From: Okamejei kenojei | Taxonomy: Eukaryota | DNA: 64,000 nucleotides | Direction of reading: 5' to 3' | Assembly: GCA_035221665.1 (NCBI GenBank) | Contig: CM069137.1 | Location: forward strand, 76,818,001-76,882,000 | Part shown: positions 1-64,000 of the stretch, one piece after another | Layout of the letters: every line of letters starts with the position of its first letter | Numbering within the stretch: position 1 is the first letter of the stretch | The notes under the pieces: generated by a model | What the model was told of the DNA's origin: nothing | The model's input: the letters and a program-made list of their open reading frames with translations, nothing else | The model's database searches: none | Position numbers and translations under genes: made by a program

Positions 1-93
1 CATTCTCTCTGGACACCTCACACTCCAGTGTGGCAGTGGTTTCTTCTTCAACTGTTAGGTCCTCCAAAGGTTTTGTAAATTCAGCTGGTGGCT
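1..93 (-). CDS. TTN: Titin Ig I97 exon (partial)
   Basis: cag| acceptor; (E)PPAEFTKPLEDLTVEEETTATLECEVSREN. Confidence 0.93.
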
Positions 94-187
94 CTGTGAA
101 ATATTTCAATGAAAGTAATGCAATGCCAAATGTACTGTTGTGGAAGGGCAATATTTTGATATGTAATTGAATTGTTGCATTACTTAC

Positions 188-311
188 CTTGAACAATAAG
201 CTTGGCAGATGTTGTAAAGTCCTTAGCAGTGAGTTTAACTTCACCAGCTTCATGAAGCTGGACGTCTCTTAGAGTGAAAGTGTGCCTTGTGCCTTCAGCA
301 CGAGTAACAAC
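188..311 (-). CDS. TTN: Titin Ig I96, second half
   Basis: tag|VVTRAEGTRHTFTLRDVQLHEAGEVKLTAKDFTTSAKLIVQ|gtaagt. Confidence 0.93.
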
Positions 312-994
312 CTAATTCGAAATAAAAGATTGAAACTGTTAGCAAACTGAGAATATGAGTATTTGTCATATAAAAAATAACTAGGCAATTAACTACAGGC
401 AAGACAAATGATCTAGTTCAAATGACCACTGGTTTTTAATCCTAATAATCTTTTGTAATTCTCAAAACTTTGAGGAATTTATTGAAGTCATTAACAAATT
501 TAATAGCTACAAAATATTAAAAATTGCATTAAAGTTCCATACATTTTTGTTTCATAAATGTTTGAATATCTTTAGCCTTCCCTTTATTATAAGCTAATAT
601 TTTTCTGGATAACAAATGTATATAATTAAAAGCTGAATAAGTTAATTATTATTGTTTTTGTTATTCTATTTTTCAATCTGATTTTAATACTCCAGAATTA
701 ATAGTCCATTATCTTAAGTAGTCTAAAAGATAACAAAGGATCTATTTTTAATAGCAGCCAACCATGTATACAGTTTTAATTTTTATAAAATGTCACTACA
801 CTACGGTACAAATGCACAGTACTGATTTGAATGATTCTTGCTTAAATGCTATTCTGAGGTTTCATTAAGATTATTACGATTAGAATAGCAAACAGTAATG
901 TCTTTGCCCTAGTGGTATATGTATGTGAATGTTATTTGTTGTCAAACTGTTTATACCCTGCACTTCAGGTTTCAAAAATTAATCTCTTGCTCCT

Positions 995-1640
995 CATAAG
1001 ATCATTAGGTCATAAGCGATTGGAGTAGAATTAGGCCATTCGGCCCATGAAGTCAATTCCGCCATTCAATCATGGCTGATCTATCTTTCCTTCCTATCCC
1101 CATTCTCCTGCCTTCTTTCTCTCCATAACTTCAGACCCCCATACTAATGAAGAATCTATCTATCTCTGCCTTAAATATATCCATTGAGTTTGCATGTGGC
1201 AAATAATTCCACAGATTCACCACCCTCTGACTAAAGAAATTCCTCCTCAAGTGTTCAAGAGAGCGCAAGAGACATTTATTGTCACATGCACCAATTGCTA
1301 CAGTGAAATGTGGGTTACCATACAGCCATACAAATAAAAAAGAACACACACGTTAGACTTTAACATAAACATCCCCACACAGCGGAATCAAAGTTTCCCA
1401 CTGTGAGGAAAGGCACCAAAGTTCAGTCAACCCCCTCATCTCCTTCCTAAAAAAATGTCCTTTAATTCTGAGGCTATGACCTCTAGACCTACACTCTTCC
1501 ACTAGTGGAAACATCCTCTTCACATCCACTCTATCCAAGCCTTTCACTATTCCGTATGTTTCAACATGGTCCCCTCTCATTCTTCTAAACTCCAGCGAAT
1601 ATAGGCCCAGTGCCGTCAAACACTCCTTTGTTTCCATGCC
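995..1640 (-). mobile_element. CR1 LINE 3' fragment, interrupted at 1250-1433
   Basis: LGLYSLEFRRMRGD...RNFFSQRVVNLWN, CR1 ORF2 C-terminal motifs. Confidence 0.88.
1250..1433 (-). mobile_element. 3' end of a non-LTR element (related to 32359 and 34730) nested in CR1
   Basis: cctca flanks both ends; shared 3' hairpin and tttattgtca motif. Confidence 0.65.
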
Positions 1641-2594
1641 ACATTTCTATTTCACTGCTGTCAAATTTCAGATCAGTACAAATATAGTTTTACAGGGCAC
1701 CTAACTCTGAACAAAATTTGTAGATTGAAGTGGCATATAATAAATCATTTATATAAAGATAGCAAATTACATAAGTACAGTTAGGACATTTAATCTCAAA
1801 ATGATGGGTCTGCTAATGTTTCTGTAAACCATAAACACCATCATTACGATAAACAAAAATAGAGTTAGATCATGACGTAATTTCATTTTAGTATTGTATA
1901 ACAGATTTCCTTTTTTTGTTTTCTGTGGATGTGAATTAATTTAAACAGAAACTATGGAATTAAGTGGTAAAGTATGTTTAATTCTATTTGATGGAAGGAT
2001 CTTATTTTGCAGAAAAATGTCAGTGCCTTTATCTTCAGACTTTGAAAGCATCTTCATATTAAGAAAATATATTTTTGTAAAATAATTTAAGTATATTACT
2101 GTATAAGCTGTTGACAACAGTGCTTTTCGACGAGGTATTCAATTATTACCTTTCATATAAAATGATCTTTAGAGGTATAGACATCATGGTTTTATGTGCA
2201 AAACAAGAATAAGAGAACATTATTGAAATATATAGAAGTCTTTTTGGGCCTGACGTAGGCGGAGAGATGTTGATTCCCTTGTTTCAGATGGTTGGAAGTA
2301 GTGTTCACAATCTCAAAAGGCGTAGTTGCTGAATATGTGATCTTATTGGATTAGGGGAAGCACGAGAGGATGAATTAAATTTTACTGATTCCATTTTCCA
2401 AAATTTTATGATTGTAATTTTTTTTTCATTTTTAATCGAACACTTTCCAATGAGTCAAAAAGTCAACATTACATTTTAATTGCTGCACTTAAGCATTTAA
2501 GTGATTAAAAATAACCACAGAGGAACTTGGTTTATTATATTACAATGGATTATGCGAACACAAAAGTGACAATATAAAATATATATCAACATAC

Positions 2595-2737
2595 CCTGTC
2601 ACTGGGCTCAAGTAACGTGTTCTTCAAGAACCATTGGACCTCAATTCCTTCATAGGATAATTCACAATCGAAAGAAGCCGAATGTCCAGCAGTTACAGTC
2701 ACATCCTTGAGGGGCCGGAGTAAGCTGATCACTCGAG
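2595..2737 (-). CDS. TTN: Titin Ig I96, first half (likely human exon 240 equivalent)
   Basis: aag|(A)RVISLLRPLKDVTVTAGHSASFDCELSYEGIEVQWFLKNTLLEPSDR|gtatgt. Confidence 0.93.
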
Positions 2738-3225
2738 CTTTGGATGAAAAATACATTTTATATCTCTTAGCTTCAGGGGAACAGTCCCTTTAATTTTGTT
2801 TTCAGCAGACTACAATTATCTACATGAACAAACTGAATTTAAACCCTATAGTGCATATTCCATAACCTGCAAAACAAAACAACCAGCAGCAAGTCTGAAG
2901 CACATCAGAGTTATTATCATTGTTACTTTAAGGCCGTGCCTAAAATAACACCAGAAATGGTTAAATAACTGTGACCAGCTTCTGACTGCCATTTTCAAAA
3001 ATGCAGGCCTAGTATATATGTGACTTCCATATGCAAACCTGCAACTTTAAACACAAAAATATTGGTTGGTTTTAGGTGGGAGGCTTGCAGTTGTTCATTA
3101 AGTTCAGGTCACTATGAATATTCATTAGTAAAAGGCAAACATAATGTTGGGAAACCTTAAGTATCAAGTGCAGTTTTTCTTGACTAGTAACAGTAATGAT
3201 GAATTAACGTTAATCACATATCTAC
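2738..3225 (-). promoter_or_regulatory. Candidate Cronos internal promoter, 5'UTR and start codon (ATG 2756-2754)
   Basis: In-frame aaaATG giving MYFSSKARVIS...; GATA sites, E-box and MEF2-like AT elements; intron position matches human intron 239 by exon counting. Confidence 0.6.
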
Positions 3226-3352
3226 CTTTGACCCTCAAATGAGCACTGGTTTTGGCATTAGCAGCCTGGAATTCAACTTCACCCGCTTGATCCATTTGCA
3301 CGTTGTAGAGTATAAGAAAATGTTTTGTGCTTTCCTTTTTAATTTCACAGTC
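3226..3352 (-). CDS. TTN: Titin Ig I95, second half
   Basis: cag|DCEIKKESTKHFLILYNVQMDQAGEVEFQAANAKTSAHLRVK|gtaga. Confidence 0.93.
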
Positions 3353-3488
3353 CTGAATTGGAATTAAACAAAGTCAAAGTGTTAAGGAAGGAATACAAAA
3401 AGGTAAAACTTCAATAAATAACAATTTCCAGCATCAGCATCCCTTGCATCTCTGAAAAACTTCACCAATTGCTAATGTTAAAACTTAC

Positions 3489-3628
3489 AGCAGTAGGACG
3501 CAATTTCTCCTCCTTCAGCTTCCAATTGCCATGTACATCTTCTTCAGAAATTTCAGTCTCAAAACGTGCAATTTCTGTTTCTGTGACTTCAACACTGTAC
3601 AGTGGACGCAATATCTTAATATCACGCT
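3489..3628 (-). CDS. TTN: Titin Ig I95, first half
   Basis: (E)RDIKILRPLYSVEVTETEIARFETEISEEDVHGNWKLK; AG/GT boundaries. Confidence 0.93.
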
Positions 3629-3777
3629 CTGAAACACAATAAAATGAAATCAAACATTTCACCCAAATTTGTTTAAAATACCATTATTTATTTTCTTCAT
3701 GGTTCTGAGTGCTATCCGTAAACAACTCCAAAATACACTGATTAATAGGCTTTACAATGGTGCGCAGCTATTTTTAC

Positions 3778-4044
3778 CTTCAATGTTTAGATTGGCTGAT
3801 GTGTTATCAGAGCCACAGTCACAAGAATATTGCCCCTGATCATTCTTCATAGCTCGTTTCATGATCAATATTCGTTTCCGACCATCTGTTTTTATCTGAA
3901 TATTCTTTGAAAGAATCAGTTCTTTTTCATCCTTAAACCATTTAACTGGAGCAGCCGATTTACTGATTTCACACTGGAAGACAACTTCATCTTTTTCTAC
4001 AGCTGTGTAATTTTGTAGTTTACTGATAAAGTATGGGTCACCCT
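3778..4044 (-). CDS. TTN: Titin Ig I94
   Basis: 267 nt, EGDPYFISKLQNYTAVEKDEVVFQCEISK... Confidence 0.94.
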
Positions 4045-4155
4045 CTGTGAAAATCAGAAAGTGAATCAAGTTAGAAGCAGTGAAGATTAAATGCAGCGTT
4101 TCAGTTCAAAGCTTAATTAGCAAATAACTTGTGTGTTTAAATACATATAATTTAC

Positions 4156-4422
4156 CAAGGACTGTAAGTTTAGCCTCTGAACTTTTGTCCATTGCTTCAA
4201 TTTTGATGAGAGAAGTATCATCAATGGTCACATCCTTGAATGTGATGGAATGGATCTTATGCTCGTCTTTCATTGTCACTGATCGACTTGGATGTAGACG
4301 GATGTCATTTTTGTACCATGCAACCTGAATGCTTTCATGCGAAAGCTCAGCTACAAATTCTGCAGTTTCGCGTTCTTTTACAGTTTGGTCTTCGAGAGGT
4401 TTGTTGAATTCTAGTCGTATAC
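4156..4422 (-). CDS. TTN: Titin Ig I93
   Basis: 267 nt, GIRLEFNKPLEDQTVKERETAEFVAELSHE...SEAKLTVL. Confidence 0.93.
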
Positions 4423-4512
4423 CTGTGAAAAATTAATGATTTGAATTAAATTCTACACAAATAAGAAAATAGCTTTAACTGGAGACATTACAGTTTTGGT
4501 CCTTTTACTTGC

Positions 4513-4779
4513 CTTGGATAATTAGTTTGGCACTTGTCCTTTTATCCTCTGCTTCGAAAATGTATTTTCCCTCATCGTCAAATGCAGCTTCTTTAACTAC
4601 TAACATATGCTTCATCCCTTCCACTAACATTTCAAATTTATCATTAGGTTTAATTTCCTCACTTCCTTTTAACCAACGGAAAGTCTTAGCCTCTCTGGAC
4701 ACTTCACATTCAAACTTTGCTTCATCTTTCTCATATATTTTCACATCACTAAGTGGTACAATGAAGGTGAGTGGAATTT
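4513..4779 (-). CDS. TTN: Titin Ig I92 (GC donor)
   Basis: 267 nt, EIPLTFIVPLSDVKIYEKDEAKFECEVSRE...; ends AG|GCAAGT. Confidence 0.92.
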
Positions 4780-4936
4780 CTGGAGGGAAATACAGGAAAT
4801 TAAAAAAATTAGACCGTTTATGTTAAATGCTGAAATCATTCATGCCATTGTTAAGAATATACAAGCTTAAAATACATTTGCTAAAACACACCAAAAGATA
4901 AATATTTGCAGCTCTTTCAAGTGAATTACAAATTAC

Positions 4937-5063
4937 CTTTGACTTTCATATTTGCTGCAGATTTAGCATTTGCAGCCTGGAAAGAAATTTCTCCAGAATC
5001 ACTTAGTTTGCAATTGTAAAGAGTCAGAATGTGTTTTTTGCCATCCTCAACAATCTCGCATTG
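4937..5063 (-). CDS. TTN: Titin Ig I91 (I27), second half
   Basis: QCEIVEDGKKHILTLYNCKLSDSGEISFQAANAKSAANMKVK. Confidence 0.94.
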
Positions 5064-5140
5064 CTGTAAATAAGATAAAGGCATATTTGGATGTCATTTT
5101 TTATATTAAAAATTGTGCAATATTTTCCACCTCAAATACA

Positions 5141-5171
5141 TACACACACGCACACACACACACACACACAC
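5141..5171. repeat. (CA)n microsatellite
   Basis: About 15 CA units. Confidence 0.9.
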
Positions 5172-5326
5172 ATATGTGTAGTATTCCACATTTAATTTAG
5201 TATTTATTAAAATTGTGATTTTATAATTAAAATTAACTAGCACAATTCTTAGGAAAAATTATTCTCGCAGAATTCCAAAAGGGAAAGGAACAATTAAGTT
5301 CAAACCAAATTAAGAAAACAACGTAC

Positions 5327-5466
5327 AGGTGACATGAGCAAAGTTTTGCCGTTCAGCTTCCACTGGAGATGCACATCAGTATCTGAAATCTCCACTTCAA
5401 AGCGGGCTGTTTCACCTTCGAAGATTTCTAGCCCATGCAATGGGCGTACCACCTTGATGATACGAG
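5327..5466 (-). CDS. TTN: Titin Ig I91 (I27), first half
   Basis: (A)RIIKVVRPLHGLEIFEGETARFEVEISDTDVHLQWKLNGKTLLMSP. Confidence 0.94.
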
Positions 5467-5565
5467 CTGTAATCACATTAGTGATAAAAATTGTTGTTTA
5501 AGGTGCACATTTAGAAAGAACCTGATAATGAGATATCTATACATACTCATTCATAAAGTATATAC

Positions 5566-5829
5566 CTTCAATGTTGACAGATGCTTTTGTCTTGTCAGTT
5601 CCACAGTCACATTCATATTCACCCTTGTCCTTATTGTCAACTCTTTTGATTGTTAAAATACAGCGTTTCCCAACAACTTTCATTAAAACTGTTTTTGATA
5701 CTTTGATTTCTTTGCCATCCTTTAGCCATTTAACTGGCACTTCTTTGCTGAGTTCACATTCAAGACTGATGTCATCTCTCTCTACAGCAGTATAATCTTG
5801 TAGTTTCACAGTGAAATATGGGTCAGCAT
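5566..5829 (-). CDS. TTN: Titin Ig I90
   Basis: 264 nt, DADPYFTVKLQDYTAVERDDISLECELSK... Confidence 0.94.
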
Positions 5830-6029
5830 CTGTGGATGAAAGAAAAAGTTACTATTTTGCCTGAAGAAAGATTGTTTCTTTAATAGAATGTACATTGTTA
5901 AGACTTCCCATTGACCATCAACAACATATTTATTTTTTAAATATTTTATCCTCACCATTATGCTAAGACCTGAACACAACACATTAATTAACAGCAGAAT
6001 TCAAAACAATCGCTTGACTTAATTCTCAC

Positions 6030-6296
6030 CTATGACATTCAGATTACATTTCGTGGCGAGCTGGGCAACCTCTGCCCGTATCTGACATGTATCATCACGA
6101 GTTACTTCTTTAATTTCTAACGTGTGCTTCTTCCCATCACTGATAACCAAATTAGTTCTGCTTGGATGAATCTTGATTTCATTCTTGTACCAAGTCACTG
6201 GGAGATTTTCATGTGAGAGTTCAATTTCAAAGTGAGCCGAGTTGCCTTCTTTGACTGTCTGATCTTTTAGTGGTGTAATTAACTTCAATCGCATAC
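6030..6296 (-). CDS. TTN: Titin Ig I89
   Basis: 267 nt, GMRLKLITPLKDQTVKEGNSAHFEIELSHE... Confidence 0.94.
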
Positions 6297-6409
6297 CTGA
6301 AGTATAAAGTCATAATGAGCAGTTATATTACAGTAGTTTAAGATCAAATAATCAATTATTCAAGTCAAATCAAAATCTTGAAAGGTACATGAACTGCTAT
6401 TATTTGCCG

Positions 6410-6745
6410 ATGGTGCAAAAAACTGCAGATGCTGAAAATCTGAAATATAAACAGAAAACGTTGGAAATACCCAACTGGTAAGGCAGTATACATGAAATAA
6501 TAAACAGAGCTAATACTTAGGTCATAGACTCTGTGTCAGAACCGGGCAAAAGAGAAACAGGCTAGTTTTGTTTTGCAGAAAGGATAGGGGAAAAATAAAT
6601 AAGAGAAAGGGAATATCTCTGATTGTATGTCGCTAGGATTGTGATGGGAGAGCAGAGTTTGAGGAAATTAATCAGTTTAGGATTCAATGTTGAGTCCAGG
6701 CTCCAACATTCCTACATGGAAGATGAGACACTGTTCCTCCTTAAC
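6410..6745 (-). mobile_element. Old Penelope-like element remnant
   Basis: Minus-strand EEQCLIFHVGMLEPGLNIES* resembles the PLE GIY-YIG endonuclease C-terminus; followed by decayed pLTR. Confidence 0.65.
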
Positions 6746-6814
6746 CTACAACCTATCTCTATAATAACTGTGCTCCAGGACTCTGCAACTGAAAACAAAC
6801 TTGTTTTCTTTACT

Positions 6815-7075
6815 CACCATAAGACATAGGAGCATAATTAGGCCATTGAGCCCTTCTAGTCTACTCCACCATTTAATCATGGCTGATCTATCTTTCCCTC
6901 TCAGCCACATTCTCCTGCCTTCTCTCTGTAACCATTGACACCCTTACTAATCAAGAATCTACTAATCGCTCTATTAAAAATACAAAATGACTTGGCCACC
7001 ACAGCCATAAGTGGAAATAAGTTGCACAGATTCACCACACTCTATGCTAAAGAAATTTCTCCTCATCTCCTCTAA
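6815..7075 (-). mobile_element. CR1 3' end fragment
   Basis: Homologous to other CR1 3' UTRs in the window. Confidence 0.8.
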
Positions 7076-7179
7076 AAAAACCTTGCCAGTTATTTTAAAA
7101 AAATGTTCATCTTAAACGTTAATTTGGTTTCTCTTTCCATAGCTGCTGCTTAATGTTTCCACATATTTTACTAGTTTGT

Positions 7180-7330
7180 GTATGGTGGAACTGCAGATGC
7201 TGGTTTACACCAAAGATAGACACAAAATGCTTGAGTAACTCAGCGGGACAGAAGAAGGGTCTCGACCGAAATGTCACCCATACCTTCTCTCCAGAGATAC
7301 TCCCTGTCCTGCTGAGTTACTCCAGCAATA
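7180..7330. mobile_element. Penelope-derived inverted pLTR fragment pair
   Basis: gagtaactcagcgggacag ... ctgtcctgctgagttactc inverted; truncated hammerhead core. Confidence 0.65.
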
Positions 7331-7730
7331 TTGAGGGATTACAGCTTTTCGGGGAATATTCTTAAACTTAGGACTATATGTCTCCTCAAATGGAGTTGAA
7401 AGAGAGTATGAGAGTTTTTTTCTCATCTCATGGCCAACATTTTTCCCCTCGATTACCATTAACTCAGCTTATGGTCATGAATTTATAACAATTAATGGGA
7501 ATTTTGTGTTTTTTCTATGTTACTTCTATGACTACTTTAAAATAGTCTTTCAATCACTGAAAGTAAGCGTGCAGGTACAGCAGGCAGTGAAGAAAGCTAA
7601 TGGCATGTTGGAACTTCATAACAAGAGGAGTTGAGTATAGGAACAAAGAGGTCCTTCTGCAGTTGTACAGGGCCCTGGTGAGATCACACCTGGAGTATTG
7701 TGTGCAGTTTTGGTCTCCAAATTTGAGGTA

Positions 7731-10353
7731 TTACTTTATATTACAAAGCCGGAAATTAGTATTCCTAACTGATTAGATTTAATAACTCAATTTGGATTGA
7801 TTTCAGGATATAGAATTAATTGGAATAAAAGTGAACATGCCAATAATGGGAAATAACTCACATATATTACAACAATATCCTTTTAAGATAGCCAATGAAA
7901 AAATAAAATATCTTGGAATTAATGTAACAAAAAGATATGATTCTTTATTTAAATCTAATTTCCCACCCCTATTGAATAAACTACTTAAGAATATCCTATA
8001 TTGGAAAACATTGCCTATTTCAATGCTAGGTAGAATTAATGCGATAAAAATGATTTTTCTTCCTCAATTATTATACCTGTTTCAACTGATCCCGATATAT
8101 CTTCCTAAAAAATGTTTTAAGAAAGTGGACTCTATAGTTACCAACTTTATTTGGAATTATAAGAGCCATAGAATAAATTAAAAATATCTATGTAAATCAA
8201 AAATGAATGGAGGTTTTGCATTGCCTAATTTTATGTTTTATTATTGGGCATTTAAACATAGAAACATAGAAATTTAGAAATTAGGTGCAGGAGTAGGCCA
8301 TTCAGCCCTTCGAGCCTGCACCGCCATTCAATATGATCATGGCTGATCATCCAACTCAGTATCCCGTACCTGCCTTCTCTCCATACCCTCTGATCCCCTT
8401 AGCCACAAGGGCCACATCCAACTCACTCTTAAATATAGCCAATGAACTGGCCTCAACTACCCTCTGTGGCAGAGAGTTCCAGAGACTCACCACTCTCTGT
8501 GTGAAAAAAGTCTTTCTCATCTCGGTCTTAAAGGATTTCCCCCTTATCCTTAAGCTGTGACCCCTTGTCCTGGACTTCCCCAACATCGGGAACAATCTTC
8601 CTGCATCTAGCCTGTCCAACCCCTTAAGAATTTTGTAAGTTTCTATAAGATCCCCTCTCAATCTCCTAAATTCCAGAGAGTATAAACCAAGTCTATCCAG
8701 TCTTTCTTCATAAGACAGTCCTGACATCCCAGGAATCAGTCTGGTGAACCTTCTCTGCACTCCCTCTATGGCAATAATGTCCTTCCTCAGATTTGGAGAC
8801 CAAAACTGTACGCAATACTCCAGGTGTGGTCTCACCAAGACCCTGTACAACTGAAGTAGAACCTCCCTGCTCCTGTACTCAAATCCTTTTGCTATGAAAG
8901 CTAACATACCATTCGCTTTTTTCACTGCCTGCTGCACCTGCATGCCTACTTTCAATGACTAGTGTACCATGACACCCAGGTCTCGCTGCATCTCCCCTTT
9001 TCCTAATCGGCCACCATTTAAATAATAGTCTGCTTTCCTGTTTTTGCCACCAAAGTGGATTTAATATTAAAAATATGAATTTTTGGTTGGAAGAAGTAGA
9101 TAAACAACCAAACTGGTTCAAAATGGAAAAGGATGATTGTTCACCTTTTGAAATTAGCTCGATTTTATTTGCTAATACTAAAATACATTAAAAAAGTTAT
9201 AGAGGAAATCCAATAATAGAAAGTGGCATACGTATTTGGAAACGATTAAATAAAACATTAAAATTAGAAAGTATACCACTGGCTCTTCCCATTGCAAATA
9301 ACAGCACTTTTAAACCTTCAATGATGGATAAAGGTTTTTTAAAATGGAAGAACTATGGAATAAATAAGATGGGTGATCACTACAGGGAAAGTTTATTCCT
9401 TTCATTTCAGGAATTACAACAAAATTATGGATTACGCTCAAAAGAATACTTTAGATATTTACAAATTAGAGCCTATGTTAAATCAAACACACAGGATTTT
9501 AGAAATAGAAAGACAGAACTTTTAGATGAATGTCTAAATAAATATCCGAATACAGAAAATTAATCATATATTTATAATATTTTACTGGAAAATGATTTAC
9601 CAAACTCGGAAATATATAGGCAAGCATGGGAAAACGAATTAGGACAAACAATTAGTGTAGAGGTATGGAATGAAAGTTTACAACATATACACCACTGCTC
9701 ATTAAATGCCAGACACTCCCTGATACAATTTAAAGTTTTACATAGATTACACTTTTCGAAATCCAAATTAAACAGAATTTTTTTCAAATGTTTCTGCTAT
9801 ATGTGATAAATGTCAGCATTTAGAAGCTAATCTAACGCATTCATTCTCAAAATTGTATAAAAATTACTAATTTTTGGATAGAAATTTTTAACATAATCTC
9901 GAAAGTAGTTAATGCATATCTGACTCCAGACTCAAAATTAATCATATTAGGAATAATAGAAACGGATCATCTACTAACAACACAGCAAATAATTTTTATT
10001 GGTTATAGTTTAATAATTGGTAAAAAAACTAATACTAAGATTTTGGAAAGGTCCTACATCCCCCACAATCAAAATGTGGATTACAGAAATGTCGGAGACA
10101 CTTCACCTGGAAAGACTAAGACTTGTCCTTTTGGACAAGCTAGATCAATTCAGAGGAATATGGTCTCCATTTATTGAATACTTAAAGGGTCAAGGAGGTC
10201 CGGTTCGAGGGCCTGACTGAAGCCTGAATAAAGGAATAGATGAAGAACTATATACAAAAGACCAAATATGTTTTTTCTTTTTTGATTGTATGTTATTCCT
10301 TTTTAATATGTATTTACTTCTAATAAAAATATTTTACATAAACAAAAAAAAAA
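7731..10353 (+). mobile_element. 5'-truncated L1/Tx1-clade LINE
   Basis: IKYLGI, WKTLPISMLGRINAIKMIFLPQLLY, CDKC zinc knuckle; AATAAA plus A-tail; TSD caaatttgaggta. Confidence 0.92.
8256..9058 (-). mobile_element. Young CR1 nested inside the L1
   Basis: Intact 199-aa ORF2 C-terminus, (ttctatgt)n tail, atttaa on both flanks. Confidence 0.93.
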
Positions 10354-11231
10354 CAAATTTGAGGTAGGATATTCTTGCTATTGAGGGAGTGCAGCGTAGA
10401 ATCACGAGATTAATTCCCGGGATGGCAGGATAGTCATATGTTGAAAGAATGGAGCGACTGGGTTTGTATACACTGGAATTTATTTACACTGGAAGGAAGA
10501 GAGGGGATCTTATTGAAACATATAAGATTATTAAGGGATTGTATACGCTGAAGGCAGGAAACATGTACCCCATGTTGGGGGAGTCCAGAACCAGGGGCCA
10601 CTGTTTAAGAATAAGGGGTATGCCATTTAGAACGGAGATGAGGAAAAACTTTGTCACACAGATAGTTGTGAATCTGTGGAATTCTCTACCTCAGAAGACA
10701 GTGGAGGCCGATTCTCTGGATGCTTTCAAGAGAGAGTTCTTAAAGACAGCGGAGTCAATGGATATGGGGAGAAGGCAGGAACGGGGTACTGATTGTGGAT
10801 GATCAGCCATGATCACAGTGAATGACGGTGTTGACTCGAAGGGCCGAATGGCCTACTCCTGCACCTGTTGTCTATGCACCTTAAGAAATTCTGAGTCAGC
10901 GAAAGCTATTAAAAAGCCAAACAATTGTGTGTTTTATGAATGATTTCCTGGTTTTATGACAAAGCAGCACCAAATGCCTAACTAGTCAATTAATACAAAT
11001 AACACATTCAGTATGATGAAATATGCACAATTGCTCCACAGGTTTCCCACAAAATACCAATCAAGATGACTGCATAATATAAAAAAAGTGACCTCATATT
11101 TATTGGAATAGATTTCACAAACATTTGTTATTCAGGTTTAACATACTCAAATGTAGAAATATTTCAATTAGATGTTACAGGCACATTCAATTGAGTTACA
11201 GTTCAACTATAATTTAGAAGACAAAATGTAC

Positions 11232-11498
11232 CTGTCACAGTCAGTTTTGCAGTTGATTTCTTGCCTTCAATTTCAGCAGTATAATCTCCTTCATCATCAA
11301 ATGTTGATTTATTGATAACAAGAATCTGCTTCTTTCTATCTGTGACTAAATCATACTTTTCACCACTCTTAAGTATGTCACTGCCTTTCATCCACAGAAT
11401 TTTGGGAACCTCCTTGTTAAGTACACACTCAAACCTTGCCTGACGTTTCTCTGGAACAGTCACGTCTTTCAATGGTGTCGCAAAGTCAACTTCTATTT
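11232..11498 (-). CDS. TTN: Titin Ig I88
   Basis: 267 nt, EIEVDFATPLKDVTVPEKRQARFECVL... Confidence 0.94.
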
Positions 11499-11595
11499 CT
11501 GTGAACATATTATTAGTTAAAGTTAAATTAAGGAAAACAAACTGGTCAGTCCAATCACAAAAAAAACTTTGAGATCAACAGCTATCGTTGGTTAC

Positions 11596-11722
11596 CTTTT
11601 ACTCTCAAATGAGCAATGGATGTGGCATTGCGTGCCTTGAAGACAACTTCACCTGCTTGATCTAGTTTGACTTCATGAAGGATCAAAAAGCGTTTATTAC
11701 CATCTGATTTAATTTCACAAGT
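11596..11722 (-). CDS. TTN: Titin Ig I87, second half
   Basis: TCEIKSDGNKRFLILHEVKLDQAGEVVFKARNATSIAHLRVK. Confidence 0.92.
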
Positions 11723-11812
11723 CTGTAAAATAAAGATCATAATTTATTGTTTTGATATGCCCTCAAATGAACATTTTTCACAATAATGTTTGAGGATTGG
11801 AGAAAAGCTTAC

Positions 11813-11949
11813 AGGTGATGGGCGCAGAATCTCTCCCTTCAGCTTCCACTCAACTGGAACATCCTGAGAAATCTCTGTTTCAAAGGTCGCTGTTTCTTTC
11901 TCATAAACCTCCACACTTTGTAGTTCTGTAAGTATGTCTATCTCTCTTT
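11813..11949 (-). CDS. TTN: Titin Ig I87, first half
   Basis: EREIDILTELQSVEVYEKETATFETEISQDVPVEWKLKGEILRPSP. Confidence 0.92.
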
Positions 11950-12639
11950 CTATAAGTACATAAAATACATTTTTTCTTCATTGAAGTAGAAAGCTAATAT
12001 CAGACCACAAAATGTAAAACATTTTCATGAGTTCCCGACTTACAGAATCATCACCAAGCTGTATTAGGGGATATCAGGGCAGATAACTAAATGCAGGAGA
12101 ATAAATATACAGAACAGGTGAAGTCTGAATATATGTGGTAACCACAGCTGAGTTAATGTTTGAAGCAAATAGTAAAAGACGTTGCACAGTCTTAACATAA
12201 CTAAGCTTCAGATATTGCTGCAGTGAAACTTTGACATCCCCCAAAACACAAAAATTAATTCAACAATTTTACATTTGATTAAATTTCATTGTTTAAAACA
12301 AAATAATTAAAGAAAAATCTCTTTATCCCCATACTACAGGTCAGATGTGATGCAGGGTCATCACAATAAGACTGGGTTCTGCTGCTGAATTCCATCTGGG
12401 GCGCAGCTGCAGAAGCAGTAGCATGTGTTACACTGTACATCTCCAATGACTCACAGCAGATCGGAAGGACTTGTTTCATTTCAAACTGCTTAAGCAGCAC
12501 AACACCAGTGCAGCCTTTAGACCTTATCAACAGCTGAGAGGATAGTCTGGAAAGAGACCTGATGCCGAAACTCGTAAGGATCATCGCCTGTCTCCAAACA
12601 CGACTTCTATAGATGATGATGATGATGAGTGAAAGGCCA

Positions 12640-12960
12640 CTGCGTATTTACCCGAGTGACAAAGTCAGCTCATCCCAGATGTTCAACAATGGACTATTAC
12701 AGGGCTCAATACTTGTACCTATACATTTCAATGTCTCAACAAGTAACATGCTATCAACAGAGTTGTGCACATTGTATATGTGCTTGACCTTGTTTTAAAT
12801 ACAGAAGGGGCTACTGAGAATTACACTGTGTCCTCTCTGAACAGAGACCTAAGGACCATGAAGGAATATTAATGGTATTAGAGATTGAAGTTAAATCCAA
12901 AGTAACAATAGCCATTATTGTTAATGTTTCTTGTTGAAAACTGTGCTGCCAACCAAATTT
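12640..12960 (+). mobile_element. Decayed non-LTR reverse transcriptase fragment
   Basis: NGLLQGSILVPIHFNVSTSNM resembles RT motif GLPQGSVLAPxLFNxY. Confidence 0.5.
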
Positions 12961-13345
12961 TTAATTCAACGAGAAACACACCACCAATGTTGGAATATAG
13001 TTAGAAATGATTGATTCTAGGTGTTCTCACAATTAAATTTTGAACCCTGGACATGCCGCTGTATCAGCTGAAACATCGGCATAGCTCCTGTTCCTTGTTT
13101 TGACTAGCGAGAATCCACTGGTTCAAGGTGGTAGCTCATTTCTACCTTCTCAAAGGTAGTTAGGGATGCTCAATTAATGCTAACCATACCAACCATGTAA
13201 AAACAAGTGAGATTTACAATATTGATTAAAAACTATGGCAAAATGAATTAAAACATTTGGAACCTACAATTATTATTAACATGGATATAACCAGTAATGG
13301 AAGAGCAAGTACGTCTCATATTTCTGCAAGTAACAGAAGACTTAC

Positions 13346-13621
13346 CATCAACTATCAGATTAGCTGAAGAGGCTTGTCCTTCCACTTCCACTGTGTATTC
13401 ACCAATATCATCAGGATTTGCATTCTTCACAGTGAGAGTAAGAATTTTACCCACTTTCTTAATTTCAATTTTGTCATTGGGTTCCATTGGAATCTCCTGA
13501 TCACCTTTGAACCATTTGATATTTGGTGTGTCTTTAGCAATTTCACATTGAAAAACAGCAGTTTCCTTTTGCTTGACACGTTGATCCCGAACAGGCTTTA
13601 CAAACCATTTCCTGACAATCT
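13346..13621 (-). CDS. TTN: Titin Ig I86
   Basis: EIVRKWFVKPVRDQRVKQKETAVFQCEIAKDTPNIKWFKG... Confidence 0.93.
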
Positions 13622-13689
13622 CTGGAAGATTAAAAACAAAACAAATTGAAATTAGTTCTCAAATTGCTTATTTCCTATTGCTTAGTTAT

Positions 13690-13950
13690 ATGAAAGGAGG
13701 AATTTCTTTCGCCAGAGGGTGGTGAATCTGTGGGATTCATTGCCACAGACAGCTGTAGAGGCCAAGTCATTGGGTGTTTTTAAAGCAGAGATTGATAGAT
13801 TTTTGATTGGTAAGGGTGTCAAAGGTTACAGGGAGAAGGCACGAGAATGGGGTTGACAGGGAAAAATAGATCAGCTATGACTGAATGGTGGAGTAGACTC
13901 AATGGGCTGAATGGCCTAATTCAGCTCCTAATTTTAATGGTCTTATGGCT
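13690..13950 (+). mobile_element. CR1 3' end fragment
   Basis: RRNFFRQRVVNLWDSLPQ motif and CR1 3'UTR. Confidence 0.85.
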
Positions 13951-13995
13951 GAGTTATTCAGCAGTTCTGCATTTGTTTCATCCAACTCTACTAAC

Positions 13996-14265
13996 CTTGC
14001 ACATTAACTTTTTCTTCACAACTTATGTTTGCAGTCTCAACAGAATACACTCCAGCATCTTCAAAGTCAGAACTTGTGACTGTAATGGAGCGCTGCAACC
14101 CGATGACACTAATTGCATATCTGGTCTGTGTTTCATCAATTGGTACACCATCCTTCTTCCAAACCACAGGTTTGTCTTTAGTCAGCTCACAGGTCATATA
14201 TAGGGGCTGTCCTTTGAAGATAGTGGTTTCTTCTTCCAATGTTTTAAAGAAGGCCACTGGTGATT
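13996..14265 (-). CDS. TTN: Titin Ig I85
   Basis: ESPVAFFKTLEEETTIFKGQPLYMTCEL... Confidence 0.93.
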
Positions 14266-14525
14266 CTAAAATAGTTAGGAAAATAGAAAATTATCAAAAC
14301 ATGTGCAATGTCTTCAAAAGCTTTTTGTAATGACTAATCTTTCAAGCTTAATGATTGTGACTGCATAGACTTACTAATGAATGAAACAAAAAGGAAAAGT
14401 ATGTAACAAGATTAGCTTAATAACAATTGCAGCAGGATTCTTAAATTGCGGCTTTTATAACATAATGAACAGTCTTGTTTTTGGCTTGTGCCATGTAATA
14501 CACCTGAGACAGGAATGAAAAATAC

Positions 14526-14921
14526 CTTTGACAATTAGCTTTGCTGTGGACGTCTTTTCTTGCTTGCCAAGGTGGCCTACACAGGTATATTCACCCATAT
14601 CTGAAAGCTGAACATCAATGATATTCAACTTTCTATCCTTGCCATCGGAGGTGAATTTGTGTTTTGGACCTTCTCTTATAGTGCTCCCATCCTTCATCCA
14701 AGTTGTTAATGCTGTTGATGGTGAAATCAGGCATTCGAATAGAGCAGAAGCGCCTACTGACTCCGCTTCGTCCAGCACAATATCTTGTAACTCTTTGACA
14801 AATTTCAGCTGGACTGCTTTAAGTTGGAACCCTGCAAATGGTGGTTCCTCTGAAGGTGGCCTCCCTCCACCTGGTTTAAGTGGCTTCTTGTCTCCGTCTC
14901 CAGGTGATGGTGTCTTTCTCG
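14526..14921 (-). CDS. TTN: Titin PEVK end plus Ig I84 (human exon 225 equivalent)
   Basis: RKTPSPGDGDKKPLKPGGGRPPSEEPPFAGFQLKAVQLKFVKELQDIVL...FECLISPSTALTTWMKDGS. Confidence 0.95.
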
Positions 14922-15829
14922 CTAAAATTCAGAGTTGAATATAAATATAATGGATTTTATTAGGTTTTTTTGCATGCTTATGAAGTGGGTTTTATTTGAA
15001 CTTAAATTTGGATGCGATGTGTCACTTTCAGTAGATAAATTCAATGATGATGTAAGCCGAGCAATGAAATTGACGAGGTAACATGGGACCAAGCTCACCA
15101 TTCAAAGTCTATGCATTCCATCATGCGATAATGATTTCAGATGGCAAGATTTGAATCACACACATCTATTATAATTTCAAGCTTGAATAAGATTTGCAAT
15201 CATGGATTCCGATATTACCGAGTAATTTTGAATAGTAACAATTGTATATCATCCAAAACACTGCATTTTCCACATATTAAGAGGAAGACACATGCATTAA
15301 AGTACCAAATATAATATTGCACTATCAATCTAATTATGGATGGATTATAGTATTAATTTTTGGCTTACTTTTAGGGAAAACTTCCCCATCAACCTTAGTT
15401 GCACAAGATAAACAGCAGCTGTACGCAAATACATTACTTGTGCTCAAGTAAGTTGGGTTAGTTGAGTTCCACATGTTACATTATGGAGCTGAAGGCATGT
15501 TATAGGGGGGCAGTACATGCAAAAATAAACAAGTTGTTATTCAGTTTGCTCAGCCACTTTGTCAGTGGAAGGTCACACAAATGGCTTGACATTAAATTCT
15601 TAAAATAACATTAATATAGCAGAGTAATTAATTTTGTTTACTCTGATGTAAATGAAATGTAAATGGGGTGCCCAGAAAAACATTAGAATTTATCAATATA
15701 GTACATTGAATCAGTATTGCATATACAGTACGTGCACTTGATGTTTTGTGGTGCTTGAGAAACAAATATGAATGTTTACAATCAGGCATGGATTCTTATT
15801 GTGACTAAGTGCAACTTAGCCCATCTCAC

Positions 15830-15880
15830 CTCGTAATAAGCCTCTCCCCTTGCTGGCTTCTTCAACTGGTGCCTTAGCAT
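15830..15880 (-). CDS. TTN: Titin PEVK 51-nt exon
   Basis: cag|(D)AKAPVEEASKGRGLLR|gtgag; resembles human AKAPKEEAAKPKGPIK. Confidence 0.85.
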
Positions 15881-16521
15881 CTGTAGTGAAATAGTAACAT
15901 AATTATCAGTGCATCATTACTGTCTCACAAGTCAATAATTGTAAAGTTTTTTTCATAATTAAGGGGTAAAATGATGAGGCTAAAAAAGTGTATTGCACTT
16001 AAATGCAAAATATATCATATATAATATATTACATATATTACGTATGAAATTATAAATGCCACACAAAAAATAATAAAAAATGATACTTTCATTTTTTTAA
16101 TATACTAAACGGAGGTGTATTCATGCAACCAGAGGAGAATTAACATGAAAAATATGTATTTGGTTAGAATGGGAGAAATATAAAACCATATGATTTGAAT
16201 GGTAATCGGTCTTTGCCTTACGAAATATAATGAAATGATTTAATTAATTCATAATCCTGTTAATAGCAACATTAAAGCAATTTAAGACAATTTATCCTTG
16301 GGAGCCATCAGACCATGTGGACAAAACATAAGCCACAGACATGAATTTACATTTAACACGACAGCCACAATACATCATGCACATAAACACAACTCGCATT
16401 GCCAGGAGAAACAACTACGTTTAACAAAGATGAACACACACAACATAAAGGAACATTTATCCATTTTTCAAAGCACAAGATATGAAAAATCAGTTTGGTA
16501 GGTGTGCAGCAGTCCTCTCAC

Positions 16522-18816
16522 CTCGGCGTCTGTAAGGCTTTGAAGGAGTCTCAACTGCACCTTCATGCAATTCTTCATCATCTTCATACTCCCAATCAGC
16601 TGATGAGCCACCTTCCTCCTCTTCAGTTAATTCCCATTCCCAGTCTTCTTTGCCCTGTAATTCTTCTATTGACATTTCTTCTGATTCTATTTCATAGTCT
16701 TCTGATGATGATATTCTCTCAGACGGAAGTTTTTTCATCTGTACTATCTCCTGCTCTTTATCTGTAGGACTCTCTTTGTCAACTTTAAGATGTGCGGCAT
16801 CTCTGGGAGTGAATATTTTCTTTACAGGAATTTGCTGTGGCTTTTCTTCAGCTGCAACTTCCCTTGAGGGAACCTTCTTCAATTCTAGATGATCTTTTTG
16901 ATCTTCCAAAACTGGAGTTTTTCTCTTTCCAGTTTTATATTGTACTGTATCAGACAAATCCCTGGGAGTCAGTACTTTCATCATTGGTATTTTGTGTTGC
17001 TTTTCTTCCACAGCAACACCTTTTGAAGATACCTTCTTAATTTCAATATGATCTTTCTCAGCTTCTGGTACTGGAGTTTTTCCCTTTCCAGATTTATAAT
17101 GTACTGTATCTGACAAATCCCTGGGAGTCAGTATTTTCTTGATTGGTATTTGATGTGTTTTTTCTTCTGCGGCAGCTTCTCTTGAGGAAACCTTTTTAAA
17201 TTCTATATGATCTTGATCTTTCAAAACGGGAATTCTTTCCTTTCCAGTTTTATAATGTATACTATCAGACGTATCTCTGGGTGTCAGTACTTTCTTCATT
17301 GGTATTTTCTGTGGCTTTTCTTCCACAGCAACACCTTTTGAAGAGATCTTTATTTCAATATGATCTTTCTCTGCTTCTGACACTGGGACATTTTCCTTTC
17401 CAGTTTTAAGGTGTGGAATATCAGGTGTATCTCTTGGGGTCAATACTTTCCTCACAGGTTTTTTCTGTAACTTTTCTTCGACCACAATTTTTTTTGATGG
17501 GACTTTCTTCACCTCTGCACGATCCTGCAGTTCCTCTGGTTCCTGTAAAACTGTTTTTTTATTTTTGTCAATTTTAGTATCTGCGATTGATTGTTCATCT
17601 TTAGAATCTGCTGTAAGCTTTTTTGTCGATTTGTCAATCTTTTGTGGTTCTTTTTCACCTACTGATTTTCCTCTTGAGCGAATATCTTTCAGGTGAACCA
17701 TTTCTTGTTCTTCTTTTGTAATAGGAAATTTCCCTTCACTAATTCTTAAAGGAATTTCATCCTCTTTTTCTTCACAGGGAAATGTCTTAGGAACACCAAT
17801 TTCTTCTGCAGTGAATTCAGGTACTCGTTTTGATGCAGGTGTTTCTAAAACGATCTCCCTAGGTACTCCCTCAATTGGATAAAAATCTATATTTTTCAAT
17901 ATTTCTTTTTTAGGAGATGGTTCACTTCTTATTTTGGGAATACCAATTTTAGTGAGATTAGGTGTTTCTGTTTTCTCCCCAACAGGCTGAGGAAGTGTTC
18001 TACTTATTTTCAATTTCTCATGCTTTTCTTCTTCTTCCTTTTCTACAAATAATTTACTAGGCTTTGTCAATGGTGGGGTCCTCTCCTTCTCTGTATCAGG
18101 AACTTCAGCCTGCCTTATTAATTTTTTCCCTCTATCTCCTATCTTTACAGAAGCTGCTTCCGATCTAGTTACAAACATGGATTTCTCTTCATTTTTTCCA
18201 GCTTTAGGAACATCAACCTTTTCCAGAATCATTTGTTCGTCTGTATCTTTTTCATCAATACATATTTCATTAAGTTTCTTTGACACACCATGTTTTTCTT
18301 TTAAAGCTTCTTTTTTAGGGGTTATCTCAAACTTTTTGAATTGTACCTTATCTGCTTCTTCCTTTTGTCTGGAAACATAATCGAGTTTCTTAGATTGTGC
18401 AACTGGTTCTTTATCCACTTCCTTGAGTGCTACCTTACTCATTATTTTTGGTAATATTTTCAAAGCTTCATCTTTTACAATGGAGATTTCCCCTTTATCT
18501 TTGTCTATTTTATGAATCTCATCAACCACCTGTACAACTACTTCTCTTTTTATTTCTATCTCTTGCAAAATGATACCTGTTGTTTTTGGCAAGGTATAAC
18601 ATTCATCAGCTTCAATTTCTTTAGGACTTTCAGTAGATCTCCTGAGTTTTAATCCTACGTCTTTGTCATCTTCTTTATGAAATCTTGCTTCTTCATCTTT
18701 CTCTTTCTCTGGAATCTTACTACGTTTCTTCAAAATTGAAATTTCTCTTTCTTCTATTTCTTTTGGAATATGCACTGCAGGTTTTAGTTTCAAAGATGAC
18801 TTGGGTTGTTCTGCGG
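16522..18816 (-). CDS. TTN: Titin giant PEVK-like exon (2295 nt, 765 codons)
   Basis: Uninterrupted E/K/P/V-rich ORF bounded by phase-1 tag| and G|gtgag; an alternative in-frame acceptor lies 6 nt inside. Confidence 0.85.
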
Positions 18817-19179
18817 CTACAAAGGTTTCATATTCAATTTAGTGACAAATTAACAAAGAATTTTGCAATCTCCTAAAAGAAGTCTAACATCAAAACAGTC
18901 TCCAAACCACACTGGTTCACCAAATTAAAACAGACCATGAAATCTCTCCATAGTCAACAACATTTCAAAATGAACACATTAACAGAAAGAATCACAAGAC
19001 AAGTTACATAAATTGTAACTACTTAAATGGACTGAAGAGACAATTTGATACAACTAGTACACAACATTTAGGATCCAGGGGAAATCTATATAATTTTAGT
19101 TTTACACACAAAATTGAACAAAGATTGAATATGTTGAATATTTTTAAGTTTAAATACAATAAGGTTTGAGAAATTGTAC

Positions 19180-19254
19180 CTTTAAGAGGTTTCTTGACTG
19201 GTCCTGGCGCACTGATAGGAAGTGTAGTAGTAGGTACTTCTTCAGTTTCTGTCA
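19180..19254 (-). CDS. TTN: Titin PEVK exon (75 nt)
   Basis: (V)TETEEVPTTTLPISAPGPVKKPLK, phase 1-1. Confidence 0.8.
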
Positions 19255-19765
19255 CTTTGAAAATAAAAAACAACAATTTTATTTACCTGAAAGTCAAATC
19301 TTAAAATTCAATATTATGTGGAAATGTGACCCTCCTATTAATAATAACATTTTAAAAAAATGTATGCATCCTATTGGATGACCCATTATAATTCTGTTTC
19401 ATTTTCCTTCTATTTAAGTCTTATTAAAGTCATACACCTTATTAAATATCTCCGATAACTAACATCCCGACATTTTCAAAGAAGCAATCACATAGATTGA
19501 ATTTCAAAATTATCTATTAATATTTTCATTTACGATTACATTTTATTACTAATTAGATTGCAAACGTATCTCCTGGTGGTAAAATGAAAATGAGGGACAG
19601 TTAAGTTAATGAAAAATTAAGAAGAACAAGCACCATTAATTGAGCAATGAAATGTTGAATTGAAAGAAGCATGAACAACAGCAAATGAGGAAATATGATG
19701 AAATGTAGAATGTTGGATGGATTTTTCACATGATTCAAGATGATGAGTGACATTCATTTGTATAC

Positions 19766-19846
19766 CTTCCTCTGGTTCAAGATCTTGTTTCACTGTAGCA
19801 GTGACTAAATCAGCTTTAGGTTCAATCTTCTCGGCAACTGTAGTCA
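19766..19846 (-). CDS. TTN: Titin PEVK exon (81 nt)
   Basis: (V)TTVAEKIEPKADLVTATVKQDLEPEE. Confidence 0.75.
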
Positions 19847-20595
19847 CTTCAAAACATTATTATTCAAATGTTTAGTTTTTATCTATATGACATGTCCAAG
19901 TAACTGGACATGTCCAATAATCAGTTATAAAAGTAATTTTGGAACATTGTTAATAAAAGTCAGTTGAATGGCCATTTCTTAATCTTGTTATGAAAAATTT
20001 TAAAGGAACAATTGAGTGTTAATTATTTATATAGTTTTAATAATCATGCACAGGCAAAGATAATGGCTAAAATAATGGCAAATATATAGCTATAAAAATC
20101 TGGCCTATGAAAAATCATCCAAAAATCTACATCAATCATTGGGCAAGAAATAAAATAATTACCATAGAATCTTACTTCCTACATATTTTTATCTGGTTAA
20201 TCCAAATTTGGCCTTGTAAGCCAACGTCCACATTTTACTCTGATGGATGGTAAGAAACCTTATATCCAGTAATAATTGGTGAACCTCTACTTTGATCCCA
20301 TTAACAGATTAGTTTTGTGAAGCATTCCTAAAATGCTTAAGTTTGTAAACTTTTGTACTCCATAATAAATGTCAACAATAAGATGTAAATCAAGACAAGA
20401 AAGAAGAGATCCAAGACAACTAGAAAACATTTGAAATTTGGCTGATAACTTAGACATAAAATTATTACGACAAGCTGCGTGCCTTGTAAGGAACGTCCTT
20501 AAAAATCAACATTCAACATTTCCTATTCCCTTCCACTCATTGTGAAAAGCAGCAGCTGCTTTTTAATAGAGTCTTCTAATAAAGTAATCCGATAC

Positions 20596-21090
20596 CTTTC
20601 TGTGTAATAATTTGCATCTTCACTGGAGGTGCAACTTCAGTAAGTTTTGCACGTGGAATCTTCTTATCAGCATCAATAATTCTACTGGGTAATATTTTCT
20701 TGTCAACTTCAACAACTTCATCACGTAAAATCTTCTCTGTGGACTCAACAACTTCATCAGTTAAAATTATCTCATCAGCTTCATGTAAAATCTTCTCATC
20801 AGTTTCAATTATTTCTTCAGGGAACATGATCTTGTCCACCTGAATAGTTTCTTCAAGTAAAATCAATTCATCAGGCTCCGCACTTTCCTCATAGAAAACG
20901 GTTTCACCAACTTTGATAATTTCCTCACTTAAAATGTCTTCATCAGTCTCAACAACGTCCTTGGGTAAAATGATGTCATCAACCTGATTAGTTCCTCTGT
21001 ATGGAATTCTTTCGTTGGACTCAATAATTTCTTCACAATAAATAATTTTGTCAACTTCTGTAGTTCCTTCATGTAAACCTTTCTCGAAAG
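20596..21090 (-). CDS. TTN: Titin acidic 12-aa-repeat exon (495 nt)
   Basis: Open phase 1-1 frame AFEKGLHEGTTEVDKIIYCEEIIESNERI...MQIITQK. Confidence 0.8.
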
Positions 21091-21435
21091 CTTCAGAGAG
21101 TTTGAGGAAAAAGTTTCATAATTTTAGTTCAAAGTTTAAAAATTGTGTGGAAAGAATATAAAACCAACAAACGTTACCACATAAAATAAGGTTATTTTTA
21201 ATAAAAATTGACACAAATATCAAGACATAAAAATTAAAAATAGACAAAACGTCACTCAGATAAGACTAACACCAAAACAATAAAAATGCAAGAAACAGGA
21301 AAGATCATGATGAAAAGAGTTAAAACATGGAAATGGAATACATTAGTTATTGAATGAAATCCATGGAACATTGAGGTTATTATCAATATCACACATGGCA
21401 TGATCATGTAGACAAAGGAACTGTTACTTCAGTAC

Positions 21436-21507
21436 CTTTTACTGAAATAATCTTGTGTTCTGCAAAGGTGATTGGAGTAACTTTTTCAGGCATAGGTTTT
21501 CTGACAA
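21436..21507 (-). CDS. TTN: Titin PEVK exon with shifted or uncertain acceptor
   Basis: (V)VRKPMPEKVTPITFAEHKIISVK; the usual AAG acceptor position lacks AG. Confidence 0.5.
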
Positions 21508-23465
21508 CTTCAACCATTTAAAGACATGGTTAGACATTATTCAAACTAATCTAAGCTACATTCAAGATCGTTTTTAACAGCAAAACACAATAGTAACAAT
21601 GATTTGTATCTCCCAAATTGAAAGAGCAAATTTATATAGAATTCACAAAACTGAAAGAGGTAATTTGGCTCACAGCTCTATTATGATGCCTATCCATATT
21701 TTAACCTTTTCCTCTCCCAATCCCATCTGCATCAATCCACTACACCACTAATTTACCAACCATGTTAACAACCTTTGTGACTATTTCATATTTATATCAT
21801 ATAGTGATTGATTCTCTTACTAATATAAATATTTTCCCTGAATCTACCTTATCAAACCCTTCAGAAATATGGAATACAATGATTGAATTTTTCTGGTCTT
21901 TCCCAACAGTTGCAGCCTCCCAATTTCACGATTATTCTTCCAATCCTTTTAGTTTTTGAAACTTTGATACCCTGTTTTAAAACGGAACCATGCACTGTAT
22001 TTCAATGTGTAGTCTAATGGTTTCTTTATAACTTTACCAATAGTCATCTGCTTTTCAATTTAATTCTATTGAAATTAAACATTGTCTCTTATGACTCAGT
22101 GGCTATTTTTCTTAATCATTTGAAATGTGGCTTGGGGCATTATCTACTTTAAATCTACTTTTAAAAATGTATGTTAATTCTCAAACTTATACATTTACCT
22201 GTACATGTATTCCATTTTTACCATGTCAAGACATTTTTGATGCACAATAACACAATAATAAGACCGACAGGGTAGACATAAAATACACGACTACAAATAT
22301 ACAGATTAAGACAAACATCCCAGCATTGCACTGGTAGCACTAAAAGAATAGCAATCCAAAGATGTGAAGTTCCGAGGTAGATTATTAAGAGAAGATTCCT
22401 CTGTCACCCCACCATCACCTCCCCCCATCTCACTTGGAAAAAAAAGTGAAATAAGCGTACTTAATTCTGAGTTTCCAAGCAGCTCTTGTGTATCAAGGCA
22501 GGCCTTTCCAATTTTTCAAGACAGACTCTACTATTTTTCAATTACATTAAACACCAGCAGAAATCACTGGTGTTGTGCACTGGTTGTGCACAAAGAAGAA
22601 TTTAAAATATATTACTCATTTAATGCCTTTGAAATTTAGTTCGATTGAAGATAATGGAAGTAAATTTCCAAAGTGAAATACAGTGCACAAATGGATACAT
22701 TTCTACCTTTATTTCATTCTCATTCTATATTTCCCATAATCAGAAAATGTGCTACACCAAATGACAGACAGAGAAAACAAATAGCACAACATATATATAA
22801 CTGCTTTTTCATCTGTCTTTAAATCACATAAAAAGGCTGCATATTATTTTTAAAAAGAAAATCATATTTAGCATCAATAAAAAGTTGATAAAGCTGATAA
22901 ATGAAAAATTAGTAAGCATCAGAAAAGTATATTTTGGAATATATTTTTAAAAATTGATTGGCACAATTCAATAATGTTTTAAGAATGCAGTACAGTATGC
23001 ATTTTTTTCCTATAAACCTATAAATATCACTACATTTCTAAATATGCCAAGAAATTCTACAGGCATGGAAAAGGACATATAGATCCTTAAGTCTGTTCTG
23101 CTAATCAATATCTTAATTTTGCATATTTTTAGTTCTAATCATTTTCTCAAATAATTAATTGATTAGGTTGATTAATTCAATTTGTTTCTTAGGCCTTCAA
23201 ATTCGAATACATTCATTGCGTTCTTTGAGATGTGATTCATATAATCAATAAGTACATTCTGAAAGAAATCTCAAAGCAGCTATTATATAGTTTGTGATAA
23301 AGGTAAAAATGTAATAAACATTTTGAGACAACAAAAGTGCACATTTACAAAACATTACTGACATGTAAACAAAAGAATAATTTCTGCAAGCCAGCCAAGC
23401 ACTGGTGAAGTTCAGAGTAGAAAAAGAGCATTTTTTCTTAGCACACATAAGTGCTGGTTCTGTAC

Positions 23466-23549
23466 CTTTTTTAGCCTTTTCTGGAATGAGTTGGGCTGTT
23501 CTTGAAACAGTGATAGGTGCAGGTTCAGCCTTCTTGACAATTTCAGGCT
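23466..23549 (-). CDS. TTN: Titin PEVK exon (84 nt)
   Basis: (E)PEIVKKAEPAPITVSRTAQLIPEKAKK. Confidence 0.82.
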
Positions 23550-23732
23550 CTTCAAATATCATTAATTTTCAAATTGAGTATTCGGTAAGATATACAAACA
23601 TAGGCAAAAGAATAAACAAACAAATATAGACAACAGAATAAACAAACAAACAAACAAACAAACAGAAAAATAAATTGATTAGTACAACCTGGAATAGCTG
23701 ACATTTAGATTTCAGAGAACATTATAATAATT

Positions 23733-23930
23733 TACAAAAGGCTGGAGTATCTCAGCGAGTCAGACAGCACCTCTGGAGAAAAGGAAGAGGTGACGTTTTG
23801 GATCGAGACCCTTCTTGACCCGTAATGTCACCTCTTCTTTTTCTCTAGAGTGCTGTCTGACCCGTTGAGTTACTCCAGCTTTTTGTGTCTATCTTTGGAT
23901 TAAACCAGCACCTGCAGTTCTTTTCTACAC
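23733..23930. mobile_element. Penelope-derived palindromic insertion
   Basis: Inverted arms of about 80 bp centred near 23815; degenerate hammerhead cores. Confidence 0.7.
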
Positions 23931-24906
23931 ATTATAATTATTTATAATTGGAAATGTTTTTAAAATTTGAAAATAATTTTCACAAAACAGGCTTGTCTTA
24001 TAACTTCAAATATTTAGAAAATCCAACAGGCAAATTTGAAGAATTGAAGTTAGACATTTTCTCTTCACTTCTGGAACAGTATTTCACATTGAAAATGCAC
24101 AGAAGGAATGAAAAAAATATACCCCTCACAGATCCAATGTCAAACAAGGTCGGAACAATTTTAATCCAATTCTTGGTAACCATTGTACCTCAGTGCAGAA
24201 CTCTAATTTATTACCGGTAGATTGTTAATCTATCCAGAATTTACAAAATAATTCTTGTGATTCTAATGGTGAAATTAAGATCATTAGATCTGGAAGCTGA
24301 TTATCAGTGCAAGAAATGGAAAATGGTTTAGTCTAGAGCATAGATATTCATCCATGTCACATAATATCTGTGTGGGATCCTTGTCTACCTGCACTCACCT
24401 GCCCTGGATGTGGAGGGCTGATCTCGCAAACCCACTGCACCTGAGAGTTGGACTAGGAGGTCCAAATGATGAATAGGTCTCAATCAGCATAGACCTGTAG
24501 CCTAGCTTCCACAACATCCCTGACAAGGTTTGGTAGAAGGCAAAGCTATGGTGGAGCTTTGCTTTGTGTCAAAGTTCTCAAACATTATTACAGTTTTTAA
24601 ATACCACTGATATTCAAAGACATTTAATGACAATTAATATTGAGGTAAGTAATTAAAACTGATAGTAACATATTAAAGAATATTGTTAATTAAACACATA
24701 AAAGCACAAAAACAAAGCAAAGGTAAGAGTCGAGCAAATGCTCTGCGAAATGCTTGTATGATATATGTGAGTAAAAATTATCTTTGAAAAGAAGACAAAA
24801 TGAGGAGTGAAATCAGCCATCTGTATAATTGGTGCTCAGCAGTGCTCTGTTATGTGTGCCTGTGGTAGTTTAGTTTTGCCCCACTTTCTTGGTGTGTTGT
24901 TTTTAC

Positions 24907-24990
24907 CTTCTTGTGGTTCAGGTTTCTCAACTTGTGGAACAGATACAGGCTTAACTTCTTCAGCGACTGGTTTCTTCGGAATCTTAGCAA
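24907..24990 (-). CDS. TTN: Titin PEVK exon (84 nt)
   Basis: (V)AKIPKKPVAEEVKPVSVPQVEKPEPQE. Confidence 0.85.
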
Positions 24991-25352
24991 CTTTCAAAAG
25001 ACATATTATATTTTAAAATTTAAATGATAAAAAAAGCAAGATTTAACAAAATAGAAATGCACACTATCCACACCACAAAGCTTGGACGCCACAAAGCATG
25101 CATAATACACCTCTAAGATTGACTTTTATACCTCTTCAAATAAGAAACTGGGTTTCATTGTAAAGTGTGAACACCTCATAACATTTCCACTATGTGCAAT
25201 ACCCTTGATTGTGCAATAGGGTTTATAACAATAACAACACATAAATATATCAAAAGAAACAAGGGCAGATAATAGAATTAAAAATTAGAAAGTAGCAAGG
25301 TACTTATTTGTTACAATATTTTTAGCATTTAAACCAACAAAAAGTTATCTAC

Positions 25353-25421
25353 CTTTTTCTGGAGTAACCACTTTCTTCAGTTTCAGTGGTTCAGGAGTTG
25401 GCTTCTTAGGAACTTCGGGCA
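25353..25421 (-). CDS. TTN: Titin PEVK 69-nt array exon
   Basis: (V)PEVPKKPTPEPLKLKKVVTPEK. Confidence 0.85.
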
Positions 25422-25763
25422 CTTCAAGAAATATTACATTTTTAAGATGATATGGAACTATTATAACCATACATGCAAATAAAACAAGCTCACATAACAC
25501 AAACAATGAGGCCGTACTATTCAGCACTTAATATTTAATCTTATCCAGAAAACAAACTGGATGAGAAATTGCTAACTGCAGTTATAAAGAAAATGGTACA
25601 TGATTACCTTGCAAACAACATGCTAACCTAGTCCAAAAACAGTATTGGCAGGAGAGCTAGGATTTGTGAACTTAGAAAGAGTTAACCTTTCAGGTTAATT
25701 ATTTTTTATCAATAGAATGGTTAAATGATAATTGTTCAATATAATTTATAACAATAATACATA

Positions 25764-27151
25764 CAGTGCCCTCCATAATGTTTGGGAAAAAACCCATTAT
25801 TTATTTATTTGCCTCTGTACTCCACAATTTGTGATTTCTAATAGAAAAAATCTTGTGGTTAAAATGCACATTGTCAGATTTTAATGAAGGCCATTTTTAT
25901 ACATTTTCATTAGTCCCCCATTTCAGGGCACAGCAATGTCATGAAACTGAAAGTAGTTATGTTTAGTATTTTGTTGCATATCCTTTGGATGCAATGACTG
26001 CTTGAAGTCTGCGATTCATGAACATCACCAGTTGCTGGGTGGCTTCTCTGATGATGCTCTGCCAGGCTATATTGCAGTCATCTTTAGCTTATGCGTGCTT
26101 TGTGGGGTTAGTCCCCTTCAGTTTACTCTTCAGCATATAAAAGGCATGTTCAATTGGGTTCAGATCTGAATTGACTCAAGAATTAACAATTTTTTAGCTT
26201 TGTAAAACTCCTTTGTTGGTTTAGCAGTATGTTTGGGATCATTGTCTTGCTGTAGAATGAACTGCCGGCCAATGAGTTTTGAGGCATTTGTTTGGAACTT
26301 GAGCAGATAGGATATGTCTATACACTTCAGAATTCATTATGTTACTACCATCAGCAGTTGTATCATCAATGACGATGTGAGCCAGTACCTTCAGCAGCCG
26401 TACATGCCCAGGCCATAACACCCCCACCACTTTGTTTCACAGATGAGGTGGTATGCTTTGGATCTTGAACAGTTCCTTCTCTCCTGAATACTTTGCTCTT
26501 GCCATCACTCTGATATAAGTTAATCTTCGCCTCATCTGGCCACAAGACCTTTTTTCTAGAACTGTGGTTGCTCTTTTAAGAACTTCTTGACAAGCTGTAT
26601 CCTGGCCATCCTATTTTTGCGGCTAACCAGTGGTTTGTATCTTGCAGTGTAGTCTCTGTATTTCTGTCCTTGAAGTCTTCTGTGGACAGTGATCATTGAC
26701 AAATCCACACCTGACCCCTGAAGAGTGTTTCTGAACTGTCGGACAGGTGTTTGGGAATTCTTCTGTCATCAGCTGTAGAGGTCTTCCTTGGCCTGCCAGT
26801 CCCTTTGCGATTAGTAAGCTCACCAGTGCTCTCTTTCTTCTCAATGGTGTTCCAAACAGTTGATTTTGGTAAGCTTAAAGTTTGGCTGATTTCTCTAACA
26901 GTTTTATACTTGTTTCACAGTCCACAGTGGCTTCTTTCATTGGCACAACTTTGGTCCTCATGTTGATAAACAGCAATAAAAGTTTTCAAAGGTGATGAAA
27001 AGACAGGAGGAAAGACTAGGTGCTGCAAGCTCTCTTATACCTGCATTAAGGGGGCATTTAAACAAACCTGAGCAATTACAGAGGCAAATAAGAGTACAGA
27101 GGCAAATAAATAAATGATGGGTCTTTGTCCCAAACATTATGGAGGGCAATG
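25764..27151 (-). mobile_element. Tc1/mariner transposon, degenerate transposase
   Basis: TA|cagtgccctccataatgtttggga ... tcccaaacattatggagggcaatg|TA terminal inverted repeats; transposase fragments (GRP, MNSEVYRHIL). Confidence 0.92.
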
Positions 27152-27262
27152 TACATATCTCAAAATTGTCAAAGACATAGAATATAATTAATAATTAAAA
27201 AATAGCAAAATACCTACTTCTCACAATATTTTTACGCGGTTAAATCAGCAAAAGAAACCTAC

Positions 27263-27331
27263 CTTTCTCTTGAGTAACTTCTTTCTTTGGTTTCAATGGT
27301 TCAGGAGCTGGCTTCTTCGGAACCTCAGGCA
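27263..27331 (-). CDS. TTN: Titin PEVK 69-nt array exon
   Basis: (V)PEVPKKPAPEPLKPKKEVTQEK. Confidence 0.85.
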
Positions 27332-27641
27332 CTTCAAGATAATTTATAATGTTGAGATTAAGTATAACTAAAAGCACCAATAACAAATAAAAAGAGCACA
27401 ATTTTTTGTGACAAAAAAGTGTGATATCCAGTACTTGCTATTCTCTAGTACTGAAGGAGAACTGACTAACCACCAAGAACAAGTGTGTAGGAAATGTAAC
27501 ATTGTTAATCTATGTTCATTCATTACTTTATGGGCAACAGATTAAACTTGTCTAAAACCAGAAAATGATGTTGGCCACACTTACCATGCTTTCTAACTAA
27601 TCAAGGCATTTATTTTCCTGCCATATCTCCAGTCCATCTAA

Positions 27642-27960
27642 TGGCCCTGTCCCACAATGTGAGTTCATTCAAGAGCTCTCCAGAGTTTAAAAAAAATCAA
27701 ACTCGTGGTAAGCACGGATAATGAACGTAGCGGGTACGTTGGAGCTCGGGGACGTCTCTTAGCGGCTCGTAACGCTAACGGCAGGTACTCAGGAAAACTC
27801 GCTAACGGCAGGTAAGCTCGGGAAGACTCGTGAAGATTTTTCAACATGTTGAAAAATGTCCCGAGTACCGACGAGCGGCCATTAACGTAAATCTCAGAGT
27901 TCAAATCAGGGCAAACTCGGGAGAACTATTTGAATGAACTCGTACAGTGGGACAGGGCTT
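27642..27960. mobile_element. PIF/Harbinger-type MITE
   Basis: TIR gccctgtccca...tgggacagggc, TWA flanks; absent from paralogous intron copies. Confidence 0.85.
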
Positions 27961-28135
27961 TTAAGATTTGTAACACCCTCAATTGTGGAATAGAGTTTAT
28001 AACAATAATAACACTGTTAGCATATATCAAAACAGACAAGGACAGAATTAATAGAATAGAACTAATAGATTAGTAGAAAGGTACATATTTCTCAGGACAT
28101 ATTTTTAGCATTATAATCAATGAAAAGATATCTAC

Positions 28136-28204
28136 CTTTTTCTGGAATAACCTCTTTCTTTGGTTTCAAAGGTTCAGGAGTTAGCTTCTTAGGAACTTCA
28201 GACA
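28136..28204 (-). CDS. TTN: Titin PEVK 69-nt array exon
   Basis: (V)SEVPKKLTPEPLKPKKEVIPEK. Confidence 0.85.
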
Positions 28205-28502
28205 CTTGAAGAAATATTATATTTTAAGATTAAATGCAACTATTATAAACCTAAAATCATAACCTATATAACAAGGGAGCATAAATATAGTTACAGAAAA
28301 TTCTGATAACTAGTACTTGGTATTATCCTGTACTTGAGAAGGAACTAACTAACCACGGGGAACAAGTGTGCAGAAAATGTAACATTGTTAATTTATGTTC
28401 ATTCATATCCTTACGGAAATAGATTAAACTTGTCCTCTAAACCTGTCCTATCCATTTCTCATGACATATTTTTAGCATTTAAATCGACAAAAAGAAACCT
28501 AC

Positions 28503-28571
28503 CTTTCTCTGGAGTAACCTCTTTCTTTGGTTTCAATGGTTCAGGAGTTGGCTTCTTGGGAACTTCGGGCA
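28503..28571 (-). CDS. TTN: Titin PEVK 69-nt array exon
   Basis: (V)PEVPKKPTPEPLKPKKEVTPEK. Confidence 0.85.
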
Positions 28572-28695
28572 CTTCAAAATATATTATAATTTTAAGGTTA
28601 AATACAACTTCTGTAACCTAAAATTATAACTAGTATAATGTTAAAAAAGTACAATTGCATGTGATAGGGAATCATGATATTTACTACTTGCTCTT

Positions 28696-29300
28696 AAACA
28701 TAGAAACATAGAAATTAGGTGCAGGAGTAGGCCATTCAGCCCTTCGAGCCTGCACCGCCATTCAATATGATCATGGCTGATCATCCAACTCAGTATCCCG
28801 TACCTGCCTTCTCTCCATACCCTCTGATCCCCTTAGCCACAAGGGCCACATCCAACTCACTCTTAAATATAGCCAATGAACTGGCCTCAACTACCCTCTG
28901 TGGCAGAGAGTTCCAGAGACTCACCACTCTCTGTGTGAAGAAAGTCTTTCTCATCTCGGTCTTAAAGGATTTCCCCCTTATCCTTAAGCTGTGACCCCTT
29001 GTCCTGGACTTCCCCAACATCGGGAACAATCTTCCTGCATCTAGCCTGTCCAACCCCTTAAGAATTTTGTAAGTTTCTATAAGATCCCCTCTTAATCTCC
29101 TAAATTCCAGAGAGTATAAACCGAGTCTATCCAGTCTTTCTTCATAAGACAGTCCTGACATCCCAGGAATCAGTCTGGTGAACCTTCTCTGCACTCCCTC
29201 TATGGCAATAATGTCCTTCCTCAGATTTGGGCAATAATGTCCTTCCTCAGATTTGGGGCAATAATGTCCTTCCTCAGATTTGGGCAATAATGTCCTTCCT
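28696..29300 (-). mobile_element. Young 5'-truncated CR1
   Basis: Nearly identical to 8256-8795; ctctt on both flanks; empty site at about 35980. Confidence 0.93.
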
Positions 29301-29966
29301 CTTCTCCTGTACTGGAGAGAGGAACTGACTAACCGAGAATGAGTGCACAGAAAATGTAACATTATTAATCTATGCTTTCATTACTTTACAGGCAACAGAT
29401 TAAACGTCAAAAACCAGTGAAACCCCCATGGAAATGCCAATGCTGACCGCACTACCAGAATTGTGAGATGTTTTCTGAATCTCTGGATTCCAGTATTCTG
29501 GAAAATGCCATATTCATAACTGTTTAGAGGCAAGGTCACCTTGACTACAAAATCATGGTTGTCTTTGCCCCAATTTGTGGTGGAAATTTTGCTTACATCT
29601 GGCCTGTTACCTGGAGGTAAAGTTCCATGGTTAGAGGGAAATGGGAAGAAATGGTTTCCTTTATTTCAAGTTATAAAGTATTAACGCGAGCATGATGTTG
29701 CTTAAGTAACAAAAACAGCTCGATAAATCATTTTGGTTAAATTGTGATTGCTACTAAAAATACTATTTATTCTTTATGCCAAGATCAAATGATGTTTTAT
29801 GTTTACTATTTGAATGAAATCGGTGAAGCTATATAGGCATCCAGTCAATGTCAACAATGATCAATCTGAGTTATTTTTGTAAATTCTCTGATGATAGGAT
29901 ATGTTATAATCAGCCAATGGAATAATCCAAAACTTATTTTCCTACCATGTCTCCAGCCCTTCGAAA

Positions 29967-32009
29967 TATATATATATATATATATATTTTTTTTTTAATT
30001 TTATTTTATTAGAAGTACAGGAATATGGCACCAAGGTGCCTAATATATATTGACATGTTACATTTTATGTACAACTTCTTATTTATTTTATTTTATTTTT
30101 ATTAAATAATGAAAAAGAAAAAGAGAGAATAGATAATAAAAGATAGAGAAACATGTGATATATAGTGTGTGCGAAAGAAAAAAGTGTGAAAGAAGAAAGT
30201 TGAGAAAGAAAAAGAAAAAATAAATAAAAAAGAGTAGGAAGTAAGAGATTAAGGAGATCGTTATCTATGTTCTTGACCATCCCTCACCCAATCCTGAAAC
30301 AGTTAGCTTCTATGGTTTTGTTGCACCATTTGCTTCCAAAAAATCGACAAATGGAGACCAACTCGTTAAAAATTGGTCTGATTTATTAATTAGGAGGAAT
30401 CGCATTTCCTCAAGATGTGCAGTGTCCAACATGTTCGAAATCCACATTTTTAAGCATTGGTATGGCTGTACTTTTCCAAAAGTTAAGTATAAGTTTTTTT
30501 GCCATTATTAACCCATAATTTAAAAATAAATTTTGAGATGAGTTCAATTTATTCCCATCTTCCATTACTCCAAATATAATCATTTCAGTATTAGGTTCCA
30601 TTTTTATCTTAAATAATTTTGTAAATATTTCAAAAATATCACTCCAGAAGTTATAAAGTTTTATGCAGGAGACAAAAGAGTGCGTTATAATTGCATTTTG
30701 GGATAGACATTTATCACAAATGGGGGAAGTATTTGGATAGAATTTATTCAATCTAGTTTTTGAGTAATATAATCTATGTCAAATTTCAAATTGAATTAAA
30801 TTATGTCTTACATTAATTGAACATTTTTGTATATATATCAAATACTTTTCCCATGTTTCCTTCGTAATTTTTATCATTAATTCTCGTTCCCACTCTTCTC
30901 TAAGTGCCTCTGTTGATTGTAAATCTATTTAAAATACTATTATATAAATATGATATTAATTTCTGTGTGTCAGCCTTAATGTTCATTGCTTCTTCCAGTG
31001 GATCTAAAGTTATGTTTTAACATCTTTGTATGTATTTCTTCATGAAGTTGCAGATCTGAAGATATTTAAAATATTGGTTATTTTTCAGTTTAAATTTTAA
31101 TTGTAATTGTTGGAATGATAACAGATTTCCCATTTCATACAAATCACCGATCCTTTTAATTCCCATTCTTTCCCATTGATTATATGTTTTATCAATAAAA
31201 GATGGTTTAAATGAAAGATTATTCACCATTGGCATTAACAATGATAGGTTTCTTAATTTTAAGGATAATTTTATTTGTTTCCAAATTCTTATTGTATCAT
31301 GTATAATTTGGTTATTCTTATATATTATGTTGTTCAGTTTTATCGGGGAGAAGAGGATCGCTCCTATATTACAAGGAGAACAGTCCTCTTTCTCCATTCT
31401 TACCCATTCTGTCTGTTGGGTAGAACTGTCCAACCAGTAAATTATATTCTTAATATGCACTGCCCAATAATAATACAAAAAGTTCGGAAGTGAAAGTCCC
31501 CCAATGTCTTTTGGTTTGCACAAATTTTTTCTTTGAATTCTGTGTGATCTATAATCCCAGATAAAATTGGTAAAATTAGAGTCTAGTTTTTTGGTATATA
31601 TAATGGTATAGATTGAAATAGGTATAATATTTGTGGTAAAAAGATCATTTATATAGCATTTATTCTGCCTATTAATGATAACGGAAGTGTTTTCCAGATT
31701 TTAATCGACATGCTGAATTTATTTAATAAAGGCATAAAATTAGCATTAAATAATGCTTGTATTTTCTAGTAATTTGAATACCCAAAACTTAAATTTTTCT
31801 GTTGCAATTTTAAAAGGGAATTTTAATAGGTGTGGAGATTCTTGAGGTTTTAACGTCATGATTTCACTTTTATTCCAATTTATTCTGTATCCAGAAAAAA
31901 AACTGAATCCCTCTATTAAATTTAATAAGTTTGTTATGCTCGTTTGTGAGTTTGTAATATATAAAAGTATATCATCTGCATATAATGAAATTTTATTATT
32001 TGAGTCCCT
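29967..32009 (-). mobile_element. 5'-truncated L1/Tx1-clade LINE
   Basis: ISLYADDILLY RT motif, GGLSLPNF, CDKC; TSD ccttcgaaa; A/(TA)n tail; empty site at about 36868. Confidence 0.93.
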
Positions 32010-32179
32010 CCTTCGAAAGATTTTTATACCCTTAATTGTCCAATAGGCTTTATAACCACAATAACACACAAATATATAAAAATAGACATGGACATAGAAT
32101 GGAATTAATCATTTAAAAAGTGGCAAGGTACATTTCTGACAACATATTTTTAGCGCTTAAATCACAAAAGGAAACCTAC

Positions 32180-32248
32180 CTTTCTCTGGAGCAACCACTT
32201 TCTTTGGTTTCAATGGTTCAGGCGCCGGCTTCTTAGGTACTTCAGGCT
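32180..32248 (-). CDS. TTN: Titin PEVK 69-nt array exon
   Basis: (E)PEVPKKPAPEPLKPKKVVAPEK. Confidence 0.85.
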
Positions 32249-32358
32249 CTTCAAGAAATATTATAAAATTGACATTAAATACAACTACTGTAACAAAACA
32301 TTGCCAATATAAAAAAGAGCACAAATATGCGTAACATTGAATCCCGATTCTAAGTACT

Positions 32359-33131
32359 TTTAGAGTTTCCTTTTTTGTCATTCAAACTTTTAGTTTGAAC
32401 GAAAATTGCGTACCTTGCAGTCATGACAGAAAATAAAGTAACAGAACACACAATGAACACAGTTTAACATCCACCACAGTGAGTCCACCAGGCACCTCCT
32501 CACTGTGATGGAAGGCAAAAGTCTTAAAGTCTTATCTCTTCCTTCCTTGTTCTCCCTCTGCATCGAGGCGATCCAGGCTTTCGATGTTGGGTCCCCCGCC
32601 GGGTGATGGTAAGTCCCACGGCCAAATCCGAGCTCCGCGAACGGGCCAATTCAAACTCGGCGGCCCGGGGCGGACGAAGCTGCCACCCTCCAGTCCAGCG
32701 GACGAAGCTGTGGTTGCGAGAGCTCTGGAGAATCGGTCACCAACCTGCGATCTGCGAGCTCCCGATGTTGTCGTCAACTGGGCCCGCGGCCGAAGCCTCT
32801 GAGGCTCCGAAGTCTGGCCGCAGCGCCACCACAGCCCCGGTCGGCCAGACGGTGAGTCCACACGCTCTGCCTCCGGAGCCTCCAGGTCGGTCCCAGTTGG
32901 AGGCCGCCAGCTTCGCGATTAGGCCTCAGCGCAGACGGAGACGGAGAAAGAGATACGACCAAGAAAAGGTCGCATCCCCTTGAAGGAAGAGGCTAAAACA
33001 AGTTTCCCCCACCCCCCCATACATACACAACTAAAAATAAACTAAAATATACATCTAACAAAAAAGAAAACAAAAAAAAGCAAAACGGACTGCAGGCGAT
33101 CCGCAGCTGCATGGCAGCGCCGCAACTTCCG
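32359..33131 (-). mobile_element. GC-rich non-autonomous non-LTR element
   Basis: Absent from paralogous site at about 37217; shares both termini with 34730-35505. Confidence 0.7.
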
Positions 33132-33576
33132 CTGCTCTTCCCTTGTGCTGAAGGATGAGCCGACTAACCTCTGAGAACGAGTGCTCAGAAAATGTAACAT
33201 TATTAATCTATGCTCATTCACTGGGCAACAGATTAAACTTGTCTAAAACTACTAAATGTTGTTGGCCATATTGACCATGCTCTCTGATCAACTCCATTGA
33301 ACTCAACTTAACTCTGCCATTCATATACTTCACCTCAGACTCAGCATCGATTTTTGCAGCAAATCTTATATTCAGCCAATGGAATTATCTTGACTGTATT
33401 TTCCTATCCTATCTTCAACCCATCTAAAGATTTTGTTATACCCTTGGATTTCAAAAATAATAACATAAATATTCAAAAACAGACAAGAACATAGAATAGA
33501 ATTAATAATTAAAAAAGCAAGGTATTTATTTATCACAACATGTTTTTAGCATTTAAATCAACAAAAAGAAACATAC

Positions 33577-33645
33577 CTTTCTCTGGAGCAAGCTCTTTCT
33601 TTGGTTTCAATGGTTCAGGAGTTGGCTTCTTAAGAACCTCAGGCA
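33577..33645 (-). CDS. TTN: Titin PEVK 69-nt array exon
   Basis: (V)PEVLKKPTPEPLKPKKELAPEK. Confidence 0.85.
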
Positions 33646-34729
33646 CTTCAAGAAATATAATAAGATTAAATATAATATAACTAATGATTATAATTAACAT
33701 ATCAAGTAAAAACGGCCCATATATATCTAACTGAGAATCGTGATGCCTAGAACTCGCTCTTTTTCTGTACTTAAGGAGCAACTGACTAACCACTGATAAC
33801 AAGTGTGCAGAAAATGTAACATTAATGCTCATTCATTATTTTACAGGCATAGATTGAACTTGTCTAAAACTAGAAAAAGATGTTGGCCAAGCTTTCTTCA
33901 TCACCTCCACTCAACAATATAATTGTACTATCCTATAGCTCACTTCAGACTTTGCATCGTTGCAAAACATGAACAAATAACTCAACTTTGAATGTGTTGG
34001 TAGCAGTTCCATTATGATAGCTGCATCACTGAAACATACTCCAGGTTACTCAATGCAAAATGTTCCTCTTTCTTGCAGGAGTGGCAGCATAACAACAGGT
34101 ATCAGAATTAAGTGGAGGAGTGAAAGCATCCCTACTTAGTTCAACCCAATGTCAATAACATTGGAAATGACAATGCTGACCTCACCGCCAAAGAATGGGG
34201 ATGTTTCTTGAATCTCCAACCGTATTCTGGAAGATGCTATGTTCATAACAGTTTGGAGCCAAAGTCACCTTGACAACAAAATCAAGGTTGTCCATGTGGC
34301 GTTTTATGGCAGAATTTTTTGCTTAAAATCTAGCTAAGATTCCAAGGATAGAAAATGAGAAGAAATGCCCTCATTTATAAAGTCTTAACACAAGCATTAT
34401 TCTTTTAAGTAACAAAAATCACCTCCCTATATTATTTTGTTTATATTTTGTTTCCTACTAAAAGTTCTATTTATGTTTTTTGCGAATATCAAATTATGTT
34501 TTATGTTTACTATTGGAATAAAATCAATGAAGTCATGTAGGCCAGTCATTGTCAACAATTATCAATCTGAATGATTTTTGTAATTTTTCCAGTGCCAACA
34601 AATCTTATAATCACAGATAGACACAAAGTGCCGGCATAATTCAGCAGTAGTTTTGGGTGGGAACCCTTTCTTCATAATCAGCCAATGCCATTTATTTCCC
34701 TGTCATATCTCTAGCCCTTCTAAAGATTT

Positions 34730-35505
34730 GTTTGATTTGATTTGATTCAATTTATTTCCCATTGTCTTCAAGTAAGAGACAATGAAATGCTATTTCCCAT
34801 ACTGCCATACGAATAAAAAAAACGAAAACACAGAACACAATAGTCCACAACACAAACATCCCCACAGCGACACCAAAGCTCCCCACTGTGAGGGATGGAA
34901 CCAAAGTCCAGTCAACCTCCTCGCTGATGTTCCCCGATGTTCACCCGTCGTGGCCTCTCGAGCTCCCCGCAGTTGCCACGACGGGCGGCCTGATCTTCAG
35001 GCCCTCTCACCGGGAATGATGGAACCCCGACGTCGAACGGGAAAACATTCTCAGCGGCATGGACCTCTGAATCGGCCACCTTTCACTGGAGTCCGCGGCT
35101 CCCGAAGTCCTCAGTAAAGGGTCCCATGACTCCGCGATGTTGGTCAGTGCCGCCCGCACTGGAAGCTCTGCAAACCACAGATCCGTGATGTCGATGCAGC
35201 AGGCCCAACATTCCGGAGCTTCAAACGGCGATCCCAAGTAAGGCATTGCCCGCCCCGCGATGTATCCAGCACTGCGCCAATCCAGTTGGTAGGCTACGAG
35301 GAGGGGGGCGAGGGCGCGACTCGGATAATAGTCGCATCCTCGCCAGGAAGTGACTGAAGGACGGTTTCCCCCTTGTCCTACCCCCCTCCCCCACATAAAA
35401 TACTAACCCCCCCCCCCAAAAAAACATACTTTAAACATACTAAAAATAAAAAAGACTAAAAGACAAACAGACTGCAGGCAGAGGCAGCCATCAACAACCG
35501 GATGT
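34730..35505 (-). mobile_element. GC-rich non-autonomous non-LTR element
   Basis: (tttga)n tail, 3' hairpin, gactgcaggc terminus shared with the 32359 copy. Confidence 0.7.
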
Positions 35506-35787
35506 CCTTCATTGTGCAATAAAGCTCATAGCAATAATGACACATAACTATACGGAAACAGACAAGGACATAGAATTGAATGAATAATTAAAAAGAACCA
35601 AGGTACTAATTTAGTCATAAAGTCAAAGAGTCTTACAGTGTGGAAATAGGGCCGTCGGCCCAACTTGCCCAAATGTTCCATCTACACTAGCCCAACCTGC
35701 CTGCTTTTGGCCCATATTCCTCTAAAACTGTCCTATCCATGTCTCACAACATATTTTAAGCATTTAAATCGACAAAAAGAAACCTAC

Positions 35788-35856
35788 TTTTCTCTGGAGT
35801 AACCTCTTTCTTTGGTTTCAATGGTTCAGGAGTTGGCTTCTTGGAAACTTCGGGCA
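35788..35856 (-). CDS. TTN: Titin PEVK 69-nt array exon (weak donor)
   Basis: (V)PEVSKKPTPEPLKPKKEVTPEK; donor A|gtaggt. Confidence 0.75.
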
Positions 35857-37037
35857 CTTCAAAATATATTATAATTTTAAGATTAATACAACTTCTGTAA
35901 ACTAAAATTATAACTAATATAATGTTAAAAGAGTATAAATGTATGTAATAGGGAATCATGATATCATGATATCTACTACTTGCTCTTCTCTTGTATTGGG
36001 GGGAGGAACTAACTAACCGAGAACAAGTGTGCAGAAAATGTAACATTATTAATCTATGCTTTCATTATTTTACAGGCAACAGATTAAACTTGTTAAAAAC
36101 CAGTGAAAGATGTTGGCCCTACTGACCATGCTTTCTTTATCATCTCCATTCATCTCTACTAATCGTTATTCACTTCTGACTTAGCATTGATATAAATCAT
36201 AATGACACAAGTCAAGTTTGAACATGTTGGTAGATGTTCCATTCTGATAGCTGTATCACCAAAACATATTCCAGATTGCTCACTGCAGCACATTCCTCTT
36301 TCTTGCAAGAAGTGGCAGCATAAAAACAGGTATCAACCCTCATAGAAATGGCAATGCTGACCGCACTACCAGAATTATGAGATGTTTCCTGAATCTCTGG
36401 ATTCCAGTATTGTGGAAAAAGCCATATTCATAACTGTTTAGAGGCAAGGTCACCTTGACTACAAAATCACAGTTGTCCTTGCCCCAATTTGTGGTGGAAA
36501 TTTTGCTTAAATCTGGCCTGTTACCTGGAGTTAAAGTTCCATGGTTAGAGGGAAATGGGAAGAAATGGCTTCCTTTATTTTGGTATATAGTATTAACACA
36601 AGCATGATTTTGTTTAAGTAACAAAAACAGTTTGATAAATAATTTTGGTTAAATTATGATTGCTCCTAAATATTTATTATTCTTTACGCTAATATCAAAT
36701 GATGTTTTACGTTTACTATTTGAATGAAATCAGTGAAGATATAAAGGCATCCAGTCAATGTCAACAATGATCAATCTGAGCGATTTTTGTAAATTCTCCG
36801 ATGACTGCAAATGTTATAATCAGCCAATGGAATAATCCAAAATTTATTTTCCTACCATGTCTCCAGCCCTTCGAAAGATATTTATATCCTTAATTGTCCA
36901 ATAGATTTTATAACAACAATAACACACAAATATATAAAAACAGACATGGACATAGAATGGAATTAATCATTTAAAAAGTGACAAGGTACATTTCTGACAA
37001 CATACTTTTAGCGCTTAAATCTCAAAAGGAAACATAC

Positions 37038-37106
37038 CTTTCTCTGGAACAACCTCTTTCTTTGGTTTCAATGGTTCAGGCGCCGGCTTCTTAGGTACTT
37101 CGGGTT
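37038..37106 (-). CDS. TTN: Titin PEVK 69-nt array exon
   Basis: (E)PEVPKKPAPEPLKPKKEVVPEK. Confidence 0.85.
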
Positions 37107-38367
37107 CTTCAAGAAATATTATAAAATTGATATTAAATACAACTACTGTAACAAAACATAACCAATATAAAAAAGAGCACAAATATGTGTGACATTGAAT
37201 CCTGATTCCAAGTACTTGCCCTTCCCTTGTGCTGAAGGATGAGCCGACTAACCTCTGAGAACGAGTGCGCAGATAATGTAACATTATTAATCTATGCTCA
37301 TTCATTGGGCAACAGATTAAACTTGTCTAAAACTACTAAATGTTGTTGGCCATATTGACCATGCTTTCAACTCCATTGAATTCAACTTAACTCTGCCATT
37401 CATATACTTCAGCTCAGATTCAGCATCAATTTTTGCAGCAAATCTTATATTCAGCCAATGGAATTATCTTGACATTTATTTTCCTATCCTGTCTTCAGCC
37501 CACCTAAAGATTTTTTTATACCCTTGGTAGAGTTTAAAAAAATAATAACATGAATATACACAAACAGACAAGAACATAGAATAGAATTAATTTAAAAAAA
37601 ACCAAGGTATTTATTTCTCACATATTTTTAGCATTTAAATCAACAAAAAGAAATATTATAATTTCAAAATTGAAACAACTATTTAAACCAAAAGTACCAA
37701 TATAACAAATTAAGGTAGCACAAAGACACACAACAGAGAAATGTGATACCACCTAGTTTCCCTTCCCCTGTAAATGTACAGGAGGTGAAATCGACTAGCC
37801 ACTGAGAACCAGAAAATGTTATATTAATCATTATTAATATTATATTAATATAACCAGAAAATGTTATATTAATCATCTGTGTCATCACTTTGCAGCCAAC
37901 AGATTAAACTGTTCTAAACCCAGAATAAAAAATGGTAATGCTTAGCAGGTCAATCAGCATCTCTGAAGAGAGACAGGTCAACAGTCTTTAATTGAACTTT
38001 CACCTATTCTGGAATAATTTCATCAACTTGAAATGCTAACACTTTTCCTCTACCCACCAGTGCCACAAGACCTGCAGTGATTTTGCAATGTTTTCTGTTT
38101 TAAATTCAGTTTTTCAAAATCAGCTTTTCATTTGTCTTTTAATAAATGTTCACTGTTACGTTGTATATTGGTTGCAGATTTTGGGAATGGACCTCATAAT
38201 GTCCATGACTTAAGCAATATAAGATGTGGAAAGTAAATGAAGGGATGCACCTACAGAGACAGCCAGCCCTCAAGGCGCTATCGTACTTAGCACCATTGCA
38301 AAACTCAGAAACAATGCTCACTTGCTTGGGTATGCTGATGATATTCAATTATGATAAAACCACAAGT

Positions 38368-38775
38368 CAACAGACAATAGACAATAGGTGCAGGAGTAGG
38401 CCATTTGGCCCTTCGAGCCAGCACCGCCATCATGGCTGATCATCCCCAATCAGTACCCTGTTCCTGCCTTCTCCGCATATCCCCAGACTCTGCTATTTTT
38501 AAGTCCTATCTAGCTCTCTCTTGAAAGCATCCAGAGAACCCGCCTTCACCGCCCTCTGAGGCAGAGAATTCCACAGACTCACCACTCTCTCTGAGAAAAA
38601 GTGTTTCCTCGTCTCCATTCTAAATGGCTTACTCCTTATTCTTAAACTGTGGCCCCTGGTTCTGGACTCCCCCAACATCGGGAACATGTTTCCTGCCTCT
38701 AGCGTGTCCAAACTCTTAACAATCTTATATGTTTCAATGATATCACCTTTCATCCTTCTAAACCAGAGTGTACAA
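38368..38775 (-). mobile_element. CR1 3' fragment
   Basis: FRRMKGDIIETYKI...FFSERVVSLWNSLP; (caataga)n tail. Confidence 0.88.
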
Positions 38776-38997
38776 GCCCAGCTGCTTTCCCTCTCTCTCC
38801 ATCCCCTTCCTCCCACCAGTCTTACTGTTTCCGACTACATTCTATCTCTGTCCCGCCCACTCCCCTGACATCAGTCTGAAGAAGGGTCTCGACCTGAAAC
38901 GTCACCCATTCCTTCTTTCCAGAGATGCTGCCTGTCCCTCCAGCATTTTGTGTCTACGTTGGATTTAAACCAGCATCTGCAGTTCTTTCCTACACAG
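38776..38997 (+). mobile_element. Penelope-derived pLTR fragment
   Basis: Pyrimidine-rich tract, hammerhead core and the conserved gatgctgcctg...cagcatctgcagttc tail. Confidence 0.7.
38872..38907 (+). ncRNA. Minimal type-I hammerhead ribozyme motif
   Basis: CUGAAGA-A-GGGUCUCGACCU-GAAAC-GUC; all core nucleotides present. Confidence 0.6.
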
Positions 38998-38999
38998 TA

Positions 39000-39578
39000 A
39001 TGGCAAGATAATTACATGCCCACGTGGTGTGAGTCGTTGATGATATTACCTGCCTTTTTGATGCAGCACCTCCTGTAGGTACCTTCGATGTTGGGGAGAT
39101 CAGTACCCGTGATGGATCAGGTGACGTCTACCACTTTCTGCACTGAACTGTGTCACGGTGCAACCAGCCACTATGCTCTCTATCGTATACCTATAGACGT
39201 TCATAAGAGTATTTGCTGACAAACCAAATCTTCTTAATCTTCCAAGGAAGTAGAAGTGGTGATGACCTTTCTATGTGATTGCATCTATGTGCTGGGTCCA
39301 TGACAAAATCTTCAGAGATATCTACTCCCAGGAACCTGAAGCCGTTGACTCTCTTCCATTACCGTCCCGTAGATGAAAACAGGTTCATGGATCCTTGGAT
39401 TTCCCTTCCTGAAGTCAACAATCAAGTCTATGGTCTTGCTAACTCTGAGAGCAAGGTTGTTATTCTAGCACCGTTCAGTCAGGTCATCAATCTCCCTCCA
39501 GTTCTCGGACTTATCGCTACCCATTATTTGTCCTGGAATGGTGGTATCATCGACAAACTTAAAGATTATGTTAATTGA
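39000..39578 (-). mobile_element. Rex1/Babar-type LINE RT fragment
   Basis: Minus-strand IFKFVDDTTI...NNNLALRVSKTIDLIVDFR. Confidence 0.75.
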
Positions 39579-41007
39579 AACATGGTTTCTCCGTGCAATG
39601 CATTCCTCATTCTTGCAGGTGTGACAGCATAAAACCAGGTTTCAAAATTAAGTAGATGAGGGAAAGCATGCCTACATATTTTACTCGAGCAGAGTTAGAG
39701 GTATCTTTAAATTTGCTACCGATGCCACGGTTGTTGGTAGAATAACAGATAACAATGACTCAGAGTACAGGACATTATAAAGAAGCCTGGAAATGAATTT
39801 TAAATGTAGCTCAGAAATTGATAAAGTGAATTTCGATGAGGATACATGAAGGGACTGGACATGGTGAGACACTAGGCAAGTGTGCGTAGGGCAGAACAGA
39901 GGGAGGAAAAAGACAATGCTAGTGTTTGCTCATGAAGAGGATATAACATCACACATTAGTTCAGCTTCAGAGGTGTCGATTAAAGACTTTGGTGGTCAAA
40001 CTACAGAAGGAGATTGATTCATGAACATAACCAAATGTCTGGTGGACTGTTAAAAATTCCATAAAGACAGAATTCAATGTTACAACCCATGGGGGAGTTC
40101 AGCACCAAGTTGGTATCCTGCTCTATCCACAACAGAGCCTACCCTCCAAGTAAGGAAGAAGTTCAAACTCCATTGTTACATTTGTGCAGTATTGGATGGC
40201 TGATCAAGGTCTGAGCCCTGCAGATGAAGCTTACAATGTATCCAATATGGCACTGGATACCACTATTCAAAAGGGTTTCAAAAGTGCTAAAATCATTAAT
40301 GATTTTATTCACCAAAATGCAGGATGACTGAACAAACACATCAGGAAAATAACAGCTGTGCACATCTTCTGCCTTCTCTCGGGACAACAGTATTCCATTC
40401 ATTTGATTTCCGTGTAATAGGTAGTGAGTACGATTGTTTCCTCTTGATGGCAAAAATGTTGTCGGATAACACATTCCAAAATTAATGTTATGAACTACTA
40501 CGAAGAATCTCTCAAAAACTTTAGGCAGCAAAGTTTTGCTTGGTATGCTGTTTCAGATTCTTTGTGGCAGCAAGACTCCAGTTCAGTCCTACGGTATATT
40601 CGTACATAGGATGTGAACTGGGGTCTCAAGCTGTGTCACAAGTGAACAAACCTCATCACGCAGTATGGACATTCCCTTCTTATTTTGATCAAGTATCAGG
40701 ATGGCATAATCATTAATATAACGCCTGATCATTGTTAATAATGATCTGAGTGATTTGTATGAGTTCTCTACTGCCAGCAAATCATATAACCATCCAAAAA
40801 ATAATCCTGACATTTATTTCGCTATCAAATCTCAGGCACATCTACAGGTTTGTTACACCCTGATTGTGCATAGAGTTCATAGCAATAACACATAATTATA
40901 TGAAAATTAACAAGGACATAGAACAGAATTAATAATTTAAAAGTTGCAGGGTCCTTATTTCATTCACATAAACATTTTTAACGATTTATTCAACAAAAGA
41001 AACCTAC

Positions 41008-41076
41008 CTTTTTTTGGCGTAACCTCTTTCTTTGGCTTCAATGTTTCAGGAACTGGCTTCTTAGAAACTTCGGGCA
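41008..41076 (-). CDS. TTN: Titin PEVK 69-nt array exon
   Basis: (V)PEVSKKPVPETLKPKKEVTPKK. Confidence 0.85.
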
Positions 41077-42168
41077 CTTTAAGAAATATTGTAATTTTAA
41101 TTAGCAACTATTGTAACCAAAAGTACTAATATTACAAGTTAAATAGCATACAGAAATGTGACAGAGAAATGCAATACCGACTAGTTTCTCTTATCCTTTA
41201 AATGTACTGGAGGTAAAAGTGGCTAACTACTGAGAATAAGCATGCAGAAGATATTACATTATTAATTTGTGCTCATTCATCACTTTGCAGGCAACAGATT
41301 AAACTGGTTTAAAGCCAGAAAATTACGGGGATATTTAGCAGGTTAGGTAGCATCTGTGAAAAGAGGAAGAGTTAACCTTGTAGTTCCATAATCTTTCATC
41401 AGGATAATAAACTGAATGTTCACCCATGATGATGCAAGTCCATCAACCTGAAACACTAATACTGTTTCTCTACCCATCAATGCTGCTGGACCTTCAGAGA
41501 ATGTGCAGCACCTTGTGTCTTAATTTCAGTTTCCATGAATCTGCAGTTATTGATCTTTCACTGAAATTTCATTGCTACGTTGTTTACTGGCTGCACATAT
41601 TGTAAGCCCCCGTAAGGCAATGCAAGATGTGGAAAGGAAATAAATGCAGTACCCACAGAGATAGCAGGCCTTCAATATATCCATCAGTAGATAGTTGGAA
41701 CAAGTAACAATGGAGACGAATGGTAAAACTATTGCTTTAAGAACATAAAAGCAACACAAGAAAAAAAAGAATAACCCGGAAAGTGGTCTCAACTTCCTTC
41801 AAAGCCCACAAGTCACGTTCACTGCTTACTTCATTAACTTACTTATTGATAATCTCCTTTATATCGGCTATTGGAATGAATTTAGTAAAGTCATAAATAT
41901 AAGTACCGAGTCATTGACAACAATCTCTCCAAGAGATTTTCATAATTTTTATTGCCAGCAAAACTATAATCAACAAAGTAATTTTCCGGCTATATCCCCC
42001 TTAGTACATTCCTACTAAGGTCCATCTAAATGTTTGTTATACTCTTGATTGTGCAACAGAGTTCATAATAATTATTATAACACATAAATACAGCAAAATG
42101 TACAAGGGAATATAATAGAATTAACAATTAAAAATAGCAAGGTACTTAATCAACAAAATATTATCTAC

Positions 42169-42237
42169 CTATCTCTGGAGCAACTTCTTTCTTTGTTTTC
42201 AATGGCTCAGGAACTGGCTTCTTAGGAACCTCGGGCA
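42169..42237 (-). CDS. TTN: Titin PEVK 69-nt array exon
   Basis: (V)PEVPKKPVPEPLKTKKEVAPEI. Confidence 0.85.
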
Positions 42238-42716
42238 CTTAAAAAAAGTTATGATTTTAAGATTAAATACAACTGTCCTAATCAAATACATGAATATAAC
42301 AACATAGCACTAACACGTGACTGCAAAATTCACTAGCTGACATTTAGTGTTCTGCATTAAACATACTGGAGGGCAAAGTAGCCAACCAACAAGAACAGTA
42401 TGTTGCACAGGGGACATGAACAATCTGTGCTCATTCATTATTTTGAAGACAACAGGCCAAACTGGTTTGAAAACAGTAAAAGATGGTAATACTTGGCATG
42501 TTTGGTAGCATCTAAGAAGAGAGTAGCTGGCCCTCGAAATCGATGGAGCTGATGGAAGTTCAATGAACAAAAGTTTTACATGCCTGAAACATTAATTTTA
42601 TTTCACTCTCCCTGAATGATGCCAGATCTGCTGAGAAATTCACTTCTTGGTTTCATTTCACACTTCAAGTATCTAGTTTTTATGCCTTCCCATTAATGTT
42701 AACTGGTACGTTGCCG

Positions 42717-42806
42717 TAGAAGGGTCTCGACCCGAAACTTCACCCATTCCTTCTCTCCAGAGATGCTGCCTGTCCCCCTGAGTTACTCCAGCATTTTGTA
42801 TCTATT
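42717..42806 (+). mobile_element. Penelope-derived fragment, truncated hammerhead
   Basis: agaagggtctcgacccgaaacttcacccattcc... Confidence 0.65.
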
Positions 42807-43289
42807 AACTGGAACATTGTTTACTGACTGCAGGTTTCAGGAATAATGTAAGAACATTAAAAAAACAGTAGCATGTATAGGCCACTTAACTGCACAAGGT
42901 TACCCTGTAATTCACTGTCAATAAGTGCCCCAGGCATCATTTCTATCTACCTGTCAATTCCCCATCATCCTCAATTCCTTGATTTTTCAAACAATGCCTA
43001 CTTAATTATTAAATACCCCAACAACTTAGCTACCTCATTCCTGTGGTGCAGATTATACAACCTTGTGCAAGTCGAAGTTTCCACACATCTCAGTTTTAAA
43101 TGACTACCCTTTAATTATGTGGCCATGATCCTGTAAGTGCACTGATAACATTTATGGCAAAAGCAACATACTGGCAACCTGTTAAAGGAGAAATGCAGTC
43201 AGGTTGCAAGATACTTTTGGAGATTCCTTTCAAAAGTCAATCAAGGCCATGATAAGTTGAGCAATCATGTTTTAGGTGAAAGAATGTAT

Positions 43290-44660
43290 TCCAAGATTTT
43301 CAAGCTATATGATACCGAAACAAAATGGCTGGAGTCCTGAAGCATAAATATAGGGATTTAGGCATAAAGTTAAAAAGCAAGACCTCAGAAGCAGTAATTC
43401 TAGACTACTCCCAGTGTATAAATTAGTGAGAGTAGGAATAGGGATGGGAGATTGCAAACTTCACGGGTCCGCCCTGTTCAAACGAATGCAATCAACCTGC
43501 CGTGCATAATCAAATAAGATCAAATAGAACAAGTTGTCCTACAACTTTAGGCTGTGCATGCCATACACAAGAAGAAGAAGAGTAGGAATAGGAAGGGTGA
43601 ATAAGACAGATGAATGCCTGGATGACGGGCTGGTGAAAGGAGCAGGCTTCAGATCTTTGGACAACTGGGATGACTTCTGGGGCAGAGGTGACCTATACAT
43701 GAGGGATGGATTGCACCCGAATTGCAAAGGGACTGATACCATAGCAGGCAGGTTTGCAAGTGCTATGAGGGTGGGTTTAAACTAGATTAGCAGGGGGATG
43801 AGATCCAATGCAGTAGAGAGGCAGGTATAAGGATGGAAGTCAATGACAGCAAGTTAAACTGACGGGCAGGAGTACAACAGGGAGTGAGGAAATATGTTTG
43901 GATTCAATTGTACTTTTTTTCAATAAAAGAGGCCTGACAGGTAAGGCAAATTAATTCAGGGAGTTGATAGGTTTGTGCGACTAGGACATTTACAGAACTA
44001 TTCCAACTGTTACAGAAGCCTGACTATGTGCGACTATTACAGAAACCTGGCTAAGAGAGGTTCAGGACTGGCAGCTTAATGCTCTGGGGTACAGCTGCTA
44101 CAGGTGAAATATGGGGGGGGGGGGTTGTTTTATTCATTAAGGTGAACATCACAACAGTAGTCCAAGATCACATAATAATGAGGGACCAACTAGCGAGGCT
44201 ATGTGAGTGGATATGAGAAATAAAAAGCAGATGATCAACTATTTGGGGTTGTACGCTAAGCACCCAAATAATTAATCTGCAAGACTAATAGGATTCTCAT
44301 GGTAGGGGATTTTAACTTTCCCCAATATAGACTTGGACTGTCAGTCTATAGTTAGTAAAGGGCATAAATGGGGTGGAATTTGTCAAGTGTGTTCAGGAAC
44401 GTTTTTTCAGACAATATGTGAAGCGCCCCACAGCGGAGACGGCAACACTTGCTTATTCTTAGGGAATTGGGCACGACAATTGGGCTATTGTCTATTGACA
44501 AATTAATGAAGTGTCGCTGGGTAAGCAATTTGGGACCCGTGGCAACAGTTTTACTAGCTTTAAAGTAATTAGGGATAAGGACAGGGCTGGTCTACAAGAT
44601 AAAGTTCTAAATTGGGCAACGCCAACTTTGATTGTTTACACAAGAACTTGCAAAAGTTGA
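43290..44660 (+). mobile_element. CR1 5' internal fragment (ORF1 esterase and ORF2 APE endonuclease)
   Basis: WDDFWGRGDLYMRDGLHPN (SGNH DxxH), ITETWL, GDFNFPNID. Confidence 0.85.
43443..43578 (+). mobile_element. Short (GAA)n-tailed retro-insertion
   Basis: 14-bp TSD agagtaggaatagg. Confidence 0.8.
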
Positions 44661-44791
44661 ATTGGGGTAAATCCAAAATAGCCTATTTTGTGAAGTGAAA
44701 ACAGCCAATTTGTAAAATAATGATCTACAAAAGGGTTGAAATTAAGATTGCTATCTTTAAGTTCACAGATCTATAAAGCTGCAGCAAGTAA

Positions 44792-45009
44792 AGGGCCTGT
44801 CCCACTTGGCCGTCATATGCACGTAATTTACGCAACATAATTTATGCATCACGATGCACAACGCGCGCGTCATGACACACACGTGATGCGCGCATGGTGC
44901 GTGATGACATGGGCAGTGACCTGCGGCCGCGCGCGGGATTTTGTGATTTACAAAATCTTCGTGCGCCATCTGTGTGACGCGGAAATGAACGCGAAGTGGG
45001 ACAGGCCCT
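44792..45009. mobile_element. PIF/Harbinger-type MITE
   Basis: TAA|agggcctgtcccactt...aagtgggacaggccct|TAA. Confidence 0.9.
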
Positions 45010-45107
45010 TAAGACTTTAATTATTCCAGTTCATATCTAGTGCATTATAAGACAAATAAACACAATTGAACTGCTGAAAGCTGTATAAAACCCAAGTTTT
45101 CTTGTAC

Positions 45108-45182
45108 CTTCAGGTTTAGCATCCTCTTTTAGAGTGGTAGCTGGTTTCAGTTCATCAATTTTCTGCTTAGGAACCTCTGGCA
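45108..45182 (-). CDS. TTN: Titin PEVK exon (75 nt)
   Basis: (V)PEVPKQKIDELKPATTLKEDAKPE. Confidence 0.82.
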
Positions 45183-45667
45183 CTTTAAAGAACAATAGAA
45201 TAATTTAATAATGGGTTGCTGAAGAAATTGTACCACTTTAATGATTTACAGTTGACTTTTGTCCACAATAAAACATACAAAAACTAGACATAACAGAAGG
45301 CTATTGGAAAAAGTTCTATAAATTAATAACTTACCTTTATTAATAAGTAAAACCATGTTTACTTATGAATACAGTATACTGCTTTTTTGTGTTAATGCAA
45401 TTAAAAAATATCCTGTGCTATTTCTCCAGTTAAATGAAAAAAATAATTTATTCACGTTAAAAAATATTCATTTGCATTTGACGAATGCAGTTACTAATAT
45501 CTGATTTTTTTGAACCAATCCATAAATTATTGGATATATTCTCTATAGTACAAAATATGTCATTGACATTTACAACGTGGATAACACAAAGATACAATAT
45601 ATCACAACACAAATGGACACTACACAATGATAATGAAAACTGGATTTAAGTGTGCATAAAGAGACAT

Positions 45668-45745
45668 GGGACATGGGCAAGACCAGAACATTATCAGACA
45701 TCAAAAGGGACATGGGCAAGACCAGAACATTATCAGACATCAAAA
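45668..45745. repeat. Perfect 39-bp tandem duplication
   Basis: gggacatgggcaagaccagaacattatcagacatcaaaa x2. Confidence 0.9.
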
Positions 45746-45779
45746 GAATTTAACTCAAATCCTTCCTTTTAGCATATAC

Positions 45780-45857
45780 CTTTTTTTGGTGGAACTTTTA
45801 CTTTTCCTGGAACAGCAACTTGCTTCTCCACTTCAATAACACGCTCTTTTGAAAGCT
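45780..45857 (-). CDS. TTN: Titin PEVK exon with mutated ancestral acceptor
   Basis: (E)LSKERVIEVEKQVAVPGKVKVPPKK; ancestral AG reads AA at 45864-45865; in-frame CAG 6 nt inside. Confidence 0.55.
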
Positions 45858-46296
45858 CTGACATTTTAAAGAATATTATTATCATTTTAGAGTAGGTTTA
45901 TTTTAGAATGAGTTAATTTCAAGATTGAGAAAATGATGGTCTAAACTAAGATGAGTGACAGACAAAAATAAAAATAAAATATTGTATTTTGTATTGTATA
46001 AATATAACTACTGATTAATAGAAACTATCGTACTTGGCATTAGTTTCTTTACAGACAGTAAGATGAATTGTACATACAAATAAGAAACATAAACTATGTT
46101 AACTATCACGCTGCAGCACAGTAGGTTTAGATGAAGAAACAAATGAATGAAATTCATGCTGGAATAAGAAGCACTTTAAGAAAAATCTTATTATGATTTG
46201 CAGACAGAAATATAATATTTGCTTTTAAATTGATGGAAAGAACAGGACCCCAAAACTTATGGGCTTTAGATGGGATGTTTCCTATGTCGTTGATAC

Positions 46297-46359
46297 CTTT
46301 GGTCAGTGTAATTTCTTTCCATGATTCTTCAGCAAATGGTTCCTTTGGAACATCTGGCA
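46297..46359 (-). CDS. TTN: Titin PEVK exon (63 nt)
   Basis: (V)PDVPKEPFAEESWKEITLTK. Confidence 0.75.
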
Positions 46360-46752
46360 CTTTAAAGAACATTATTGATTTAAGATGAGTTTCAGGTAAG
46401 AATAACAATAAAGCTAGTTAAACAATCCAGGCATTTATAAGACATTTACTATATGTATACCTAAAACACAATGTAAATGCAGAATAATTGTTCAATCAAA
46501 GGTAGCAAATCATTGTAAATAGTAATAATGCCATGCTTCAGGATTGGCAAAGTGTTTTTGAGAAGTGTACTTGATATCAATTATCTTCATGAGAAAGAAA
46601 GTTTACTCTTGATTTCCGGTTTAGTTAAAAATAAGAAGTACTAAATCATTTTCTGGATAGGATCAAATAAGCACCCATATTATATAAAAACTTGATTTTA
46701 AGGAACAAAGAGGAAAGACTAAGAAATATTTGTACAGATTTTTTTAATATAC

Positions 46753-46833
46753 CTGTTATCAGAGTTGTCTTTTCTCTTGTAATTTTAACTGTTTGGACTT
46801 GTTCAGGTTTGGGTTTCTGTGGGATCTCCAGAA
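46753..46833 (-). CDS. TTN: Titin PEVK exon (81 nt)
   Basis: (V)LEIPQKPKPEQVQTVKITREKTTLIT. Confidence 0.75.
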
Positions 46834-47396
46834 CTGAAGAATAATCATTGATCATTATAGGTTTATTGATCACTTATGTGACTCAGATGTGAGTACAAAT
46901 TAAGAAAACATGAAACATACACAGCAGACAATATTGATATAGTTGCAATTTTCTTGTACAGGACATAAATATTAAAAGTTTTTAGATGAATGTTTTCTAG
47001 GAATTTGAACATCAAATAATCAGAAGAATAATTTCATGATGTAGAATATCAGCCACAATAATAATAAAATAAAAAATTAATTGTATTCAATTATAAAATA
47101 TTATTTTGTATTAACCCGTTAATGAAGTTTAACTTTAACCCGTTAATTAAGTTTATGATAGCAGTAAGACGAACAGCAAAACATTTTGTTTAGATTAACA
47201 TCATTGCTATGACAGTACAAACAATACAATCAGACAATACAATACAATCAGATGTATTGCGTACATGCACATTGAACAAAATTATAAATGAAAAATGGCT
47301 AGGATTTTTAGGGATGGACTTAGAAAGATGGAAAGCAGGAATTACTTTCATAATATAGCATGAAAGTCTGTAAGAAATCCCAAACATCTGTTGTAC

Positions 47397-47477
47397 CTTT
47401 AACAGGAGCAGCCGCTTTTCTCTCCTGAACGTCTTGTTGGAATTCTTCAATCACTGTCCTCGTATAAGCTTCTTTCA
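47397..47477 (-). CDS. TTN: Titin PEVK-derived exon (81 nt)
   Basis: (V)KEAYTRTVIEEFQQDVQERKAAAPVK; same splice context as neighbouring exons. Confidence 0.7.
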
Positions 47478-48399
47478 CTTAGAAGAATATTGTTGTTGTT
47501 TAAAGATGCAATTCATTCAATAAAACATAAATAGTTTTGAAACCATTGAAAACAAGAGTCAAGAATCAAAGCGCATAAATGACATAACAACATCAACGAA
47601 CATTTTATTTTAGAAAGACATGGTATTTAAATGTCTATGGACTAAGTCGGTAAAGATTTATGTGGAACAGTGAGAACATGTGCCACTGGCGAACTTAATA
47701 GTATGTAAAATTGAAGAAATAGGTCTAATTTGGTGATAAATCAGTACAAAACCCAGTAGGGAATTTAAAATGTTCAGCTTCAAATTAAGCATAAAACAAT
47801 AAGGGCTCTGTAGTGAGAAGATATTTTAACTGTCCACTTACATCTTATACATCCCAGGGCTTCCTGATAAACTTGATGGGTGGCAGGAATGCAAATGTAT
47901 TATTTTGCTCAGTGAAGTTTAGATGGCTTTATGATTGTAGAGATCCAGATGTTGGGATTGCACAACACTATGTGGGGAGTTGCCTATCCTGCCTTCTGTC
48001 ATTATGATCTGGTGCAAGCTCTGAGATATCTTGACTTCAGAGAGGTTTGTGGGCCATGGATTAAGAGACAAGGGGACGGCATTTAATTATTTTATTATAT
48101 AATATTTTGCTTTAGTTTATATGTCATTTATATATTTTTGTTAATTCTGTGTGTTACTTCAATTAAAAATAAAAGTCTAATTTATTTAAACCGCATTTAA
48201 ACCCAATAAAACATAAAAAGTGCAACCATACATAAAGAATAACATCACATTGCAACTAAACCGAAAAATACGCAAAATGTGGCAAACGACAATTAAAGAA
48301 GCAAGATTCTATTTATGATGTGTGGAGTTCATCAAAAGTATAAATTGTCCACACTTTGTTGTGTAAAGTTTCTATGGATGCCTTCCTTTCATCTCATAC

Positions 48400-48471
48400 C
48401 TTGCATTTGCATGATCTCTTCTTTTCTTGGTTTTAATTCTTCTGCCATTGGCTTCTTAGGAATGTCTTGCA
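48400..48471 (-). CDS. TTN: Titin PEVK exon (72 nt)
   Basis: (V)QDIPKKPMAEELKPRKEEIMQMQ. Confidence 0.78.
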
Positions 48472-50533
48472 CTTTAAAGCATATTTTTTTAGGATGAGAT
48501 TCATTTAAAAAAACAATTTAAACACTCATGAAATCAGAATGACATTTAACATACAGGACAAATAGAATTAACACAATACATCAAGCAATATATCGAAGAC
48601 AGTTAATAATAACAGCAATATTATAACTATGCTTGGAAAATTCTGTCAGGCAGGGGTAAAATTATTATGTCACTAATTGAAAACCATCAAAACATGTTTT
48701 CCAGTGCTGTTGCCAATGTCTACAGTATCTCAGAGCATATAGTACACAGGATACATAGAAAATGATGGAAATACTTGGGAGGTCAGGCAGCATCAATGGA
48801 AAGAGAAACAGAATTAATATTCTAGATAGAAGAAATGTCATTAGAACTGAAAAGTACAGATGAAGGAACTTTGACATGAAATGTCTGCTTCTTTTTGCAC
48901 ACATGCTGCCTGACCTGCTGAATATTTCTAGACTTTACTGTTTTTATTTCAGAATAGCAACAACGTTTTTTGTTATACACCAATTCTACTATTAGTTCCT
49001 GTAATCGTGAATGAAATACAGTAACTACTTGTTATCTACAGATTTCCAATTAAAAAAAAAGTATACAGGCAAGCTTGGTTGGGCACTATTGGGAGTATTG
49101 GGAAAGATAGTGTGTTCCTACAGAATCCTCTCCAGTGGTATTCAGTGAATCTTGTTTGCCATGACACAGAGTACATTTTCTGTCTTGTGCAAGCACATAA
49201 TGCAATTTTAAATATTACTTGCTGGTACAAGACAAGTAATATCATGTTGTGGCCCAAATGTTGTTCCTTTGCTGTACTTTTCTATTTTTTATGCAATATC
49301 TAATAAGGGAGATTAAGCACTGGGAAAGGTGTGTAGCCAGAATACGGATTTGTCCCACCAGAGCTAGAGTCAGGGTCAGGATCAGGGTAAAAAAACACAT
49401 TGGGGGGGGGGCAGGAAATGGGTAGGTTTGCAGAGTAAGGACCAGAGTATGGGCCGGTTTACAGCTGAATCTTACATAAGTTGTTAACTGTTCTTTTGTT
49501 CTTGGGGTGTGGGGCTGGAGGGAATATCAACCAACAATGTTGAATTCCTTTGCAGTCTTATTGTCATTGATACCATCTACAGTGGTATCTGCATCTTAGT
49601 AATCCGCATGGAGTCAATTTTCCACTCCAATGCAAATAATCAATGTAATATTTATGTTTGAGAAAAATTCCTGGCACGTTTTCCCAATAACTGCATTTCA
49701 AAAATAGGTCTCCAGCTATGAAATTTTGCTGGTTGTCCTGAGGAAGTGGAAAGAGTAACATAAAAGTCAATCACTTTTAACATTCCTTTCCCAATGCTCA
49801 CTTTCTCTTACACATTTTACAGAACATAGAAATGTATAGCACAAGAACAGGCCCTTCGGCCCACACTGTCTGCATCGAACATGATGCCAATTTTTAATCA
49901 TGTCATCCACCTGCACATGATCCATATCCCACCATTCCCTGCAATCGACATATTTTGTGTTATCTAGAACTATGGAGCATAGTCTAGAGCTTGGTGGGGG
50001 GGTTACAGCATGGTCTCAGGACAAGTGATTGGCCATTTGCAGCTGGGATGTGGAAAAAATGTCTTCACACAAAGGAATAGGGTTATAGATGTTCAGTTGC
50101 TGATATATTCAATGCTTAGGGAGATTTTAGGTACAAAGTGAATTGATGAAATCAAGTAAAAAGTGAGTTAGGTGTCCAATCAGTTATGATCTTAATGAGG
50201 AGCAAGCTCATGGCGAAGTATGAATGATATCGCTTCTGTCACTTTTATTTCTTATGTAACAGCTTTTACATCTATAATACTCACATTAATCATGATTTGG
50301 CTGCACAATATAATTTCACAGTTAAAAGATGTAATTGCAAAATATGAATCAATACTGATTTCGCTGAGTTAACATCTTCTATTAGAAAGAGATGTAAAAC
50401 ACAATTTACAACACCATAAAACCATACAAATAACATTCTGGAAGCCAATTGACATCAACAAGACCCAAAAGACCACAAAAAGAAAACAAAACCATAAAAA
50501 TGGAGGAATGATTTTTCCAAAGTATTTTTATAC

Positions 50534-50608
50534 CTGTTACTGTGATAGTTTCTTTTTTTAGCTCAGTGTCCAGCTGAGCTTTTGTATCAAATTGCTTCTT
50601 CTCCAAGT
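50534..50608 (-). CDS. TTN: Titin PEVK-derived exon (75 nt)
   Basis: (D)LEKKQFDTKAQLDTELKKETITVT. Confidence 0.68.
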
Positions 50609-50902
50609 CTTGAAAGAACAGAATTAAGATTTATCAAAGATAGCATCCTTAACATTGAAGCGATTTTTAAAAAGTATAACATAAAACAGACAGGACAGAC
50701 AAATGTAATGCATGATGTTAACATCTCTTCTTATGATAACATAAAGATTATTTCCATAGATATTATACCTACAGGTCATTGAAGTAATTACTGTTGATCT
50801 TTGTGTATCAGTATTTTATCCATTAATTTCAAATCAGTATATTAGATCATTTATAAAAAATTGAGCAAAGACATCTTGAGAAGTTGCTGTGTACATTTAT
50901 AC

Positions 50903-50986
50903 CTTTTCGTGTGACGATTTCCCTTTTCCTTGAAAGAGCAAATATCTCAACTTCCTCCGATATTTCAGGTTTTGAAATCTCTGGCA
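50903..50986 (-). CDS. TTN: Titin PEVK exon (84 nt)
   Basis: (V)PEISKPEISEEVEIFALSRKREIVTRK. Confidence 0.75.
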
Positions 50987-51990
50987 CTTGAATAAATATT
51001 GTGTTTTAAGAGAAAGAATTTAAGAAATTTATGAAAGATATTTGAATAACGTGTTAACTACACAAAACATACATCACAAAAAGACTGAAACCAATATTAT
51101 TCTATTTGGACCTCAGATACAAACATTAATTTGCTGTATGGCTGATAATGAAAATCATCTACCTGATCAATGAGTCTAAATTTGACAGTGTAACTTGTCA
51201 AATTTTTAACTGTGTTTTTGCCAATAACAATGTTTTATTACAATAATAACATAAGCCTCCTTCAAATATTATTCATTCAAGGGTGTATTCATTGAAACAC
51301 AACTGTATGAAAAATAGTTTGGAAAATAATAGGCTGAGTCAAGTAGACATGGAATATGCAGTGCAACAGATGCCTGTGCATCTATCATTCTGCTCGTACT
51401 CATCTTTGAAATAGGAAATTCACCTTTCTGATCTTTTGCCAAACAAACTGCAATTGACTAATGTTCTTTTTCCAGAAAAAAAAAGATAAACTGACTTGAT
51501 TAAGGCTTTAAAAATAAACATAAGAAAGAAGATGTAGAGGAATCAAGTTAACTACCCTGAATAAAAAAATCACTCCTAAACCATAAAAATAACCTCTTCA
51601 TTAACTTTCAGGTGATTAAGTTGGATGACCACAAACATTTGCTGGGTCAGAAGGAAAGAATTGAAGATATTGTCACTATATGGTGAAATGGCAGGAGGAA
51701 GATTGTGTGAGGCATAAATACTAGCAGAGATCCATTAAGTTGATTATCTTGTATACATAATTTAAAATTGTATGAAATTCCATGTACATAACAACTAAAG
51801 CACACAAATAACAAACAAAGAAAGAAAACAATAAAAGATTGATTTTTAGATTGGTAAGACCAGGATTTCCACACAAATTGAAAGGATTGTACAAAATTCC
51901 ACACAAGAGTAAAGTGTTCCTGGCAAAAGTATTAAGATTATGATGGTACAAATATATTGTTATATTATGAGTATCTTTGCAGATTTGTAC

Positions 51991-52074
51991 CTTTGATTGG
52001 TGCAACTTCTTCTTTCCTCAGAACAATGGTTGTTTTTTCTTCTGGTATTACTGGCTTTATGGGAACCTCTGGCA
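51991..52074 (-). CDS. TTN: Titin PEVK exon (84 nt)
   Basis: (V)PEVPIKPVIPEEKTTIVLRKEEVAPIK. Confidence 0.82.
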
Positions 52075-52548
52075 CTTAAAATGATATATTTGTTTTAAGA
52101 TAAGATTTACTTAAAGCACACATATATAAAAAAGAGTTAACATATAAATAAGAGGTCAAGAAAATCATTGCAGTTAGCCAATGAGCTCAAAATAGTTTTT
52201 GTTTCTGGAGAAACAATATAATGAATACACCAAGAACAAATGATCTAAGTAAATGAATGGAATATACATTTACTAATTTATTTTACATATGCTACCATCT
52301 GTATAAATATAAAGCACTTTTGTTCAAATATAATGTGTCAACTAACCATATACGAAAATGTAAAATATATTTTGGATTTGAATTAAACATCAATAGGCAA
52401 TTATTACCTTAATGAAAAATATGCTTATGATTTACTAAGAACTCTTCATCAAATCATGAATGTTTGTTTTTCAATTTATTTGTATCAAATTAACAAAAAG
52501 GGTAGTTCTATTGATTAGAATTGTTATTTAGTAAAACTAAGTAAAATA

Positions 52549-52842
52549 GGCGGTTTGGTGGCGCACAGATAGAGTTGCTGCCTTACAGTGCCAGAGATCC
52601 AGGTTCAATCCTGATAGCAGGTGCTGTCTATATGTAGTTTGTTCTCCTCGTAACCTGCATGGGTTTTTTCCTGGCGCTCCCACACTCCAAAGACAAACAG
52701 GTTTGTAGGCTAATTGGCTTGGTAAATTTGTAAATTATCCCAAGTGTGTGTAGGGTAGTGTTAGTATGTGGGGATCGCTAGCTAGCCGGACTCGGTGGGC
52801 CAAAGGGCCTATATCCACCCTGTATCTCTAAACTTATCTAAA
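52549..52842 (+). mobile_element. tRNA-derived V-SINE (HE1-like)
   Basis: A box tggcgca, B box ggttcaatcc, central ctcccacactccaaagac domain, CR1-like 3' tail. Confidence 0.8.
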
Positions 52843-53546
52843 ATGTCTTAAAAATATATATAATTCCAAAATTAAAAAAAAATACTTTGATAAATAAATA
52901 TAGAAATAATGGGGAAGATGTTGCTGTCCTAGGCTACCATCTGGCATTTTTTCATTAATTCTCTTTATGGCCAATGTTACCAGGTTGGTATGTATGGAGG
53001 GACCAATGTAAATCCCTTGACGTATCTGGTTTCTCGTGGCAGGGTCTGAGTGGCAACATGGCCTCTGCTGCATTGAGAAAGCTCTATCCTCCAAAATAAG
53101 GATTTTATAGATAGCAAAGGTCCACTCCTACTTTGCCAGCTACAAAAACCTTAGAAGCCATTTTTGTTTTTAAAATTGCTTCTGACTTTTAGAGGCTTTA
53201 GAAATCCAATAAAATTACATAATTAATATTAAGGAATACAATTAAAAATTAACAACCTCTGAAAACATAAGTTAAAAAAATTGAAGTGATGTAATCAAAA
53301 ATGTAAACCGTCTCCCAATTCACCACCATAATGGATGCTTGGGCCAAACTACAGCAGGATCTAACGGGAAGGCAGGGATTCTTGTCAGAACTATTGTGAT
53401 CCGCTCCAATGAACTCAACGTATGAATTCCACATTGAATACATGATTTGAAGATTCAGCATGAAAGGTACAAATTATTTTCATTCTAACTGTGAAAATGT
53501 TGCCTTGTGAACTAAGTTATTGCAAGCCTGTCATCTGTATGTGTAC

Positions 53547-53630
53547 CTTTAGCTGGAGGGACTTCCTCTTTTCTTGGAACAGTAACGGGTTTAACCTTTT
53601 CAGCAGGTGCCTTCTTGGGAACCTCTGGCA
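53547..53630 (-). CDS. TTN: Titin canonical PPAK exon (84 nt)
   Basis: (V)PEVPKKAPAEKVKPVTVPRKEEVPPAK, a textbook 28-aa PPAK repeat. Confidence 0.9.
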
Positions 53631-53976
53631 CTTCAAAGAACATTATTGCTTTAATAATATGATAAATAAGCCTAACATTCTTGATTACATTAATCAGATA
53701 AGCTAACATAACTGAACATGGCATAAAGATGAAATTGTTCTCTTGACTGAGAATCATTATTGGACAGATAGAAGATTAAACTATTTGATTAATTTACCAA
53801 TATCAGAATGGTGATCTCTTCAATCTGTTCACTTTACCATAAAATAATTTGACTCGGTTGTTTGCTGAGGTCCCATTTTCACAACATTGAATTTTGCAAG
53901 ACCATAATTTCCATTTGGAGCTACAGTGCATGTCAAACACTAATAATCTGGTTCTGACCCTTTGCATTTTTAATAC

Positions 53977-54057
53977 CTGGCATTAGAAGAATCTCTTCTT
54001 GTTGTGTAATGGAAATCCGTTTCACTTCTTCAACAGCTTTCATGGATACTCCTGGAA
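53977..54057 (-). CDS. TTN: Titin PEVK exon (81 nt)
   Basis: (V)PGVSMKAVEEVKRISITQQEEILLMP. Confidence 0.72.
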
Positions 54058-54915
54058 CTTGAAAGAATAATGTATTTTTACCATTACTATTCAGCTGGGA
54101 TTATTTTGATAGTCTGGCAGATGTCTACAATATAGATAACATGAAAAATGCATAACACAATTGACTAATTTAATGATTTGCAAATAACATTGTTTTCACA
54201 ATCGTGATATTTCTGTCTGCTTTCATATTTAAATAAATTACATTTCTATGAAATATCTGTATGAATTTGAAGTTAAATTTTGATTCAATAATAATAATTC
54301 AATACATTACCGTAGACATATTTAGACATTATCAGCACATGCAAACAGCGTTATTGTGAATACCACAAAAGGTTAAATGCATATGTTCAATTATTTTAAA
54401 CATGATAAAGCACATGTATTGAGAAAACTAGGAACTATAAAATTCTGAAATATCTGGCACACTCAGAACTTTGGTGGTGCTGGACTGGCAGATTTTATGT
54501 ACAATAGTTCCCATCAACACATTTTTATTTACAATTTTAAGTTTTACACTGTAATATAATATATTTTCCAGTGAATTCAGCAGGTTTAAAGGGCAGGTGT
54601 GAAACTGGTCCAGAATGCGTTTAATGAAAATGTGGGAAACGTGGCCCTGTTGAGTTTAAAGGGAACGTGGGACCTCGTTCATTCGTTCCGATTATAAAGG
54701 CTAGGTGAAATAAGGCCCCGATGAGTTTAAAAGGGAACTGAGGAAACAGGAGGCAGGGTGAAAGTTGCTGAACCATGGGGATCTTTGAACAATTAGCGTG
54801 GCAGATTATTGGAACTTTAATCGTAGCAATTAAATAAAAAGCAAACTTTTTGAGAACTTGAGACCATGAAGTATGAAGCAAATTAATATAAAATCTGTTA
54901 TGTATTTGTTTTTAC

Positions 54916-54996
54916 CTTTAGTTGGAACAACCTCATCTCTTGACACAGTAAAAGCTGTAATTTCTTCAGATATTGGTTTCTTGTGGATTTCTGGCA
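54916..54996 (-). CDS. TTN: Titin PEVK exon (81 nt)
   Basis: (V)PEIHKKPISEEITAFTVSRDEVVPTK. Confidence 0.8.
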
Positions 54997-55512
54997 CTTT
55001 GGTGAAATTTAAGCAACAAATTATGACATGAAACACATAACGTGGATAACGTTGACAAAGTGATATTTCCTTTTGTAACAACAAACGAGCACTATGATAC
55101 GAATATAATTGCAATATATTCAGAAATGAAGCAATGTATCTTCACTTTACATCGTTTTCAAATTAAATGTCCAGTATTAATGATACGATTATTGTTCAAA
55201 ATGATCATATTCACAAATAACTGACGTTAATTTCTGCATACTTCCAAATGTTGAATAAAATGTTTAATGAATAAATGAATGAAATGAGCAATCTAAATGA
55301 ATAAAATTATTAGATTGCTATTTGCTTAAATTAAAGAGCGTGAATAACCTAAACAATATGAAAAAAAAATGAGTGAAAATAATTCAATACAGTAATCAAT
55401 ATATGAGTAGAGAGACTACAAAAATAAATGGAACTGAAGAGACAAATATATATATATTTTCATAATTATCAACAGAAGTGCACCATGCAGACATAATGTT
55501 GGGTAATCGTAC

Positions 55513-55593
55513 CTGTTTTAGGAGAAATCTCTTCTTTTCTTAGCATAATTCTATCTACATCTTCAACAACAGGCTTCTTAGGAACATCAGGCA
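55513..55593 (-). CDS. TTN: Titin PEVK exon (81 nt)
   Basis: (V)PDVPKKPVVEDVDRIMLRKEEISPKT. Confidence 0.8.
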
Positions 55594-56544
55594 CTTAAAA
55601 AAAACCCCAAATAAATGGTTTAAAAGAATGTACGTTTCTGTCTAATTTATTGTTCAAACAGCCGAGCAGACTGGGGACATTCTTCAATATGATTGCAGTT
55701 TAACTTCATACAAATACCAGGACTTTGTGTCAATGTCTTTCATCGGTGATGTGTGGTAAAAGTTACAACCATTGAAGCAAATTAAACAATAAACCCACAA
55801 TTTACAAACCATCCTTATTTAACTTGAGTGAGTCAGATAGCAAACCTGTTCCGTATAGGCAGTTTATTGGATGAGGTATGTGAAACCTTTTGCTAGTATT
55901 TGCATCCAAACCTCTAAATCATGTCTTCCCTTCCTTTGCCATGGGTGTCCATAAGTCAGGAGGGAATACTTCACCTCCTTTTTATAATAGTCACACGATC
56001 AAGATTTGACATAGTTCTCTCATTTATTTTTCCTGTTTGCCTTGGCTCACCCCTTCTGTCATTATGCTAATTAAGGTGAGCTGACCCTACCTCTTTTCTA
56101 TTCTTCTTGCAGTAGAATTTGATATACAACTACAAGAATACAATCAGTATTGTAAAATGTGAACCACAAACCCAAGAGCTGTAATTGTCATGTCAAGTGA
56201 CAAAACTATCAGCATAAGAATTTACAAGCTTTCCCCTTATCTAACTCTTTGCCGAACCCTACCGTTAATTATACATTTTACTTAACATTGATATTCTATT
56301 TTTTTATTCAGTAAAGTATAATTTTCCAATACCTGTTTCAATTGATGTATTATTGTCAACATTTAATTGATGTATTATTGTCAACAGAATAGTACTAATA
56401 CAATCTATATTATCCATTGACTTGCAACAATAGGAAATCAGAGGAATTCCAAGTCTGAATTTAGTGAATGTCCTTAAAATAATATAACCTTAATAACAAC
56501 AATAAACTAAGGATATATATAGTATAAATCCTTATACATTTTAC

Positions 56545-56589
56545 CTGTTATTGCCTTTTTCTTTTGGACAGGAACTGGTTCCACTGCTT
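56545..56589 (-). CDS. TTN: Titin PEVK short exon (45 nt)
   Basis: tag|(E)AVEPVPVQKKKAIT|gtaaaa, phase 1-1. Confidence 0.6.
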
Positions 56590-57257
56590 CTAATGACACA
56601 TTAAATAATTTATTTTTGATTTAGTAATAGGCTCTCAAAAATTAAAATTATTCAGATTTCTAATGAAATTCATGTAAAACGGATAGAATCTTCCATCACA
56701 GTACTCTACAAACAACCTTTCAGGCACATTACTAGAAACATGGGAAATTCTATTCTAAAAACATAATCCATATATTTAATAGTATTATTCACTGCAATTT
56801 GGGGTTGGTGACACTGCTTGTCAAACATCTAGTACAGCCATCTTGTATTATTGGGAAGATTGAATCTATTTTTTGCGGCATCACCCACAAACCCATCTCA
56901 GAAACTGCTTACCGTCTGAGGCTGAACTAAGTTGTTTGTAACTATGAATTGTCATTTTTATATCAAATGACACCTGTTGTACACAGTCGACTATGTCAAA
57001 TTTTGATATATATAAAGTATAGGTTTTAATGTTTAATTAACTATAATGCAAATGGAAAAATATATTTCAAGGGCGGGGACAGCAAAATAGTTAAAGAACA
57101 TGAAGAAGAAATGAAAACAACACAACATTTAGGGGACGAACATGAATCAGGACATCTGTATTATGACACACATAAAAAGAAACACTCTCTTTCATCAAAG
57201 ATAATGATGATTGTACAAGGAATAATTCTACTATAAAGCATGTGCTGTCTTTTGTAC

Positions 57258-57323
57258 CTGTTATTGTAGTAACCGTTTCTATTCGTGTAACTGATCTCAC
57301 TTCTTCCACAGCAAACTCAGGAA
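57258..57323 (-). CDS. TTN: Titin PEVK exon (66 nt)
   Basis: (V)PEFAVEEVRSVTRIETVTTIT. Confidence 0.7.
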
Positions 57324-57499
57324 CTTATGGATAAAAGAATATCAAAAATGTGGACTTAAAAGAAATGAACATACAAATACACATTACATTAACTAGAAAG
57401 ATGCTGCAAACACATACAGCATTGTGGTAATCACATCATAATTTCTCATTCTGCATTATGGTCTTGGTAATAAGAATCTAGGAACATAGACTCCACTTG

Positions 57500-57680
57500 G
57501 GCAGTGGAGGCCAAGTCACTGGATGGATTTAAGAGAGAGTTAGATAGAGCTCTAGGGGCTAGTGGAGTCGAGGGATATGGGGAGAAAGACGCGGGTTATT
57601 GATAGGGGATGATCAGTCATGATCACAATGAATGGCGGTGCTGGCTCGAAGGGCCGAATGGCCTCCTCCTGCACCTATTT
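57500..57680 (+). mobile_element. CR1 3' end fragment
   Basis: Reverse complement of CR1 3'UTRs elsewhere in the window. Confidence 0.8.
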
Positions 57681-57931
57681 TCAAAATAAGCCATGTTTTG
57701 TTCTATATAACCAATCATAATGCAAGTATCAAATTTATTTTGTGGGCAAGGCCAACAAAATATAGCACAAATACAGAAATAAAATTGGAAAACAGCACAA
57801 ACTGGAAAAAAAAACAAATAGGAAGGTATTGGTTATCTGAAAAGTTTAAAACAAAAATATTTTTCAAGATAATGATCTGATGTTTCTCCAAAGAAACAAT
57901 ACACGTATAAAATGTATGTCTTCTTTTGTAC

Positions 57932-58576
57932 CTTTCAATGGTGCAGTTGTTTCTCTCCGTGTAACTGGTTTCGCTTCTTCAGGAATAAACTCAGGAGGAG
58001 CAATTGCTTTTTTCCGTATAACTGGTTTCACTTCTTCAGGAATAAACTCAGGAGGAGCAATTGCTTCTCTCCGTATAACTGGTTTCACTTCTTCAGGAAT
58101 AAACTCAGGAGGAGCAATTGCTTTTTTCCGTATAACTGGTTTCACTTCTTCAGGAATAAACTCAGGAGGAGCAATTGCTTTTTTCCGTATAACTGGTTTC
58201 ACTTCTTCAGGAATAAACTCAGGAGGAGCAATTGCTTTTTTCCGTATAACTGGTTTCACTTCTTCAGGAATAAACTCAGGAGGAGCAATTGCTTTTTTCC
58301 GTGTAACTGGTTTAGCTTCTTCAGGAATAAACTCAGGAGGAGCAATTGCTTTTTTCCGTGTAACTGGTTTAGCTTCTTCAGGAATAAACTCAGGAGGAGC
58401 AATTGCTTTTTCCCGTGTAACTGGTTTCACTTCTTCAGGAACAAACTCAGGAGGAGCAATTGCTTTTTTCCGTATAACTGGTTTAGCTTCTTCAGGAATG
58501 AACTCAGGAGGAGCAATTGTTTTTTTCCGTGTAACTGGTTCAGCTTCTTCAGGTACATACTCGGGAATCTCAGGCA
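57932..58576 (-). CDS. TTN: Titin PEVK exon with internal 57-bp x11 coding minisatellite
   Basis: 645 nt = 75 + 10x57; unit PEFIPEEVKPVIRKKAIAP. Confidence 0.88.
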
Positions 58577-60055
58577 CTTTAAGAATTTTGGACAAAAGAA
58601 TGTGAAAGATGTAGAATGTTTGAATACGGCAATACACATAACATTAAACACAATGGAGTCACAAATACTTGACACAGTTTACCATTTCATGTTAATCGCA
58701 TAATAATCTAATCTTCTCAATCATTCGATGTTATATATAGATATATCTATCTTACAATGCGTCGTAGATTAAAAGAGCACCAAATACCAAAATTTAGGGA
58801 TATTTTAAATTTCGGCTATCAAGCCATTTGTATCTTTTTAATTCAAATCTCCTCTCCACGTTTTCCAATTCTTCTGGTTGTACTATCTAATTTTATTATG
58901 AACAGTACTCAAATCACCATGTACAGCTATGGGTGTTTTTAGAATCACTTTCCAATAAATCTATCTTGTAAGATCATCATACTTTTAGGATGATATTATG
59001 TTTATGACTGGATATCCTATGCATGCTAGAAGAGTGAAAGCATACCTTCTTGCTAACATTTAACATTTATTTTCAAAATATATTTACAAATGGTAATTCT
59101 GCAGTATTAAAGCTTTCAGGTTTAATATAAAGTGTCACAGAGTGATGGGTATACTCAGATAATTTCCAGGGCATGAAATATCAGAATATTTACATTAATG
59201 TTATTTTTCAAAAATGTAACAGTTTATTAATTTCTACTAGACCAATAATCACATCCATATATTGTCATGTGCATGTATGCTTTGCTAAATGTTTCTAATA
59301 TGCAACTGAATTATTCTTACATTATAAATATTACCATGTGCCACGAGGAAGGAATCATTGTAGAGCAGTCCATTGACCTGATCATCCTGGCATCTACTGA
59401 CTTTATATTTCTTGCTTTGCTATGAGATTGCAGGAGGATGTTATTTCTAGGGGATATTTCCTACCTGAGATTAACTTTTACGAGTATTGTTTAATTTCCC
59501 AGTCATGCTACATTGCATAGGAAATGCCTAATAATGCACTAAATGCATTGAAGGAATTAGTTAATGCAAATTCCAAATAATAGGTCCTTCCATACCTGTC
59601 ATAGTATCTCTGTACTTACAATTTGAATTGTTTCTGTAAAGTGCCAAATATCTGTAAAATTACAGTGAAGGCAATAAAATATCAACCCAAGTTAACCGAT
59701 ATGTAATGTATGAACCCTTTAAATAGTTAAGGTTGGTTTGCGAAAAGTGAGATCCATCTCCTGCTGATTCGCACAGTTTGTGTCACTGGAGTTTGAGATA
59801 TATTAAACTGAAGAAATTAGCTCATAAATAACAGTATAGTTGACAAACAACATCTTACACTAACTTACATAATGAGATGCCCACTGGGCATAAATTTTCC
59901 TTGTAGTTGGTGCTTTATTGTCAATATAATTAAACTGATACAGATGCACAAACAAAGAACGAAACAACATATTGTAAAACAAAATTAATAAATAGCAGAG
60001 CACTGACAATTTGAGGGCTCTAAAAGAGAACAAATGTTTCTACGGTAATGAGAAG

Positions 60056-60285
60056 ATTGTACGTTCTCCCCGTGACCTGCATGGGTTTTCTCCGAGATCT
60101 TCGGTTTCCTCCCACAGTCCAAAGATGTACAGGTTTGTAGGTTAATTGGCAAGGTAAATGCAGAAAATTGTCTTTAGGGGGTGTAGGATAGTGTTAATGT
60201 ACGGGGATCGCTGGTCGGCGCGGGCCCGGTGGGCCGAAGGGCCTGTTTCCATACTGTATCTTTAAACTAAACTAAAAAACTAAAA
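60056..60285 (+). mobile_element. 5'-truncated HE1-like SINE
   Basis: Homologous to 52640-52842, (ctaaa)n tail. Confidence 0.8.
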
Positions 60286-60335
60286 CACTATGTATTGAAA
60301 AATAAATATTAGAAGAATGCATGTGCCTTTTGTAC

Positions 60336-60410
60336 CTTTTATTGGAACAACCTTTTCTTTTTGTGTAACTCGTTTCACTTCTTCAGGAACATATTCTGCA
60401 ACCTCAGGCA
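60336..60410 (-). CDS. TTN: Titin PEVK exon (75 nt)
   Basis: (V)PEVAEYVPEEVKRVTQKEKVVPIK. Confidence 0.82.
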
Positions 60411-60878
60411 CTTCAAGAGATTTAATTTTTGGAGAAACATATTAGACATAAACATATTTTGACACAGCAATACATAAAACATTAACCACAAAATAAACAA
60501 CTGATAAATTACATGATCTGTTATCTTGAGAAAGTAATTCAAGATGCTCTCATCTGTGTTATAGTTTAGAAGAATTCAAAATGTATGAAATTCTAATGTG
60601 GCAGGGTCTCTACCCTCTGCCTCCACAGATACTGCCTTACCCACCAAATTCCTTCATCAGTTTGTTTTTGCTCCAGATTCCATCTTCAATCTCTTGTGTC
60701 CTCAAGATTTTCTGTTATCAGTTTTAGAGAACAATGCTAATGCCTCCAACCCCATCTGTATATTTTAATTATATATATTATACTACTCTTTATTGATAAA
60801 TAACTGAAACATAAATATCGCAATACTGCATTTCCAGCTGCAATCTGGAAGGAACATAAGAATTATTTGGCTTTGTTA

Positions 60879-61172
60879 AGGGCCTGTCCCACTTTCCCGA
60901 GTTAGTCACGAATTCTCCCGCATTTTCAAACTCGCAGAATGCTCGTAACGGGTCCGTAGGCGGCCGTAGGAGTCCGTGGATATATCGTAGTGGCACGTTA
61001 TGCCAGCCGTAGTTACTCGGGGAATCAGGTAAGTCAGGGCATTTTTTCGGCCTGATGAAAAATGTCCACGAGTAAAGAAATAGCCCCGAGTACCTACGGC
61101 TGGCATAACGAGCTGCTACGATATATCCACGGATGAATATATGTGAATAACTCAGGAAAGTAGGTCAGGCCT
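60879..61172. mobile_element. PIF/Harbinger-type MITE
   Basis: TTA|agggcctgtcccactttcc...ggaaagtaggtcaggcct|TTA. Confidence 0.82.
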
Positions 61173-61733
61173 TTACATTGATAGCTACTATCAATGCTAT
61201 CCTAATCCTGTCCTCATCTTGCTTTGAAGGTAGAACTATAGTTCTAACAGGTCGATTATATTATTGTGGACATCCCTAAAGTTATATGGTTACTTACTAA
61301 CATTCAGGTAGTGATAAGGTCATGTGATATGAGCAGAATTAGGCCATTTGGCCTATCGAATTTACTCCACCATTCAATCATGGTTGATCTATCTCTAATC
61401 AAGAATCTACCTATCTCTTTAGGTAGTTAATTATGTCACTGAAAATAAGCCTCCCGTTAGGTGCCCCTTTCCCCTTCTCCTCCTCCAATTCCTCCCTTCC
61501 CCCTTCTCCTCTCCCAACAGTTTGCCCTCTGTATGCAATGGGAACAAAAACCTAATATATCATTCCTGGAGCAACCGACATGTGCAAATGTCGGAAGACA
61601 GCACACTGTTTCAGTGCTAGATACACAACTCTGTGTACTGCTGTAAATGTAGCCAACTCTAGATAGCAACAATCATTTATAAAATTGCAGTATTAGCAAG
61701 AAAAAAAAATCCAAGAATTTGTAAGTACTCATT

Positions 61734-61830
61734 GCTAGACAAAAATGCTGTAGAAACTCAGCGGGTGAGGCATCATCTATGGAGCGAAGGAATAGGTGCC
61801 GTTTCAGGTCGAGACCCTTCTTCAGACTCA
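61734..61830 (-). mobile_element. Penelope-derived fragment with hammerhead core (GUC->GGC)
   Basis: Minus-strand gagtCTGAAGAagggtctcgacctGAAACggcacc. Confidence 0.7.
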
Positions 61831-62360
61831 TTCAGTACTCAATCCCTTTAAACAGCAATATATGGGTGTGTCAAGAGTGTGATGGGGTGAGAATGGGAAT
61901 GTCTTCCTGCTGCTTGATGTTCACTCAGATGCCTTTAAAAATATATGCTAGCCAATAGCTCTAAATTGGCACTGCTGGTGTTACAATCAGATTCACACAG
62001 TTTCAACTGCTGCCTATGTTGCATACTTTTGGCTGGCATAATATTGTGTTTGGCATGTTCATGTTACAGATACGGGTTAGATTTTTTAAATATCTGCAGC
62101 GCCCAAACAATGATTACAGCTGAGCTAAATGTTACTCTCTGTTCATAAACATGATGAAAGTATCACAATCATTTTAATTAGAAAGACAGCATGAAACACA
62201 TAAAACAACACAAAGTTATGAGTTCTAAAATTACAACAACCATGAAATAAGATTAGCACATAGAAAGGCAACATATTTACAACAAAAATACTTTCCAAAA
62301 TAAGATAAATAAATTGTTTATTCAAAGAATGATTCCAATGTAAAATGCCTTCTTTTGTAC

Positions 62361-62435
62361 CTTTTATTGGAGCAACCTTTTCTTTTCGTGAAACTGGCTT
62401 CACTTCTTCAGGAATAAACTCGGGAACACCAGACA
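62361..62435 (-). CDS. TTN: Titin PEVK exon (75 nt)
   Basis: (V)SGVPEFIPEEVKPVSRKEKVAPIK. Confidence 0.82.
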
Positions 62436-63389
62436 CTTGAAGAAAGTTAATTTTTTGACAAAAGAACATCAAAGATGTGCACATTTAACATTTTAAAACA
62501 ATATACCTAAAATTAAACATGGAAGCTGTGATTAAGACATGACACTCTTGTACTAATAACACCATAGTTTTGTATTTTGGATAATGGTTGAGTTTAGATT
62601 ATTGCCACTTGTACCGAGGTACAGTGACGAGCGTTCTGGTATATATTATTATTGTTTTAGGAAGCCTAGATTATTAATGGGAGCTGCAGCCTGTCATGCC
62701 ATTACATATTGACCACTGCACATCTCAATGTCCAGTTCTGGGCAGCCCAAAGGGACTTTCACAATGTAAATCTCACCACTCCCAGCAAAATGATTTCTAC
62801 AAGTATCACAGCAATTGTAAAATGAAAATAACCCAAACTTATAAGATTTGTTTCAATACAACTGTCAGAGGCGTGGGATGACTCAAGACATTTTGCTGCT
62901 TAATACTTAATCAGCCACTCGTGTCAAATTGCAGTACTGAGCTCTGCATCACAAGTCCTGGTACTTAATCAACATTCGCGAAATTGATTCAATGGGTTGA
63001 AGCAAGGCTTACGTCTTGCATATATGCAGTGCACCATCACCATTATGGTATTTGATGTAGAGCACTGGATGCCATTTGATGTAGAACATGGGATAATTGG
63101 ATGTAAGCATTGGATGCCATTTTGGAATCCAATTTCCAACTTATTGCCAAACAGTGGGTGTTGCTGTAGCTAAATTTTACATTGTCTGTTTTAATCATTG
63201 TATAACCATAATAAAGGTACCAAAAGTATTTTGTACAAAGACACACTCTGTATAATGGCACAAGCAAAACATTGCTGCATTAAATATGGCAGCAAATAAC
63301 TGAATGCTAAAAAAGAATACTGTCAATACGAAACTTCAAAAGCTTCCAAGATAATTAAAAGAGAAATTCTGATATGATTCATTTTATAC

Positions 63390-63461
63390 CTTTGATTGGA
63401 GCAACATCTTTTTCTGTAATTGGTTTCACTTCTTCAGGAACAAACTTGGCAACTTCAGGCA
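63390..63461 (-). CDS. TTN: Titin PEVK exon (72 nt)
   Basis: (V)PEVAKFVPEEVKPITEKDVAPIK. Confidence 0.82.
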
Positions 63462-64000
63462 CTTAAAGATATTTGTTTTTTGGTTAAAAGAATATCAAAA
63501 ATGTGAACATTTTACAATGATGCACATAAACCACAAAAGCAACAACAGATACATGGCACAGTCCACCATCTTGTACTAATCGTATAATAATCTCTCATCT
63601 CATATCATGTTTCTGGTATACCTAAAGTTAAGTTAGTTAATTAATAAAGCAGCACAGCAAACTTGATTCCATACTAATCATTGAGATAGATTAATATTCA
63701 TTCTCATTCAACTCAATTCATATTTTTCACAAAAGTTCAATTCAATGAAATTATAATTTCTTATGGATAAATCTAAACCCAATTATAGACCTGGGTATTA
63801 TTGGATAAAATTCTATATAAGAAGGCTGGTTACTTTAGTGTGCATGGAATGGTCATGTTTAGACATAATATTCCTATGGTAATGCTAGTGCAGCCATATA
63901 TATTTATGAATACTTATTATTTAGAGCAATATGCTCCAAGTAGAATCCTGATGCCCTATCATCGTTTCAAACTGCGGGGCATTAAAATCTACCTATATTA

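Follow-up and report, generated by a model that had tools for sequence, protein, structure and literature searches.

A candidate Cronos start at the 3' end of a titin intron in the cartilaginous fish Okamejei kenojei

The stretch of Okamejei kenojei DNA analysed here, 64,000 nucleotides long and referred to below as the window, carries on its minus strand the portion of a titin gene that encodes PEVK and distal I-band. With fish titins as reference, 21 consecutive Ig-region exons were mapped, exon numbers being labels anchored on exon 240; 18 of their acceptors lie in the window and 3 just beyond it. Two of 20 neighbouring stretches entered the exon map, and all 20 entered the repeat check. 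An uninterrupted reading frame extends from exon 225 to exon 244. Exon 4779-4513 (minus strand) is followed by a GC donor at 4512-4507, forming a GC-AG intron, and no other junction restores the conserved protein. The PEVK region contains a 782-codon, Lys/Glu-rich open frame (16493-18838, minus strand), corresponding to a very large exon, and an exon (57867-58643, minus strand) in which a 19-residue repeat recurs in tandem some twelve times; between about 32 and 37 kb, exon-intron units of the PEVK look recently duplicated. LINE remnants are numerous within introns, and two LINE-like fragments, 8359-8958 and 28793-29377, are near-identical.

The feature under study is the titin intron 3225-2738 (minus strand, GT...AAG, 488 nt), located between exons 3352-3226 and 2737-2595. 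A first-pass annotation, all coordinates of which check out, had singled it out as a candidate internal promoter for the titin isoform Cronos, and had described it as containing no recognisable transposable element. Blastn found no second match for the intron in 264 kb, the LINE control having 18 matches besides itself. Three RNA-type contig sets (X1 and X2, from one study, and X5) join the two flanking exons at the predicted splice sites, skipping exactly 488 nt, and the AAG acceptor at 2738 is thus used by the full-length titin mRNA; loose ends of these contigs run into the next exon, 311-188. No piece within the intron was found in these sets, contigs being such as to drop rare forms and unable to show starts; their silence is no argument against Cronos.

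Guide RNAs and primers published for zebrafish exons e114, e115, e116 and e117 (PMC4720518, supplement), once translated by hand, match in order the exons 3628-3489, 3352-3226, 2737-2595 and 311-188; the e113 guide, which fits two exons, was left out of the orthology test. A mouse junction primer also matches exon 2737-2595, and the human Cronos reverse primer, as given in the available part of PMC11827849, yields the CELSYE motif present in this exon. The count from the PEVK/I84 exon, by which 2595-2737 had been numbered exon 240, is right, since the published primers match four consecutive exons. By these matches, intron 3225-2738 is orthologous to intron 239 of human TTN and to the zebrafish ttna e115-e116 intron. 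Exon 2737-2595, single copy in the 2.76-Gb assembly and coding for the first half of an Ig domain in the distal I-band, is orthologous to human exon 240, mouse exon 223 and zebrafish ttna exon 116; the upstream exon corresponds to human 239 and zebrafish 115, the next one to human 241 and zebrafish 117. In exon 2737-2595, 39 of 48 residues are identical to Callorhinchus milii, with two teleost-type matches tying at 39 of 48, and one of its residues recurs, in a set of 113 homologues, only in the two records of C. milii. For exon 311-188 the figures are 35 of 41 for C. milii and 30 of 41 for a catfish. A PDB search returned no solved structure for the domain of exon 2737-2595, only other Ig domains of titin, MyBP-C and obscurin.

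Within the polypyrimidine tract of the intron lies an ATG, at 2756-2754, with an A at -3, whose position six codons before exon 2737-2595 and in frame with it was confirmed from coordinates and frame. It is the predicted Cronos start codon, and opens a six-codon leader, MYFSSK (2756-2738), which coincides with the pyrimidine tract and the AAG acceptor. An in-frame ATG by itself proves nothing, being common before these exons: one is found within 13 open codons upstream of 4 of the 21 Ig-region exons, that is, of 3 of the other 20. With pyrimidines making up 0.65 of it, the tract falls within the range of the other acceptors (0.47-0.88). The claim that this is the sole Ig-region acceptor of AAG type in the window proved correct: it is 1 of the 21 mapped, including the 3 just beyond the window, the other 20 being CAG or TAG. 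The final 5 nt of the intron are the same as the final 5 nt of the upstream exon, while the other 19 junctions tested share 0-3, so that leader and spliced protein both enter the exon via Lys-Ala. The rare AAG has likely been retained because the AAA codon would give the leader the same junction as the spliced protein, and a dual coding and splicing constraint on this acceptor, as originally suggested, is supported by the fact that AAG supplies the Lys of the leader.

Cronos transcripts of other vertebrates provide the distances with which this leader can be compared. According to the available text of Zou et al. (2015, PMC4720518), 5' RACE placed the zebrafish start 110 nt upstream of e116, with the Met 7 residues upstream of the exon, and the mouse and human starts 257 nt upstream of e223 and 256 nt upstream of e240, respectively, with the Met 12 residues upstream. 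A homologue search with the 56-residue ORF beginning at the ATG gave 41 + 45 matches, 86 overall; a Met start is located 7 codons before the exon in 56 of the 86, 12 codons before it in 21 and 11 in one, and three further homologues carry a 7-residue leader internally. The two positions, -7 and -12, are the RACE-mapped Cronos distances; the argument for a Cronos start rests on conservation of this kind. The zebrafish Cronos primer translates to MSSPES(K), the N-terminus (MSSPESK) of 8 of the 86 homologues; the leader of one homologue (P0072) agrees with the mouse Cronos primer, and the human one, in the available part of PMC11827849, has five residues in common with the leader of another (P0063).

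In a pooled set of 115 rows at at least 50% identity, from which cluster members and control matches were left out, 96 rows are of the main type with an intronic extension. All 96 show a Met within 13 codons, a presence which is built in, as protein homologues come from gene callers requiring a start codon and perhaps printing GTG or TTG as Met; the residue at -1 is Lys in 84 of them, and Ser follows the Met in 87. A control exon, 5063-4937, preceded by a chance ATG, gave a small set of 7 matches, all beginning with Met, at -7, -6 (four, near-identical), -12 and -20, so that 5 of the 7 are at -6 or -7. Because gene callers need a start codon, the protein matches count by their number, fixed position and sequence, and not by the mere occurrence of a Met. 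The top match is C. milii UniRef A0A4W3IPV7, a two-exon gene model whose N-terminus, MFSPTSK, occupies the equivalent position and whose sequence extends into the next exon. As far as this chimaera gene model goes, the ATG and leader are thus conserved at the matching position, and because the chimaera has both, they would predate the split between cartilaginous and bony fish. The search of representative sequences added 29 further homologues at at least 50% identity, none of them identifiable as lamprey or hagfish.

A comparison free of the start-codon bias of gene callers was provided by DNA. Scanning of metagenomes resulted in 90 pattern matches, 2 of which are titin loci, L022 and L023, both of teleost type by sequence; comparison over the full length of the intron relies on a single bony-fish intron, that of L022 (1,976 nt). 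Aligned over their last 40 nt, with a match that covers the last 24, the two introns score 26, a value attained in 0 of 1000 shuffles and the highest among the 21 mapped acceptors (next 20). ATG falls on ATG; a 3-nt gap between ATG and exon keeps the frame, accounting for leaders of 6 and 7 codons, and immediately 5' of the ATG there is a gap of 1 nt. For the rest, the intron alignment gave nothing above chance: the whole intron scores 22 against L022, for a shuffle mean of 22, the score of the last 500 nt is reached by 414 of 1000 shuffles, and 10-mers common to the two introns are 2, with 2.07 expected. Three scoring schemes were used, and with one of them 9-12 of 500 shuffles did as well, though for a region that is not collinear.

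The other locus, L023, belongs to a second titin type, likely ttnb/ttn.1, as the published primers show that it is not ttna. It has an ATG 7 codons upstream of the same exon; its alignment with the window is not significant (74/1000). Proteins of this second type have a Met within 13 codons in 10 of 13 cases. An in-frame ATG followed by a Ser-rich leader, with a CAG acceptor, was observed in L023 (93-114) and in P0196, P0203, P0208, P0209, P0212, P0222 and P0225.

DNA of a relative (X9) is also available for the intron. The leader differs there by one synonymous change and a Tyr to Ser replacement, and the ATG, which is not among the differences listed, is presumably unchanged. Substitutions are 17 in the 488 nt of this intron and 9 in the 295 nt of the next one, densities too close for the comparison to be informative. 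At 2904 one X9 contig ceases to follow the window and continues with 42 letters unrelated to it, and a second contig starts at 2901, possibly because of an insertion.

Promoter motifs were counted in the intron and in 1000 dinucleotide shuffles of it, using nine patterns. All the motifs proposed as evidence for a promoter are present at the positions indicated, yet most of them occur at chance level: WGATAR is found twice (2914-2919 and 2816-2821; 1.2 expected, P 0.33), the E-box three times (2.8 expected, P 0.54), including CAGTTG at 3088-3093, and TTTAAA twice (0.8 expected, P 0.18). The E-box at 3088-3093 reads CAGCTG in X9. A loose Inr pattern, one of the nine tested, occurs 11 times, with 6.5 expected (P 0.035). 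A TATA box and its initiator are usually spaced by about 30 nt. TTTAAA and TCAGTT (2843-2831) cannot play these roles for one start, because they are 1 nt apart. MEF2 binds the consensus YTAWWWWTAR, i.e. YTA(A/T)4TAR. No exact MEF2 site is found in the intron, and two 10-mers earlier called MEF2-like (2940-2949 and 2960-2969), with 2 and 4 mismatches to the consensus, do not qualify as binding sites.

The exception is the first of these 10-mers, GTTATTTTAG, one A/T short of the consensus, which is followed by GCCTTA (2949-2929, minus strand) and may be regarded as a candidate promoter element. The same 10-mer and hexamer are found at -212 here and at -317 in L022, as an exact match; the 10-mer turns up in a shuffled whole intron with P about 0.006, and in 0 of 3000 cases when only the last 500 nt are shuffled. 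As several motifs had been named and one species was compared, this is a lead and not a result. The shared 10-mer is the one that the first-pass annotation had named beforehand; the other two words from it that were checked (2960-2969 and 2831-2843) are absent from L022. Over 2949-2929, X9 has a single A>T substitution and 2 inserted nucleotides.

Other candidate signals were discarded. TATAAAA at 2762-2756 was rejected as a promoter for the ATG at 2756, since the start would fall within the exon. A likeness of the zebrafish probe primer to 2825-2810, noticed by eye and unscored, was dropped; X9 has an 8-nt insertion there, at 2813. A sigma-70 promoter scan is irrelevant for a vertebrate, and the hairpin reported at 2775-2790 carries two changes in X9. 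The motif scan also identified an acceptor-like, T-rich stretch ending in CAG (2890-2867), after which an exon would begin at 2866, 129 nt upstream of the true acceptor; a full-length mRNA using it would hit an in-frame stop at 2822-2820.

Three other explanations of the intron end were considered. The ATG and leader might be homologous to the Cronos start and nevertheless silent in this species, with the intron end conserved for nothing but its branch point, its pyrimidine tract and its acceptor. Such a reading agrees with RNA-type contigs in which only the spliced full-length form is seen, contigs being unable to show starts, with promoter motifs at chance level, with the position of the leader, wholly inside the splice signal, and with CTAAC, a branch-point-like word, directly adjoining the ATG in L022. 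Splicing alone, however, favours neither an AAG, with CAG or TAG at 20 of the 21 acceptors, nor an ATG, nor a gap of 3 nt that keeps the frame, and the ATG persists in the chimaera, in this species and, by inference, in X9; we regard silence as rather improbable.

Considerably less probable is that a Cronos-type isoform derives from a promoter further upstream, whose non-coding first exon would splice to 2866, leaving the 3' part of the intron as 5' UTR only. The acceptor-like stretch with its CAG before 2866 would serve this purpose, and a similar T-rich word ending in CAG exists in L022. Still, the pyrimidine fraction of the stretch, 0.71, equals that of two other AG sites in the intron, the match in L022 scores no higher than shuffles and lies out of collinear order, three ATGs (2863, 2856 and 2825) would come before the Cronos one, and the published Cronos starts are intronic and unspliced, according to the available text of PMC4720518. 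Least credible of the three is that the ATG has nothing to do with Cronos and fell in frame by chance, the intron being AT-rich: 3 of the other 20 acceptors do have such a triplet, and the control exon indicates that gene-caller matches always begin with Met, but the intron is orthologous, the positions fit those mapped by RACE, and chance is largely refuted by the DNA alignment of the intron end (0/1000 shuffles) together with the chimaera leader (P0001).

The presence at the intron end of an in-frame ATG and a six-residue leader homologous to the Cronos titin start of bony vertebrates is thus largely supported, and the candidate start combines the three features tested, namely intron location, in-frame Met and homologous leader. 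It seems quite probable that Cronos is made from intron 3225-2738 in this lineage, with the intron acting as internal promoter and providing the 5' UTR. By analogy with zebrafish, mouse and human, as described in the available text of PMC4720518, transcription from a muscle promoter within the intron would begin about 90-260 nt upstream of the exon, with the GTTATTTTAG element at -212 as a candidate upstream element. A transcription start downstream of 2825 would make the ATG at 2756 the first AUG, and translation from it would produce a C-terminal titin comprising the distal I-band plus the A- and M-bands, devoid of Z-disc anchor and PEVK spring. The proposal that the Cronos start predates the chondrichthyan/bony fish split finds support for the ATG and leader, which are common to chimaera and bony fish, and the isoform itself likely dates to the first jawed vertebrates. 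We put forward more tentatively, as somewhat less than an even chance, a wider hypothesis, in which Cronos is an ancestral jawed-vertebrate isoform, transcribed from this intron in sharks, rays and chimaeras and driven by a 450-million-year-old, so far undescribed GTTATTTTAG..GCCTTA element, its leader built into the splice acceptor, and in which a Cronos start is retained in the second titin gene of teleosts as well.

Cronos has been proposed as one reason why cardiomyopathy is worse when titin is truncated downstream of exon 240, and little of its regulation has been mapped; with the short 488-nt intron and the distant comparison, the search for a promoter element narrows to about 20 nt. Conservation of the start in cartilaginous fish would date Cronos to the jawed-vertebrate ancestor and argue for a basic role in sarcomere building, although the gain in age is modest, conservation from fish to mammals being already known. 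Should the second teleost titin gene really keep a Cronos start, the reading of zebrafish ttn.2 truncation mutants would change; in the parts of the literature examined, Cronos is reported for ttn.2 and not for the other teleost titin. In its available text, PMC12854356 names Cronos for zebrafish ttn.2, mouse and human only, and PMC11827849 reports that the titin intron-1 enhancer does not drive Cronos. No report of Cronos in a cartilaginous fish was found in a literature search covering papers outside subscription and a minority of supplements. Within the available text, the word does not occur in the titin-evolution paper PMC12198301 or in the elephant-shark connectin paper PMC12241362, where the internal-promoter paper appears only in the reference list, and PMC7478974 and PMC5068190 add nothing on evolution.

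Among known systems, the closest named sequence is the C. milii connectin (PMC12241362; UniRef A0A4W3IPV7), whose gene model already begins at the matching Met, and which is annotated only as 'Immunoglobulin domain-containing protein'. Mouse and human Cronos begin before the same exon (223 and 240, respectively), and their 12-residue-class leader also ends with Lys before the first residue of the exon; they differ in the length of the leader, 12 residues, and in a start located 256-257 nt upstream, as given in the available text of PMC4720518. Zebrafish ttna (ttn.2) Cronos shares with the candidate described here the same intron and exon, an in-frame ATG in the intron end and a Ser-rich leader ending in Ser-Lys. 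The leader has 7 residues in zebrafish, against 6 in the one predicted here, and both introns, the zebrafish one as read from the probe primer, end in ATCCAAAG.

Follow-up and report, generated by a model that had tools for sequence, protein, structure and literature searches.

Titin intron and repeat context

The stretch of DNA analysed here (the window, 64,000 nucleotides of Okamejei kenojei contig CM069137.1) carries titin on its minus strand, with I-set domains detected in all three Ig-like open reading frames scanned and titin returned as the best PDB match for both exons compared. Pfam assigned no family to six of the nine open reading frames scanned, the LINE-like ones included. Within the intron between two 69-nt PEVK exons (41008-41076 and 37038-37106), where no further PEVK-like exon was found, the plus strand holds a hammerhead motif inside a short repeat fragment. 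The first-pass annotation had placed this motif in a titin intron and antisense to the gene, and both location and orientation hold; titin pre-mRNA contains only the reverse complement of 38876-38903. The features of the locus are as follows.

37107-41007, minus strand: titin PEVK intron hosting the element
38377-38781, minus strand: 3' fragment of another repeat, in direct contact with the element in head-to-head orientation
38782-38996, plus strand: 215-bp end fragment of a putative Penelope-like element (PLE), truncated at the 5' side and comprising pseudo-LTR and tail
38782-38871, plus strand: pyrimidine-rich upstream part, present in a minority of copies
38871-38876, plus strand: preferred 5' boundary of family copies, reading TCAGTC
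38876-38903, plus strand: hammerhead motif core
38874-38875, plus strand: helix I, 5' strand (GU), 2 bp
38876-38883, plus strand: catalytic box CUGAAGA (C3-A9, 38876-38882) and an extra A38883 between positions 9 and 10.1
38884-38895, plus strand: helix II, 4 bp (38884-38887/38892-38895) with a CUCG loop and a G.U closing pair
38896-38903, plus strand: GAAA box (G12-A14, 38896-38898), palindromic ACGU (38899-38902) replacing helix III, GUC triplet with C17 at 38903
38904-38905, plus strand: helix I, 3' strand (AC)
38909-38922, plus strand: pyrimidine tract ending in CAG, predicted to pair with 38875-38886 and so to sequester the core in this copy
38957-38996, plus strand: optional 40-bp 3' tail ending in the AC-rich TTCCTACACA
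38997-39620, minus strand: decayed LINE reverse-transcriptase fragment with a KFVDDT-like motif

The fragment at 38782-38996 is delimited by homology to six other arms in the window and by contigs from public sequencing runs that span 38783 to 38996, with loose ends behind 38996. It is wedged between the two other repeat fragments (38377-38781 and 38997-39620), no target duplication of 6 bp or more flanks it, and it carries a 10-nt deletion after 38938 relative to the other copies. Pfam returned no family for the repeat at 38377-38781, which we take to be a CR1-type LINE. Elsewhere in the window, two 3' fragments of CR1-type LINEs (8262-8670 and 28696-29104) lie 20 kb apart and are 99% identical, which reflects either very recent insertions or gene conversion.

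Several features of titin itself were also observed. Between 25000 and 42500 there are ten near-identical 69-nt PEVK exons in duplicated exon-plus-intron units, one pair of which (32010-32309 and 36868-37167) is 94% identical, and these duplicated units point to a recent segmental expansion of the titin PEVK region. Furthermore, a long PEVK-like reading frame at 57864-58643 (minus strand) is made of about eleven 57-nt tandem units (a 19-residue repeat), and a 782-codon open frame at 16490-18838 (minus strand), likewise PEVK-like and with internal repeats of about 156-159 nt, represents an unusually large titin exon.

Anatomy of the hammerhead motif

The plus strand from 38872 to 38906 reads cagt CTGAAGA A GGGT-CTCG-ACCT GAAA C G T C acc, and the string cagt-CUGAAGA-A...GAAAC-GUC-acc reported in the first-pass annotation can be read directly from these letters, as can the extra A after A9, the short stem II, the palindromic ACGU in place of stem III and the GUC triplet. 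Stem I, which had been called weak, consists of 2 bp only, with U38875-A38904 and G38874-C38905 followed by an A.C mismatch, and the scissile bond is predicted between 38903 and 38904. The closing pair of stem II is G.U in this copy as opposed to the usual G10.1-C11.1, with C at 38895 accounting for 66-88% of the depth in all four public runs.

The window was scanned with our own implementation of the published minimal hammerhead (min-HHR) descriptor, in which helix I has 3-7 bp and helix II has 3-7 bp with a 3-10-nt loop. This check, which the first-pass annotation had proposed, gave a divided answer: with helix I set to at least 2 bp the motif at 38876-38903 was the sole match in the window, but at the published 3-bp minimum there was none, and the minus strand of the window held no match. 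Over 300 dinucleotide shuffles, the mean number of matches per window was 0.013 with helix I of at least 2 bp, 0.003 at the 3-bp minimum and 0.12 with helix I ignored. A 30-mer derived from the motif matched three times in the window at up to three mismatches (itself included), against 0.00 expected. The looser pattern CTGANGA..GAAAC gave 15 matches in the window against 0.96 expected, an excess that we rejected as evidence for ribozymes because 13 of the 15 are titin coding repeats and no ribozymes. Rfam returned no match in the window at gathering score, and none of the four matches obtained at E up to 10 in 38300-39500 was a hammerhead.

The motif has the core CUGANGA and GAAA-NN-UH, a helix II whose length and loop lie within the descriptor, the extra base and a palindromic 15.2-16.2. 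As previously suggested, its anatomy is that of the minimal type-I hammerheads of PLEs, matching the 2014 consensus CUGANGAH with the extra base and the palindromic 15.2-16.2 included (PMC4209133, Fig. S3). The likeness to metazoan PLE min-HHRs, as described in the part of Cervera and de la Pena (2014, PMC4209133) available to us, extends to CUGANGA with an extra base, helix II, GAAA-CG-UC without helix III, a pyrimidine-rich 5' flank and mostly dispersed single copies. With a helix I of 2 bp the motif falls below the published 3-bp minimum; however, this minimum is a limit of the descriptor rather than a strict limit of the family, because the same paper (PMC4209133) counts five 2-bp motifs as members. 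Those published 2-bp cases have two G-C pairs, in contrast to the U-A and G-C pairs found here, and the 4-bp helix II is short compared with PLE min-HHRs generally (PMC4209133). Measured against the canonical type-I hammerhead of Rfam, the motif lacks helix III, has only 2 bp in helix I and draws no Rfam hammerhead match.

These departures are what could be said for reading the likeness as a coincidence, or as a wholly degenerate vestige carried by a repeat family in which cleavage never occurs: helix I has 2 bp, with no longer variant among the 40 listed of 51 variants, Rfam gives no match, and chance alone yields 0.12 matches per window when helix I is ignored. Nevertheless, features that lie outside the descriptor are also present, namely the extra base after A9, the majority G10.1-C11.1 pair, the palindromic ACGU and the pyrimidine-rich 5' flank, and the element at whose end the motif sits has PLE-type junctions, so we regard this reading as very unlikely.

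Copies in the window and in public sequencing runs

Homology to the 38782-38996 fragment identified seven young arms at five loci in the 64-kb window. In addition to the titin-intron copy described above, these are as follows.

61736-61828, minus strand: copy that has the CUGAAGA core and is sense to titin; host intron flanked by exons 62361-62435 and 60336-60410; GGC as triplet, U16.1 lost; 7-8-bp flank duplication
42718-42806, plus strand: copy without the first core box and without tail; C11.1 kept; 8-bp flank duplication
23734-23931, no single strand: inverted arm pair, one arm with tail and one without; 10-bp AT-rich flank duplication
7177-7327, no single strand: inverted arm pair, one arm with tail and one without, inserted where an older related copy (about 7095-7176) has its 3' end

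Flank duplications of 7-10 bp are thus present at three of the five loci. The full core with an NUH triplet is kept in only one of the seven young arms, that at 38782-38996, and 3.8 kb separate it from the nearest related arm of the same strand, which is without the first core box. The tail is present in three arms and missing from four, the upstream sequence at 38782-38871 was not found elsewhere in the window, and there is no same-strand tandem among the five loci. For the 61828 copy a helix I of 7 of 8 pairs can be drawn, which we rejected as fortuitous as it uses duplicated target DNA. This is the only copy with the CUGAAGA core that lies sense to titin, and its GGC in place of GUC could reflect selection against cutting of the pre-mRNA or chance (n=1).

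Beyond the young arms there were 11 weaker profile matches in the window (E 8e-06 to 7.5, the last three with E > 0.8), which look like older relatives with decayed cores, their decay being too advanced to show covariation of the helices. Some of the older decayed relatives form back-to-back inverted pairs (41303-41549, 37909-38273 and 48748-48944), the first two of which are alike and probably arose by duplication together with the PEVK exon units. At 7095-7327 the young inverted insertion immediately adjoins the 3' terminus of an older, related end fragment, an arrangement that may reflect targeting of the element's own termini.

We then used contigs from 4 of the 23 public sequencing runs listed, aligned to 38740-39050 at 80% likeness. 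The numbers of contigs aligned per run were 153,294, 138,942, 14,369 and 2,341 (at least these numbers in two of the four runs); some derive from the neighbouring repeat, and contig counts are not copy numbers. Depths are summed contig depths, and the contigs, including those labelled "RNA?", show neither strand nor expression. The family may number on the order of 10^5 copies, and the description of an abundant dispersed repeat in the first-pass annotation is supported, with the five loci in the window and the 153,294 contigs from one run marking it as very abundant. The resulting copy density looks far above the 4,000-9,000 motifs of coelacanth and Xenopus given in the available part of PMC4209133, as judged from five loci per 64 kb and the public contigs.

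Depth climbs several-fold at 38872 and drops at 38996, and the pyrimidine-rich upstream part (38782-38871) lies 29- to 116-fold below the core in all four runs, a figure in which divergent subfamilies may be missed. The preferred 5' boundary at 38871-38876 is marked by this step in depth, by loose ends before 38872-38874 and by tandem joints that return to 38871-38876. Loose ends with unrelated AT-rich consensus occur before 38873 and 38874 and behind 38996. Head-to-tail joints run from 38996, 38956 and 38938 to 38871-38876 (for example 38996 to 38872, 38873 or 38875, and 38956 to 38873), those from both 38956 and 38996 matching the arms without and with the tail, and opposite-strand joints occur at 38956/38996 and at 38874/38938. 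By contrast with this 5' edge, no loose end lies at the scissile position 38904 among the 24 listed of 1116 loose ends, and none of the seven young window arms begins at the scissile site. Copy starts that pile up at the 5' edge of the motif and not at the cleavage site fit insertion from uncleaved RNA. Target microhomology may blur the 5' boundary, as at the 61828 copy.

The variants in the public runs, which are unlinked between positions, show that the family majority keeps the core, in agreement with the core conservation expected at first pass. The stem I that had also been sought in the family consensus did not materialise: among the 40 listed of 51 variants none lengthens helix I at 38873-38875/38904-38906 beyond 2 bp, in a set where variants near contig ends are under-counted and changes near the element's 5' end would register as loose ends. 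Joints in which G follows 38903 are a hint of a subfamily whose first pair is U.G. The change G12>A makes up 12-13% of the depth in all four runs, compared with 4-19% at the loop CpG sites, and because the catalytic G12 decays no less than these sites, the dispersed copies look like neutral relics with no sign of selection. The earlier term "ribozyme-bearing family" is therefore apt in that the family bears the motif and its majority keeps the core, but most copies are relics, with one of seven arms complete and G12 decaying like a CpG site.

Cleavage competence of the titin-intron copy

With the hammerhead fold imposed, the titin-intron copy at 37 C exceeds the ensemble energy by 5.4 kcal/mol over 38873-38908 and by 10.2 kcal/mol over 38873-38996, with a predicted hammerhead fraction of 1e-4 to 1e-8. 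Stem II has an energy of -1.7 kcal/mol, compared with -3.4 in a natural copy at 42722-42733, and the G.U at 38895 is a CpG decay product that halves the predicted energy of this stem. The competing helix, between the core and the pyrimidine tract at 38909-38922, has predicted pair probabilities of 0.6-0.85 in 38873-38996, and the two minority variants that this copy carries, at 38895 and 38917, both favour it. As a family-wide switch, this core-sequestering helix is unsupported: stem II does fold in the C11.1 copy (42722-42733), although the first core box is missing there, and a similar but weaker helix is predicted for the 61828 copy. When 38873-38908 was folded as two strands, the structure comprising the ACGU duplex and both stems II with helix I excluded reached -7.5 kcal/mol against a minimum of -19.2, a result that is uninformative on cleavage.

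The hammerhead copy at 38876-38903 is probably inactive, because it has no adjacent partner, its stem II is weakened by CpG decay and its fold is predicted about 10 kcal/mol above the ensemble. Against inactivity stand the presence of all catalytic residues and the occurrence of G.U at 10.1-11.1 in natural min-HHRs, and nearest-neighbour folding ignores tertiary contacts and help from proteins. In the available part of PMC4209133, single min-HHRs showed no cleavage in vitro and dimers cleaved weakly; the published min-HHRs with G.U at 10.1-11.1 there include S. mansoni family 1, with weak cleavage as a dimer. Likewise, eight of nine Xenopus retrozyme dimers showed no cleavage in the portion of bioRxiv 10.64898/2026.07.22.740005 available to us. 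"Intact", as the copy was first described, consequently applies to the letters of the core, but neither to helix I, at 2 bp, nor to the hammerhead fold, which prediction strongly disfavours.

It is extremely improbable that this copy works as a ribozyme on antisense RNA transcribed at the titin locus. It is the sole one of seven young window arms with the full core and the GUC triplet, yet one intact core in seven arms is expected from truncation and a decay of 10-15% per CpG site, and the low predicted hammerhead fraction, the minority variants at 38895 and 38917, the 10-nt deletion and the want of a partner all argue against it.

Probable Penelope-like affinity and proposed origin

From its structure we strongly infer that the 38782-38996 family is Penelope-like. 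Partial tandems, an inverted 5'-adjacent copy and a 30-40-bp tail form the signature of PLEs in the part of PMC8557442 covered, and here two of the five window loci are inverted, joints in the public contigs are of the partial-tandem and inverted kinds, and the optional tail at 38957-38996 is found in three of seven arms. The AT-rich loose ends and the 7-10-bp duplications at three of five loci fit AT-rich targeting as presented in the accessible text of PMC11167929.

No reverse transcriptase/GIY-YIG open reading frame is present in the fragment, and none was linked to the family by pattern and peptide searches. Pattern scans of viral, metagenome and prokaryote collections gave no match in five of six scans, and the single match, in a bacterial MAG, was taken as chance. 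The open frame at 38783-38938, used as a peptide that might be part of a PLE protein, gave one match (E 6e-05) to an unrelated repetitive protein and none of 19 candidates scored, which is weak evidence either way. ARAGORN detected no tRNA genes in the window, a search that decayed tRNA-like heads escape.

The closest likeness is to Poseidon of Anolis carolinensis (PAc), in which, according to the available part of Frangieh et al. (2024, PMC11167929), two 3' ends lie downstream of the hammerhead and delimit an optional tail of 30-40 bp, the end is AC-rich, targets are AT-rich and no ends fall at the cleavage site. In contrast to the present family, for which we found no link to an open reading frame, the PAc open reading frame begins in stem II, and PAc cleavage was demonstrated with protein (PMC11167929, same part). 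In that text, the PAc tail is traced to two internal priming sites, and the Poseidon hammerhead is protein-assisted; insertion in vitro can do without it, the main template being unprocessed RNA.

The family also resembles the non-LTR retrozymes derived from PLE pseudo-LTRs, which the available parts of Cervera and de la Pena (2020, PMC7229834) and Li et al. (2026, bioRxiv 10.64898/2026.07.22.740005) describe as short non-coding units with a type-I hammerhead in tandem and monomer forms. Unlike those described there, the unit here is about 135 bp, its hammerhead is minimal, the window copies are monomers or inverted pairs, and the 38782-38996 copy extends past the unit. Retrozymes are defined by a complete hammerhead in at least two consecutive tandem units; the locus is a monomer, and tandem joints occur elsewhere in the family.

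This likeness raises the alternative that 38873-38996 is an independent non-autonomous element (a non-LTR retrozyme or a MITE-like pseudo-LTR derivative) that has a start of its own at the hammerhead and is amplified via tandem or circular RNA by a PLE protein. The sharp 5' boundary at 38872-38875, the 29- to 116-fold excess of core depth over upstream depth and the head-to-tail joints would be expected of such a unit, and pseudo-LTR-derived retrozymes with a mean consensus of 363 bp are reported for one chondrichthyan genome in the portion of bioRxiv 10.64898/2026.07.22.740005 available. However, the titin-intron copy reaches 90 nt further upstream, into sequence common to other genomic copies (public records from 38783), no same-strand tandem occurs at the five window loci, and rolling-circle monomers should break at the cleavage site, where no break was seen among the window arms or the 24 listed of 1116 loose ends. 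We consider this alternative unlikely; it is largely compatible with an origin as a PLE fragment and differs only in the template RNA.

Our preferred explanation, which we hold to be very probable, is that the titin-intron copy is a solo 5'-truncated PLE end fragment with a minimal type-I hammerhead, a relic in neutral decay and most likely without cutting activity. By analogy with Anolis Poseidon, the element protein would likely nick AT-rich DNA and prime reverse transcription on RNA downstream of the hammerhead, at two candidate priming sites 40 nt apart that would lie about 63 and 103 nt past the scissile bond (the 10 deleted nt counted), with the choice of site yielding copies with or without the 40-bp tail. 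The template would be uncleaved RNA, which fits because none of the seven arms begins at the cleavage site and no loose end lies there among the 24 listed of 1116. Most reverse-transcription products would stop early, many of them at the 5' edge of the hammerhead, and some would fold back to give inverted pairs or tandems. The hammerhead of the parent element would probably cleave after GUC only as an ACGU-paired dimer and/or with the help of the element protein.

The 5' edge lends itself to one further reading. The boundary TCAGTC at 38871-38876 resembles, as we see it, an initiator element (with A38873) and a CAG| splice acceptor, and the tract at 38909-38922 presumably looks like a splice acceptor as well. 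The element RNA might start at A38873, with the hammerhead forming its first 31 nt; such a start would account for the 2-bp length of helix I as well as for the accumulation of 5' ends. The ribozyme would then serve as a conditional switch, dependent on dimers, protein or splicing, and would decap or inactivate the RNA instead of making template. Two splice-acceptor-like sites, at 38874 and 38922, might take part in such a switch, as might the branch-point-like A that directly follows the scissile bond. We consider this decidedly unlikely; if true, host pre-mRNAs could be cut by intact cores in sense orientation or by short tandems, and introns could be purged of such copies. In Drosophila virilis Penelope, an intron end lies at the 5' side of helix I, according to the part of PMC4209133 available.

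With all tested sequence features matching except the length of helix I, the family is a further case of the already described PLE min-HHRs. No chondrichthyans appear in Table S1 or Fig. S3 of PMC4209133, and neither chondrichthyan names nor the motif occur in one supplement file of PMC8557442. In the partial coverage of the literature at hand we found nothing on this particular repeat family, which the supplementary tables of bioRxiv 10.64898/2026.07.22.740005 may include. The single titin-intron copy, antisense to titin and probably inert, matters little. The role of PLE hammerheads is called unclear in the available part of PMC8557442, and the family has modest value for that question; its abundance permits statistics beyond the reach of small families, on 5' ends relative to the scissile bond and on depletion of intact cores on the intron sense strand.

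Finally, the young copies and most of the old ones (near 5822-5857, 7119-7149, 37909-37971, 41303-41395 and 48748-48804) retain, downstream of the hammerhead, a splice-acceptor-like pyrimidine tract with YAG at its end, and the branch-point-like A38904 lies right after the scissile bond, 18 nt upstream of the acceptor-like CAG end of this tract.
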